From an uncultured Gemmatimonadota bacterium (GTDB lineage Bacteria; GCA-2686955): a stretch of 36,391 bases of DNA. Positions within the stretch are counted from its first letter, which is position 1, and each line of letters opens with the position of its first letter. The DNA is taken from contig CAZBBK010000013.1 of the NCBI GenBank assembly GCA_964490075.1, positions 62,001-98,391 on the forward strand. Reading direction: 5' to 3'. A program made the position numbers and the translations under genes. The notes under the pieces were generated by a model. It searched no databases. It was not told where the DNA came from and saw only the letters and a list, made by a program, of their open reading frames with translations. Positions 1 to 36,391 of the stretch are shown here, piece by piece.

Positions 1-460
1 CGAGCCGATGCTGCTGAAGCAGACCCTGGGCGTCTTCGCCGATCCGATTCGTGAAGACGATTTCGCGCTCAGCTCCAAGGCCGGCCTGGGACTGCAACAG
101 GTGGTGGTCGGAGATGGTTACGCCGTCACCGGCGAAGACGGCGGTGTGCTCACTCTGACGCAGCTCGACGGTGCCAACGAGATCGGTGCCGAGATCGAGC
201 TCGACCTGAGCGGCAAATCGGGCGAGAGCATGACCTACGAGGCGACCCTCAACCTCTTCTACCCGGTCAGCTCATCGGCCGAGACCGATTTCAGCGGCAT
301 CGACGCGCTCAACACCGATCTCTCGGGCAAGGTGTCGTTCAAGCTCAGCGGCTGGGCCTCGCTCGACTACGTGCTGGGCGTCAGGCGGCTGCCGGTGATA
401 CTGGACGACTGGCAGATCACCAACGGGTTGATTCTGACCGCGGGATTCTCGCTGCTCTAG
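1..460 (+). CDS. C-terminal part of a probable outer-membrane beta-barrel protein (5' truncated by the window)
   Basis: The frame is open from the window edge to TAG at 458-460. It has alternating hydrophobic/polar strand-like segments and ends WQITNGLILTAGFSLL. Confidence 0.55.
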   Translation, partial: EPMLLKQTLGVFADPIREDDFALSSKAGLGLQQVVVGDGYAVTGEDGGVLTLTQLDGANEIGAEIELDLSGKSGESMTYEATLNLFYPVSSSAETDFSGIDALNTDLSGKVSFKLSGWASLDYVLGVRRLPVILDDWQITNGLILTAGFSLL

Positions 461-464
461 CCGT

Positions 465-1241
465 TCAATCTTCGCCCAGGAGTTGCTCGATCAGCTCGAT
501 CGCCTCCACCGCCTGCCCCTGGAAGTGGTTGTTGGCGTAGACGAATACGTTCTGCGCTTCCTCGAGCATGGTGCGGATGCGCGGCACCCACTCGCGCAGC
601 TCGTCGGCCCGGTAGCGATAGTCGTAGCGTTGCCAGGCGTGCTCGTGCTCCCACCAGCGCTGAGTGTTGCGACCGTGAAGACGCAGATAGCCCGGCTCGG
701 CGGTGACGATCGCGCTGCGCGGAGGCAGGCCGCGCAGCGCCGGCAGATCGACGCAGGCCAGGGCCGTGCCGCGACGCCGCAATCCCTCGGCGACCGAGGG
801 ACGGACCCAGGAATCGTGCCGCAACTCGACCACCGCCGGATGGGCGTCGAAGGGCTCCAGGATCCGCGCCAGGTAGCGTCGGTTTTCCGCCGTGTAATGG
901 AAGGAGAAGGGGAACTGCAGCAGCACTGGGCCCGGCCCCAGCGGTGAGATCGCGTCGAAGAACTCGCTCAGGATCGGCAGCGGATCCTGGCGTCGCACAT
1001 GGGTCACCTCGCCCGGCGCCTTGACGCTGAACACGAAATCGTCGCCGACCTTGGCGCGCATCGTTCCGTATGACACCTTCGATCCGACCCGGTAATAGGT
1101 CGAGTTGATCTCCACGGTGTCGAAGCGCTCGGCGTAGTAGCAGAGCCAGTCCGCGCGCGGCAGCTCGCGCGGGTAGATCGGGCCGACCCAATCGTCGTAG
1201 GCGTAGCCCGAGGTTCCGAGGCGCAGGCGGGCTCGTTCCAT
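465..1241 (-). CDS. DUF72 (YecE-like) domain protein
   Basis: Motifs GTSGYAYDDW, FDTVEINSTYY, LLQFP, YLRLHGRN and YANNH. Confidence 0.93.
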   Translation of the reverse strand: MERARLRLGTSGYAYDDWVGPIYPRELPRADWLCYYAERFDTVEINSTYYRVGSKVSYGTMRAKVGDDFVFSVKAPGEVTHVRRQDPLPILSEFFDAISPLGPGPVLLQFPFSFHYTAENRRYLARILEPFDAHPAVVELRHDSWVRPSVAEGLRRRGTALACVDLPALRGLPPRSAIVTAEPGYLRLHGRNTQRWWEHEHAWQRYDYRYRADELREWVPRIRTMLEEAQNVFVYANNHFQGQAVEAIELIEQLLGED

Positions 1242-1257
1242 GCAAGGAAGGATAGCC

Positions 1258-2256
1258 CTACGATGCGCCCTCGTGACCCCGTCCCAGACCTTCGGACCGG
1301 TAGGCGGCCAGGGTGCGCGCGGTGGCGGCGCGACCGCATTCGATGGCCTGCCGCGCCTTGTGCAGGTCGAAGGTCCCCACCGCGGCGAGGCGCGGGGCGA
1401 TCAGCACGTCGGGCGGATCGCCGGCCAGGCGGCTTCTGCCGATACGGTACTGAACGATGTCGAGGCTGCGGCTGATCACCTCCTGGAGGGAGGGGGCCAC
1501 CTCGGGAGGCGGGTCGGCGGTGGAGCGCTCGGAGAGCTCGCGCCGGAGCTGCGTGGCGCGCAGCCTCAGCTCCTTCCAGAAGCCCGTGCCTTCCTGCGCG
1601 GCGGCCGGTTCCTCCGGCGGATCCTCTTCGCCGCATTCCTCTGGGCCTTCGCTCTGCTCTTCGCCGAACACCACCGGATGCAGCAGCGTGGTCTGCAGGT
1701 CGACCGCGATCACCAGCTCCGCCCCGAGCACGCGGCAGAGCGAGACCGGGATCGAGTTCACCAGGCCGCCGTCGACCAACCACGCGCCGTCGATCTGGAT
1801 CGGGGCGACCAGGCCGGGCAGGGTCGCCGACGCCCGGATCGCCCGCAACAACGAGCCACTGCGCAGCCACACCTCGCGCCCGGTCTCGAGCTCGCAGGCG
1901 ACCGCGGCGAAGGGGATCGGCAACGACTCGATGGGACGATCGCGGACGTGGGTACGCAGGGCATGGAAGATCCGCTCGCCGCGGATCAGGCCGCCGCTGG
2001 CGACGATGTCGAAGAAGCCGAGCACCTCGCGCCAGCCCAGCGAGCAGGCCCAGGCTTCCAGCTCGTCCAGCGCGCCCGCGGCATAGGCACCGCCCACCAG
2101 GGCGCCGACCGAGCTGCCGCAGACCACGTCGGGCGCGATGCCGGCGGCGGCCAGGGCGCGAATCGCGCCGATATGGGCCCAGCCGCGCGCGGCGCCGCTG
2201 CCGAGCGCCAGGCCGATGCGCGGACCGGGATGGGGATCACGCTCCGTCGTTTCCAT
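1258..2256 (-). CDS. Patatin-like phospholipase (RssA/NTE family)
   Basis: LALGSGAARGWAHIG oxyanion motif, GSSVG nucleophile and DGG motif. Start placed at ATG 2256 (METTERD); the longer 3204 ORF is a frame extension overlapping the ABC ATPase. Confidence 0.9.
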   Translation of the reverse strand: METTERDPHPGPRIGLALGSGAARGWAHIGAIRALAAAGIAPDVVCGSSVGALVGGAYAAGALDELEAWACSLGWREVLGFFDIVASGGLIRGERIFHALRTHVRDRPIESLPIPFAAVACELETGREVWLRSGSLLRAIRASATLPGLVAPIQIDGAWLVDGGLVNSIPVSLCRVLGAELVIAVDLQTTLLHPVVFGEEQSEGPEECGEEDPPEEPAAAQEGTGFWKELRLRATQLRRELSERSTADPPPEVAPSLQEVISRSLDIVQYRIGRSRLAGDPPDVLIAPRLAAVGTFDLHKARQAIECGRAATARTLAAYRSEGLGRGHEGAS

Positions 2257-2285
2257 GAGTGGATCGAGTGTAGCGCGCGGACCCT

Positions 2286-3053
2286 CTAACCGGATTGCAG
2301 GAAGCGGGTGAAGGAGTCGGTGAGCCGCACCTGGGCGATCTTGCTCTCGGCGTCGAGGCCGCGCGGCCGCGGCAGGTCGATCGGCTCCACGCGCAGAACG
2401 CGGCTCGGCTTGCCGGAAAGGAAGACCACCCGGTCGGAGAGCAGGACCACCTCTTCGAGGTTGTGGGAGACGAAGACCACGCTGAGATCTTGCTCGCGCC
2501 ACAGCTCGAGCAGCTCGCGGTGCATGGCGGCGCGGGTGTCGACGTCGAGCGAGGCGAAGGGCTCGTCGAGAAGCAGGATGCTCGGCTTCACCAGCAGCGC
2601 GCGCGCCAGGTTGACCCGCTGCTTCATACCCTCGGAGAGCTGGTGCGGCAGGTAGTCGAGGAAGTCGCCCAGTCCCACCTTCTCGAGCATCCGGGCGGCG
2701 TCGCGGCGGGCGTCGGCCGGGTTCCGTCCCAGGCATTCGAGCGAGAAGAGGGCGTTGTCGAGCACGTTGCGCCAGGGCAGCAGGAGCGGGCGCTGGAAGA
2801 CGAAGGCGATCGAGTCGCGCTCGCCCCGCACCCGCCCCCGGCTCGGCTCCTCGAGGCCGGCGAGGATGTGCAGCAGCGTGGTCTTGCCGCAGCCGCTGGG
2901 GCCGATCACCGACAGGAACTCGCCGCGGCGAAGCTCGAGATCGAGCCCCTCGAGCACCACCAGCGGACGACCGTTGCGGCCGTCGTCGAAGAGCTTGCCG
3001 AGCCCTTCGAGGCGCAGCACGGGGCCTGCGGCGGAGGCTGGGGGCGCCGCCAT
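2286..3053 (-). CDS. ABC transporter ATP-binding subunit, TauB/SsuB/NitT type
   Basis: Walker A GPSGCGKTT, signature LSEGMKQR, Walker B LLLDEPF and H-loop VSHN. ATG at 3053 abuts the permease stop. Confidence 0.93.
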   Translation of the reverse strand: MAAPPASAAGPVLRLEGLGKLFDDGRNGRPLVVLEGLDLELRRGEFLSVIGPSGCGKTTLLHILAGLEEPSRGRVRGERDSIAFVFQRPLLLPWRNVLDNALFSLECLGRNPADARRDAARMLEKVGLGDFLDYLPHQLSEGMKQRVNLARALLVKPSILLLDEPFASLDVDTRAAMHRELLELWREQDLSVVFVSHNLEEVVLLSDRVVFLSGKPSRVLRVEPIDLPRPRGLDAESKIAQVRLTDSFTRFLQSG

Positions 3054-3826
3054 CAGAGCGCCGCCGGCCGCCACGCGCCCAGGCGCCGCTCCAGGCGTTG
3101 GACCGCGGCGGTGCAGCCGAGGGTGAAGGCGACCACCAGCACCAGCAGCACGAAGAAACGGTCGATCTGGAAGTTCTGGGTGTAGAGCACCATCCGGTAG
3201 CCAACCCCCTTGCCCGACGCGAAGAACTCGACGATCAGCACGCCGACCATGGCGTAGTTGATGCCGACCCGCATACCGGAGAGCACGTAGGGGGCGATGC
3301 TTGGCAGGATCACCGAGCGCAGGATGCGCCGTCGCGAGGCGCGGAAGGCGCGCGCCAGCTGGATATGCTCGCGATCGAGGCTGCGCACTCCGGTGTGGGT
3401 GCTGACCACGATTGGGAAGCCGGCCATGACCCCGCCCAGAAAGACCTTGGACGGCAGCCCGAGGCCGAACCAGAGGATCACCAGCGGCATCAGCACGATC
3501 TTGGGCAGGGCGTTCAGCGCCACGATGTAGGGATGGAAGAGGCTGTAGAGGATCCGCGAGTAGCCGATGCCGATCCCGGCGATCGTTCCCAGCACGGTCG
3601 CCGCGGCGAAGGCCAGCAGGAAGCCGACCAGGGTGGTCAGAAGGTCGTCGTTGATGCGTCCCGAGCCGAGCAGGTCGATCGAGCTGAGCACCATGCGCCA
3701 GGGGCTGGAGAAGAGCACCGGGCTGATCAGCCCGCCTCGATCGAGCGCTTCCCAGGCGCTGAGCAGAACCAGCAGCGAGAGGACGAAGGCCAACCGGCCG
3801 TTGGTCCCATTGCGCGCGCCGCTCAT
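3053..3826 (-). CDS. ABC transporter permease, TauC/SsuC/NitT type
   Basis: Multiple TM helices, LPKIVLMPLVILWFG, and an EAA-like loop LARAFRAS...ILP. Confidence 0.93.
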   Translation of the reverse strand: MSGARNGTNGRLAFVLSLLVLLSAWEALDRGGLISPVLFSSPWRMVLSSIDLLGSGRINDDLLTTLVGFLLAFAAATVLGTIAGIGIGYSRILYSLFHPYIVALNALPKIVLMPLVILWFGLGLPSKVFLGGVMAGFPIVVSTHTGVRSLDREHIQLARAFRASRRRILRSVILPSIAPYVLSGMRVGINYAMVGVLIVEFFASGKGVGYRMVLYTQNFQIDRFFVLLVLVVAFTLGCTAAVQRLERRLGAWRPAAL

Positions 3827-4878
3827 TGGGGGGGCTTCGCGGCACCTTCGAAGAAGCCGCGGGCCTTCAGCTCGTCGAGAATGCCAGTGTCGATGAACTC
3901 GGCGGCCTGGTGCTCGCCGGCGCGTGCCAGGTCACGGTCCTCCAGCTTGGCCATAAAGTCGAGCACCACCTGCATGCCGCGCGGGTCGGGATAGGGCGGA
4001 AAACTGTAGAGAGAGGGGCCGCAGGCGGCGTAGGCCTCGCCCGGAGCGCCTTTGTCGGCGCCCAGACGGTCGGCCAGCGCCGCCAGCGAGCCTTCGCGAT
4101 CGCGCGCGTAGTCGTGCATCGCCGGCACCAGCGCCTCGACGAAGCGCGTGACCATGCCGCGGCGGTCGCGCAGGGTGCCTTGGCGGGCGACCATCATCAT
4201 GTAGGGGAAGGGGCGCTCCGACGCCGGCAGGTCGACCAGCAGGTTCAAGCCCATTTCGCGGAGCAGTCCCGGCGGTGCCGCGGAGGTGACGGCGTCGACC
4301 AGGCCGCGATCGAGCGCCACCAGGCGGGCGTACTCCTTGCCCATGCTGCGGATCTCGACGTCGTCGTGGTAGGCCAGGCCCAGCTCGGCGAGGGCGAACT
4401 GCACCGCCATGTCCTGCGGCCCGCCCAGGAAGGGCAGCCCGACCGAGCCCCCTTTGAGCTGTGCGGCGCTGGTCACCCCCTTGGCTCCGACCAGGCGGTG
4501 GTAGAAGCGGTTGACGACTCCGCCGAAGACCCGCAGGTCGGCGCCGGCCAGGTCGGCCTTGATGACGGCGTCGCCGCCGGCCAGACCGATGTCGAGGTCG
4601 CCGGAGACCAGTCCCTTCATGGTGGCCGCCGAACCGCCCATCACCATCACCTTCACGTCGAGGCCGGCGCGCTCGAAGAAGCCCTTGTCGGCGGCCAACC
4701 AGGCGACCGCGTGGACGTAGGAGGGGATGGCGATCCCCAGGGTGATCTCGGTCGGCTCCGGGGCGGGCGGCCGCGGCGCCTCGGCGCGAGCCGGTCCGAA
4801 GCCGCACGAGAGCGCGGCGCCGAGCAGCAGGGGACGCAAGGGACGAGCGGAGATTCGGCGGCGGGATCGGGTGGTCAT
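3823..4878 (-). CDS. ABC transporter substrate-binding protein, SsuA/TauA/NMT1-THI5 family
   Basis: Arg-rich N-terminal signal (MTTRSRRR...ARA), ADKGFFERAGLDV and LKGGSVG motifs. ATGA overlap with the permease. Start at ATG 4878 follows GGAG. Confidence 0.88.
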   Translation of the reverse strand: MTTRSRRRISARPLRPLLLGAALSCGFGPARAEAPRPPAPEPTEITLGIAIPSYVHAVAWLAADKGFFERAGLDVKVMVMGGSAATMKGLVSGDLDIGLAGGDAVIKADLAGADLRVFGGVVNRFYHRLVGAKGVTSAAQLKGGSVGLPFLGGPQDMAVQFALAELGLAYHDDVEIRSMGKEYARLVALDRGLVDAVTSAAPPGLLREMGLNLLVDLPASERPFPYMMMVARQGTLRDRRGMVTRFVEALVPAMHDYARDREGSLAALADRLGADKGAPGEAYAACGPSLYSFPPYPDPRGMQVVLDFMAKLEDRDLARAGEHQAAEFIDTGILDELKARGFFEGAAKPPQ

Positions 4879-4928
4879 CGAGGCTCCAGCGCAAAGGGGG
4901 GGCGGATCTGGCGGATCCGGGACATCAC

Positions 4929-4944
4929 AGCAAGACTCGCGCCG
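4929..4944 (-). promoter_or_regulatory. Sigma54 (-24/-12) promoter of the ABC importer operon
   Basis: The minus strand reads CGGCGCGAGTCTTGCT, i.e. GG-N10-GC with TTGCT, about 50 nt upstream of the SBP start. Confidence 0.7.
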
Positions 4945-5006
4945 CCACGCCAAGGTTCGCCGTGGCAGCGAGTTGGCGCGGACACAGGTTGGCGCCGCCG
5001 CGTGAG

Positions 5007-5057
5007 TGTAGCGCTTGCGCTACTTCTATGGGCGCCAGATGTTGCTGTTATGCATCA
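5007..5057. promoter_or_regulatory. Two candidate enhancer (UAS) sites for a sigma54 activator
   Basis: TGTAGC-N6-GCTACT (5007-5024, containing the perfect palindrome GTAGCGC-TT-GCGCTAC) and TGTTGC-N6-GCATCA (5040-5057). The two sites start 33 bp apart. Confidence 0.6.
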
Positions 5058-6461
5058 CTTCTTCGGGCGCTCCACCTCGATCCCCAGCTTCTTCAGCTTG
5101 CGCCACAGGGTCGTGCGGTGCATCCCCAGCTCCCGGGCCGCGGCGCTGACGTTGAAGCGGTTGCGAGCCAGCGCCTCGCGCAGGAAACCCGCCTGCAGAT
5201 CGTCCAGCGACGATCCGGGCCCCGGGCGTGCGGGGTCGCGCAGGTGCGCCGGCAGCCAGGGAGGCAGATGCTCGGGTTCGATGGTCCCCTCGTGGCAGAG
5301 CACGAAGGCATGCTCGATGATGTTCTCGAGCTCCCGGACGTTGCCCGGGAAGTCGTGGCGCATCAGCGCCTCCAACACCGCGTCGGAGAGCCCCACGATC
5401 TCCTTGCCGCGGCTGGCGCGAAGTCGCGCGATGAAATGATCGGCCAGGAGCGGGATGTCCTCGCGCCGCTCGCGCAGCGCGGGAACCGTCACCCGGACGA
5501 TGTTGAGGCGATAGTAGAGATCCTCTCGGAACACCCCCTCGCGCACCAGCCGCTCCAGGTCGCGGTTGGTGGCGGCGATGACCCGGGCGTCGACTCGCAG
5601 GGTGCGGGTCGACCCCAGAGGCTCGAAGCTGCCGTCCTGGAGCACCCGCAGCAGGCGCGCCTGCATGGCCGGCGACACGTCTCCGATCTCGTCCAGGAAG
5701 ATGGTGCCGCCATCGGCCAAGGTGAAGCGGCCCGGCTTGTCGCGGGTGGCGCCGGTGAAGGCGCCTTTGCGGTAGCCGAAGAGCTCCGACTCCAGGAGCG
5801 TGTCGGGCAGGGCGCCGCAGTGGACCACCACCAGAGGGCCCTGCGCGCGGGGACCGAGATCGTGGATGGCGTGGGCGAAGAGCTCCTTGCCGGCGCCGCT
5901 CGGCCCCTGGATCAGCACCGTGCTGCCCGACCGGGCGATCTCCGGGAGGATGGCGAAGATCTTCCGCATGGCGTGGCTGCGGCTGATGATGCCGGCGAAG
6001 GAGCTCTGCCGCATCAGCTGCTTGCGCAGATCGCCGCGCGGGTCATCCGCCTCGCCGCTGAGGTAGCTCTCGAACACCCCGCTCAGATCGCGAAAGGTGC
6101 CCACGCTGCCGATCACGCGGTCCGCGGAATCGCGCAGCGCCGAAACGCTGATGCTGATCGGGATTCGCGCGCCGCCCGGCCGGTGCACATAGAGGGCCCG
6201 GTTCACCACCGGCCGATCGCCGCCGAGCGCCTCGCGCAAGGTCGCCTCCAGGCGCCCTTCGGGCGCATCGAAGGCCCTCTCGCAGGGTTTCCCGAGCACC
6301 TCGGCGCGCCGCCGTCCGGTGATCTGCTCGGCCGCCCGGTTGAAGGTGGTGATCCGCCCCCGCGGATCGGCGGTGAACACGCCGTCGGCGATGCTGTCGA
6401 GGATCGCGTCGGTGTGGCGCCGCTGCTCCTGTGGCGCCGAGCGAGCGCCGGGCTCAGGCAT
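5055..6461 (-). CDS. PAS-domain sigma54-dependent transcriptional activator (bacterial enhancer-binding protein, Fis-type HTH)
   Basis: N-terminal PAS (ILDSIADGVFTAD...FNRAAEQITG), GPSGAGKE, GAFTGA, FLDEIG, FPGNVRELEN, and a C-terminal HTH AARELGMHRTTLWRKL. Confidence 0.95.
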   Translation of the reverse strand: MPEPGARSAPQEQRRHTDAILDSIADGVFTADPRGRITTFNRAAEQITGRRRAEVLGKPCERAFDAPEGRLEATLREALGGDRPVVNRALYVHRPGGARIPISISVSALRDSADRVIGSVGTFRDLSGVFESYLSGEADDPRGDLRKQLMRQSSFAGIISRSHAMRKIFAILPEIARSGSTVLIQGPSGAGKELFAHAIHDLGPRAQGPLVVVHCGALPDTLLESELFGYRKGAFTGATRDKPGRFTLADGGTIFLDEIGDVSPAMQARLLRVLQDGSFEPLGSTRTLRVDARVIAATNRDLERLVREGVFREDLYYRLNIVRVTVPALRERREDIPLLADHFIARLRASRGKEIVGLSDAVLEALMRHDFPGNVRELENIIEHAFVLCHEGTIEPEHLPPWLPAHLRDPARPGPGSSLDDLQAGFLREALARNRFNVSAAARELGMHRTTLWRKLKKLGIEVERPKK

Positions 6462-6610
6462 CTCCGCCCACCGTCCAGCGCGTGGCGGATCGATGCGACG
6501 GGGGGCTGGGGATGGGGTCGGACTCGGTCAAGCGCTGCCTCCAGGGAGGCAAATGCTATCACGACCGCGGGCGTCTTCCGGCGGGGCGTCCGACCTTCCC
6601 GGCGACCCGA

Positions 6611-7981
6611 TCAGCGAAACCAGTCGACGTTACCGGGTCCGCCATAGGCGCCGATGTCGGATCGGACACCATCGACGTAGCCATCTGGAATGCGCGGATG
6701 CCAGTCGTAGAGCCAGTCTTGAATCGCGGGATCGCCGGCATCGATGCAGGGCGATCCGGGGCCGAGCAGGAGGTCGTAACCCGCCCAGCTGATGAACTCC
6801 GGATCGGCGTCGATATTGCCCTCTCCCTGCCATCCCCCGGCGACCAGGGAGTAGCGGATCGTTGGACCGCCGGCGTTCAGGTGGATCTCATCGGGAGTGT
6901 CGCCCCAAAAAATGCTGTTGGTGATTTCCGGATAGGAGTGATAAGCACGGATGGCGCCGCCGTAGAAGAGCGCCTGGTTGGCGGAAAGCGTGCAGTTGGT
7001 GATCGACGGCGCCCCTTCGTAGAGATAGATCCCGCCGCCGGCCCAGAGCGCCAGATTGCCGGTCACGATACAGTTCGTCACCAGCGGTGTGCGGTCCAGC
7101 CAGTAGGCATCGATATACAGACCGCCTCCGTACCAGGAGGCTTGATTGTCGGAGACGATGCACTGAGACACACTTCCGGTGCAGTTGTAGAAGAACGCGC
7201 CCGCGCCGCTGTCGTCGGCGAAGTTGCCATCGATCGCGCAGTGCTCGAAGGTCAGAGCGCTTTCGTAGCCGTAGAATCCCGCCCCGTCCAGGCCGGCGAT
7301 GTTGCTCGCGATGCTCGTGCCGCGGATCACCGGGCCGCCCGCGTCGCCGGCGTTGTCGGTCTGCATGCCGCCGCCGAATTCGTCGGCCGTGTTGTCGTGG
7401 ATTTGGCAGCTCTCGATCCAGGGAGAGGAGTCCACGAAATTGAGGCCACCGCCGTCGAAGACGGCGCCGTTGGCCCGGATGAGGGTGTTGGTGATCCGGG
7501 GCGCGCAGCCGATGCCGCCGATCCCTCCGCCGTAGATGGCGATGTTGTCTTCTACGACACAGCGATCGATCGCCGGGCTCGCCCCCTGGCAGAAGATCCC
7601 GCCCCCGGCCGCGGCGCTCACGCCTCCGGTGATCGTGAAGCCCCTCAGGCTGGAATCGACGCCCTCGCCGCTGTGGAAGATGACGCCACGATGGTAGTCC
7701 AGGTCGCTGCCCGCGCATCGAATGACGGTCAGCTCGGCCCCCTCGGAGGATGCCACGGCGATCGCCTTGCCCGAGAAGTCGAGGTCGACGTTGCCCGGCC
7801 CCTGGTAGGTCCCCGGGGCGACCAGAACCGTGTCGCCGTCCAGCGCCGCGTCGATTCCCGCCTGGATGGTCGGCTGGGAACCCGGAACGTGGATGGTGAG
7901 GGCGGTGGCCGGCAGCGCCGTGCCGATCGATAGCGACAAGAAGAGAGAGAGGGGGAAAGAAGAGACCGCGGTTCGGGTCAT
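6611..7981 (-). CDS. Secreted right-handed parallel beta-helix (pectin-lyase-like) repeat protein
   Basis: Signal peptide, TIHVPGSQPTIQAGIDAA..GDTVLVAPGTY, repeated N.A..GGG...P.ITNC coils, and C-terminal SPCIDAGDP...DIGAYGG. Confidence 0.85.
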   Translation of the reverse strand: MTRTAVSSFPLSLFLSLSIGTALPATALTIHVPGSQPTIQAGIDAALDGDTVLVAPGTYQGPGNVDLDFSGKAIAVASSEGAELTVIRCAGSDLDYHRGVIFHSGEGVDSSLRGFTITGGVSAAAGGGIFCQGASPAIDRCVVEDNIAIYGGGIGGIGCAPRITNTLIRANGAVFDGGGLNFVDSSPWIESCQIHDNTADEFGGGMQTDNAGDAGGPVIRGTSIASNIAGLDGAGFYGYESALTFEHCAIDGNFADDSGAGAFFYNCTGSVSQCIVSDNQASWYGGGLYIDAYWLDRTPLVTNCIVTGNLALWAGGGIYLYEGAPSITNCTLSANQALFYGGAIRAYHSYPEITNSIFWGDTPDEIHLNAGGPTIRYSLVAGGWQGEGNIDADPEFISWAGYDLLLGPGSPCIDAGDPAIQDWLYDWHPRIPDGYVDGVRSDIGAYGGPGNVDWFR

Positions 7982-8100
7982 CGGGGTGCTCCACGGGAGG
8001 GACGTGCGTCGGCCGGCGGCTCCTGTCCCAGGAACCAGCGTCCAGCCTCTCCATTCTAGCCCGAAATAGTGGACGGCGCCCTGGGCGATGGGCGCGCGAA

Positions 8101-8137
8101 CGCCCCCGCTCGGCCGTTTCGGCTCCGAGCGGGGGCG
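8101..8137 (-). terminator. GC-rich hairpin, probable terminator or stability hairpin after the 8159-8902 gene
   Basis: Perfect 13-bp inverted repeat CGCCCCCGCTCGG (8101-8113) / CCGAGCGGGGGCG (8125-8137), about 20 nt past the stop. The U-tract is weak. Confidence 0.55.
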
Positions 8138-8158
8138 GTTCCGAGGGGGGGGGCGCCG

Positions 8159-8902
8159 CTACTCGACGATGAAGCAGCTCTCGACCGCGGTGTTGTTGAA
8201 CGCAGTCGAACGAGCCAGGATCTCGAACTTGTAGGTGCCGGGCCACTGGGTGACCGCCTCCGGCACCTCGAACTCGGTCATATCCGCCGGCAGGTCGACC
8301 TGGAAGCCGACCTCTCCGCCCTCTTCGACGAAGAGCTGGTAGACCTCGATCTCGACCTCGCCCTCCTTGCCGATCTCGGGATGCGAGGTGGTCACCGGAT
8401 CCCAGTCGATGGTCACCGGAGAAGCCACCACGGGCAGGTCGCCATCACAGTCCTCGGCGGCAGGGGTGCCGTTCACGGTGACGTTGGAGGCGGGTGCCGG
8501 CATCACATGGCTCAGCTCGACCTCCTCCTCGGCCTCCTCTTCGCCCCACTCGATCTCGATGGTGTAGACACCCTCGGGAAAGCGCGCGAAGAACTCCTCC
8601 GGCGGCAGATCGTCGAAGCTCGGCTCGGCGCTCTCCAGGAAGAGCTGGGTCAGGCCGTGGCGCCCGGCCCGTCCCCTGGCCTCCACCGCGAACGCGGTGC
8701 GGCCGGCGGCGTCGGAGATCTCCAGCTCCTCGTAGGGTCCGCCGTCGATCGAAGTGTGGATTCCCAGGTCGCCGTCGGTGTCGTTGAGCTCGAGAAAGAG
8801 CTCGGATTCGTCGAGCTCGATGCCCTGGGCCAGCGCGTTGGCTCCGAGCCCGAGGGCAGCGAGGGCCATGGGCAGGGCAAAGAGCTTGGTGACGGTGTTC
8901 AT
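8159..8902 (-). CDS. Secreted, very acidic hypothetical protein (beta-rich)
   Basis: ATG 8902 follows GAGGA. Signal peptide MNTVTKLFALPMALAALGLGANALA, Glu/Asp-rich mature part, high-GC3 codon pattern. Confidence 0.8.
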   Translation of the reverse strand: MNTVTKLFALPMALAALGLGANALAQGIELDESELFLELNDTDGDLGIHTSIDGGPYEELEISDAAGRTAFAVEARGRAGRHGLTQLFLESAEPSFDDLPPEEFFARFPEGVYTIEIEWGEEEAEEEVELSHVMPAPASNVTVNGTPAAEDCDGDLPVVASPVTIDWDPVTTSHPEIGKEGEVEIEVYQLFVEEGGEVGFQVDLPADMTEFEVPEAVTQWPGTYKFEILARSTAFNNTAVESCFIVE

Positions 8903-9140
8903 CGGAAGTTCCTCCGGGTGAGGGAGCGGGGATAGAGCCGCTCTCGATTCAGGGGGCAAGCGCGGCGGGCGCTTGGTGGCTCGAGCGACCATTCAGCGGT
9001 CGCGCCGATGAACCATCGCAATCGACGTGCCACCTCGGAGGAGGTTCGGAAGTTGCTGTCAGCCAGCCGTTTACGAGATCCATGGGGATCGCGGCACCGT
9101 GCTCGAATCGGCAGAGATCTGCCGCGACCGGCACGGACCC

Positions 9141-9390
9141 TCAGACGAAGCTCGTGTCTTTGAAGTAGTCGCTCAAGAACACGATCTTGCCGTCGCGCAG
9201 CCCGATCACCGTGACGCCCTCGTTCCGAAGCGCGCAGGCTCGAGCGCCGTCGATCGGCACTTCGTGGAGATGGAAGTCGAGGCGGCGGTACTTGCGGAAG
9301 AGCACACGCAGGAAGGCCAGCACGCGGCGCGACCCGACCAGCGGCGCCATTCCCGGAAAGCGCAGCTCGATCTCCTCGACGAGGGCGAAC
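9141..9390 (-). pseudogene. Remnant of a SnoaL/NTF2-like gene
   Basis: The C-terminal part reads like NTF2/SnoaL (IELRFPG..LVGSRRVLAFLRVLFRKY...GVTVIGLRDGKIVFLSDYFKDTSFV). There is no credible start or N-terminal helix, and an internal segment appears to be missing. Confidence 0.5.
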
Positions 9391-9574
9391 GCGCCGCCGC
9401 CCGGGATTTGAGCGCTAAAGGAATCTGTCCGGTGCTCCAGTCCTACCGCAGCCTCGGCCCCGCCGATCTCTCGAAGGTCCCTTATTGGCTCTGGAGCTCT
9501 GCTCGCGAGGCGGGGAAACGACGCCGTTTCGACGACGAGGGCTCGACATCGGCGGTCTGGAAGCTCCTCGCGCG

Positions 9575-10630
9575 CTAGAACCGCAAATCGAGCTGCACCA
9601 AAAGCTCGTTGTTGTCGACCTCGGTCCCCTCTTCGTCGTAGAGGTTGTAGTTGGCTCGGATCGCGACGTGGTCGTTCAGGTGACAATTTGCCCCGAGGCT
9701 AGTCAGCAGCTCCTGGTCATCGGCGATTTCGTCGTTCGGATCGTACTGCTCGTAGCGGGCCAGCGCGGTGATGTGGGGACTGATCTGGTAGGAGGCGAGC
9801 GCGTGCCAGCTCCAGGTCAGCAGGTCGGAACCGTCTCCTTCCCGAGACTGCGCGATGTACTCCGACTGCAGTGTGATTTTTTCGGCCGCGTAGGCGAGCA
9901 GCCCGGAGATACGCTCTCGCTTCTTGCCGAGGCCCTCCTCTTCGAGCTGGTCGCCGCCCCAATAGGCGCCGCCGAGACGGAGGGGACTCAGAGGCGATTC
10001 CATGCCCTTGAAGGGCTGCAAGACTGCGCGAGCCACCAGGTCCTTGGCATCGTTGACATCGTCTATGTTGACTCCCGATCCATTGAAGACACCGAGCGAG
10101 AGCCGACACTTGCCCTGAAGGAGCTCACTGCCGAGCACGAGGCCGATGTCTCGCGGAGAGATCCTCGGGTTGTCGGCGGAGCTGCCGGCATGGGTCTCGT
10201 AGATCCGCGGGCCGCGGATCAGCGGTTGCGACGGCGCCGGATTCGCGAATGACAGTCCCGCCTCCGAGAAGGGCACCTTGAACTGGCCGACGCGCACGCT
10301 GAAGCGCTCATCCGGAGCGTAGGTCAGAAAGGCATCCCAGAGCGTGTTCTTGCGAATGCTGTACAGGACTTTGTAGCTGGTATTGGAAGCCAAACGACCA
10401 GCGAAGTAGAGCTTCACTTCCGCCACATCGAAATCGTCGGGGCTGGTCGATTCCGGATCGTCGGCGTCCTCCGTGGCGTTGTAGCGAATAAACGCCACGC
10501 CCTTGATAGAAGCATCCAGACTTCCGCTGGCGATCTGAATCCCGGTGTCGCTCTCGGCCGCCGCGGTCGAGAGCGGAGCGCCGGCAAGGGCGCCCGCCAC
10601 CAAAGCTACCATCAGCTGTATCGATCTCAT
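9575..10630 (-). CDS. Outer-membrane porin (phosphate-selective porin O/P-like beta-barrel)
   Basis: Signal peptide, VRVGQFKVPFSE, RDIGLVL and GVFNGSG motifs, C-terminal Phe (QLDLRF). ATGA overlap with the upstream fusion gene. Confidence 0.85.
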   Translation of the reverse strand: MRSIQLMVALVAGALAGAPLSTAAAESDTGIQIASGSLDASIKGVAFIRYNATEDADDPESTSPDDFDVAEVKLYFAGRLASNTSYKVLYSIRKNTLWDAFLTYAPDERFSVRVGQFKVPFSEAGLSFANPAPSQPLIRGPRIYETHAGSSADNPRISPRDIGLVLGSELLQGKCRLSLGVFNGSGVNIDDVNDAKDLVARAVLQPFKGMESPLSPLRLGGAYWGGDQLEEEGLGKKRERISGLLAYAAEKITLQSEYIAQSREGDGSDLLTWSWHALASYQISPHITALARYEQYDPNDEIADDQELLTSLGANCHLNDHVAIRANYNLYDEEGTEVDNNELLVQLDLRF

Positions 10631-12372
10631 CGCGCATTTCCTTTCATCACTACCGACAGCTCCTCCATCAGACGCAACATCTCCTCGGCCGGCACGAAGT
10701 CGACCACGCGTAGCTCACGGTGCTCTCTGCCCTGATCGTCGAGCATGATCAGAGTCGGAACCCCTTTCACCTCGTAATGTCTCAGCAGACGATCGTGCAG
10801 CGGGTTGTCGCCGCCGGTCACGTCCACCTTGATCATCACCAGGTCCTTGGCGGCTTGCACCACCCGCGAATCGTGAAACGTCTCGGCTTCCAGCTTACGG
10901 CATGGCGTGCACCACCCGGCCGAAAAGTCGATGATGACCGCTTTGCCCTCTCGGCTCGCGTGAGCGAGGAGCTCATCGGAGTAGTGTTGCCAGCCGACCC
11001 CGGGCCCGAGCAACGCCCAGGCGGTGATCAGGTAGGTTCCGAGCACCACGCCCGACAATCCCATGGCGCGTTTGATCCAGGCGAAGCTGCGGAAGCTCGC
11101 GACGATCGGATCGAGCCAGCCTACCGCAACCCCCGCGACCAGAGCAACCGTCGCGATCGTCAGCAGGCCGAGGGGCTCGGGCAGAATCGGGCGCAGAAAA
11201 TAGGCCGCCATCCCGATCAGGATCCAACCCATCAGCCGGCGCACCCAGAGCATCCACTCGCCGGAGCGCGGCAGCCGATCGATGCGACCGGAGAAGACCG
11301 CCAGCGCGAAGAGGGGCAGCCCCAGTCCGAGGCTGAGGGTGAAGAAGATCAGGAATCCGTACCAGGCGCTGCCGCTCTCGGCCACCAGCGTGAGCAGGCC
11401 GAGCACGAAGGGCCCGATGCAGGGCGCGGCCACCACGCCCATCGCCAGTCCCATGAAGAGAGTGCCGAAGTAGCCGCCGTGGGAGCGCGCCGCCACCTGG
11501 GTCAGCCCGCTGGGCATGCGCATCTCCCACAATCCGAACATGCTGGTTGCCAGCAGCAGCAGAATTCCGGCCACCCCCACCAGCACCAACGGATTCTGCA
11601 GCAGCGCCCCCATCATGCCGCCGGTGAGTCCCGCCACCACGCCGAGCGCGGAGTTGGTGATCACCAGTCCGGCCAGGTAGCAGAGACCGTGGACCACCAC
11701 CGCACCCTGGGATCTGCCCGAGCGGCCACCGAAGTAGGTCACGGTGATCGGAATCAGAGGGTAGACGCAGGGGGTGAGGTTGAGGGCCAGTCCTCCCACG
11801 AACACTCCGGCGAGCATGAGCACCAGGGCCCAGCCGAACACCGGCACGGCCGGCACCTCGGTCTCCTCGATCGCCGGCGAATCGACGCTCGCCACCGGCA
11901 GACCGTGCTCCCGCCAGTCCGGGAACCCCTCCGGGTAGCGATAGACTTTCTCGTATCCCAGTGAGACGGCCACACGGGCCGCCGAGTCGCTGCGGACTCA
12001 GGTGAAGCCCGCTCAGTAGAATGCGATCAAGGCGTCCGAGTGCGGCTCCAGCAGCTTGTCGATTTTGCCGCGGGCGCGCCACCGGGCCCACCAGGTCGGC
12101 TCCATCGAGAAGTGCAGCGAGCCGGGGATGTGGCCGGTGCGATGCTCCCAGGCCTGGCGGGTGTCGACCAGCGCCACGCTCTTGGGATCGTTCTCGATCG
12201 CGCGCACCAGCTCGTCGGCCTCGATCAGCCCGTAGCCGCCTTTGCGTGCCTCTTTCTCCAGCTGCGCCTGTTGCTCGGGCGTGGCATCGGCGATCGCGAT
12301 CCCGGGCCACGCCAGCAGAGCTGCCAGGAGCACCAGACCAAGCGGTACGCGTCTATCGATGGAGTCCTTCAC
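10627..12372 (-). CDS. Predicted double-selenocysteine protein: signal peptide + rhodanese (UxxxxU) + DsbD/CcdA transmembrane domain + thioredoxin-like domain, 581 aa
   Basis: ORFs 12013..12372 and 10627..11973 share one frame and are separated only by TGA at 12013-12015 and TGA at 11998-12000. Read-through gives LVDTRQAWEHRTGHIPGS...IAFY-U-AGFT-U-VRSDSAARVAVSLGYEKVYRYPEGFPDW, a complete rhodanese domain. It continues into TPCVYP and APCIGP (DsbD beta) and WCTPC (Trx). GGAGG precedes the GTG start. Confidence 0.88.
11965..11999 (-). promoter_or_regulatory. Two tandem bacterial SECIS-like hairpins
   Basis: mRNA GAGUC-CGCAGC-GACUC has its loop starting 18 nt after UGA1. GGCGGCC-CGUGU-GGCCGUC has its loop starting 21 nt after UGA2. 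Both have G at loop position 2. Confidence 0.6.
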
Positions 12373-13394
12373 GATGATCCTCCGGCCGCCGAAGAAGCCG
12401 ACACTTGCGCGTCATCGGAGCGCAGGCGTTGAACCAGCGGTGTGACCCAACTGCCGGCCATCGCCGCCGGCACGAAGAGCAGCGCGCCCGGGGCCAGCAG
12501 GGGCGTGGCGCTCAGCCCCAGCCCGACCGTGCAGCCGGCCGCCAGGGCACCGCCGAGTCCCAGCCCGATGCCGCCGGCGAAGGCGGTCGCGAGCTTGCGC
12601 GGCGACGCCTTCGACCACTTGAAGCGGCCCTCGACCCGGGCGGCCGCGTGGGCCCCCAGGGTAATCGCCACCACCAGCACCGCGGCTGCGTCCAGGCGCC
12701 CGGGTCCGGCGCCCAGCAGCGCCTCGAACCAGCTGATGTTGCCGGGGATGATCGCCAGTCCATGGCCGCGTCCATCGACCGCCGCCAGCGCCCAGGCGCC
12801 GATGCCGACCGCTCCGATCACCACACCGGTGCGACGCCAGTCCCAGGCCCCGCGGGCCGCGGTCGATGGCTTCAGGCGACTCGCGACCACCAGCAGCAAT
12901 AAGGCCAGCGGCAGGGCAAGGGTCCACAGCGGTAGACCCGCCAGGCGCGGCGGATCGATCGGAGCCGGCACCGGCGCACCGCCGCCCCCGCCCGCCAGGT
13001 GGACGATCAGTCCGATCGACGCCGTGAAACCGGCGACCGCGGCCGTGCAGGCGACACTTCCTTCGCCGACATGTTGCCACACTCCCGCTCCGCAGCCACC
13101 GGCGGGCGCCATGGCGAAGCCGAAGATCAGGCCGCCCAGCAGCACCCTTCCGACATCGAATCCGATCTCGGGCAGCGCCAGCCATCCGGCCGCCGCCAGC
13201 AGCGGCAGCACCGCCATCTGCACCGCGACCGCCAGCCACAAGGTGTGGAACTTGCCGAAGCGCCTCCTGACCAGGAGGTCCCGAAAACCGGAGTTCAGTC
13301 AGAAGCGGCCGCGGCTCGCCGCGTAGCCGTAGGCGAAGCCGAGCGCCGCCCCTGAGAGCAGGGTGAGGCTGGTGTGGAGCATGGCTGGGTCCAT
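12369..13394 (-). CDS. YeeE/YedE-family thiosulfate/sulfur(selenium) transporter, predicted selenoprotein (U32), 341 aa
   Basis: ATG 13394, 3 nt after the ArsR stop, is in frame with ORF 12369..13241 through one TGA at 13299-13301. The translation is GAALGFAYGYAASRGRF-U-LNSGFRD, matching the family RxRFC motif. GGLIFGFAMAPAGGC and GLGGALAAGC follow. Confidence 0.88.
13263..13278 (-). promoter_or_regulatory. SECIS-like hairpin of the YeeE/YedE gene
   Basis: mRNA CCUCCU-GGUC-AGGAGG forms a perfect 6-bp stem with a G-initiated 4-nt loop starting 26 nt after the UGA. A lower stem GAACU/AGUUC is also possible. Confidence 0.7.
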
Positions 13395-13397
13395 CCG

Positions 13398-13715
13398 CTA
13401 CGGCTTCTTGGTGACGCAGCAGGTCGGGGCGGGCGGCTCGGCCGCCGCCTCGTCGTCGAGCAGGGCGACGAGTTGCGCGATGCGCGGGTCGCAGAGGTAG
13501 TAGCAGCGCAGCCGGCCGTGCACGTAGAAGTCCACGACCCCGCGCTTGCGCAGGACCGCAAGATGCTGCGAGACATTCGGTTGAGGAATCCCGAGGTTGG
13601 GCTCGAGGTCGGAGACGCAGAGCGGATCTCCCTCCTCCGCCAGGCGTTTGATGATCCGAATCCGCGTGGGGTGGGCGATCGTTCGCAGCAGCAGGGCCTT
13701 GGCTTCGACGTCCAT
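13398..13715 (-). CDS. ArsR/SmtB-family transcriptional repressor with five Cys
   Basis: IAHPTRIRII, LCVSDL and QPNVSQHLAVLRKRGVV motifs, plus RCYYLC and a C-terminal TCC. Confidence 0.93.
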   Translation of the reverse strand: MDVEAKALLLRTIAHPTRIRIIKRLAEEGDPLCVSDLEPNLGIPQPNVSQHLAVLRKRGVVDFYVHGRLRCYYLCDPRIAQLVALLDDEAAAEPPAPTCCVTKKP

Positions 13716-13721
13716 GCGGAT

Positions 13722-13750
13722 ACGATAGGGAAGCCATCATATGCCGTCAA
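13722..13750 (-). promoter_or_regulatory. Sigma70-type promoter of the arsR-yeeE-rhodanese/dsbD-porin operon (probably leaderless)
   Basis: Minus strand TTGACG (13750-13745), 17 nt, TATCGT (13727-13722), 6 nt, then ATG. No Shine-Dalgarno sequence. The region is an AT-rich island. Confidence 0.7.
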
Positions 13751-13797
13751 GGATATATATTAGATCGGCCAGGGTTTCTCTGGCGGCGCCCTTCTGG

Positions 13798-16700
13798 TCA
13801 GCTCGCGATCCGCCGCCGCACGCCGCGTCCGTGGAAACGGCCGACGTGCAGCACGCGCGCCACGTCGTCGACCAGGCTATAGAGCGAGGGGATGACCAGC
13901 AGGGTCAGGAAGGTGGCGACGGTCAGGCCCCAGACGATGGTGCTGGCCAGCGGACCCCAGACCGGGGAGTGGCCGCCGATGCCGAGCATCATCGGCAGCA
14001 GGCCGAAGACGGTGGTGAGGGTGGTCAGGCAGATCGGCCGCAGGCGGGTGCGGCCGGCATCGAGCACGGCGTCGCGCAGACTCAGGCCCCGCTCGCGCCC
14101 CATGTTGATGAACTCGATCAGGACCAGCGAGTCGTTGACGACCACCCCGGCCAGCGCCACGAAGCCGTAGAGAGTGGTGATGGTGAGAGTGTCGCCGCTC
14201 AAGGTGAGACTGATGGCGGCGCCGGCCAAACCGATCGGGATGGTGTAGAGGATGATCAGGGGCTGCACGAAGGAACGGAACTGCGCGCCGAGGATCATGT
14301 AGATCAGCAGCAGGCCGAGCAGGCCCAGGCGGCCGATGCCGCTCAGCGCCTTTTCGAACTCCTTCATCTCGCCGCCGAAGTCGAGACGGTATCCCGGGAA
14401 GCCGGGGGCGAGCTGCGCGAATCGTTGCTCCACCCAGCGTGCCACGTCGCCGCCCGACATGCCGCCTCCCTTCAGGTTGCCGCTGATGGTCACGGCGCGA
14501 TCACCGTCGAAGCGCGGGACCGCGCTCAGGCCTTCGGCGACTTGGACGGATGCGACCTCGCTGAGCGGCACGCTGCCGCCGCTTCGGGTGGGGACTCGCA
14601 GCGACAGAATATCGGCGATGTCGCGCCGGTAGCGCTCGTCGAGGCGCACCACGACGTCGATCTTTTCGTCGCCGTCCAGGTAGCTGGTGGCCACCTCGCC
14701 GTCGAGGGCGGTGCGCACGTGGGTCGCCAGGGCGGCGTTGTCGAGGGCCACCATGCCCGCCACATCGGGGCGCAGGCGCAGCTCGAGCACCTGCTTGCCG
14801 GGGCGCAGATTGTGGTCGACGTCGACCACTCCGGGCAGGGCGCCGAGCTCGTCGCGCAACAGGTTGCCGAGCAGCTCCAGATCGTCGAGGTAGGGACCCT
14901 TGATCTTGAACTCGATCGCCGCGCCGGCCGGCGGGCCGTCGGTCTTCTCCCAGATCTTGACCGTCTCGAGCCCGGTCAGCGAGGCGACGCGCGAGCGGAT
15001 CTGGTCGGTGATCTGGCGCATCGAGCGCGTCCGGTCGTCGTTCGGCACCAGGTCGACGTAGACCTCGCCCACCGCCGTGTTCCAGATCCAGTCGGTGTCG
15101 GTACGGAGCAATCCGGCGGTGGTGATCACCGATCCGCGCTCGGCGGGGTCGATGGTGTCGAGCACGATCTCCTCGAAGCGGTGCATCTGGGCGTCCATCG
15201 CCTCGAGGGTGGTCCCCTCGGGAGCCCACACCTGCACCCAGAACTGGCCCGATTCCTCGCCGGCGAAGAGGTCGGCGTCGGCCAGCTTCCAGGCGATCAC
15301 CCCCACCGAGAGGATCGGCAGCACGGTGGCCAGGGCACCGACCGCGTAGCGATGGTCGAAGCAGAGCGCCAGGAGGTGCGAGTAGCGGGGGCGGACGCGG
15401 TCCAGCAGCCGGCTGCCGAAAGGCGGGCGGTCGTCACCGGCGACGATGCGACCCCAGTCGGCGACGTGCGCCGGCAGCACGATGAGCGCCTCGAAGAGCG
15501 AGACCGCCAGGGCCACCGAGACGACGATCGGCACCACCTTCAGGAACTCGCCCATGATGCCGGGCAGCAGCATCAGGGGCAGGAAGCCGGCGATGGTGGT
15601 CAGGGAGGAGGTGAGCACCGGCAGCGCCACCTCCGACATGCCCCGGATCACCGCGCGATGCGGAGAGCTGCCCTGCTGGATGTGGCGGAAGACGTTCTCG
15701 ATGATGACGATGGCGTCGTCGACGATCATCCCCAACACCAGCACCAGGCCGAAGAGGGAGTTGCCGTTGAGGGTCTCGCCGATCAGGTCGAGGAAGAGGA
15801 AGGTGCCGGTGAAGCTGACGGCGATGCCGAGCGCGGCGAAGAGGGCGTTGCGCGCCTCCAGGAAGAGCAGCAGGGTGAGGATGACCAGGATCAGGCCGAA
15901 GCCGGCGTTGCGGTAGAGGGTGCGCAGGATGTCGCGGATTCCGACCGTCGAGTCGCCGCTCAGGCGGACTTCGACCCCGGTGGGCATGCGCTCTTCGAAA
16001 CCTTCGGCGGCCTCGCGCACGCGGTCCAGCACGTCGAGGGCGTTGGCGGCGGCGCGGCGGGTGACGAAGAGGGCGAAGGCGGGTTGCCCGTCGAGGCGCG
16101 AGTAGGTCAGGGCGTCCTCGAAGCCGTCGCGCACCGCGGCCACGTCGCGGATGCGCAGATGGCCGCCGCCAGGGGAGGGGCGCAGGATGACCGATTCCAG
16201 CTCGGCGGCGCTGTCGACCTCGCCCTTGGTCTTGACCATGAACTCGACCTCGCCGACCGGATAGTTGCCGGCCGGCAGGTCGAGGTTGTGGGCGCGCAGC
16301 GCATCGACCACGGCAGAGAGCGGGAGGCCGGTGGCGTCCAAGGCGGCGGCGTCTACCTCGACGAAGACCTGGCGATCGCGGGTGCCGATCAGCGAGGCGT
16401 CGGAGATGCCTTCGACATCGAGGATCTCCTCGCGCAGGTCGTCGACCCAGCGCTTGAGCTGGGCCTCGGGGTAGTCGCCCGAGAGGGTGAGGTGGACCAG
16501 GGGCTCGAAGGTGGAGGTATCGAGATCGAAGTAGTCGATCTCCTCGACCCCCTCCGGAAGCTGGTCGCGGATCGCGTCGATTTCGCGCTGCACGTCCTGG
16601 AAGCGGCGCCGGTACTCGTCGCGCGGCATGGTCTCGAAGCGCACCGAGATCTGGCCCGAATTCTCGGTCGCCAGCGAGGTGATGGTGCTGATCCCTTCGA

Positions 16701-16920
16701 TCCCCTCGATCGCCTCTTCGATCTCACGGATCACCTTGCGCTCGATCTCTTCGGGGGTGGCCCCCGGGTAGATCGCAAACACGTAGACCCAGTTGAAGGT
16801 GATGTTGGGATAGGCCTCGCGCGGCATGCGGGCGAAGGCCAACAGGCCCATGACCAGCACGATCAGCGCCAGCATGTTGGTGAGAACGGTGTTCTCGATG
16901 ATGCGCCGGAACAGGCCCAT
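13798..16920 (-). CDS. RND efflux permease (AcrB/AcrD/AcrF-like), 1040 aa
   Basis: MPREAYPNI, GMIVDDAIVIIEN, GVVVNDSLVL and RLRPICLTTLTT motifs. The start is ATG 16920 (MGLFRRIIE); the 18225 start is a frame extension. Confidence 0.95.
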   Translation of the reverse strand: MGLFRRIIENTVLTNMLALIVLVMGLLAFARMPREAYPNITFNWVYVFAIYPGATPEEIERKVIREIEEAIEGIEGISTITSLATENSGQISVRFETMPRDEYRRRFQDVQREIDAIRDQLPEGVEEIDYFDLDTSTFEPLVHLTLSGDYPEAQLKRWVDDLREEILDVEGISDASLIGTRDRQVFVEVDAAALDATGLPLSAVVDALRAHNLDLPAGNYPVGEVEFMVKTKGEVDSAAELESVILRPSPGGGHLRIRDVAAVRDGFEDALTYSRLDGQPAFALFVTRRAAANALDVLDRVREAAEGFEERMPTGVEVRLSGDSTVGIRDILRTLYRNAGFGLILVILTLLLFLEARNALFAALGIAVSFTGTFLFLDLIGETLNGNSLFGLVLVLGMIVDDAIVIIENVFRHIQQGSSPHRAVIRGMSEVALPVLTSSLTTIAGFLPLMLLPGIMGEFLKVVPIVVSVALAVSLFEALIVLPAHVADWGRIVAGDDRPPFGSRLLDRVRPRYSHLLALCFDHRYAVGALATVLPILSVGVIAWKLADADLFAGEESGQFWVQVWAPEGTTLEAMDAQMHRFEEIVLDTIDPAERGSVITTAGLLRTDTDWIWNTAVGEVYVDLVPNDDRTRSMRQITDQIRSRVASLTGLETVKIWEKTDGPPAGAAIEFKIKGPYLDDLELLGNLLRDELGALPGVVDVDHNLRPGKQVLELRLRPDVAGMVALDNAALATHVRTALDGEVATSYLDGDEKIDVVVRLDERYRRDIADILSLRVPTRSGGSVPLSEVASVQVAEGLSAVPRFDGDRAVTISGNLKGGGMSGGDVARWVEQRFAQLAPGFPGYRLDFGGEMKEFEKALSGIGRLGLLGLLLIYMILGAQFRSFVQPLIILYTIPIGLAGAAISLTLSGDTLTITTLYGFVALAGVVVNDSLVLIEFINMGRERGLSLRDAVLDAGRTRLRPICLTTLTTVFGLLPMMLGIGGHSPVWGPLASTIVWGLTVATFLTLLVIPSLYSLVDDVARVLHVGRFHGRGVRRRIAS

Positions 16921-16922
16921 GC

Positions 16923-18044
16923 TCAGCGCTCCGCCCGGATCTCGACCGCCTCGCCGTCGACCAGGCGCTGGTGGCCGACCACGATCAGACGATCGCCGGG
17001 GACCAGGCCCTCGACGATGCGCACCCGCTCGTCGACACGCTCGCCGACGCGCAGGGCGCGCTGCTGGGCCAGGCCGTTCTGCTCGACGAAGCCGAGCGCG
17101 GCGCCGCGCCGCACCACCACCGCCGACTGCGGGATCAGAATGGCGTCGGCGAGCTCTTCGCGCACCAGCTCGACGCGCACCGCGCTGCCGATCAGGGCTC
17201 CAGTCGCGGCGCTCAGCTCGACCTCGACCGGGTAGGTGCGGGTGCCGGGATCGGGAGCGACGGCGACCGAGCGCACCCGGGCGGGCCAGGCGCGGCTCGG
17301 ATCGTCGATCGGCTCGACGCGCGCGCTGTCGCCGGGCGCGACGGCGATCACCTCGCCGGCCGGCAGGCCGACGGTGATCCGCGGTGGGCCGCTGGAGACC
17401 AGCCGCGCCACCGGCTGTCCGGGGGCGATGGTGGCGCCGGGATCGGCGGCGAGGGCGGCGAGGACGCCCGGCCAGGGCGCCCGCACCACGGTCTCGCGAC
17501 GGGCGCGCAGCGCCGCGCGCAGGCTCGCCTCGGCATCGCGCCGGGAGGCGGCGGCGCTGCGCCTGGAGAGCTCGGCCTGGTCGCGCTGGGAGTCGGTCAG
17601 GTCGCCGGCGGCGTGCAGCTCGCGCACCCGCAGCCATTCGCGCTCGGCGTGCTCGGCGGCGGCCCGGGCGGCGTCGAGGCCGGCCTCGGCGCGCGTCACG
17701 CCGATCTCGGCCGGCTCGGGGTCGAAGCGCAGGATCGGATCCCCGGTCGCCAGGATGTCGCCGGTGTCGTGGAGCTGCTCGATCACCCGACCGCCGGTCT
17801 CCGAGGCGAGCCAGACGTCGTGCTCGGCGGCCAGAGCGCCGGTGGCGCGGATCAGCAGGGCGGCGGAGCCGGGTTGGACCCGCTCGACTTCGACGGCGCT
17901 GAGGGGGGTGGTCGTGGCGGCGGGCGGGTCGGCGTCGCCCTCGGCGCGGGTGTCGTGGGCGCAGCCGAGGAGCGAAAGGGCGGCGAGCAGGGCGACCGGA
18001 AGCAGAACGCGAGCGCCGGCGGTCGTCGTGGGATCGGGGATCAT
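16923..18044 (-). CDS. RND periplasmic adaptor (membrane fusion protein), lipoprotein
   Basis: Lipobox LLGC, alpha-hairpin, VRAPWPG, DPGTRTYPVEV and GLVPGDRLIVVG. Confidence 0.92.
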   Translation of the reverse strand: MIPDPTTTAGARVLLPVALLAALSLLGCAHDTRAEGDADPPAATTTPLSAVEVERVQPGSAALLIRATGALAAEHDVWLASETGGRVIEQLHDTGDILATGDPILRFDPEPAEIGVTRAEAGLDAARAAAEHAEREWLRVRELHAAGDLTDSQRDQAELSRRSAAASRRDAEASLRAALRARRETVVRAPWPGVLAALAADPGATIAPGQPVARLVSSGPPRITVGLPAGEVIAVAPGDSARVEPIDDPSRAWPARVRSVAVAPDPGTRTYPVEVELSAATGALIGSAVRVELVREELADAILIPQSAVVVRRGAALGFVEQNGLAQQRALRVGERVDERVRIVEGLVPGDRLIVVGHQRLVDGEAVEIRAER

Positions 18045-19507
18045 GGGTGGTCCTCTGCGGGTCCCGGCGGGACGCCGCTCGCCAGCTCCGAGAAACCGAG
18101 GAGGAAGCCGAGCGCGGCGGCCTCCAGGTAGTAGCCGGTGCGGTTCGAGATCGCTCCGAGCTCGGCCTCCAGGCAGGCCAGGCGGGCATCCTCCAGCTCC
18201 AGACGAGAGACGGCGCCCTGGACACGGCCGCGCTCGGCGGCGGCCAGCCCGCGGCGGGCGGCGGCGGCGGCCTTGGTGGCGTGCCCGCGGCGGCGGACGG
18301 CGGTGCGCAGTCGGGCGAGGTGCGTCACGAGCCGCTCGCGCTGGGCGCGACGCGCGTCATCGAGCCGGTGCCCTTCGGCGGCCTCACGGGCTCGGGCCTC
18401 GGCGCGGTCGAAGTAGCCGGTGGCGAAGGGAAGCAGCGGGAGCGAGACCACCAGCGACGCGCTCCATTCGGAGTAGTCGTCGAGGGCGATGGTCTCGTTG
18501 GCGCGCCAGCCGTAGCTGGCCCCGACAGCGACCGAGGGGAGCAGGGGGGCGCCGGCGGCGCGCGCCGCGGCGGCGGCGATGGCGCGCGCGGCCTCGGCGG
18601 CCCGCACCTCCGGGGCGGTGGCGCGTAGGCTCCGGGCCCAGGAGTCGACGACGCGCCCGGTGGTGTCGGCGAGGACGGTCTCGATGGGGCGCAGCTCGGG
18701 CAGGTCGCGTGCCTCGTCGAGGACCTCGATCGACTCACCGGGCGCCAGCGCCCTTCCCAGCAGACGCTCCAGTGCGGCGCGGGCCTCGACCTCGGCCGCC
18801 CGAGCCTCGGCCAGGTCGGCACGCGCGGCCGCGGCGGCGACCTCCCAGCGCAGCAGGTCGAGCTCGGTCCCGCTGCCCACCTCGAGACGGGTTGCCGCGC
18901 TGCGCCGGTAGTCGTCGACGCGGTCGACGTTGGCGCGCAGCACGGCGATCGTCTCGAGCGCCCGCCGCAGCGAGAGGAAGGCGCTTCGAGTCTCGAGCTC
19001 CGCGCGGCGGTCTTCGATCCGCTCCATCTGGTTCGCCAGGTCGCGCGCGCCCCGCGCCATCCCCAGCGCCCCCAGGCGGCTGCCGCCGGTGAAGAGCGCC
19101 CAGCTCAGCTCCAGCTCGCTGCGGTGGCTCTCGGCGAACACCCGCAGGTCGTCGAAGTCGCCGCCGGCCGACCGCGATTCGGGGGGCGGACCGAGCGAGT
19201 CGCCCGGCACCTGGGGCGCCGGGAAGAAGTCGATCCAGGAGTTGGCTCGCTCGACCGTCTCGGCGTCGAGGCGAGTGATCCGATGACGCGCGTCGAGCGA
19301 GGGCAGCCAGAGCGACCAGGCGCCCTGCTCGGCCGCGCGGGCGGCCTGCTCTTCGGCGCGGGCGGCGGCCAGCGCCGGATCGGAGCGTCGCGCTTCGGCG
19401 ATCGCGTCGGCGAGGGTCAACGCAAGCGCTTCCGGTGCCGCGCAGGTCGCCAGAACGAGGAGCGTCCGGGCGCTGCGTCCCATCCACCAGCCTCCCACGC
19501 CGATCAT
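18041..19507 (-). CDS. TolC-family outer membrane efflux protein
   Basis: LTLADAIAEA, LPSL, LFTGG and Ala/Arg-rich coiled coils. ATGA overlap with the MFP. Alternative start at 19483. Confidence 0.88.
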   Translation of the reverse strand: MIGVGGWWMGRSARTLLVLATCAAPEALALTLADAIAEARRSDPALAAARAEEQAARAAEQGAWSLWLPSLDARHRITRLDAETVERANSWIDFFPAPQVPGDSLGPPPESRSAGGDFDDLRVFAESHRSELELSWALFTGGSRLGALGMARGARDLANQMERIEDRRAELETRSAFLSLRRALETIAVLRANVDRVDDYRRSAATRLEVGSGTELDLLRWEVAAAAARADLAEARAAEVEARAALERLLGRALAPGESIEVLDEARDLPELRPIETVLADTTGRVVDSWARSLRATAPEVRAAEAARAIAAAAARAAGAPLLPSVAVGASYGWRANETIALDDYSEWSASLVVSLPLLPFATGYFDRAEARAREAAEGHRLDDARRAQRERLVTHLARLRTAVRRRGHATKAAAAARRGLAAAERGRVQGAVSRLELEDARLACLEAELGAISNRTGYYLEAAALGFLLGFSELASGVPPGPAEDHP

Positions 19508-19533
19508 CGTCTAGGTGCTCCTTGCCGGGGCGC

Positions 19534-20523
19534 TCAGACCGCCCTGGCTTCCTCGTCCAACTCCCCGAACTCCTTGGCGAAATAGGTCAGGATCAGGTCG
19601 GCCCCGGCCCGCTTGATCGCCGTCAGCGACTCCACCATCACCCGCGTTCCGTCGACCCAGCCGGCGCGCGCCGCCGCCTTCACCATGGCGTACTCCCCGC
19701 TCACCTGGTAGGCGGCGAGCGGCAGCTCTTCGTAGCGCATCCGGACCCGGTGCAGCACGTCGAGATAGGGCAGGGCCGGCTTCACCATGAGCATGTCGGC
19801 GCCTTCCTCCACGTCTAGGTCGACCTCGCGCAGCGCCTCGCGGGCGTTGGCCGGGTCGAGCTGATAGGCGCGCCGGTCGCCGAAGGCCGGGGCCGAATCG
19901 GCGGCGTCGCGGAAGGGGCCGTAGAAGGCCGACGCGAACTTGGCTGCATAGCTCAAGATCGCCACCTGGTCGAAGCCGGCCTCGTCGAGTGCCGCGCGGA
20001 TCCGCGCCACCCGGCCGTCCATCATGTCGGAGGGGGCGATGATGTCGGCGCCGGCCGCCGCCTGCGAGACGGCGGTGCGGGCCAGCAGCTCCAGGGTCGG
20101 ATCGTTGAGCACCGTCTCGCCTTCCACGACTCCGCAGTGGCCGTGGTCGGTGTACTCGCAGAGGCAGACGTCGGTGATCACCGTCAGATCCGGCGCCAGC
20201 TCCTTGACGCGCTTCACGGCCTGCTGCACCACGCCCTCGGCGGCGTAGGCGCCCGATCCGCGCGCGTCCTTGTGCGCCGGGATGCCGAACAGGATCACCG
20301 CGCCGATGCCGGCTTCGACCACCGCTTCGATTTCCTGCTCGAGGCGGTCGACCGAGGACCGGAACACTCCGGGCATCGACGCAACCTCCTCGCGCACCCC
20401 GGTCGCCTCCACGATGAAGAGCGGGTCGATCAGGTCGGCGGTGGTGACTCGGGTTTCGCGGACCAGGCGGCGCAGGCCGGCGCTGCGGCGCAGGCGGCGG
20501 GGACGGTCGATGGGGAAGGGCAT
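19534..20523 (-). CDS. hemB: Porphobilinogen synthase
   Basis: Zn site [35 protein letters not shown] and AYQVSGEY. Confidence 0.98.
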
Positions 20524-20556
20524 GGCGAATCGCGAATTGGGTGGCGGATTGTGGTG

Positions 20557-21315
20557 CTACTCGCCGCCCAAGCGTTCGGCCGCCGCCCGCAGCAGAGCAT
20601 CGAAGGTGCTGCGCGCCGCGACCACGCCGGCCGGCAGACCGCGGGATTGTAGCGCCTGCGCCGTGCTGGGACCGATCGCGGCGACCAGCGCTGCGCCGTA
20701 CAGCGCCCGGAAGCGCTCGGCTCCGACTGTGCCCAAGAGTCCCTCCGCGGCCGTGGGAGAGGCCACCAGGAAGGCGTCGACCATGCCCAGACGTTCCAGC
20801 TCGTGCCTTTCAATGCTGCGCGCACGCGATTGATAGGCAACGACTTCGCTGACCGGCACGGACGCTTCGGCGAGCAGCGCCGGCAGATCGGCCAGCGCTC
20901 GGTCGGAGCGCGGCAGCAGTACCCGCGTGTGCTCCGGCGTCGCGAGGGTGGCCAGGAGCGCCCGACCCAGCGCCGCGCCGCCGTGCCGCTCGGGCACCAG
21001 ATCGACCGCCCCGCCGGCCTTGGCCAGGCGCCGCGCCGTCGCGGGCCCCACCGCTCCCAGCCGAGGGCCCGTCGGCCCGCCCAGCTCGATCCCGGCGGCG
21101 ACCAGAGCGTCGACCGCGCGGGCGCTGGTGAAGAGCACCCAGTCGTAGCTCCGCCAGTCGGCCAACGCCCGCCGCAGCGGCCGCGGGTCATCCGGCGGCC
21201 CGATCTCGACCGCCGGCAGTGCCAGCGCCTCGCCCCCCAGGCGGGCGATGGCGCGTGCCGCCGCCGGCTGGCCGTCGGCCGGCCGGGTCACCACGATCCG
21301 GCGCCCGCTCAGCAT
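20557..21315 (-). CDS. hemD: Uroporphyrinogen-III synthase
   Basis: MLSGRRIVVTRP, YDWVLFTSARAV, AVGPATA and AIGPSTA. Lies between hemC and hemB. Confidence 0.92.
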   Translation of the reverse strand: MLSGRRIVVTRPADGQPAAARAIARLGGEALALPAVEIGPPDDPRPLRRALADWRSYDWVLFTSARAVDALVAAGIELGGPTGPRLGAVGPATARRLAKAGGAVDLVPERHGGAALGRALLATLATPEHTRVLLPRSDRALADLPALLAEASVPVSEVVAYQSRARSIERHELERLGMVDAFLVASPTAAEGLLGTVGAERFRALYGAALVAAIGPSTAQALQSRGLPAGVVAARSTFDALLRAAAERLGGE

Positions 21316-22247
21316 CGCGCCGCCTCGATCCACTCCCCGGCGCCGCGCTCCAGCAGCACGCCCGCCAGCTGCCGCCCCAACTCCTCGGCCGCCGCCGCCC
21401 GGCCCTCGATGCCGTCGCGCGCCACGCCGCGCCCCTCCAGCTCCGCCACGCAGCCCTCGAGCCGCAGCCGCCCCCCCTCGACGCGGGCCAGGGCCCCCAC
21501 CGGGGCGTGACAGCCGCCGCGCAGCTCCTGGAGGAAGGCGCGCTCCGCGGCCACCGCCGCCGCCGTGGGCACGTCGTGCAACGCCGCCAGCTCCGCCGCC
21601 ACCGCTCGGTCTCCGGCCCGGCACTCGATCGCCAGCGCCCCCTGGCCCGGCGCCGGCAGCATGCGCCGCAGGTCGAGCGCGCAGGCGATCCGCGCGCCGA
21701 GACCCAGGCGCAGCAACCCCGCCTCGGCCAGCACCACGCCGTCGAGCACCACGCCGTCCGGGCCGGGTTGCTCCACCCTGCGCAGGCGGGTCGGCACGTT
21801 GCCGCGGATCGGCACCATGCGCAGATCGCCGCGCCAGGCCAGGAGCTGCGCGCGTCGCCGCGGCGATCCGGTCCCCAGCGCCGCCCCCCGCGGCAGATCC
21901 TCGAGCGCCCGCGCCCCCGGCGCGACGAGCACGTCGCGCACCGGCCCGCGCGGCGGCACCGCGGCCAGCGCGATCCCTTCGGCGCGCACCGTCTCCAGGT
22001 CCTTCATGCTGTGCACCACCAGGTCGACCTCGCCGGCCAGCAGCCGTTCCTGCACCTCGCGCACGAACACGCCCTGGGTGCCGACCGCGGCGATCGGACG
22101 ATCGGTGACGCGGTCGCCGCGGGTGCGGATGGTCACCAGCTCCACCTCACGCCCGCCGAGGCGCGTCAATTCCCCCGCTACCCAGCGCGCCTGCCAGAGT
22201 GCCAGGTCCGATCCGCGGGTGCCGACGCGCAGTGCCTTTCGATCCAT
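21309..22247 (-). CDS. hemC: Hydroxymethylbilane synthase
   Basis: VGTRGSDLALWQA, VHSMKD, GTGSPRR, RGNVPTRL, PAPGQGAL and GGCHAP. Start at ATG 22247 (MDRKALRV). Confidence 0.97.
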   Translation of the reverse strand: MDRKALRVGTRGSDLALWQARWVAGELTRLGGREVELVTIRTRGDRVTDRPIAAVGTQGVFVREVQERLLAGEVDLVVHSMKDLETVRAEGIALAAVPPRGPVRDVLVAPGARALEDLPRGAALGTGSPRRRAQLLAWRGDLRMVPIRGNVPTRLRRVEQPGPDGVVLDGVVLAEAGLLRLGLGARIACALDLRRMLPAPGQGALAIECRAGDRAVAAELAALHDVPTAAAVAAERAFLQELRGGCHAPVGALARVEGGRLRLEGCVAELEGRGVARDGIEGRAAAAEELGRQLAGVLLERGAGEWIEAARC

Positions 22248-22324
22248 CTCGGTTCCATTCGCGCCACGTCGAGCGCGTCGTCTGACGCATCGTTTGACGC
22301 GCGTTTCAGTGCTCCGCGGGTGCG

Positions 22325-23683
22325 TCAAACGCGGTCTATGCCGCTCCTGGTCCGCTCGCCGGCGCCGTCGGAAAGGCCGCTGCGGCCGTTGGCGCCGCCC
22401 GGGCCGCTCTCGCCGAGCGCGAAGAGATAACGCAGCGCCTCGACGAAGCGTCGTGCCCCGCGCTCGCCGGCCGCCGCTTCTTTGAGTCGCACGGTGGGGT
22501 CGTGCAGCAGCTTGGTGACGATCGAGTGGCCCAGATGACGCACCGCCTTCTGGTCGGCCGCCGACAGGCCCTCGATGCGCCGCAGCACTTTCTCGACCTC
22601 GGTCTCGGCGACGTCGTGGCCGTGCTGGCGCAGCATGGCGATGGCCGGAACGACGCGGCGCTCGTCGAGCCAGCGGTGGAAGAGCCCCGCCTCGTCCTCC
22701 ACGATCCGCTCCGCCTGGGCCGCTTCGGCCTGGCGCGAGGCCTCGCCGTCGCGCACCACGTTGCGCAGATGGTCGATGTGATAGAGGAAGACGTTGTAGA
22801 GGCCGCCCACCGCGGGATCGACGTCGCGCGGCACGGCGATGTCGACGATGAAGAGCGGCCGATTGCGGCGCTGCTTCATCGCGCTGCGTACCATGGCGAC
22901 GTCGAGGATCGCCTTGCTGGCGGCGGTCGACGTGGTCACCAGGTCGGCCCGCGTCAGGGCTCCGGCCACGCCCTCGAGATCGATGATCTCGCCGAGGGCG
23001 CGCGGCATCGCAGCGAGCAAGCGCTCTGCCCGCTCGCGGCTGCGGTTGGCGACGATCACCCCTCCTACCTCGGCGTCGACCAGGTAGCGGGCGATCTGCT
23101 TGGCCATCTCGCCGGCCCCGATCACCAGTGCCCGGCGGCGCTCCAGCGAGCCGAAGAGCTTGCGCGCCAGGTCGACCGCCGCCGACGCCACCGAAGTGGT
23201 CGACTGGCCGATGGCGGTCTCGGTGCGCACCCTCTTGCCGGTCTCGACCGCGACCGCGAAGAGGCGGTTGAAGCTGGGGCCGGTCCAGCCGCGGTCGCGC
23301 GCGAACTCGTGCGCCTCGCGCACCTGGCGCAGGATCTCCGACTCGCCCAGGACCATCGAGTCGAGGCTGGCCGCCACGCGCAGCAGATGACGCGTCGTCG
23401 CCGGACCGGTGGCGTGGTAGGAGTGGGCGCGCACGGTCTCGATCGCGACCCCGTGGAAGTCGGCGAAGAAGCGCTCCAGAACCTGCCGACCTTCGTCGTC
23501 CTCCCCCGGCAGCATGGCGTAGAGCTCGGCACGGTTGCAGGTCGACAGGATCACCCGCTCGTCGGCGCCGCGCCCGGCGAGCTCCTCGCCGGCACGCCGC
23601 AGGGCGTCGCCGTCGAAGCTGAAGCGTTCGCGCAGGTCGACCGGCGTGGTGCGGTGGTTCAGGCCGAAGAGGTGCAGGCGCAT
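22325..23683 (-). CDS. hemA: Glutamyl-tRNA reductase
   Basis: GLNHRTTPVDLRE, STCNRAE, SLDSMVLGE, IGAGEM and DIAVPRD. Start at ATG 23683. Confidence 0.97.
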   Translation of the reverse strand: MRLHLFGLNHRTTPVDLRERFSFDGDALRRAGEELAGRGADERVILSTCNRAELYAMLPGEDDEGRQVLERFFADFHGVAIETVRAHSYHATGPATTRHLLRVAASLDSMVLGESEILRQVREAHEFARDRGWTGPSFNRLFAVAVETGKRVRTETAIGQSTTSVASAAVDLARKLFGSLERRRALVIGAGEMAKQIARYLVDAEVGGVIVANRSRERAERLLAAMPRALGEIIDLEGVAGALTRADLVTTSTAASKAILDVAMVRSAMKQRRNRPLFIVDIAVPRDVDPAVGGLYNVFLYHIDHLRNVVRDGEASRQAEAAQAERIVEDEAGLFHRWLDERRVVPAIAMLRQHGHDVAETEVEKVLRRIEGLSAADQKAVRHLGHSIVTKLLHDPTVRLKEAAAGERGARRFVEALRYLFALGESGPGGANGRSGLSDGAGERTRSGIDRV

Positions 23684-23688
23684 CGGCG

Positions 23689-24534
23689 TCACCGGAAGCT
23701 GTGGAAGCCGGATGCGAGCGGCCCCGCGCCGATATGGGTCGCCAGCACCACCGCGAAGCCGACCAGCGAAGTCCACGCCGAGCGCGGGCCCTGCCAGCCC
23801 AGCAGCGGGCGGCTCAGGAGGTATGCGGCATAGGTCACCCATGCACAGGCAGCGACGATCGTCTTCGGGTCGGTCAGCCAGACGCCGCGCGCCTCACCCG
23901 CCGCCCACAGCGCCCCGGAGAGCAGACCGATGCTGAGGGCCGGCCAGCCGATCTGCACGCCGCGATGGGTCATGCGGTCGAGCGTGCCGAGATCGGGAAA
24001 GCGCTGGAATACCAGGCCCATGTCGGCCCGGGCCAGGGTCCGCTGCAGCAGCACCAGCATCAGCGCCGTGGTGGCGCTGAAGGTGAACGCGGCGTAGGCC
24101 ACCAGCGTCGACAAGACGTGGGCGCTGAACCAGGCGCTGGCGAAGAGCTCCAGCGGCGGCTCCGCGGCGGCGCCGGCGCGGGTATCGAGCAGCACCGCCG
24201 TCGCGTAGAAGGCCGCCGCCAGCGGCGCCATGAAGAGGCCGAAAGCGCGGTTGCGGAACAGGCCTTCGAGCGGCACGTAGACCAGCACCACCGAGAGCGC
24301 GAAGAGCGACAGGAACCCGGCTTCGGTGGTGACCGGACAGCGCAGCACTCCTTGCCCGCCGCCGAGCAGCGCCACCAGGTGCAGCCCCGCCCCGCTCGCC
24401 AGGGCGGCGGTCGCCAGCCAGCCCGTGGCGCGGGCGCCGCGGGCGAAATGCGCGGCGTAGGCAGCCGTGCCCGCGAGGTACAGGAGCGGTGGAGCGAACA
24501 GAGTCAACAGGGAGTCTCTCCGGTGGGCCGACAA
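23689..24534 (-). CDS. CcsA/HemX-like cytochrome c assembly family membrane protein
   Basis: About 8 TM helices, with HV, GALWA and W.TDPK motifs. Located immediately upstream of hemA. The start could instead be TTG 24507. Confidence 0.88.
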   Translation of the reverse strand: MSAHRRDSLLTLFAPPLLYLAGTAAYAAHFARGARATGWLATAALASGAGLHLVALLGGGQGVLRCPVTTEAGFLSLFALSVVLVYVPLEGLFRNRAFGLFMAPLAAAFYATAVLLDTRAGAAAEPPLELFASAWFSAHVLSTLVAYAAFTFSATTALMLVLLQRTLARADMGLVFQRFPDLGTLDRMTHRGVQIGWPALSIGLLSGALWAAGEARGVWLTDPKTIVAACAWVTYAAYLLSRPLLGWQGPRSAWTSLVGFAVVLATHIGAGPLASGFHSFR

Positions 24535-24588
24535 CCCCCGTTCCTAGCACGCGGTGCTCGGGGAGTCAAATCGGATGAGGCCTGGTGC

Positions 24589-26612
24589 TCAGTCGCTGGA
24601 AATCACCAGGTTGTCGAACCCGACGTGCACCGGGCGGTCCGCGAAGGCGAACTCCACGATGCCGTAGAGCTCCTCCCAGGCCGGCACCCGCCCCTGGATG
24701 ATCGGCGCGCCGTCCAGGTCGACCTGGACCTCGTTTTCGCGCAGCTGAAACCTCACGTGGTGCCATTCGCCGAGGGTGAAGGGCTGCGCGTGCTCACCCA
24801 CCAGGCGATCCTCCATGTCGGGCACGTGCACTTTGAGCGACACTCCGTCGGGCGTGAAGTGCATCACGAATCCGGTCTTGGCCCAGGGCATCCAGGCCGC
24901 CCGAACGTCGACCGAACCGGCCCAGAGATTCAGATCGAGCTCGACCGCCTGCTTGCCCCGCGGACTGCCGATCACCGCACAGGTGCCGGTGATCCAGTTG
25001 TCGTCCATCACCTGGGTGGTGTCGACGGCGTAGCCGTAGAGCATGTGGTTGAGCGGATCGAGAGGATCGGTACCGCGCTTCCAGTTCCAGATCGCCGGGT
25101 CGGTGTAGGCGATGAAGAGCCGGCTTCCGGAAACCTCGCGGTCCTCGAAGTCGTCTTGGTAGTAGGTGGTGTCCGGCTCCCAGGGGATGTCGATGTCGCG
25201 CAGGCGACGCGCTTCGTTGAGCATGGCGGTCGACTGCTGGAGAGTCCTCGAGCTGTCGTCCGCGGCGAGATTGAAGAGCTCCTCCGGGTCCTGGACCAGG
25301 TCGTAGAGCTCCAGCTTGGAGCTGAGACGCAAACCTCTCCCGGCGTGGATCAGCTTCTCTCCATGACGCACGGCGGCACGGAAGTTGGCGGTAGCTCCGA
25401 GAGCCGCGGGTTGGCCGTAGCCGCCGCTGAACAGGCTTAGCCCCTGGGCCTGCGCCGGCACCGGAAGGCTGAGGAAATCCAGAGTCGAGGGCATGAGGTC
25501 GACGTGGGAGATGGTGAAGTCGACCCAGATGCCATGAAAGCCGGGGTGTTGGCTCAGCCAGGCTTCCGGCAGCCAGATCACCATCGGTACATGGTTGTTT
25601 CCTTCGTAAAAGGTGTTGTGACAGAAGTAGCGTCCGTGCTCGCCCGCCAGCAGCTCGCCGTGGTCGGCGGTGAGGATCACCAGCGTGGAGTCGAGGATGC
25701 CGCGGCTCTCGAGCCCCTGGAAGATGCGCGAGAGCTCGAAGTCGGACTGCGCGATCATGGCGTCGTACTGGGCCACGTAGTAGTCCATGTCGAGAATGCC
25801 GTCGCGCGCCACGCCCGCGGTGATGCCGCCCACGCAGCTCTGAGTGGTGAACCCGGGAGCGTCGCCGAGCCCCTGGTAGAACTCGTCATCGACGAAGAGC
25901 GAGTCGAACGCGGCGATCGCGGTGTAGGGGCTGTGGGCGGCGTAGTACTGCACGTGCGCGAAGAAGGGCTGGCGCGTGGTGTCGGCATCGAGGAACTCGA
26001 AGAAGCTGTTGGTCACCAGCGAATCCGGGCGGCTGAAGACTCGCGACCAATCAACCCCTTGTCCAGGTTGCGATCCAGCCCCAGCACCACCGGATTGCTG
26101 GACAGCATGCAGGTGCGGTAGCTCTGTGCCTTCAACAGCTCCGCGGTGGTCTGCCAATGATCATCGAGCCGAATCGCCTGGGTGAACATCTTGTGGGTGT
26201 GCACGGTGAGCGAGGTCACGATCGATGCGACGCCGGGAACCGTCCAATCGCCGCTGGCCGAGCAATGGCCGAAGACGATGGCCTGGTCGGCGATCGAATC
26301 GACGAAGGGGGTGGTCGCGCGCGGGTAGCCGTAGAGGCTCAGATGATCCGCCCGAGTCGTGTCCCAGACGATCTGCAGCACGTTGTAGCGCTGCATCTCC
26401 TGGGTCCGAACGATTCCGGCGCCGAGCGCCTCCCACTGCTCTTGGGAGAGGACCTGGAGCCCCGGAAGGGGTGCCACCGCGGCCGAGGGCGCGGCTCTTT
26501 CGCCTTCGGCGGGAACGCGCTGCATCATGGGCTGCTCGGCATTGGCCGGTGCGGCCAGGGCGAGGGTGGTCAGCAAGGCCAGGGCAGAGACCCGCTCTCT
26601 CTTCTCGATCAT
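24589..26612 (-). pseudogene. Sulfatase-like (alkaline phosphatase superfamily) exported hydrolase split by a 1-nt frameshift (pseudogene or sequence error)
   Basis: The N-terminal half (signal peptide, NVLQIVWDTTRADHLSLYGY, WTVPGVAS) and the C-terminal half (PFFAHVQYYAAHSPY, TADHGE, HVPMVI, ELYDL..DPEE) are in different frames. They join at GGG TT^G ATT GG (26052-26054), where one added base gives NLDKGFDWSR and a 674-aa ORF. Confidence 0.85.
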
Positions 26613-26730
26613 CGGACGACTCTCCGGCGGCGTCTGTATCGCCGCGCCACGTGGAGCTGGGAAGGGAAGCACACAAGAACAACCTAACACGGTGCGCGCC
26701 GACTCCAAACGCGCCCTTCCGCCTTCGCTG

Positions 26731-28173
26731 CTAGCCCGCCCGCTCCGCCAGCAGAGCGTCGCCGATCGCCCTGTCGATCCGGGTCATGCGGTAGATCGCC
26801 GCGCGCATCTGTTCGGCGGGACGATCGCCCTGCGCGGCTTGTTCCACGAACTCCGGATTGTAGAAGTCCCAGACGATGGCGCCGCCCAGATCGACCTCGA
26901 ATCCGCGCCCGCGGTTGGTCTCGGTGATCAGCACGTTGCCGTTGGGCAGCTTCTGGCTGCCGCCGCGGGTCATGGTCAGGAACGACTCGGGCGGATCGGC
27001 CTGGTAGCTCCAGACGATCTCCCCTGTGCTCGGATCGACCTCGATCACGCGCGAGTAGTGACGGCGGGTGCCGTTGTCGAAGATCAGCAGATTGCCGTTC
27101 GGCAGCATGGTGGGATGATGCGGTCCCTCGAGCTCGCCCGGTCCCCAATGCCAGACCACCGCCCCGCTCTCGGCGCTCAGCACCGCGACCACGTCGATCT
27201 TGCGGAAGCAGACGATCAGGTCTTTCTCTTGCCAGAGCCCGGCGGGATGAGCGTCCAGGCAGCCGACCGTGTTGCCGTGCAGGGGATCGGCGGGACTGCC
27301 GACCAGCATCGCGATCTTGATCTCCTCGGGCTCGTCGGAGCGGTCGGCGAACATCTTTTTGTAGGTGCCGACATAGGACCTGATCTGCCGGCGGCTCGCC
27401 CCTTCGCTCTTCAGCCGGCTCTCGATATCTCTGGCGTGGAAGGGCCAGGTGTACTGCTCGATCTGGGCGTCGATCGCCGAGCGCAGCTCCGGAAGCGCGC
27501 GCAAGGCATGGACCAGTGAGATTCGCTCCTGCACCGCGCCGGCCGGAGAAATTCGCAGCACCTCGTTGTCGAGCAAGGGAACCTCGCCACCTTGGTAGCG
27601 CACTCGGGTCATGCGGTTGACGAGGGCATAGATCTCTCCGTCGCCGCCGACGGTCACGTCGTGGTGGGCGGCGATGTCGAGCTTCCACAGCGTTTCGGAC
27701 TGCCAGCTCAGCTTCAGCAGCATGTGGTTGGCGCCGACCACCAGCAGCTCACCCGAGGGGTACATGACGACGTGGTTCCAGCCGCCGTACATCTCCGGCG
27801 CGAGCTCCCCCAGGCGCTCGTCGACCGCGGCTTTGGCTGCTCCCGACTCCTCCGACGACCACGAGTGCAGCACTTCTCCGCCCATGTCCAGCAGGTGGGC
27901 CTCGGTTCGCGGGCGCGAGTTGTAGAGCGTGTAGCCGTCTTGGTAGCGCTGCGGGTCGGAGTCGACCACGCCGGACCGGGCTCGTCGCGACGATTCGACC
28001 GGAACCCAGTTCACGTAGCCCAGGCTTTTTAGCCGCGCCAGATCCGCCTCGCTGACTTCCTCCTCGCGGGCCCCATCCTCTTCGGGTTGGGCGCACCCGA
28101 TCGGCGCCGCGCCGAGGGCCAGCAAGAGCACCAGAGTGGGGATGGACGCAGTCTCGAATCGTGGGATCACCAT
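26731..28173 (-). CDS. Arylsulfotransferase (ASST)-family beta-propeller protein, possible lipoprotein
   Basis: AHHD, LHGN, PHHPTMLPNGNLLIFDNG, SRVIEVDP and GSQKLPNGNVLITE. Hydrophobic N-terminus ending PIGC. Start at ATG 28173. Confidence 0.88.
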   Translation of the reverse strand: MVIPRFETASIPTLVLLLALGAAPIGCAQPEEDGAREEEVSEADLARLKSLGYVNWVPVESSRRARSGVVDSDPQRYQDGYTLYNSRPRTEAHLLDMGGEVLHSWSSEESGAAKAAVDERLGELAPEMYGGWNHVVMYPSGELLVVGANHMLLKLSWQSETLWKLDIAAHHDVTVGGDGEIYALVNRMTRVRYQGGEVPLLDNEVLRISPAGAVQERISLVHALRALPELRSAIDAQIEQYTWPFHARDIESRLKSEGASRRQIRSYVGTYKKMFADRSDEPEEIKIAMLVGSPADPLHGNTVGCLDAHPAGLWQEKDLIVCFRKIDVVAVLSAESGAVVWHWGPGELEGPHHPTMLPNGNLLIFDNGTRRHYSRVIEVDPSTGEIVWSYQADPPESFLTMTRGGSQKLPNGNVLITETNRGRGFEVDLGGAIVWDFYNPEFVEQAAQGDRPAEQMRAAIYRMTRIDRAIGDALLAERAG

Positions 28174-28212
28174 GGAGGCGGATACTATACGAGACCGCGG
28201 AGGACGAAGACG

Positions 28213-28974
28213 ATGACGACCGGAAACCCGCCAGCCCGCGAGATCGAAGCCGCCTCGTTGCGCGCCTGGCCGGCCCTCGATTCGAGCGCGCTCGGCGGCT
28301 GGACGCTGCGCTTCTCGCGCGGGCTTTCCCGGCGAGCGAACTCGGTCCAGACCGGCGCCGGCTCGGGACCCGGCGTGGAGCTCGACGATGCCTTGCGACG
28401 TTGCGAGCAGCGCTACCGTGCGCGCGCGCTGCGGCCGGTCTTCAAGATCGTGCCGTGGACCGTGCCGGCGGATTGCGACGCGCGGCTCGCGGCGCGCGGC
28501 TACCACAGCGAGGGCGAGGTGAGCGTGCAGGCCCGGGCACTGAGCGATCTGGCGGGCGGCGCAGAGGCGGACGATCTGCGCATCGACGCCGCTGTCGCCC
28601 CCGCGTGGATCGCCACCATGACCCGCCTCTACCCGCGCCTGCAAGGCTGGCAGGAGAGCTTCACCGCGATCGTCGAACGCATCGCTCCGCCGCGCGCCCT
28701 GGCTACGATCCACGAAAAGGGGATCGCGGTGGCGGGCGGCATGGCGGTCGCGGACGGCGAGCTGCTGGGACTCTTCGATCTGGCCACCGACGCGCGCCTG
28801 CGGCGGCGCGGACTGGGGCGGCGCCTGGTGCGCGGCCTGGCCGCCTGGGGGGCGGCGCGGGGGGCGCGCCAAGTCTATCTGCAGGTCGAGACAGACAACG
28901 TTCCGGCTCTCAATCTCTATGCGAAGCTGGGGTTCGAGGAGGTCTATCGCTACTGGTATCGGGCACGGGCGTAG
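28213..28974 (+). CDS. GNAT-family N-acetyltransferase
   Basis: AWPA..GWTLR..G.SRRANSV N-terminal domain, RRRGLGRRLV and YLQVETDNVPALNLYAKLGF. Confidence 0.92.
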   Translation: MTTGNPPAREIEAASLRAWPALDSSALGGWTLRFSRGLSRRANSVQTGAGSGPGVELDDALRRCEQRYRARALRPVFKIVPWTVPADCDARLAARGYHSEGEVSVQARALSDLAGGAEADDLRIDAAVAPAWIATMTRLYPRLQGWQESFTAIVERIAPPRALATIHEKGIAVAGGMAVADGELLGLFDLATDARLRRRGLGRRLVRGLAAWGAARGARQVYLQVETDNVPALNLYAKLGFEEVYRYWYRARA

Positions 28975-28978
28975 TGGA

Positions 28979-30619
28979 TCACGGGCTCTTCAGAAACCCG
29001 CCGACCCGCGCCAGCACCCTCTTCTTCTCGAAGTAGGTGATATGTCTCGAGCTGATCAGGGGGGCGTCGCCGAAGCCAGGCGCGGCGTGGCCGGGCGCGA
29101 CGATTCCCTGCTCCCTCGAGCCCACCACCCAGTCGTGCTTGCCGCCCAGGATCGCCTTGAGCATCAGATCGATCCCCTTGGTGCCCAGCTGCCGGTACCA
29201 CTTCTTGTGGCCTTTCCAGTCCCCCACCACCGGTAGGAACACCGTTTTTTGGCGATCGGCCGGGATCGCCTGGCGCATGACGGCATTCAACTCCGGGCTC
29301 CCCGGCACCATCGGCTGGAGGCCTTCGAGCCCCAGCACGAACTTCGCCGAGTGCTGTCCCAGCGCGATCGCCACCCTGCCCATCGACGAGAACTTGCCGA
29401 TCCTGGAGAGGATCGTGAGCAGCCACGAGACACGGTTCAACAGAGCGAAGTAGCCGACCCCGTTCGCACAGGCATTGAGCGCCGCGCGATCGACTTCGAT
29501 GCCGTCGCCGTACAGCGCCAGATGTTTGCCCAACAATCCTCCTCGGCTATGGGTGATCAGGTCGACTGGATGCTCGAGGCGGTCTCCGACCAGGTCTCTC
29601 AGGCGTTGCCCGTTGCGCGGCAATCCATCGAAAACTGTATCGTGATCGAACGCGGCGAGCTGCTGGTATCGGGCACTCGGACCCAGCAGATCATTCAACC
29701 AGGAGCGCCCGTGCTTCGAGTGGATCAACGGGGCGAACGAGCCCTTGGTCGAAGAGAAAGTGCCGTGCAGCAACAGCAAGGTCTTCTTGTCGCGCTTCAT
29801 CTCGCCGGGTTCGGCGACGCGAAAACGCTCACACTGTCGGTCCCAGAGCTGCAGGGCGTACTTGTCTCTACCGAGCGCCTGCAGCGCCCGTTTCAACACT
29901 TCGTGAGAGGTGGAGTTCTTGCGCTTGAACACCAACACCTTGATCACCAAAGTCTGCTCCATGCCCCCTTTGGCATCGACCGGTCGCAACGCAAAATCGT
30001 CGCCATCGTTGCCAGATTCCCGCACCTTGAATCCCCCTTTGGGCCAGATGGGAATGCGGTAGGTCAGGCGGTCGCGACCGCTGCAGCTGAAATCGTCGCC
30101 GGTCGGATGCGGCTGCACGATTTGCGGATGCGTCGAAGCGTGTCGGCCACGTTCCAGGTAGACCAGGGCGCCTTCGTCGCTCTGGACGAAGACCGTCAGG
30201 CGCAACGAGAGCTGAGTTTCGAGCGAGAACTCCCGCGGATACGCGCCCAGGCGCACACCGCTGAGGCTGACGAATCGCTCCACGATTCGACCGGCGTCGG
30301 TGGCCGCGAGGCCTTGACCCCGCATGGTGTTCACTTCGCCGACGAGATGGAGCGTCTCGTCACCGCTCTCCTCGGGCACCGAGCTCCACTCTCCGCGGCG
30401 CGAGCAGCGCAGCCGTCCGACCATCGGCGTTCCGGAGCTCGGTTGCCAGGGCCCCAGGGTGCCCCACACGTCCTCTCGGGGGGTCGTCGCGCGGCGAAAC
30501 ACACGGTCGAGCGCGTCCTGATGCAGGCGCTGCGCGGTGATTGGGCCGAGAGCCAGGAATCGCTCTCCGGTCGGAGTCGCGAGCCAGTTGCGGTCGTCGC
30601 CGAGATCGATGCTTCTCAT
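28979..30619 (-). CDS. Alpha/beta-hydrolase-fold protein with an uncharacterised N-terminal domain
   Basis: LLLLHGTFSST oxyanion segment, THSRGG nucleophile elbow, DWVV and a C-terminal HITYF. RBS GAGGAG before the ATG. Confidence 0.75.
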   Translation of the reverse strand: MRSIDLGDDRNWLATPTGERFLALGPITAQRLHQDALDRVFRRATTPREDVWGTLGPWQPSSGTPMVGRLRCSRRGEWSSVPEESGDETLHLVGEVNTMRGQGLAATDAGRIVERFVSLSGVRLGAYPREFSLETQLSLRLTVFVQSDEGALVYLERGRHASTHPQIVQPHPTGDDFSCSGRDRLTYRIPIWPKGGFKVRESGNDGDDFALRPVDAKGGMEQTLVIKVLVFKRKNSTSHEVLKRALQALGRDKYALQLWDRQCERFRVAEPGEMKRDKKTLLLLHGTFSSTKGSFAPLIHSKHGRSWLNDLLGPSARYQQLAAFDHDTVFDGLPRNGQRLRDLVGDRLEHPVDLITHSRGGLLGKHLALYGDGIEVDRAALNACANGVGYFALLNRVSWLLTILSRIGKFSSMGRVAIALGQHSAKFVLGLEGLQPMVPGSPELNAVMRQAIPADRQKTVFLPVVGDWKGHKKWYRQLGTKGIDLMLKAILGGKHDWVVGSREQGIVAPGHAAPGFGDAPLISSRHITYFEKKRVLARVGGFLKSP

Positions 30620-30664
30620 CGCTGCTCCTCTGTTGGAAACCTCGCCCCAGGCTAGCCGACCAAT

Positions 30665-31657
30665 CTACTCGCGACCCCCCCCCAGCAAACGCTCCCGATC
30701 TACCGGCCACACCTCCACCACCGGCCCCTCCGCTCCGCTCCAGAGCGCCGCCCGTCCCATGCCTTCGGTGTCGAAGGGCCAGGCCAGATTGCCAGCGGCA
30801 TCGACCGCGATCAAACCGGCCTTGCCGGGGCCGAAGCGCTCGCTGAGGCGCCGCAGCGCGCCAGCCGCCGCCTTCCGCAGCGGCTCTCCGGCGGCCACGC
30901 GTTCGCGCAGCGCATGGCAGAGCGCGGCGCGCATGATGAACTCCCCGGTTCCGGTGGCGGTGCAGGCCACGAGCCCGTCCTCGGCCCAGAACCCGGCCCC
31001 CGGAATCGGCGAATCCCCCACGCGGCCCGGCTGCTTCAACCACAGTCCGCCGGTGCTGGTGGCCACCGCCAGCCGGCCCGCGCGGTCGCGTGCCACGGCA
31101 CCCACCGTATCGCCCGTCTCGTGGGTGCCGCCGAGGCGGGTCAACGAGTCGGCTCCCGGCGGCTGGGCATCGCCGCCCTCCGCCGCCAGGCGCCGGCGGT
31201 ACTGCTTCAGGCGTTCCGGCGAAGGGGGGGCGGGAGCCAGCTCCAGCCCCAGCTCGCGCGCGAAGGCCAGCGCGCCGGAGCCCGAGAGCATGCAGTGCGG
31301 CGAATGGCGGCGCACCGCCTCCGCCAGCTCCACCGCGTTGCCGACTCCGGGGACCGCGCCCACCGCTCCGATGCTCAGGTCGCTCCCGAGCATCACCGCC
31401 GCGTCGGCCTCGATCTCGCCTCGGCGGTCGAGGCAGCTCCCGGGGCCGGCGTTGAACACCGCGCTGTCTTCCATCGATCGCACCGCGGCGATGACCGCGG
31501 CCAGCGCCTCGCCGCCGCCGGCCAGGGGTGCGGCCCCGGCGCGCAGCGCCGCCGCCAGCGCCCGCCGGTAGCTCCGCTCGCGCGCGGAGCTCATCAGCTG
31601 CATGGCGCCCGCGCCGCCGTGGATCACGATCGTCCAGGTGGTTTCGGTCGATTGCAC
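30665..31657 (-). CDS. iaaA: Isoaspartyl peptidase/L-asparaginase (Ntn hydrolase)
   Basis: IVIHGGAG, FNAGPGS, cleavage site GDTVGAVA, TSTGG, GRVGDSP and ATGTGE. Confidence 0.93.
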   Translation of the reverse strand: MQSTETTWTIVIHGGAGAMQLMSSARERSYRRALAAALRAGAAPLAGGGEALAAVIAAVRSMEDSAVFNAGPGSCLDRRGEIEADAAVMLGSDLSIGAVGAVPGVGNAVELAEAVRRHSPHCMLSGSGALAFARELGLELAPAPPSPERLKQYRRRLAAEGGDAQPPGADSLTRLGGTHETGDTVGAVARDRAGRLAVATSTGGLWLKQPGRVGDSPIPGAGFWAEDGLVACTATGTGEFIMRAALCHALRERVAAGEPLRKAAAGALRRLSERFGPGKAGLIAVDAAGNLAWPFDTEGMGRAALWSGAEGPVVEVWPVDRERLLGGGRE

Positions 31658-31840
31658 GGGTCCAAGTCTCTCATCCCCGCATCGGCCCGGTCGCTGATTA
31701 TGGGACGCCGCTTTTGACAGGTCGCCTCCGAGGTCCGTCTATTTCGGACGAGACATTCCCGGACGCGAGATGCTGCTCGCCCCAGGGACTCTGGATCTTT
31801 GTTCGACATGCGACCCACCGGTCGCGGAAAGGGCCATCGA

Positions 31841-32023
31841 ATGGAGTGCAACGTCGGAAAGACGGATCGAATGATCCGCATCGTGGCGGGCGCCGCCATC
31901 GTCGCTTTGGGGGTCTACTTCCAGTCGTGGTGGGGCGCGATCGGCCTGATTCCGATCGTCACCGCCACGCTCGGCTGGTGCCCGGCCTACGTGCCCTTCG
32001 GCATCAGCAGCCACAAGGGCTGA
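31841..32023 (+). CDS. DUF2892 (YgaP-like) small membrane protein
   Basis: MECNVGKTDRMIRIVAG...GLIPIVTATLGWCPAYVPFGIS. Confidence 0.9.
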   Translation: MECNVGKTDRMIRIVAGAAIVALGVYFQSWWGAIGLIPIVTATLGWCPAYVPFGISSHKG

Positions 32024-32244
32024 GGATCCAGCTCCGAACTCGACCCGTCGGAGCAAGTGTCGGGCGCAGTGGGTGATCGGCGCGCGGGTCCTGCCTTCCG
32101 GGACGATCTGGACTTCGGGATGCGCCGGAACGACGAAGATTGGAGAGGGGAATGAGCCCGGAAGGGTCGAATTGAGGGGAGAGGAGCGGTCGCACAACGA
32201 CTATCCTGAGACCCACCTCAACCTTCGAACCGGGAGCCAGGGCC

Positions 32245-32640
32245 ATGAACTGGACCCCACTCATCCAGCAGCTGCGCGACGCGCTGCCGACGCTGTTGGC
32301 GATCTACGGCTTCGGCAGCCGCGTCGGCTCCGATGCCGGACCGGAGAGCGATCTGGACATGGCGGTTCTGGTGGAGGGCAAGGTCGATCCGATCGTGCTC
32401 TGGGAGCTCGCCGAAGGACTGGCGGAGCGCGTTGCGTGCACGGTGGATCTGCTGGACCTGAGGGCTGCCACGACCGTCATGCAGTACCAGGTCATCACCA
32501 CCGGCGAACGGCTCTGGACCCGGGACCACCGGGCGGCGCTCTACGAGAGCTTCATCCTGAGCGAGAAGACCGCCCTGGACGAGGTCCGCGCGCCGCTCCT
32601 CTCCCGCATCCAACGAGAGGGAACCATCCATGATCGATGA
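32245..32640 (+). CDS. mntA: MNT minimal nucleotidyltransferase antitoxin
   Basis: YGFGSRV...ESDLDMAV (GS-x10-DxD) and VDLLDL. Overlaps the HEPN gene. Confidence 0.9.
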   Translation: MNWTPLIQQLRDALPTLLAIYGFGSRVGSDAGPESDLDMAVLVEGKVDPIVLWELAEGLAERVACTVDLLDLRAATTVMQYQVITTGERLWTRDHRAALYESFILSEKTALDEVRAPLLSRIQREGTIHDR

Positions 32641-33061
32641 CGTGCTCATCAACAAGGCGGCGATCATCGAGCGCTGTGTGGCCCGCGCCAAGGAGGAGTA
32701 CGACAAGGATCGAAGCACCTTCGCCACCGACTTCACGCGCCAGGATGCCGCCGTTCTGAACATCCAGCGGGCCTGCGAGGCTGCCCTGGACATGGGACAG
32801 CATCTCATCCGTCGCCAGCGCCTCGGTGTTCCCCAGGGGGCGAGGGAGGTCTTCGATCTGCTGGCGCGGGGCGGCTGGATCACTCCGGACTCCGCCGCGA
32901 AGCTCAAGCCCATGGTGGGGTTCCGCAACATCGCCGTGCACGACTACCAGTCCCTGCAGCTGCCCATCACGGTCGCCATCATCACCAAGCACCTGGACGA
33001 TCTATTGGGCTACGCGCAGGTAATCTTGAAGCGTGATGGTCGCGAGTCGGGCGAGGACTGA
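32630..33061 (+). CDS. hepT: HEPN (DUF86) RNase toxin
   Basis: LNIQRACEAALD and the Rx4HxY motif GFRNIAVHDY. Confidence 0.92.
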   Translation: MIDDVLINKAAIIERCVARAKEEYDKDRSTFATDFTRQDAAVLNIQRACEAALDMGQHLIRRQRLGVPQGAREVFDLLARGGWITPDSAAKLKPMVGFRNIAVHDYQSLQLPITVAIITKHLDDLLGYAQVILKRDGRESGED

Positions 33062-33304
33062 AGGGGAGCGCGCCAAGGCGTTGCTGTCTACGAGAGTCGC
33101 CACCTCGGCGCCCTGGCGCGCACCTTTATCGCCCTTGCTGGTCGCCTCGCGGGCGGATCCGCGCCGCCATCGGCGCGTCCAAGTCGCTTTGAGGGCGGAC
33201 TATACGCCTTTTTCGATGGCTGGCCGCCGGTTCCGGCACGGGAGCTGCGAACCGATGATCGTCCCCCGTGTGTCGCATTGGTTGGGTTCCTTCAGGAGAG
33301 TCCT

Positions 33305-34828
33305 TTGAGATCGATCGTACCCGCACTCGCCACTCTGAGTCTGGTCGCCTCGGCGTCGGCCAAGGTCATCCACGTTCCCGACGCCTGCTCCACGTTGGCG
33401 GATGCCGTCAAAGCGGCGGTCGATGGTGACGAGATCGTGCTCGCGCCGATGAAGCACCTGGCCGCGGCGGTCGAAATCGGCAAGGAGATCACGATCCGCA
33501 GCTTCGATCCGACCGACCGGGAGATCGTCGCGCAGACCATCGTGATGCCGCCGAGCGACATCGCCAAGTACGATGTCTACGCATTCAGGTTCGAAGAGGT
33601 CGGGTCCGGGGCTCTTCTGGACGGGCTGACGATCGCCCATTACGGGTCGAAGGAAAAGCCCTCCTGGGCCTATTCCGCCGTTTCCATATTCAGAGCCTCC
33701 CCACGCATCCGGAACTGCGTGATTTCGGACAACTACCTCGTCACGGCCATCGGAGGTCTGGAGATCATTTTGGGCGAACCGGTCATCGAGAACTGCCAGA
33801 TCAGATACAACCACGGTCCCGAAGCCGGGGGCGTGTACATCGGCCCCTTCAGCCGGCCGCGCTTTCTCAACACTCAGATCGACAACAACGACGGTAGCGG
33901 CGTCTACATTCGGGGCCGAGATTCACGGCCGGTCTTCACCGATTGCGCGATCACCCACAATCAAGACCTCGGCGGCGCCGGGGGAGGAGTGTTCGTGTAC
34001 TCGGAGTCGAGCGCGAGCTTCGTGGACTGTTTCATCTACGGCAATCGAGCTGAGTATGGCGGTGGAATCGCCTGCGGGCCAAGGATGTTCGACTACCCCG
34101 GCGGCAGCGTCGAGCTGACCAACTGCCGGGTGACCTTCAACTACGCCGATTCCTACGGCGCCGGCGCGCACGTCTTCCGCGGCGGCTCGCTGAGCGCGGT
34201 GCACACGGAATTCGCATTCAATCGCACGGAGAAAGAAGGCGGCGCTCTCTGCGCGGATCCCGCCAGCCACACCGATCTCACCGCCTGTCTCTTCGACGGC
34301 AACGAGGCCAGCGTCGGTGGCGCTCTGAGCGCGAGAGGCAGCGCGCCGGTCATCGACAACTGTGTCTTCAACGCCAATCAAGCCGTCGCCGAGGGAGGTG
34401 CCATCTACTCGAATGCCGGCGACGTTGGCGTCACCAACTGCACCTTCGTCGCCAACACCGCGTTCAGCGGTGGCGCCCTGAGCAACACGGCGGGCGGCTC
34501 GACGCGGATCCTCAACTCCATCCTTCATCGCAACACTTCGATTCCGATCCTCTCGGCTCCCGACAAGATCACCGTCGCTTTCTCCAACGTAGACGGAGGA
34601 TGGCCCGGAGAGGGCAACACCAGCAACAATCCTCGGCTCTTCACCTTCGACAAGAGCACGCCCCATTTCCTGCACAAGTCGTCGCTCTGCATCGACGCCG
34701 GCGATCCGGCGATCGACGACACCGCGGACTGGGACAGCGTCGCTCCCTGGTACGGAGGGGCCAACGGCCCGACCAGCGACATGGGCGCCTACGGCGGAGC
34801 GTATGGAGACTGGTGGTTCGGCTGGTAG
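33305..34828 (+). CDS. Secreted right-handed parallel beta-helix repeat protein (paralog of 6611-7981)
   Basis: Signal peptide, KVIHVP..STLADAVKAA.DGD, N.A..GG repeats and SLCIDAGDP...DMGAYGG. TTG 33305 follows AGGAG; the frame is open from 33278. Confidence 0.85.
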   Translation: MRSIVPALATLSLVASASAKVIHVPDACSTLADAVKAAVDGDEIVLAPMKHLAAAVEIGKEITIRSFDPTDREIVAQTIVMPPSDIAKYDVYAFRFEEVGSGALLDGLTIAHYGSKEKPSWAYSAVSIFRASPRIRNCVISDNYLVTAIGGLEIILGEPVIENCQIRYNHGPEAGGVYIGPFSRPRFLNTQIDNNDGSGVYIRGRDSRPVFTDCAITHNQDLGGAGGGVFVYSESSASFVDCFIYGNRAEYGGGIACGPRMFDYPGGSVELTNCRVTFNYADSYGAGAHVFRGGSLSAVHTEFAFNRTEKEGGALCADPASHTDLTACLFDGNEASVGGALSARGSAPVIDNCVFNANQAVAEGGAIYSNAGDVGVTNCTFVANTAFSGGALSNTAGGSTRILNSILHRNTSIPILSAPDKITVAFSNVDGGWPGEGNTSNNPRLFTFDKSTPHFLHKSSLCIDAGDPAIDDTADWDSVAPWYGGANGPTSDMGAYGGAYGDWWFGW

Positions 34829-34857
34829 GGGCCGCCCCCGCGGTCGTCTCCCGCCGC

Positions 34858-35070
34858 TGAGCGGAGTCAGGAGGCGATCTAGACCGCTCAGCGGACAACT
34901 CGTGCTGCTGAGCGACGTCAGCGGGCGATTCTGACCGCTTTCCGGCCAACATCGCCCCCTGAGCGGTTCACGCGGCGATTCTGACCGCCGAAGAGCGATA
35001 TCGCGCTAGTGAGCGACGTCAGCGGGCGATTGTGGCCGCTTCTCGGCCAACATCGCCCGCTGAGCGGGGT
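34858..35070. repeat. Degenerate ~51-bp tandem repeat with internal palindromes, between convergent genes
   Basis: TGAGCG recurs at 34858, 34909, 34960, 35010 and 35061. Units share GGCGAT and CCGC cores, and units 2 and 4 are near-identical. Confidence 0.8.
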
Positions 35071-35118
35071 CAAGGTCAAGGCGCGATTCCGCCGCCCGGC
35101 GGCCAGAACCCCCCCGCT

Positions 35119-36391
35119 TCACATCCGCCCCACCACCCGCCCCAGCGGCCGCACCACCAAGAAGCGCAGCGGCAAGCCCACCAAGCGCCCGGCGTAGAGC
35201 AAGGGCAGCGGCAGCCGCCCGAAACGCCCGGCGCGCATCCGCAGGTGGAAGGGCGCCGGGAAGGCCACCCGCAGCAACCAGCGCGCCGCCCGCGCCGGCC
35301 GCACCGCCGGCGGCGCCAGCCACAGACCGAGCGCCGCGACCGGGTCGGCGTGGAGCGCGCCCAGCGGCGCGTCGGCGATCCAGTGCGGGCGCCGGCGCAG
35401 CAGCCGACCCGCCGCGCCGGTGCGCGTCATCGCCCGGTCGGCCCCCGGGTCGATCTGGTCGGCGAAGTGCCGCGCCTCGCGCCGTGGGCCGCAGGTTCGC
35501 AGCGCCAGCGACACCATCGCGGCGACCTGGCGCACCGCGCCGACCTCGGCCGCCGCCCGGCGGATCGCCTCGGGCCGCACCCCGCCCCGGCGCACGCAGG
35601 CCGCGATGTCGGCCAGCCCCATCAGCCGCGCCGTGCCGTGCAGCAGGGTGTGGAGCGCCGCCTGCACCACCAGGTCGGCGGGCGCCGGAATCCTGAGCCC
35701 GCCGCCCGCCGGCGACTCCAGCGCCCGGCTCCACAGCCCGTGCGCGTCGCCGCGCAGCGAGAGCACCCGCGGCAGCGGCTCGCGGTGGATCTCCACCGCC
35801 ATCCCGGTGGCGGGATGCAGCAGCGGCGGCGCCTGGTGGCTGTGACTCAGATAGTGCGATTCCGCCACCCCGTCGTCCAGGCGCCGCCAGCCCGCCCGCA
35901 ACAGCTCGCGATAGAGCCCCTCGCAGGCCTCGGACGGCACCAGCAGGTCGACGTCGGCCAGCGAGCGCAGCGCGTCGTCGCCGTAGACGCCGCTCTCGAG
36001 CAGCGCCAGCCCCTTCAGCGCCATCACCGGAATGTCCCGGTCGCGACAGAGTTTCACGACCTCGGCCGCGGCGCCGCGCGCCTGCTCGTTGCGCCGCACG
36101 TTGGCGATGTAGGCCGCCAGCATCCGCCCCGCCACCGCTGCCGGCGCCGCCCGCCCCAGCGCCGGGTGCAGCGCCGGCAGCACCTGCTGCTCGACCGCCA
36201 ACCGCTCCAGCTCACTCCAGGGCTCCGCCTCGGCGCCGGCGTCCCCCTCCGCCGCCCCGCCGCCCGGCCCGATCCCCAGCCCCTCCGCAGCCGCGGCCTC
36301 CGCGTCGCCCCCCGCCCCCTCTTCCGCTCGCGCCTCCGCCCCCGGCTCCCCCGCCCCCTCCGCGGCCCCCACCTCCCAGCGCGCCAGCAAC
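35119..36391 (-). CDS. Uncharacterised nucleotidyltransferase family protein (NTP_transf_5-like), 5' end outside or at the window edge
   Basis: ALKGLAL...YGDDALRSLADVDLLVP, VEIH and LADIA motifs. Confidence 0.85.
   Translation of the reverse strand, partial: LLARWEVGAAEGAGEPGAEARAEEGAGGDAEAAAAEGLGIGPGGGAAEGDAGAEAEPWSELERLAVEQQVLPALHPALGRAAPAAVAGRMLAAYIANVRRNEQARGAAAEVVKLCRDRDIPVMALKGLALLESGVYGDDALRSLADVDLLVPSEACEGLYRELLRAGWRRLDDGVAESHYLSHSHQAPPLLHPATGMAVEIHREPLPRVLSLRGDAHGLWSRALESPAGGGLRIPAPADLVVQAALHTLLHGTARLMGLADIAACVRRGGVRPEAIRRAAAEVGAVRQVAAMVSLALRTCGPRREARHFADQIDPGADRAMTRTGAAGRLLRRRPHWIADAPLGALHADPVAALGLWLAPPAVRPARAARWLLRVAFPAPFHLRMRAGRFGRLPLPLLYAGRLVGLPLRFLVVRPLGRVVGRM

Follow-up and report, generated by a model that had tools for sequence, protein, structure and literature searches.

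The minus strand of positions 10627..12372 carries a single gene, tsoB, whose 581-codon frame (GTG start, TGA stop) is interrupted by TGA at codons 120 and 125; to judge from comparative evidence, it is an intact gene whose two TGAs are probably read as selenocysteine (Sec). In our preferred reading, to which we assign a probability of about 90% as a whole, a full-length two-Sec TsoB is made through decoding directed by an RNA hairpin (hairpin B below), works as a DsbD-like redox relay, and is coupled to a channel and a porin. We refer to the whole 36,391-nucleotide stretch of DNA that was analyzed as the window. Translation of the minus strand with TGA as Sec (U) gives codons 118–128 as F-Y-UGA-A-G-F-T-UGA-V-R-S, in agreement with the codons quoted in the first-pass annotation of this DNA (U120 and U125), and the loop context runs from LIAFYUAGFTUVRSDS to YPEGFPDW. 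UGA-1, for Sec120, lies at 12013..12015 and UGA-2, for Sec125, at 11998..12000, both on the minus strand, as are all features given below. Under genetic code table 11, the frame is split into a 119-aa ORF (12013–12372) and a 448-aa ORF from the GTG at 11973, the same two products that the first-pass annotation had named as the alternative. The strand in that annotation needs correcting, the gene being on the minus strand.

The translated protein scores 860.7 bits against the NCBIfam model NF045694 (seleno_TsoB; cut-off 805), and the same model scores 848.5 bits on the genome DNA, with two TGAs inside the match. The family is not new, contrary to what had been implied at first, because TsoB was named and published in 2025 and is curated. 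The family listing of a 2026 review (PMC13188914) gives TsoB the motif UxxxxU with two Sec and presents it as a rhodanese/DsbD fusion-like selenoprotein, citing Haft & Tolstoy 2025 (mSystems 10:e0141724). Nothing in the BSepDB paper (PMC13326102) deals with rhodanese, two Sec, or Gemmatimonadota.

Both TGAs fall inside a match to the Pfam Rhodanese model (PF00581; residues 52–155, 11908..12219) that scores 50.0 bits against a gathering threshold of 22.2 (E 4.2e-13). The original label of rhodanese holds for this domain, but the protein as a whole is a rhodanese/DsbD/thioredoxin fusion. In an alignment with PDB rhodaneses, U120 coincides with the Cys of FYC in 6mxv, 3d1p, and 2hhg, which we take to be the catalytic Cys. 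The nearest solved rhodaneses read FYCxx(x)RS without a second Cys, which does not bear out the earlier statement that many rhodaneses have FYCxxxxCxRS; the Sec125 position lies within a two-residue insertion that, relative to these structures, is specific to the TsoB family. An AlphaFold2 model places a strand at residues 115–119, followed by the loop and a helix at 127–137, with pLDDT blocks of 57–90 over residues 31–160. Over the full protein, the quality of this model is middling (mean pLDDT 66.2, pTM 0.40), and we used it for domain boundaries only.

The genome, at 95.31% completeness, contains a complete Sec system. The selA (505.9 bits), selB (345.6 bits, or 378.4 with its neighbors), and selD (317.9 bits, with an in-frame TGA of its own) genes all score over their cut-offs, and tRNA-Sec scores 75.2 against a cut-off of 47. 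In the preferred reading, SelA, SelB, SelD, and tRNA-Sec of this genome would decode both UGAs as Sec. The UGAs might instead be read through as another residue, either by near-cognate insertion of Cys or Trp or because the lineage has reassigned UGA. The presence of a complete Sec system argues against this, as does the use of TGA elsewhere in the window: it is the terminal stop in nine of the 11 genes checked, tsoB among them, and occurs in frame only in tsoB (twice) and in its upstream yeeE-like neighbor (once). Local RNA structure that obeys SECIS rules, and the alignment of both positions to Cys in homologs, which is the classic Cys/Sec signature, add to the case, and we consider read-through without Sec very unlikely.

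To follow the two codons across relatives, we examined 104 loci, the window's own included, of which 97 cover the loop; in the other seven, the rhodanese part is missing or the sequence begins downstream of it. TGA stands at both loop positions in 96 of the 97, and the sole exception, L081, has TCA at both (Ser/Ser). Among distinct 270-nt sequences, TGA is found at UGA-1 in 90/91 and at UGA-2 in 90/91. Loci that keep both TGAs share 47–60% protein identity between phyla, and in the second phylum 26 of 401 genomes yield 30 NF045694 matches over the cut-off, every one of which (30/30) contains exactly two TGAs. Such paired conservation exceeds chance. The full-length homologs P0006 (FYCTGQTCVRS) and P0008 (FYCAGPDCVRS) have Cys at both Sec positions. 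A search for the DNA of Cys-form homologs found none among 102 loci from two collection scans or 30 loci from the 401 genomes. Besides L081, the variants without Sec or Cys at both sites are P0009 (Gly/Arg) and P0023, in which the loop is deleted.

A different account of the same frame is that tsoB is split or dead, with a stop at codon 120 that leaves a truncated rhodanese and a separate DsbD-like protein starting from the GTG at 11973. Table 11 yields exactly these two ORFs, and the public record agrees with them: the window's tsoB is present in the public protein collection only as the 448-aa product P0005, a truncated "DsbD", and similar calls of 406–483 aa without the rhodanese domain make up 116 of its 120 best relatives. 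Gene callers are blind to Sec, however, and truncated calls are therefore the expected output; most annotations do not show the selenoprotein at all, a warning for anyone relying on them. The pair of TGAs kept between phyla at this level of divergence, the full-length Cys forms, the Sec machinery, and the covarying SECIS-type hairpin described below all stand against a split gene, as does protein-level selection on the codons between and after the TGAs. The residues between the UGAs are kept (A in 82/91, G in 91/91, and L in 86/91), whereas the entropy of these four codons, at 1.47–2.0 bits, is near the value for codons that lie beyond the constrained region. Because the residues are kept while the codons vary, translation continues past UGA-1. 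We regard a split or dead gene as exceedingly improbable.

Directly 3′ of UGA-2, synonymous sites are frozen. Codon entropy drops to 0.37–1.26 bits at eight of the 10 codons from +6 to +15 (+7 = 1.46, +8 = 0.78), and four- and six-fold codons elsewhere have about 1.5–2.3 bits. Two hairpins occupy this region. The larger, hairpin B (11965..11983; GGCGGCC, loop CGUGU, GGCCGUC), is our SECIS candidate. It has a 6–7-bp stem and a folding energy of −11.5 kcal/mol and starts 14–15 nt after UGA-2; the distance to the start of its loop is 21 nt from UGA-2 and 36 nt from UGA-1. Hairpin B covaries at synonymous third positions: pair 42–54 is GC in 67 sequences, AU in 13, CG in six, GU in five, and other in one, and pair 45–51 is CG in 81, UA in 10, and UG in one. 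Its covariation score was reached by none of 500 shuffles, a control that overstates the significance because the tested sequences are related. At the outermost pair, 39–57, the two bases do not pair in 53 of the 92 sequences. The bSECIS model given in the review (PMC13188914) allows a loop of 3–9 nt with a G in its first two positions, a stem of 4–16 bp, a distance of 16–37 nt from the UGA, and a minimum free energy of −7.5 kcal/mol or lower. Hairpin B lies within these limits for both UGAs, the 36 nt being close to the maximum distance.

The smaller hairpin A (11984..11999; GAGUC, loop CGCAGC, GACUC) takes in the G and A of UGA-2. It begins 13 nt, and its loop 18 nt, after UGA-1, and 95.2% of its cells are paired across 92 sequences. 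Pair 27–34 is CG in 83 sequences, GC in four, UG in three, and other in two, and pair 25–36 is GC in 86, GU in five, and AU in one. At the third position of Val+6, 78/87 sequences have C, and G replaces it exactly where its partner G34 turns to C, in four sequences. Compensatory changes are few: the four GC cells belong to four loci of the most divergent group (47–49% identity) and may therefore reflect a single event, and one AU cell adds to them. By itself, hairpin A folds at −4.8 kcal/mol and fails the bSECIS energy limit, and the support for it as a conserved element is modest.

These two hairpins leave two ways in which UGAs 15 nt apart could be decoded. Hairpin B may serve as a single SECIS for both, with hairpin A having no role of its own, or two small stem-loops in register may act in tandem, hairpin A on UGA-1 and hairpin B on UGA-2. 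The single element draws on the position of the hairpin B loop, within 16–37 nt of either UGA, on its stability and stronger covariation, and on the failure of hairpin A alone to reach −7.5 kcal/mol. The distance from UGA-1 at the very edge of the range speaks for the tandem instead, as do the near-equal spacing (A 13 nt after UGA-1, B 14–15 nt after UGA-2), the matched C-to-G switch at Val+6, and the high pairing of hairpin A. We put the single element at even odds. In the tandem, hairpin A, which contains UGA-2, would be melted by the ribosome on reaching the second codon. A literature search whose coverage did not extend to Haft & Tolstoy 2025 found no description of a tandem stem-loop relay in bacteria. 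In our preferred reading, hairpin B directs Sec decoding and hairpin A possibly helps.

The case for RNA structure is built on covariation, not folding energy, because single-sequence fold z-scores near the UGAs are unremarkable (−0.4 to −1.4). An Rfam scan of 9000–14500 at E up to 10 returned no SECIS family and only three miRNA/lncRNA matches at chance level. A further hairpin running from UGA-1 to just past UGA-2 (columns 10–17 with 23–30; −10.8 kcal/mol) was rejected as a conserved element: it shows no two-sided pair change, 77.0% of its cells are paired compared with 77.1% in shuffles, and the third position of Ala+1 varies freely.

Overall, the Sec machinery, the TGA/TGA conservation, the Cys/Cys homologs, the frozen synonymous sites, and the covarying hairpin argue that tsoB is not a broken gene; together with the curated UxxxxU family, they favor the original proposal that both TGAs encode Sec.

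The remainder of the protein suggests how such a Sec pair could be supplied with electrons. A predicted signal peptide occupies residues 1–29 (12286..12372), with a hydrophobic core at 9–27 (hydropathy peak 2.24) and a likely cleavage site at AIA/DA; with it, the rhodanese domain would be periplasmic. A DsbD-type transmembrane domain follows at residues 184–397 (11182..11823; Pfam PF02683, DsbD_TM, 142.8 bits), with hydrophobic segments in its hydropathy profile and with Cys202 (11767–11769) and Cys318 (11419–11421). The C-terminal thioredoxin-like domain, at residues 461–568 (10669..10992), is matched by Pfam Thioredoxin_7 (residues 461–545), Thioredoxin_2, and Thioredoxin, and contains C488-T-P-C491. 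C202, C318, C488, and C491 are invariant in 12/12 aligned sequences. By analogy with DsbD, cytoplasmic thioredoxin would hand electrons to the membrane Cys pair, from which they would reach the CxxC of the C-terminal domain, presumably also periplasmic, and finally the Sec pair. The pair could cycle between diselenide and diselenol, a Sec120–Sec125 diselenide being plausible, with Sec120 attacking a chalcogen substrate and Sec125 resolving the adduct. The di-Sec rhodanese loop appears real, and its chemistry is uncommon; with electrons supplied by a DsbD-type conduit, a selenol pair would form a periplasmic redox or chalcogen-transfer site that is fast and of very low potential.

The genes around tsoB offer a concrete hint as to its substrate. 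Directly upstream is a gene for a YeeE/TsuA-like sulfur-transport channel (12369..13394; 341 codons) with an in-frame TGA at codon 32 (13299–13301); the TGA stop of this gene shares bases with the GTG start of tsoB (GTGA). Its product scores 165.8 bits against Pfam Sulf_transp, and U32, C101, and C287 all align with Cys in the 6leo_A structure, U32 with Cys22. A SECIS-like hairpin predicted by folding only (13263..13278; CCUCCU, loop GGUC, AGGAGG; −9.1 kcal/mol) has a loop beginning 26 nt after this UGA, with two relatives available for comparison. Downstream of tsoB is a porin gene of the phosphate-selective O/P type (9575..10630; 351 aa; Pfam Porin_O_P 43.2 bits), whose ATG overlaps the tsoB TGA stop (ATGA). 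An ArsR/SmtB-family regulator gene (13398..13715; 105 aa) lies 3 nt upstream of the yeeE-like gene. Its product scores 75.6 bits against the general ArsR/SmtB model NF033788 (cut-off 55) and 36.9 bits against the TsoR model NF045707, short of the cut-off of 115, and homologs with 48–52% identity are found upstream of tsoB in L123, L125, L129, and L131. Upstream of arsR is a promoter-like, sigma-70-like site (13722..13750); with one such match in 9000–14000 against 0.4 expected, it is weak evidence of a promoter.

The synteny around tsoB is repeated in L034 and L050. The channel is kept upstream of tsoB in L034/L029 and L050, and the porin after it in L034/L029 (61.5% identity). The yeeE-like gene is found beside tsoB in 2/123 loci by its Sec motif, and by tblastn in L029, L034, L031, and L050; the coupling of TsoB to the YeeE-like channel is seen only in the window's lineage. 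TsoA (LULAxC selenoprotein, NF045695) has no match in this genome or in control genomes, and TsoC (NEPxGxxU selenoprotein, NF045708) has no match in this genome; both motifs are absent from the window. One or both of these motifs stand beside tsoB in 88/123 related loci.

In this lineage, translation of tsoB is coupled to that of the genes for the Sec-bearing YeeE/TsuA-like channel and the anion porin, in an operon under an ArsR-type regulator. From these neighbors, we infer that TsoB may take part in the periplasmic reductive handling of a sulfur or selenium compound, either an oxyanion or a sulfane species (thiosulfate, for example), with the product passed inward. A more specific version would make porin, di-Sec rhodanese-DsbD, and Sec-bearing channel a three-compartment reductive uptake route, in which TsoB acts as the periplasmic redox head without TsoA and TsoC in a small phylum. 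Taken jointly with the tandem relay of hairpins A and B, this version is tentative, and we doubt that the two hold together. In either case, a TsoB without TsoA and TsoC bears on what the protein does by itself, and its locus provides comparative evidence on the decoding of two UGAs five codons apart.

The locus can be compared with four known systems. The upstream gene product resembles the YeeE/TsuA thiosulfate channel (PDB 6leo) in its Sulf_transp fold and Cys-aligned positions, but it scores 110.9 against a TsuA cut-off of 400 and has the local motif F-U-L-N-S-G; a YeeE/YedE selenoprotein with the motif GUxSG is already listed in the review (PMC13188914). Single-Sec rhodaneses share with TsoB the rhodanese fold and a Sec in the active-site loop. 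Forms 1–4 of these selenoproteins are listed there with one Sec (UxxS/UxxG/CxU) and, in that listing, with no DsbD part (PMC13188914), and the rhodanese_LYCAU model NF041203 gives TsoB 22.8 bits against a cut-off of 115.

Similar to DsbD, TsoB has one Cys in each membrane half (C202 and C318) and a C-terminal thioredoxin-like domain with CxxC. The N-terminal periplasmic domain of E. coli DsbD is immunoglobulin-like with a Cys pair, whereas that of TsoB has a rhodanese fold with two Sec. TsoB would probably work like a DsbD but is not classed as one, the E. coli-type model PRK00293 aligning with residues 186–572 at 238.7 bits, below its cut-off of 330. Unlike the "three selenoprotein operon" that Tso denotes, the window's genome yielded neither TsoA nor TsoC. 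With the TsoB family (NF045694) itself, the protein shares the architecture of rhodanese, DsbD membrane domain, and thioredoxin as well as the listed UxxxxU motif with two Sec. It differs in its score, only ≈55 bits over the cut-off (over-cut-off matches of the second phylum score 847–1012 bits), in a loop that reads AGFT where AGLT or AGLA is commoner, and in its barely sampled lineage, a phylum with only five genomes in the collection, to which this instance extends TsoB.

Read with TGA as selenocysteine, the minus-strand tsoB gene (10627-12372) translates as a single 581-residue frame in which U120 (12015-12013) and U125 (12000-11998) lie in the context LIAFY-U-AGFT-U-VRSDSAARVAVSLGYEKVYRYPEGFPDW. 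The codons reported in the first-pass annotation are therefore present, but on the minus strand, and both TGAs fall inside this one frame. Under translation table 11 the frame yields two separate ORFs, one of 119 aa and one of 448 aa that begins at GTG 11973, a split that the first-pass annotation had also considered. The only recorded product of this gene is a 448-aa protein (P0005). The Pfam Rhodanese match (residues 52-155; 50.0 bits, E 4.2e-13) spans both TGAs; the Pfam matches DsbD_TM (residues 184-397, 142.8 bits) and Thioredoxin_7 (residues 461-545) lie in the same minus-strand frame. A hydrophobic stretch near the N-terminus (residues 9-27) resembles a signal peptide, and the membrane part has seven segments above the hydropathy threshold and an eighth that, judged by eye, is slightly below it. 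If the spans are even in number, as they are in DsbD, the two soluble domains would both lie in the periplasm.

The genome encoding this protein (95.31% complete) has all four components of the selenocysteine machinery above their cut-offs, namely selB (345.6 bits, rising to 378.4 when adjacent pieces are counted), selA (505.9 bits), selD (317.9 bits), and tRNA-Sec (75.2 bits versus a gathering score of 47). Its selD (G000:C65:32509-33429, L018) contains one in-frame TGA, which makes the selenophosphate synthetase a selenoprotein too. Nine of the 11 window genes checked end in TGA, and of the 11 only tsoB (two) and its upstream neighbor (one) contain in-frame TGAs; on this usage, UGA is not reassigned.

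Both UGAs are conserved. A scan of genome contigs found 22 tsoB loci, of which 20 cover the loop, all with TGA at both positions; in the remaining two the rhodanese part is missing. A further 80 loci came from a metagenome scan. Counting that of the window, 104 loci were examined; the loop is covered in 97, with TGA/TGA in 96 and TCA/TCA in one (L081). The group with 47-49% identity reads FYUDGLTUVRSHGAAS. In a second phylum, that of locus L035 (by record title, Desulfobacterales and the like), 26 of the 401 genomes sampled have matches above the cut-off, and each of these 30 matches has exactly two TGAs. Four genomes of this phylum (G094, G164, G191, and G212) carry two above-cut-off copies each, every copy with two TGAs, and G387 has two matches, one of them above the cut-off. 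On the 2.6-kb contig of locus L050, which is the same as L031 (G003:C626), the TsoB match lies in three pieces in different frames, with five TGAs counted in the genome search, which points to frameshifts or assembly errors.

The residues between the two UGAs are also retained in 91 distinct sequences (Ala in 82, Gly in 91, Leu in 86, and Thr in 54), while the entropy of these four codons, 1.47-2.0 bits, resembles the values at codons not in the constrained stretch described below. This conservation at the residue level indicates that translation goes on beyond the first UGA. The Tyr codon directly before it (12016-12018, minus strand) is TAC in 86 of 90 distinct sequences (0.26 bits), possibly an upstream context effect on selenocysteine decoding.

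Only four of the best 120 database relatives (P0006, P0008, P0009, and P0023) extend over the full length and include a rhodanese domain. The search for CxxxxC homologs proposed in the first-pass annotation was productive, with Cys at both positions in P0006 (FYCTGQTCVRS) and P0008 (FYCAGPDCVRS). P0009 instead carries Gly and Arg, each a single base change from TGA, and P0023 lacks the whole active-site loop. The other 116 relatives, 406-483 aa long and starting beyond the second UGA, are what gene callers blind to selenocysteine would be expected to give.

Codon entropy falls directly after the second UGA. Counting codons from the first UGA, Val+6 is GTC in 78 of 87 sequences (0.64 bits), Asp+9 is GAC in 78 of 84 (0.37 bits), Ala+12 is GCC in 80 of 91 (0.53 bits), Val+14 is GTG in 72 of 82 (0.53 bits), and Arg+13 is CGG in 49, CGT in 31, and AGG in six of 86 (1.26 bits); comparable codons elsewhere have about 1.5-2.3 bits. 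We examined RNA structure in an ungapped alignment of 92 sequences and 81 columns (A2). The SECIS candidate, hairpin B (11983-11965, minus strand; GGCGGCC, loop CGUGU, GGCCGUC), covaries at pairs 42-54 (GC 67, AU 13, CG 6, GU 5, other 1) and 45-51 (CG 81, UA 10, UG 1), and all of its covarying columns are third codon positions. Two-sided changes occupy 46 cells versus 11.3 ± 2.5 in shuffles, and the covariation score was reached by 0 of 500 shuffles, a control that overstates significance because the aligned sequences are related. Sliding the register lowers the paired cells to 24.6-61.0%. Conservation does not extend to the outermost pair, 39-57, which is unpaired in 53 of 92 sequences. Hairpin A (11999-11984, minus strand; GAGUC, loop CGCAGC, GACUC) takes in the G and A of the second UGA and is paired in 95.2% of cells; its compensatory changes are few: pair 27-34 is GC in four sequences, which come from four loci in the most divergent group (47-49% identity), and pair 25-36 is AU in one. 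Both hairpins are intact in the sole Ser/Ser locus (metagenome, L081:2762-2842), otherwise near L069, which could be a natural variant or an assembly quirk. A third hairpin, from the first UGA to shortly beyond the second, folds well in the window without covariation and was rejected.

Within the window, hairpin A folds at -4.8 kcal/mol, hairpin B at -11.5, and the two combined at -18.3. The bSECIS model, as quoted in the review by Zhang et al. 2026 (PMC13188914), has a loop of 3-9 nt, a stem of 4-16 bp, a G in the first two loop positions, a UGA-to-loop distance of 16-37 nt, and an MFE of -7.5 kcal/mol or lower. Against these values, hairpin B fits for the second UGA (21 nt) and, at the edge of the range, for the first (36 nt), so that it might serve both. 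Alternatively, hairpin A starts 13 nt past the first UGA and hairpin B 14-15 nt past the second, near-equal registers that suggest a tandem arrangement. A literature search, judged by its listing, returned no paper on the decoding of two UGAs by bacterial SECIS elements. Overall, the two TGAs seen in the first-pass annotation are confirmed, and its di-Sec interpretation is supported by the machinery, the TGA/TGA conservation, the Cys homologs, and the RNA structure.

The genes described here around tsoB all lie on the minus strand. A promoter-like site (13722-13750) is followed by genes for an ArsR-family regulator (13398-13715), a YeeE/TsuA-like channel (12369-13394), TsoB, and a phosphate-selective-type porin (9575-10630); stop and start codons overlap at both the yeeE-like/tsoB junction (GTGA) and the tsoB/porin junction (ATGA). 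Directly upstream, 82 nt from arsR on the same strand, are pump genes (13798-19507) for an outer-membrane factor (18041-19507), a membrane-fusion protein (16923-18044), and an AcrB-type pump (about 13798-16920), and haem genes lie at 22325-23842, 21309-22328, and 19534-20523. ARAGORN calls a 92-nt tRNA-Ala(GGC) at 21237-21328 (plus strand), overlapping by 20 nt the end of the porphobilinogen deaminase ORF (21309-22328); the call may be false because 92 nt is unusual for tRNA-Ala.

The yeeE-like gene is a selenoprotein candidate too. Its codon 32 is TGA (RF-U-LNSGF) and aligns to Cys22 of the solved Spirochaeta thermophila structure 6leo, C101 and C287 align to two further Cys of that chain, and the loop of a hairpin (CCUCCU / GGUC / AGGAGG) lies 26 nt past the UGA. 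A table in the review (PMC13188914) already includes a Sec form of the YeeE family. The protein scores under the NCBIfam cut-offs for TsuA (110.9 versus 400) and YedE (56.4 versus 350).

The DsbD model aligns to TsoB residues 186-572, and the redox cysteines C202, C318, C488, and C491 are invariant; a DsbD-like electron path is therefore likely. By analogy, electrons would likely pass from cytoplasmic thioredoxin to the membrane Cys pair, then to the C-terminal CxxC, and finally to the Sec pair. In the alignment, U120 occupies the position of the FYC cysteine of solved rhodaneses. U125 falls in a two-residue insertion absent from the solved rhodaneses compared, which do not bear out the earlier statement that many rhodaneses have FYCxxxxCxRS. 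The structural model (mean pLDDT 66.2) places the loop between strand 115-119 and helix 127-137. Plausibly, once Sec120 had taken up a sulfane or selenium atom or become oxidized, Sec125 would form a diselenide by resolving the adduct, to be reduced again through the DsbD path. The porin and YeeE-like channel tentatively suggest a sulfur or selenium anion such as thiosulfate as substrate. At L125, a locus of the most divergent TsoB group, tsoB has a small, weakly TsoC-like selenoprotein (27.7 bits versus 45) on its upstream side and lies beside a convergent Sec-type selD (372 bits), a faint hint of selenium handling. The neighbors at L125 (1438-6075) differ from those in the window and include an ArsR regulator 52% identical to the window's, a 135-aa protein of no family, and a DedA-like membrane protein.

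The TsoB model (NF045694) matches the genome DNA at 848.5 bits with "2 TGA" within the match. The review credits TsoB to Haft & Tolstoy 2025 (mSystems 10:e0141724; its reference 64) and gives Tso as "three selenoprotein operon". The window protein is a new member of this family, and its novelty is low because the family was described in 2025; the decoding of two UGAs 15 nt apart and the variant neighborhood are points worth a short follow-up. The window genome's phylum has five genomes in the GTDB-based collection and is thus a small lineage, not the main Gemmatimonadota; two of these have TsoB above the cut-off, and one more has a partial match. The two nearest records (titled Gemmatimonadetes and Gemmatimonadota MAGs; TsoB identity 75-79%) share the ArsR, yeeE(U), tsoB, porin order. 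The TsoA (NF045695) and TsoC (NF045708) models had no match in the window's genome, nor in control genomes, which makes these weak searches, and motif scans of the window for both found nothing. The window's ArsR protein passed only the general family model, with 36.9 bits versus 115 for TsoR (NF045707). When 123 related loci were sorted by motif, 51 had both LULAxC upstream (TsoA) and NEPxGxxU downstream (TsoC), 28 had only the TsoC motif, nine only the TsoA motif, and 33, many with short flanks, neither; yeeE(U) appeared in two, both the same record. Five loci (L036, L037, L060, L077, and L140) have two NEPxGxxU ORFs downstream of tsoB. Although the window protein is TsoB, its locus is thus distinct from the three-selenoprotein operon.

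Follow-up and report, generated by a model that had tools for sequence, protein, structure and literature searches.

An operon encoding two predicted selenoproteins, a TsoB-type fusion and a YeeE-family membrane protein, possibly for handling sulfur or selenium species across the envelope

Among the closest described relatives of the locus analysed here are the Tso ("three selenoprotein operon") system and the soxSRT module. TsoB is presented as a double-selenocysteine (Sec) family with a UxxxxU motif (Haft and Tolstoy 2025, as summarised in the 2026 review PMC13188914). Two reviews (PMC13188914, PMC9312934) also list a selenoprotein of the YeeE/YedE family, WP_012471001.1, with the motif GUxSG. 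In soxSRT, a sulfane-sulfur repressor of the ArsR type acts together with a YeeE-like importer and a thiol-disulfide oxidoreductase of the periplasm.

The window, a stretch of 36,391 nucleotides, carries four closely packed genes encoding an ArsR regulator, a YeeE-family protein, a rhodanese/DsbD/thioredoxin fusion (TsoB) and a porin. The ArsR gene (13715-13398, stop TAG 13400-13398) is separated by 3 nt (13397-13395) from the YeeE-like gene (13394-12369, start ATG at 13394, stop TGA 12371-12369), whose stop overlaps the start of the fusion gene (12372-10627, start GTG at 12372, stop TGA 10629-10627) in a GTGA, with GGAGGA immediately 5' of that start. The fusion stop is in turn shared, in an ATGA, with the start of the porin gene (10630-9575, start ATG at 10630, stop TAG 9577-9575). 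These coordinates bear out the co-oriented genes, 3-nt gap and overlaps of a preliminary description, from which the strand was absent; all four are encoded on the minus strand. The single promoter proposed there corresponds to a sigma-70-like site on the same strand (TTGACG-17-TATCGT, 13750-13722), a consensus match only, with a 17-nt spacer and 7 nt between the end of the -10 box and the ArsR ATG; no other such site occurs on either strand of 9200-14000, and shuffles lead one to expect 0.4. No terminator-like site was found within the operon on the minus strand. Directly upstream lies an RND efflux operon.

The fusion (581 aa) consists of a signal/anchor segment followed by a rhodanese domain (Rhodanese, 52-155), a DsbD membrane domain (DsbD_TM, 184-397) and a thioredoxin domain (Thioredoxin_7, 461-545), in line with the domain order read earlier. 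Its key residues are U120 and U125 in the rhodanese domain, C202 and C318 in the membrane domain and C488-x-x-C491 in the thioredoxin domain, and these Cys/Sec positions are invariant across 52 sequences. With 860.7 bits against the NCBIfam model NF045694 (TsoB, cut-off 805), and 848.5 bits for that model run against the genome with 2 TGA, sequence comparison places the fusion in the published TsoB family, whose rhodanese/DsbD-membrane/thioredoxin architecture it shares, together with the motif F-Y-U-x-G-x-x-U-x-R-S-D containing two Sec and a conserved downstream hairpin. The fusion also resembles E. coli DsbD in its membrane domain with two essential Cys and its C-terminal thioredoxin-like domain. 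However, the DsbD model NF001419 (238.7 bits, cut-off 330) is matched at profile positions 171-572 only; thus, the N-terminal alpha domain is replaced in TsoB, a double-Sec rhodanese domain standing in its place. Within the latter, U120 takes the position of the catalytic Cys when aligned to four rhodaneses of known structure, and U125 falls within a lengthening of the active-site loop, which comprises Sec, six residues and then Arg. Sulfurtransferases have a loop shorter by 2 residues, so a substrate other than sulfur is conceivable.

The membrane protein of the YeeE/YedE family (Sulf_transp; 341 aa) matches PF04143 over its full length (166 bits, profile positions 1-310 of 310). It resembles the thiosulfate transporter YeeE/TsuA and the SoxT importers in this match, in its size (about 340 aa) and in retaining the three conserved Cys positions, here U32, C101 and C288. 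Unlike in those proteins, the first Cys is replaced by a predicted Sec, and the TsuA equivalog cut-offs stand far above the scores obtained (110.9 vs 400; 89.4 vs 645). The locus lacks a gene for a TusA/YeeD-type partner. The listed selenoprotein WP_012471001.1 belongs to the same Pfam family and has a single Sec at a conserved Cys, but its GUxSG motif differs from the RF-U-LNSG found here at the first Cys, a distinction that is made by motif alone. In a half-size family member with GUPSG, the Sec aligns with the third Cys, C288 of the protein studied here.

Three in-frame TGA codons interrupt the two genes: codon 32 of the YeeE-like gene (U32, 13301-13299, motif RGRF-U-LNSGFR) and codons 120 (12015-12013) and 125 (12000-11998) of the fusion gene, all on the minus strand. 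The TGA pair of the fusion is in frame in 82/82 fusion loci and the YeeE TGA is present in all eight loci covering that position, a retention that is beyond chance. Codon 32 is Cys in four out of four full-length distant YeeE homologs. Among the full-length fusion homologs from a protein search (n=4), two carry Cys/Cys, one Gly/Arg and one a gap. The earlier placement of the TGAs at Cys positions is borne out by the Cys-type homologs; the Gly/Arg fusion homolog speaks against it. Contigs from two further samples (X2, X3) read TGA, not TGC or TGT, at all three positions with 0 differences (the TsoB pair in X2 record 12 and X3 record 18), which excludes sequencing error; the runs listed as carrying the locus include no RNA run. 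The genome furthermore encodes SelA, SelB and SelD and a tRNA-Sec (75.2 bits, anticodon TCA), the machinery that the preliminary description had proposed to look for. As also anticipated there, gene callers truncate both genes: in the protein collection, the two proteins of this locus occur only as 448-aa and 290-aa forms.

By folding, a hairpin is found 3' of each TGA, as had been claimed, but the energies do not exceed those of shuffles (z = 0.11, -0.44 and -1.24), and only one conserved hairpin serves both TsoB TGAs. The support for the SECIS-like hairpins thus comes from conservation across homologs, not from folding energy. In YeeE, the hairpin CCUCCU-GGUC-AGGAGG (13278-13263, minus strand, 23-38 nt past the U of the UGA) is retained in 8/8 homologs, in one of them via wobble; its 3' arm is made of two AGG codons, and AGG accounts for 23/748 Arg codons here. 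The TsoB hairpin (11982-11966, minus strand), with a 6-bp stem and the loop CGKGU, lies 34-50 nt past the first UGA and 19-35 nt past the second. In an alignment of 80 sequences, 99.6% of cells are paired, pair 36:48 changes from GC to AU in 10 sequences and pair 39:45 from CG to UA in 1, both at synonymous third positions. No compensatory change was found in the hairpin directly after the first TsoB TGA. That the TGAs are instead genuine stops, stem from sequencing errors or pseudogene lesions, or reflect a global TGA reassignment would agree with the splitting of both genes by gene callers and with the unremarkable hairpin energies. Nevertheless, this explanation is close to refuted: it has against it the retention of the codons across loci and samples, the Sec machinery, the use of TGA as ordinary stop in 15/20 window genes, the compensatory changes in the hairpin and the passing of the curated TsoB model. 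On these comparisons, the YeeE-like protein and TsoB can be regarded as genuine selenoproteins and the three UGAs as conserved Sec codons.

The gene neighbourhood sets this locus apart from the Tso system. TsoA (LULAxC) and TsoC (NEPxGxxU) were not found in the genome, which is 95.3% complete, although the same searches recovered both in 4/4 canonical genomes, and the regulator is not TsoR (36.9 vs a cut-off of 115). TsoB is flanked instead by the Sec-YeeE protein and the porin, a layout seen in only one of the 80 best-ranking TsoB loci and confined, among these, to the window's own small lineage. The outer-membrane porin (351 aa, signal peptide, C-terminal Phe) belongs to the phosphate-selective O/P family (Porin_O_P, 43.2 bits, cut-off 20.9), and a copy 61% identical occupies the same position in one relative (L037). 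No relative of the YeeE-like protein or the porin was detected in the 79 other loci (tblastn with the window's proteins, E 1e-5 or better), so TsoB does not need YeeE; most of these loci bear cytoplasmic-looking TsoA and TsoC. YeeE(U) and TsoB stand side by side in 3/3 lineage genomes having both, and the porin follows TsoB in the two with contigs long enough. The host's GTDB phylum is represented by only 5 species genomes in the comparison set. The preliminary description had called the whole system undescribed, which does not stand for the fusion, a published TsoB, nor for YeeE-family selenoproteins as such. Sec-YeeE, TsoB and porin combined without TsoA and TsoC were not found in the literature consulted, which for Tso was the review PMC13188914, and this arrangement, with a first-Cys Sec-YeeE and an OprO/P-type porin in place of TsoA and TsoC, looks new. 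It offers a clue to what TsoB does.

TsoB could also act in general periplasmic redox repair, its selenol domain reducing oxidised periplasmic proteins or peroxides next to functionally unrelated neighbours. A DsbD architecture with the alpha domain exchanged for another redox-active domain would suit such a role, as would the occurrence of TsoB without TsoA, TsoC or YeeE in some loci (e.g. L110). It is nonetheless very unlikely given the GTGA/ATGA translational coupling to YeeE and porin, conserved in the lineage, and the two other dedicated selenoproteins that flank TsoB in most loci and hence suggest a specific pathway.

We favour, with a probability of roughly 0.55, an operon in which the two selenoproteins and the porin handle sulfur or selenium species, sensed by ArsR. 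We infer that its function is the reductive handling of a periplasmic sulfur or selenium anion, coupled to import. An anionic species (thiosulfate, polysulfide or a selenium oxyanion) would enter via the O/P-type porin, and the rhodanese domain of exported TsoB, occupying the place of DsbD-alpha, would take sulfane sulfur or selenium onto U120. U125 would resolve the adduct to a diselenide, which C488/C491 of the C-terminal thioredoxin domain would re-reduce with electrons passed from cytoplasmic thioredoxin through the membrane pair C202/C318, as in DsbD. The Sec-YeeE channel would then carry the released reduced species across the inner membrane, and the Cys-rich ArsR repressor would sense it in the cytoplasm. 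Such a trans-envelope uptake/reduction model seems reasonable and in line with the soxSRT paradigm. The soxSRT module (with soxVW) likewise unites an ArsR-type repressor, a YeeE-like protein and a periplasmic thiol-disulfide oxidoreductase, whereas the present operon uses Sec, includes a porin and has its reductase parts fused with a rhodanese domain. SoxV and SoxW provide a CcdA/DsbD-type electron conduit in the sox module. No SoxY was found anywhere in the genome, and the operon is therefore not part of a Sox pathway. The adjacency of YeeE(U) and TsoB in the lineage and the DsrE-family genes beside the ArsR-YeeE(U) pair in two metagenome relatives favour the model. Besides the lack of SoxY, points against it are the missing TusA/YeeD-type partner, the 79 TsoB loci in which neither YeeE nor porin was detected, the Gly/Arg homolog, the lengthened loop, the hairpin energies and the regulator, which scores far below BigR and TsoR cut-offs and has no Cys where BigR has Cys42.

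The ArsR/SmtB-family regulator (105 aa; HTH_5 53.8 bits, NF033788 75.6 bits with a cut-off of 55) contains Cys33, Cys71 and the vicinal Cys99-Cys100, which 5/5 lineage homologs share and a canonical TsoR lacks; the earlier label "thiol-sensing repressor" is a guess, the BigR and TsoR cut-offs lying above the scores of this regulator. The adjacent Cys residues near the C-terminus are reminiscent of ArsRs that sense arsenite and would thus point to a metalloid. The operon might serve metalloid or soft-metal defence, the TsoB selenols binding or reducing arsenic, tellurium, mercury or similar in the periplasm, with the metalloid sensed by ArsR and transported by YeeE and the porin. The metalloregulator family itself, whose ELCVCDL-type position is occupied by Cys here, speaks for this, as do the conserved Cys99-Cys100 pair, the RND efflux operon next door and the TsoB loop exceeding sulfurtransferase length, rhodanese-fold arsenate reductases having a longer active-site loop. 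The NCBI name of the canonical partner TsoR is also "metalloregulator", and most transporter-related selenoproteins listed in PMC13188914, including YeeE/YedE, are tied there to metal/metalloid resistance. Such a defence role appears unlikely, however, since the loop fits neither sulfurtransferase nor CX5R phosphatase/arsenate-reductase spacing, no ars, mer or ter genes occur among the scanned window genes, and YeeE members of known function transport thiosulfate or sulfur. Moreover, in 2/6 metagenome relatives (L121, L122), the ArsR-YeeE(U) pair stands beside two genes for DsrE-family sulfur carriers (71.7 and 86.2 bits in L122).

Within the sulfur/selenium-handling reading preferred above, the direction of transport could be uptake, or export for detoxification. 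In a separate, outward reading, cell-made reactive sulfur would leave through YeeE, be processed by periplasmic TsoB and pass out by the porin, a sulfide/persulfide detoxification resembling BigR-type operons, which contain YeeE-like (DUF395) membrane proteins. The coupling of an ArsR-type regulator to a YeeE-like gene and the neighbouring DsrE-family carriers in the two relatives are compatible with this outward route, and BigR is the top-scoring named regulator model. It is quite improbable, though, as the BigR score is far below the cut-off (52.7 vs 155), the BigR Cys42 position is Lys, the operon is devoid of persulfide dioxygenase and sulfide:quinone reductase, and a cytoplasm-fed reductase would have no obvious role in export. 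The host is an uncultured marine bacterium, the closest public relative of which carries the label Gemmatimonadetes.

The four genes lie on the minus strand in tight succession. The first, encoding an ArsR-family regulator (13715-13398, 105 aa), is separated by 3 nt from the ATG of a YeeE-like gene (13394-12369), here called YeeE(U), with an in-frame TGA at codon 32 (13301-13299). The stop of YeeE(U) overlaps the GTG start of the fusion gene (12372-10627) within GTGA, and GGAGGA stands just 5' of that GTG. The fusion gene contains two in-frame TGAs, at codons 120 (12015-12013) and 125 (12000-11998), and its own stop overlaps the ATG of a porin gene (10630-9575, 351 aa) within ATGA. ORF lists and sequence agree with the gene anatomy given by the preliminary description. 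No terminator-like site is found on the minus strand inside the operon, and the sole sigma-70-like site within 9200-14000 lies directly ahead of the ArsR gene (13750-13722, minus strand; one site versus 0.4 in shuffled sequences). Because the -10 box of this promoter-like site ends 7 nt ahead of the ATG, the ArsR message may be leaderless. On the same strand, an RND efflux operon encoding an outer-membrane factor, an HlyD-type adaptor and an AcrB-type pump (13798-19507) lies upstream of the ArsR gene, its end 82 bp away, with HemB and HemC further up. Just 3' of the porin are two minus-strand genes without Pfam match (6611-7981, 456 aa, and 8159-8992, 277 aa), the second having an N-terminus that resembles a signal peptide.

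On sequence grounds, this is a real and well-supported selenoprotein operon; a probability of about 0.9 is given to the joint claim that YeeE(U) and the fusion are both genuine selenoproteins and the latter a TsoB. The Sec machinery, for which the preliminary description had proposed a search, is present in the genome of origin (5.70 Mb in 136 contigs, 95.3% complete), with all parts over their cut-offs: a tRNA-Sec (75.2 bits, confirmed by ARAGORN with anticodon TCA), SelA (505.9 bits), SelB (345.6 bits) and SelD (317.9 bits). SelD is probably itself Sec-containing, because its gene (contig C65:32509-33429, locus L018) has one in-frame TGA. TGA is the ordinary stop of 15 of the 20 window genes, including YeeE(U) and the fusion gene, and a global recoding is therefore ruled out. 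Sequencing error is likewise ruled out by contigs assembled from two additional samples within a single marine metagenome study (records 12 and 14 of run X2, records 18 and 22 of run X3), in which the three TGAs are reproduced with 0 differences.

Whether Cys or TGA aligns at these positions in homologs had also been raised, and TGA does so throughout at the DNA level. A scan of species genomes gave 343 TsoB-like stretches, of which the best 80 were retained; in these, the window and its relative G002, both TGAs are in frame (82/82 loci), always within the motif F-Y/F-U-x-G-x-x-U-x-R-S-D. The TGA of YeeE(U) is retained in the eight loci covering the position, namely the window, two relatives and five metagenome contigs. 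The further claim that the TGAs stand where the family has Cys holds for YeeE, since Cys stands at codon 32 in each of the four distant full-length relatives (motif RGxFCLNSGFR), and partly for TsoB: two of four full-length relatives are Cys/Cys (FYCxGxxCVRSD), but one is gapped at both positions and one, P0011, has Gly and Arg. The codons for these two residues are each one base away from TGA, and P0011 may reflect natural Sec loss or an annotation artefact.

As had been foreseen, gene callers truncate both genes, and this is a point for annotation since the shortened forms stand in public protein sets. Among the best 120 TsoB-like entries of the protein collection, 116 are 406-483 aa long without a rhodanese domain, as is typical when gene callers end a protein at such TGAs; the entry for the window's fusion is a 448-aa piece. 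All nine close YeeE relatives in the collection begin 3' of the TGA (277-281 aa).

A hairpin is predicted 3' of each of the three TGAs, as described previously, but the folding energies (z = 0.11, -0.44 and -1.24 in DNA of 69% G+C) are no better than those of shuffled sequences and were rejected as evidence. Conservation distinguishes the candidates. The TsoB hairpin at 11982-11966, with a 6-bp stem and a CGKGU loop, lies 34-50 nt past the first UGA and 19-35 nt past the second. Across 80 distinct sequences 99.6% of its cells are paired, with shuffled and slid controls clearly lower, and it shows compensatory changes at two pairs (GC to AU in 10 sequences, CG to UA in one), both at synonymous third positions. 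The hairpin directly 3' of the first TsoB UGA, which encloses the second UGA, is paired in 83% of cells with 0 compensatory changes and was dropped as a SECIS. Since the hairpin at 11982-11966 is conserved and compensated and the other is not, the former is read as one putative SECIS-like element for both TsoB Sec codons. The YeeE(U) hairpin CCUCCU-GGUC-AGGAGG (13278-13263) occurs in 8/8 loci with one wobble change; its 3' arm consists of two consecutive AGG codons, a rare choice, AGG making up only 23 of the 748 Arg codons in the 20 window genes. The Rfam search gave nothing relevant, its single match being a chance-level miRNA (E 0.99).

The fusion protein scores 860.7 bits with the TsoB model NF045694 (848.5 bits on the genome), over the cut-off of 805, and carries the UxxxxU motif of TsoB as U120 and U125 in the rhodanese active-site loop. 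Pfam places Rhodanese (52-155), DsbD_TM (184-397) and thioredoxin-like (461-545) domains in this one protein. The DsbD model NF001419 reaches 238.7 bits versus a cut-off of 330 and matches only from profile position 171, so that a rhodanese domain stands in place of the DsbD alpha domain. A crude hydropathy scan gives a hydrophobic N-terminal segment at 9-27 followed by AIA-D, then some eight hydrophobic peaks in the stretch 178-455; this would fit an exported rhodanese domain and a DsbD-like topology, the latter taken over from DsbD. In an alignment with four solved rhodaneses, U120 takes the place of their catalytic Cys; compared with these four, the loop has two additional residues, and U125 falls within the extra part. 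Invariant in 52 sequences are C202 and C318 of the membrane domain and C488-x-x-C491 of the thioredoxin domain.

TsoB, the central protein of the operon, is thus already known and curated. Literature searches for a prior description turned up only two reviews, PMC13188914 (2026) and PMC9312934 (2022). In its passage on these proteins, PMC13188914 lists TsoA (LULAxC), TsoB (UxxxxU, two Sec), TsoC (NEPxGxxU), TsoX and TsoY, explains Tso as 'three selenoprotein operon' and credits the proteins to Haft and Tolstoy 2025. Passages of both reviews list a YeeE/YedE-family selenoprotein with the motif GUxSG. Because the Tso proteins and a YeeE/YedE selenoprotein appear there, the preliminary claim that this is not a described system fails for its largest part, TsoB; it may stand for the gene combination and the Sec site at codon 32 of YeeE(U). 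No function is stated for TsoB in the relevant passages of the two reviews or in the NCBIfam name.

[quoted passage not shown] U32, C101 and C288 are invariant columns in both YeeE alignments and, from their order and the paper on YeeE proteins, would correspond to Cys22, Cys91 and Cys293 of the solved S. thermophila protein. Both TsuA models stay below cut-off (NF052577, 110.9 vs 400; NF041049, 89.4 vs 645), and among NCBIfam models none specific to this clade matched, only TsuA and YedE models far below their cut-offs. A TusA-like partner (YeeD/TsuB) was not found beside YeeE(U), the TusA-family matches in the genome being confined to contigs C61 and C1. The main text of the earlier selenoproteome papers PMC5029168 and PMC2398784 does not mention YeeE. 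The Sec of YeeE(U) stands at the first conserved Cys, which, judging by the motif, sets it apart from the GUxSG selenoprotein in the review passages. A half-size PmpA-like Sulf_transp protein from Desulfobulbus (L133, C55:43195-43695 of genome G064) has its Sec in ADG-U-PSGHGLSG; in an alignment with full-length YeeE, this GUPSG, of the published motif type, falls on the third conserved Cys, C288 in the window. The genome of origin also encodes a second pair of half-size Sulf_transp genes, Cys-type and PmpB/PmpA-like (contig C85:2099-3476, loci L131 and L135), which follows a gene end flagged with TGA in the search.

The surroundings of TsoB differ between lineages. In the 79 TsoB loci outside the window lineage, drawn from the best 80 of 343, a TsoA motif was found in 53 and a TsoC motif in 67, usually directly before and after TsoB. 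Window-lineage loci have neither in this 82-locus motif scan. Family models of TsoA and TsoC each found one protein with a single TGA in 4/4 canonical genomes tested, and gave no match in the genome of origin (95.3% complete) or in a relative, G065. Gene order is conserved as YeeE(U)-TsoB within the lineage: five species genomes of the window's GTDB phylum are in the collection, and three carry YeeE(U), each time adjoining TsoB. Among the best 80 loci of 343, relatives of the window's YeeE and porin lie beside TsoB only at L037, from a genome labelled Gemmatimonadetes by NCBI (78% TsoB identity), the closest relative and apparently the same genome as G002. What looks new is how the genes are combined, that TsoA and TsoC have apparently been lost, and where Sec stands in YeeE. 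At L037, the ArsR gene 5' of YeeE(U)-TsoB-porin (8743-8919) resembles a pseudogene: its codon 8 is TAG, and its recognition helix is lost in a 45-residue deletion.

The regulator matches HTH_5 and the ArsR/SmtB metalloregulator subfamily (75.6 bits). It was ruled out as TsoR, reaching 36.9 bits with NF045707 (cut-off 115); it is 29% identical to the canonical TsoR of L065, and its conserved set of Cys33, Cys71 and Cys99-Cys100 is its own, not shared with that protein. It also falls short of the persulfide-sensing BigR/SqrR type, with 52.7 bits against a BigR cut-off of 155 and a Lys where BigR has the alpha-2 Cys; a C-terminal Cys pair is present. The porin belongs to the phosphate-selective porin O/P family (43.2 bits). 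A Sox link was rejected: SoxY was not found in the genome of origin while the control search was positive in Thermus, and the operon is therefore not a Sox accessory.

According to papers on YeeE transporters, those YeeE relatives whose function is known take up thiosulfate or sulfur. The soxSRT module of sulfur oxidisers, as described there, brings together a periplasmic thiol-disulfide oxidoreductase, a sulfane-sulfur-sensing ArsR-type repressor and a YeeE-like importer; the window operon follows the same logic, but with its parts fused and Sec-bearing. That TsoB is translationally coupled to a channel of the sulfur family and to a porin of anion type offers a clue to its function: its substrate is likely to be a small sulfur or selenium anion in the periplasm, which suggests testable substrates and concrete assays. 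The chief alternative is that the operon deals with metalloids or metals, a reading which draws on the vicinal Cys pair of an ArsR-type sensor, the widened rhodanese loop of TsoB and the RND efflux operon directly upstream. Transport in an outward, detoxifying direction is possible, as is a general periplasmic repair role for TsoB.

Under the preferred reading of uptake of a sulfur or selenium anion, the porin would admit the anionic species, U120 would accept sulfane sulfur or selenium from it, and U125 would resolve the resulting adduct. Cytoplasmic reducing power, relayed by the Cys pair of the DsbD membrane domain and by the thioredoxin domain, would then re-reduce the diselenide, the product would pass the inner membrane via Sec-YeeE, and the ArsR regulator would respond to the product of the TsoB step. 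The identities of the parts are established, and the chemistry is inferred. That the substrate is such an anion, handled in this order, is a tentative proposal held at somewhat less than even odds. As Sec occurs in the periplasmic carrier (U120/U125) and, with U32, also at the channel mouth of YeeE, TsoB could pass sulfane sulfur or selenium on to YeeE covalently, through a selenosulfide or diselenide, and so move it across the envelope with the DsbD relay as power; this is considered unlikely, and if true it would provide the orphan Tso system with its first functional lead. To our knowledge, such a 'bucket brigade' mode has been shown for no YeeE protein. A hydrogen-bond relay is the only mode known to have been proposed for YeeE. 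The position of Sec, in place of the first conserved Cys, is relevant to the debate in the YeeE literature over whether the pore cysteines take part in chemistry or serve hydrogen bonding only.

Further contexts were encountered. Six metagenome contigs carry YeeE(U) (69-75% identity), none with TsoB or porin, and three of the six have the same ArsR upstream (74-79% identity). In two of these contigs, L121 and L122, a DsrE-family gene separates ArsR from YeeE and another follows downstream; PF02635 matches the two genes of L122 with 71.7 and 86.2 bits, and the L121 pair was judged alike from sequence appearance. DsrE proteins are sulfur carriers. Several canonical TsoB loci (L052, L069, L076, L079 and L102) encode an additional rhodanese of Cys type (motif YCRGPYC), and at L048 (9110-9787) and L063 (2628-3314) the gene just upstream of TsoB starts with an ArsR-like helix-turn-helix. 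In Desulforhabdus sp. TSK, TsoB (L110:9881-11632) stands without TsoA, TsoC, YeeE or porin motifs nearby, so TsoB has further contexts. A TsoB copy with five TGAs, split over three frames (L119:712-2124, contig C626 of the relative G003), is either a decaying gene or a product of poor assembly. Finally, in metagenome runs X1-X3, contig depth is highest over the double-TGA motif (11955-12094), and loose ends at 12000 run into other TsoB-like sequences, also with TGA, so that several other TsoB organisms occur in the same marine samples.

Follow-up and report, generated by a model that had tools for sequence, protein, structure and literature searches.

A yeeE-type gene interrupted by a single in-frame TGA raises two questions: whether the gene is broken or the TGA encodes selenocysteine (Sec), and, if the latter, what Sec would do in the substrate path of a membrane protein. 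The gene, here called yeeE(U), lies in a 36,391-nt stretch of DNA assigned to an uncultured Gemmatimonadota bacterium, which we refer to as the window. The explanation that we favour, and consider highly probable as a whole, is that hairpin-directed decoding of UGA yields a YeeE protein with Sec at residue 32 (Sec32), encoded in a coupled operon that would provide an anion route across two membranes, with Sec32 as the nucleophile at its exit. The features on which this explanation rests are collected in Table 1.

Table 1. Features of the yeeE(U) locus, in window coordinates
Feature	Position	Strand	Basis
Porin of the outer membrane, phosphate-selective porin O/P type	9575..10630	(-)	PF07396, 43.2 bits (cut-off 20.9)
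tsoB: signal peptide, rhodanese, DsbD membrane domain, thioredoxin	10627..12372	(-)	NF045694, Pfam
yeeE(U), Sulf_transp/YeeE family, 341 codons including one in-frame UGA	12369..13394	(-)	translation with TGA as U
TGC, Cys288 of yeeE(U), equivalent to Spirochaeta thermophila YeeE (StYeeE) Cys293, periplasm-side cysteine	12531..12533	(-)	sequence, alignment to 6LEO
TGC, Cys101 of yeeE(U), equivalent to StYeeE Cys91, central cysteine	13092..13094	(-)	sequence, alignment to 6LEO
SECIS-like hairpin CCUCCU-GGUC-AGGAGG, beginning 20 nt past UGA32	13263..13278	(-)	fold and comparison
UGA codon 32 of yeeE(U), read as Sec, equivalent to StYeeE Cys22 ('third', cytoplasm-side cysteine)	13299..13301	(-)	alignment to 6LEO
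arsR, ArsR/SmtB-family repressor, 105 aa	13398..13715	(-)	PF01022, 53.8 bits; NF033788, 75.6 bits (cut-off 55)
Promoter-like site TTGACG, 17-nt spacer, TATCGT, with a conserved ATATATAT box 5' of it	13722..13765	(-)	pattern match

Reading frame and family of yeeE(U)

Read from the ATG at 13394..13392 on the reverse strand, the frame stays open to the stop TGA at 12371..12369, and codon 32 is its only in-frame TGA. The table-11 ORF covers 12369..13241 only (290 aa, TTG start, N-terminus MWLAVAV) and contains neither helix 1 nor the first Cys loop. An earlier, sequence-only reading of this DNA had proposed that extension through the TGA restores the missing helix and gives a membrane protein of the YeeE/YedE family whose first (RFC) cysteine is replaced by Sec and whose other two remain ordinary Cys. 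This was borne out: the residues around UGA32 are SRGRF-U-LNSGFRD, Cys101 and Cys288 are both encoded by TGC, and alignment to the Pfam profile Sulf_transp (PF04143), suggested at that time as a check, scores 165.8 bits (cut-off 27) with residues 28-317 matching positions 1-310 of the 310-position profile. Such full coverage is obtained only when the TGA is read through.

The same reading had placed the start 3 nt after the arsR stop. For the ATG at 13394 this holds, as the arsR stop TAG (13400..13398) is followed by CGG and then by this ATG. Close relatives, however, start at a Met matching the second ATG at 13382..13380 (MSHTSL or MSLTSL, against M-L-HTSL in the window), which makes that start possible as well; judging from the alignment, translation would begin at either one.

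Two further TGA candidates were rejected. A suspected fourth read-through in the window, at 33061 (frames 32561..33061 and 33062..34828), corresponds to a HepT toxin gene followed by a separate gene. The TGA flagged on the second PF04143 match of the same genome, on contig C85, is the stop of an nrfD-like gene upstream; the split YeeE halves of that contig carry ordinary Cys.

Codon 32 in related sequences

Were the TGA a true stop, yeeE(U) would be a decaying or N-truncated gene with a 290-aa product lacking helix 1, preceded by 31 non-coding codons. The fragmentation of the assembly (136 contigs, 95% complete), a sulfatase gene of the window that is split over two frames and the truncation of all automatic gene calls for the clade are compatible with this. 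Among database proteins, the nearest 10 (67-100% identity) are without exception gene calls of 277-290 aa that lack the N-terminus; those that follow them (32-41% identity) are full length and have Cys at the codon-32 column. Against decay stands the retention of TGA at this one codon in 14 distinct related sequences, at three positions of the tree and down to 35-38% protein identity. It is present in two related genomes (G002 and G003), in five of six metagenome loci and in 8 genome loci out of the 78 that include the N-terminus; the remaining 70 have TGC or TGT. Overall, 71 relatives encode Cys at this position and 16 loci have TGA, and the column is nearly invariant Cys (≥90%) in a 44-sequence family alignment (A3). 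Cys is also found there in the best full-length match among 50%-identity cluster representatives (P0017, 47% identity), a fusion of Sulf_transp and DsrE domains.

The codons upstream of the TGA evolve as coding sequence, which again argues against a true stop. In the majority of 10 pairwise comparisons, changes are mainly synonymous and at third positions; between the window and locus L017, for instance, nine codon differences are synonymous and four non-synonymous. As it has one in-frame stop only, matches the Pfam profile in full and changes mostly at synonymous sites 5' of the TGA, the gene bears no other sign of decay, in agreement with the sequence-only reading. The distribution of alleles suggests that Cys and Sec have been swapped at this position at least twice in evolution, so that the Cys and Sec forms constitute a ready-made pair for tests of mechanism.

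A SECIS-like hairpin and the Sec machinery

Bacterial SECIS elements are stem-loops located at short spacing 3' of the UGA. All 16 TGA loci, versus 3 of 71 Cys loci, contain a hairpin whose stem is at least 6 bp long and whose loop starts with G. In the TGA loci it has 6-8 bp and a GGUC, GGGC or GGGA tetraloop, and it lies about 20 nt 3' of the UGA. Pairing is maintained in 60 of 60 cells, two of the six pairs display compensatory C-G to U-A changes, and RNAalifold returns the same hairpin as the sole consensus helix. The covariation score was reached by one of 500 shuffles, a significance that is overstated for sequences related to one another. The hairpin codons read L-L-V-R-R and include two rare AGG codons: AGR accounts for 15 of the 495 Arg codons (3%) in 12 window genes, and the hairpin nonetheless has AGG-AGG. 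Since the hairpin overlaps conserved codons (D/N-L-L-V/G-R-R), its conservation is partly at the protein level. Folded as a single sequence, the region is no better than its shuffles (z 0.11), and the regions 3' of all three UGAs of yeeE(U) and tsoB gave no significant z-scores; the case for a SECIS element is consequently built on comparison between sequences. An Rfam scan of 10500..13800 at E ≤ 10 returned no SECIS family, only chance-level matches to miRNA, sRNA and ribozyme families.

The genome of the window encodes tRNA-Sec together with selB (345.6 bits), selA (505.9 bits) and selD (317.9 bits), all scoring above their cut-offs. The three protein genes lie on other contigs, outside the window, and selD has an in-frame TGA of its own. 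The sequence-only reading had tied its proposal to co-occurrence of TGA alleles with the Sec machinery. No TGA allele was found outside selA-positive genomes: selA is above cut-off in all eight other TGA genomes and in 4 of the 16 Cys-allele genomes sampled. Taken together, the comparisons show UGA32 as a codon predicted to be decoded as Sec by the SelA/SelB/SelD/tRNA-Sec machinery of the organism, directed by the downstream hairpin, and yeeE(U) is, on this comparative basis, a putative selenoprotein gene and not a decayed one. The conserved hairpin with its compensatory changes and the confinement of TGA alleles to selA-positive genomes, as well as the adjacent tsoB, in which two more TGAs have to be read through and whose product scores above the cut-off of a curated selenoprotein model, make a true stop very improbable.

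Reassignment of TGA to Trp or Gly throughout the genome, or a sequencing error, has a negligible probability. Of 29 listed window frames with high GC3, 21 end in TGA, among them yeeE(U), tsoB and an RND gene; the TGA column is Cys in relatives, not Trp or Gly; and the same base is found in independent assemblies.

Fold and position of Sec32

YeeE(U) aligns with StYeeE (PDB 6LEO) at a phmmer E-value of 2e-23, query residue 14 corresponding to chain residue 4, and this alignment pairs U32 with C22, C101 with C91 and C288 with C293. The AlphaFold model of YeeE(U) (pLDDT 92.1, pTM 0.89) superposes on 6LEO with TM-scores of 0.82/0.86 and an rmsd of 2.5 over 334 columns, at 27% sequence identity, and a structure search with the model matches YeeE entries only at E ≤ 0.001. 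As modelled, YeeE(U) is an inner-membrane protein of the hourglass YeeE/TsuA fold, composed of long helices and short re-entrant helices. Short helices directly follow each pathway residue in the model (33-43 after U32, 102-110 after C101 and 289-299 after C288). The three loop positions of the family, LA, LB and LD, are all kept, the first being Sec rather than Cys. By its alignment, Sec32 is predicted to be the innermost residue of the row of three that spans the narrow middle of the hourglass.

Work on the Cys forms gives some indication of what happens at this position. In StYeeE, the cytoplasm-side C22 forms a disulfide with C91 in about half of the purified protein (PMC7449682), and it is located at the YeeE-YeeD interface, beside YeeD Cys17 (PMC11073785). 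The C22A variant of StYeeE retained growth complementation, and C25 of the E. coli protein is essential (PMC7449682). As C22A of StYeeE still complements, the Cys22 position is not universally critical.

The arsR-yeeE(U)-tsoB-porin operon

The GTG start of tsoB overlaps the yeeE(U) stop (GTGA) and the porin ATG overlaps the tsoB stop (ATGA). Judging from these junctions, arsR-yeeE(U)-tsoB-porin is a tightly, presumably translationally, coupled operon. The promoter-like site upstream of arsR is the sole match of its kind in 9300..14000, and the pattern ATATATAT..TTGAC.G.AT is invariant in five of five aligned arsR upstream regions; this site is likely to be the promoter and operator of the operon. 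The ArsR product scores below the cut-offs of the BigR model (52.7 bits versus 155) and of the TsoR model (36.9 bits versus 115). A search for its effector ended in a tie among PDB relatives at E-values of 1e-10 to 1e-7 (the ArsR-family entry 8QKF, Rv0081, BigR, CadC and SqrR).

TsoB reaches 860.7 bits with the seleno_TsoB model NF045694 (cut-off 805) and has Pfam matches to Rhodanese, DsbD_TM and Thioredoxin_7. Its two in-frame UGAs, at 12015..12013 and 12000..11998, give the rhodanese motif FY-U-AGFT-U-VRS, and both TGAs are kept in two related genomes. Two adjacent genes, yeeE(U) and tsoB, thus account for three Sec codons. The rhodanese domain of TsoB is predicted to be periplasmic, across the membrane from Sec32. 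TsoB is above cut-off in one of the eight TGA genomes searched, and its link with yeeE(U) is limited to the window's own family. Porins of the Porin_O_P family are also found 3' of yeeE(U) in two other loci (L043 and L054), and other Sec clades again have Porin_O_P and DsrE genes as neighbours. The contig of the window (C13) has no TusA/YeeD or DsrE gene; PF01206 matches in this genome are on C61 and C1 only.

Possible role of Sec32

In the accepted YeeE/TsuA model, thiosulfate passes from one to the next of three cysteines through S-H-S hydrogen bonds. Selenols are mostly deprotonated at physiological pH. Sec at the last relay position consequently fits the hydrogen-bond model poorly, and transient covalent or redox chemistry, as suggested in the sequence-only reading, may take place at Sec32. 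The disulfide with the central Cys and the contact with the Cys of the carrier, both seen at this position in solved YeeE structures, support such chemistry indirectly.

We propose that the products of the operon carry a sulfur (or selenium) anion, for example thiosulfate or a sulfane-sulfur species, across both membranes. Entry would be via the anion-type porin of the outer membrane; in the periplasm, the TsoB rhodanese, which the DsbD and thioredoxin parts of TsoB would keep reduced, would handle the substrate before it passes through YeeE(U) to the cytoplasmic exit. There, the deprotonated selenolate of Sec32 would act as nucleophile or hand-off site, with a transient Se-S bond to the substrate or to Cys101, and not as a hydrogen-bond donor, the role that Cys has been suggested to play in TsuA. 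The acceptor in other lineages would be a DsrE-like protein, adjacent to or fused with the protein of the yeeE(U) subfamily. A more radical version, which we put forward tentatively, would make YeeE(U) a membrane-embedded sulfurtransferase and uptake a form of group translocation rather than passage through a passive channel: the selenolate would attack the sulfane sulfur of thiosulfate or polysulfide, and Cys101 would resolve the transient Se-S adduct, or a DsrE-type carrier would take it over. If this were true, the repeated Cys/Sec switch would mark the step that, for the YeeE family as a whole, is limited by chemistry and not by hydrogen bonding.

The same selenoprotein might instead work outwards or as a sensor, in detoxification of, or signalling for, reactive sulfane sulfur or a metalloid under the control of ArsR. 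An ArsR-family gene lies directly upstream in the same orientation, fusions of an ArsR-type HTH with a rhodanese precede yeeE(U) in loci L043 and L066, and SoxT1B, which signals to the ArsR-type repressor SoxR, offers a precedent (PMC11582611). Directly upstream, the window has genes for an RND efflux pump and a TolC-like protein, and locus L046 also has an RND pump beside it. In the window, however, the RND genes are probably a separate unit because the sole promoter-like site of the region sits between them and arsR, and the outer-membrane anion porin and the C-terminal carrier fusions of the subfamily are in better agreement with import. We therefore regard an outward or sensory role as unlikely.

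Alternatively, the cargo could be selenium, with Sec32 and the Sec-rhodanese handling selenide or selenosulfate-type species in an uptake or trafficking route akin to YedE/FdhT. Members of PF04143 of the YedE type have been linked to selenium transport (PMC5322559; PMC11582611), the three clustered Sec codons would suit such a route, and the yeeE(U) protein (P0001) has a weak match, 56.4 bits, to the YedE/FdhT model (NF033796, TIGR04112). This score is far under the cut-off of 350 and lower than those with the TsuA equivalog models, which are themselves far under their cut-offs (110.9 bits versus 400 for NF052577; 89.4 versus 645 for NF041049). Moreover, none of selD, selA, selB and yedF is in the window, the first three being on other contigs, and the recurring neighbours, DsrE, rhodanese and anion porin, are of sulfur-relay types. 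A selenium cargo thus seems quite improbable, and sulfur import with Sec32 at the exit remains our preferred reading.

Comparison with known systems

The 'three selenoprotein operon' Tso (Haft and Tolstoy 2025) shares TsoB with the window, including the published U-x4-U motif, and differs in its regulator, since the ArsR of the window scores below the TsoR cut-off. No match to TsoA or TsoC was obtained in the window's genome (95% complete), the control genomes being equally silent. SoxT1A and SoxT1B of Hyphomicrobium denitrificans, which are used for sulfur import or signalling, resemble YeeE(U) as full-length YeeE-like proteins with three conserved Cys positions and an ArsR-family neighbour, SoxR (PMC11582611). 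They differ from YeeE(U) by the Sec of the latter; no sox or shdr gene is present among the window ORFs scanned.

Selenium-containing members of the family are already on record. The YeeE/YedE thiosulfate transporter family is catalogued among selenoproteins with the motif GUxSG (example WP_012471001.1), together with other integral transporters containing Sec (PMC13188914). The sequence-only reading had called Sec in an integral membrane transporter unusual; with the principle catalogued it overrated the novelty, and 'unusual' applies to the position only. YeeE(U) and the GUxSG proteins are alike in being PF04143 members with one Sec in place of a pathway Cys. In a PF04143 sample from one phylum, G-U-P-S-G was found in half-size (about 170 aa) PmpA-like proteins, in the loop of the second or third Cys, and one full-length protein carried it at the second Cys; Sec at the first was absent from all 12 Sec cases examined in this sample. 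We infer that the catalogued GUxSG motif corresponds to the second- and third-Cys loops. The main texts of Zhang and Gladyshev 2008, Peng 2016, deep-Sep and BSepDB do not mention YeeE, that of BSepDB does not mention Gemmatimonadota either, and in full-text literature searches on Sec in YeeE, YedE, TsuA, SoxT or Sulf_transp proteins the relevant matches were two reviews only. NCBIfam has no Sec-specific model for YeeE of the GUxSG or first-Cys type, so its silence is no guide to novelty. From these comparisons, a full-length YeeE whose cytoplasmic exit cysteine is replaced by Sec looks like a new form, outside the known selenium-containing members. The automatic gene calls for the clade are all short by about 50 residues, and this form of YeeE would be a selenoprotein missed by annotation pipelines, in lineages labelled Gemmatimonadota that would carry three Sec codons in two neighbouring genes.

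The closest functional comparison is with TsuA/YeeE of S. thermophila and E. coli (PDB 6LEO, 8K1R). These proteins have the same fold as YeeE(U) and the same three loop positions across the membrane, and their carriers are docked at or fused on the cytoplasmic side, an arrangement seen in the yeeE(U) subfamily as the DsrE fusion. In contrast to them, YeeE(U) has Sec for the cytoplasm-side Cys, and its gene has no adjacent YeeD/TusA (TsuB) gene, its neighbours being TsoB and the porin or, in other lineages, DsrE. A natural Sec at the last relay position would point to nucleophilic or redox chemistry at the exit, the site where the carrier docks.

Reading frame and gene structure

The sequence-only reading had held that the listed ORF is too short, that an in-frame TGA joins it to a missing N-terminus, that the other two cysteines of the family are ordinary Cys and that the gene starts 3 nt past the arsR stop. 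The feature is real and, the start apart, this observation is right in every detail. Read directly, the arsR stop is followed by CGG and an ATG, and the frame opened by this ATG contains one in-frame TGA only (table), within the peptide ...AASRGRF-U-LNSGFRDLLVRRRF.... With the TGA read through as selenocysteine (U32), the HMM alignment proposed earlier covers the whole 310-position Pfam Sulf_transp profile (residues 28-317, 165.8 bits against a cut-off of 27). The codons of C101 and C288 are both TGC. The ATG 3 nt past arsR is present, but in close relatives the first Met is the one that aligns with a second ATG, and the true start may thus lie four codons later.

Positions of the features discussed
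Sequence	Feature	Positions	Strand	Details
Window	tsoB	10627-12372	-	581 residues: signal peptide, rhodanese, DsbD membrane domain, thioredoxin
Window	tsoB in-frame TGAs	12015..12013; 12000..11998	-	five codons apart
Window	yeeE(U)	13394..12369	-	ATG at 13394, stop TGA 12371..12369
Window	yeeE(U), standard-code ORF	12369..13241	-	290 aa, start within helix 3
Window	yeeE(U) in-frame TGA	13301..13299	-	codon 32
Window	yeeE(U) second ATG	13382	-
Window	arsR stop TAG	13400..13398	-
Window	box before arsR	13751-13765	-	ATATATAT..TTGAC.G.AT
Window	RND efflux permease and TolC-like outer-membrane gene	13798-19510	-	directly 5' of arsR, co-oriented
Window	sulfatase-family gene	24592-26783	-	split, two overlapping frames: N-terminal 26016..26783, rest 24592..26160
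Window	MntA antitoxin/HepT RNase toxin pair (type VII)	32176-33061	+	both above NCBIfam cut-offs
Own genome, G000:C65	selD	32509-33429		one in-frame TGA
Own genome, G000:C85	oxidoreductase genes and two half-size YeeE genes	1607-5998
L043	ArsR-HTH + rhodanese fusion	2174-2902
L066	ArsR-HTH + rhodanese fusion	1925-2992
L115, G357:C31	full-length YeeE	13095-14582

Conservation of the UGA codon and selenocysteine machinery

U32 aligns with Cys in full-length homologues (RGAF-C-LNSGFR, KGQF-C-MNSGF, RGQL-C-FHSAIR) and with Cys22 of the solved Spirochaeta thermophila YeeE (StYeeE). TGA occupies the same codon in two genomes of the window's family (protein identity 79% and 91%, the latter partial), in five of six metagenome loci, the remaining one (29% identity) having Cys, and in 8 of the 78 genome loci with a covered N-terminus (80 loci less two without that part), the other 70 having TGC or TGT. 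Removal of duplicates (L017 equals L035; L029 and L036 are identical) leaves 14 distinct TGA sequences, and in none of the metagenome and genome loci compared is either of the other two Cys codons a TGA. All 10 closest database proteins (67-100% identity) are gene calls of 277-290 aa lacking the N-terminus, as expected from a gene caller at an unrecognised Sec codon; two further 50%-cluster representatives start MNAGFRNLLVRR and MNSGFRNLLVRR, exactly one residue past the expected U.

The window's own genome totals 5.7 Mb in 136 contigs at 95% completeness. It encodes a tRNA-Sec (anticodon tca), and its selA (505.9 bits), selB (345.6 bits) and selD (317.9 bits) all score above curated cut-offs. 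The expectation that TGA alleles are confined to Sec-capable genomes is borne out by selA, which exceeds its cut-off in all eight TGA-allele genomes versus 4 of 16 sampled Cys-allele genomes. Nor does the gene show the other signs of decay that had been raised as a concern: the in-frame TGA is single, the profile match is full and change in the 25 codons 5' of the TGA is mostly at third positions and synonymous (synonymous versus non-synonymous codon differences, 9 versus 4 between the window and L017, and 12 versus 6 between L046 and L054), non-synonymous differences being slightly more numerous in 2 of the 10 pairs compared. YeeE(U) is thus very probably a genuine selenoprotein. The in-frame TGA in selD of the same genome makes SelD itself a probable selenoprotein here.

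A SECIS-like hairpin follows the UGA

Bacterial SECIS elements have an apical loop about 16-37 nt after the UGA with a G early in the loop, which in Escherichia coli fdhF is GGUC. In yeeE(U), a hairpin CCUCCU-GGUC-AGGAGG begins 20 nt past the UGA. The more distant Sec clade has UCUCCU-GGGA-AGGAGA, UCUUCU-GGGC-AGAAGA and UCUCCU-GGGC-AGGAGA, and L066, a lone Sec locus, has an 8-bp form one codon nearer the UGA (CGCUUCGU-GGUC-ACGAAGCG). Of the 16 TGA loci, all have a G-first loop on a stem of 6 bp or more, against 3 of the 71 Cys loci. Across 14 aligned rows (10 distinct) all 60 of 60 cells are paired, two of the six pairs show C-G to U-A double changes, and sliding the partner lowers pairing to 45-72%. 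The covariation score was reached by one of 500 shuffles, a control inflated by the relatedness of the sequences. This helix is the only consensus structure found by RNAalifold; the single-sequence fold energy of the region was not better than that of shuffles, and an Rfam scan of the region gave no family match to the hairpin. The hairpin overlaps conserved codons, and its 3' arm consists of two AGG Arg codons, AGR being the choice for 15 of the 495 arginines in 12 confident genes of this genome.

Fold and phylogeny

An AlphaFold model of the product (44-sequence alignment; pLDDT 92.1, pTM 0.89) superimposes on StYeeE (6LEO) with TM-scores of 0.82/0.86 and an rmsd of 2.5 over 334 columns, and a structure search with it matches only YeeE entries at E <= 0.001. 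In the model, a short helix has its N-terminus at each of U32, C101 and C288 (H33-43, H102-110 and H289-299, respectively), as at loops LA, LB and LD of StYeeE.

A quick maximum-likelihood tree with 82 rows (L033, L034, L035, L037 and L074, which are partial, distant or duplicate, were omitted) places all Sec rows in a starred subfamily of 35 rows (12 Sec and 23 Cys), apart from a Cys clade of 47 rows that are mostly Nitrospirota. Sec occupies three positions: six rows form the window's clade (support 100), five form a clade labelled KSB1, 'Cytophagia' and unnamed MAGs (support 99), and L066 stands by itself within a Cys clade of Myxococcota and Pseudomonadota (support 97). At least three changes of state are needed by parsimony, and the starred branches force at least two. 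Because the L066 branch is long and the rooting arbitrary, we read from this tree that Cys and Sec were exchanged at least twice at the first-Cys position and claim no direction.

Operon and genomic neighbourhood

The stop of yeeE(U) overlaps the GTG start of tsoB (GTGA), and the tsoB stop overlaps the ATG of the last gene of the operon (ATGA), a phosphate-selective O/P family porin (43.2 bits). The two in-frame TGAs of tsoB lie in the rhodanese active-site loop, FY-U-AGFT-U-VRS, and both are kept in the two related genomes (2/2). The second UGA sits in the loop of the hairpin following the first and is itself followed by another hairpin with a CGUGU loop. Over 4.7 kb, a promoter-like site occurs only once, before arsR; there, a ATATATAT box abutting a -35-like TTGAC is invariant in all five aligned loci (the window, L025, L029, L030 and L033) and may serve as the operator of the ArsR-family repressor.

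Similar neighbours recur at the other Sec-clade loci. An ArsR-HTH + rhodanese fusion lies immediately upstream of yeeE(U) in L043, where Porin_O_P and DsrE genes follow, and in L066. The arrangement is yeeE(U), Porin_O_P, DsrE in L054, yeeE(U), DsrE in L056, and arsR, DsrE, yeeE(U), fatty-acid hydroxylase, DsrE in L030. Among representatives of the 50%-identity clusters, the best match of full length is P0017 (482 aa, 47% identity, Cys at the U32 position), a Sulf_transp protein with a C-terminal DsrE fusion; other family members are fused to TusA. TusA and DsrE matches in the own genome are on contigs other than the window's.

Elsewhere in the own genome, genes for a molybdopterin oxidoreductase, a 4Fe-4S protein and an NrfD-like protein, named by eye from translations as a polysulfide/thiosulfate-reductase-like set, precede two YeeE genes of half size. 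Both of these have ordinary Cys, and the second carries a fused rhodanese-like C-terminus. The window's RND permease (RND_permease_2, 600.9 bits) scores below cut-off; an RND pump accompanies yeeE(U) in L046 too. The split sulfatase may reflect a frameshift, an assembly error or a pseudogene.

A proposed transport mechanism

StYeeE Cys22 lies on the cytoplasmic side about 7 Å from the central Cys91, and about half of the purified protein had a disulfide between the two (PMC7449682, in excerpt). Cys22 also belongs to the contact surface with the carrier YeeD, adjacent to the catalytic Cys17 of YeeD (PMC11073785, in excerpt). In growth complementation, StYeeE C22A still works and C25 of the E. 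coli protein is essential (PMC7449682, in excerpt). With Sec at the Cys22 position, the hand-off point carries the most nucleophilic residue.

We suggest that the anion porin would let the substrate in and that the Sec-rhodanese of TsoB, kept reduced through its own DsbD and thioredoxin modules, would process or present it; the N-terminal signal-like sequence, seen by eye, suggests that TsoB is periplasmic. YeeE(U) would carry the substrate across the inner membrane, where Sec32 may capture or release it via a transient Se-S bond towards a DsrE/TusA-type acceptor. An export or sensing role for YeeE(U) appears unlikely, as does selenium as the cargo. By analogy with SoxR, which is encoded beside SoxT (PMC11582611, in excerpt), the ArsR-family repressor is probably a sensor of the cargo or of a product.

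Comparison with known systems

By equivalog scores, the YeeE(U) product differs from TsuA (110.9 bits versus a cut-off of 400, and 89.4 versus 645) and from YedE/FdhT (56.4 versus 350). The operon likewise differs from the Tso ('three selenoprotein operon') system: its ArsR scores below the TsoR cut-off, and searches found no TsoA or TsoC in the own genome, control genomes being equally silent. TsoB exceeded its cut-off in only 1 of 24 other genomes searched, a close relative of the window's.

Sec in a membrane transporter had been considered unusual. The YeeE/YedE family is, however, already catalogued as a selenoprotein family, under the motif GUxSG, in a review that, in excerpt, also names several other Sec-containing transporter components (PMC13188914); the excerpt of a 2022 review lists the family and gives no motif (PMC9312934). 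YeeE is not mentioned in the main texts of the primary sources cited, and full-text searches returned nothing further relevant; 'not described' holds within those searches. A GUxSG survey covered PF04143 in 301 genomes from the phylum of a Desulfobulbaceae-labelled genome, 169 with a match, and 14 of the 18 TGA-flagged rows among the matches listed were fetched, 240 further matches lying outside that list. Nine (L117, L120-L126, L128) are half-size (~170 aa) PmpA-like proteins with G-U-P-S-G, two have AGG-U-NIGG, and L115 is a YeeE of full length in which the first position is Cys and the second, central one Sec (AKG-U-ATS). The remaining two are not Sec cases.

L115 and the nine G-U-P-S-G proteins indicate that Sec entered the YeeE family at several different loops. 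What stands of the earlier judgement is the site: Sec at the first Cys is absent from the 14 survey rows fetched, and the window's form is therefore a different Sec position within a known selenoprotein family. It reveals a systematically mis-annotated clade and, set against the Cys relay of other YeeE proteins, offers a natural test of whether that relay is chemical or purely hydrogen-bonded.
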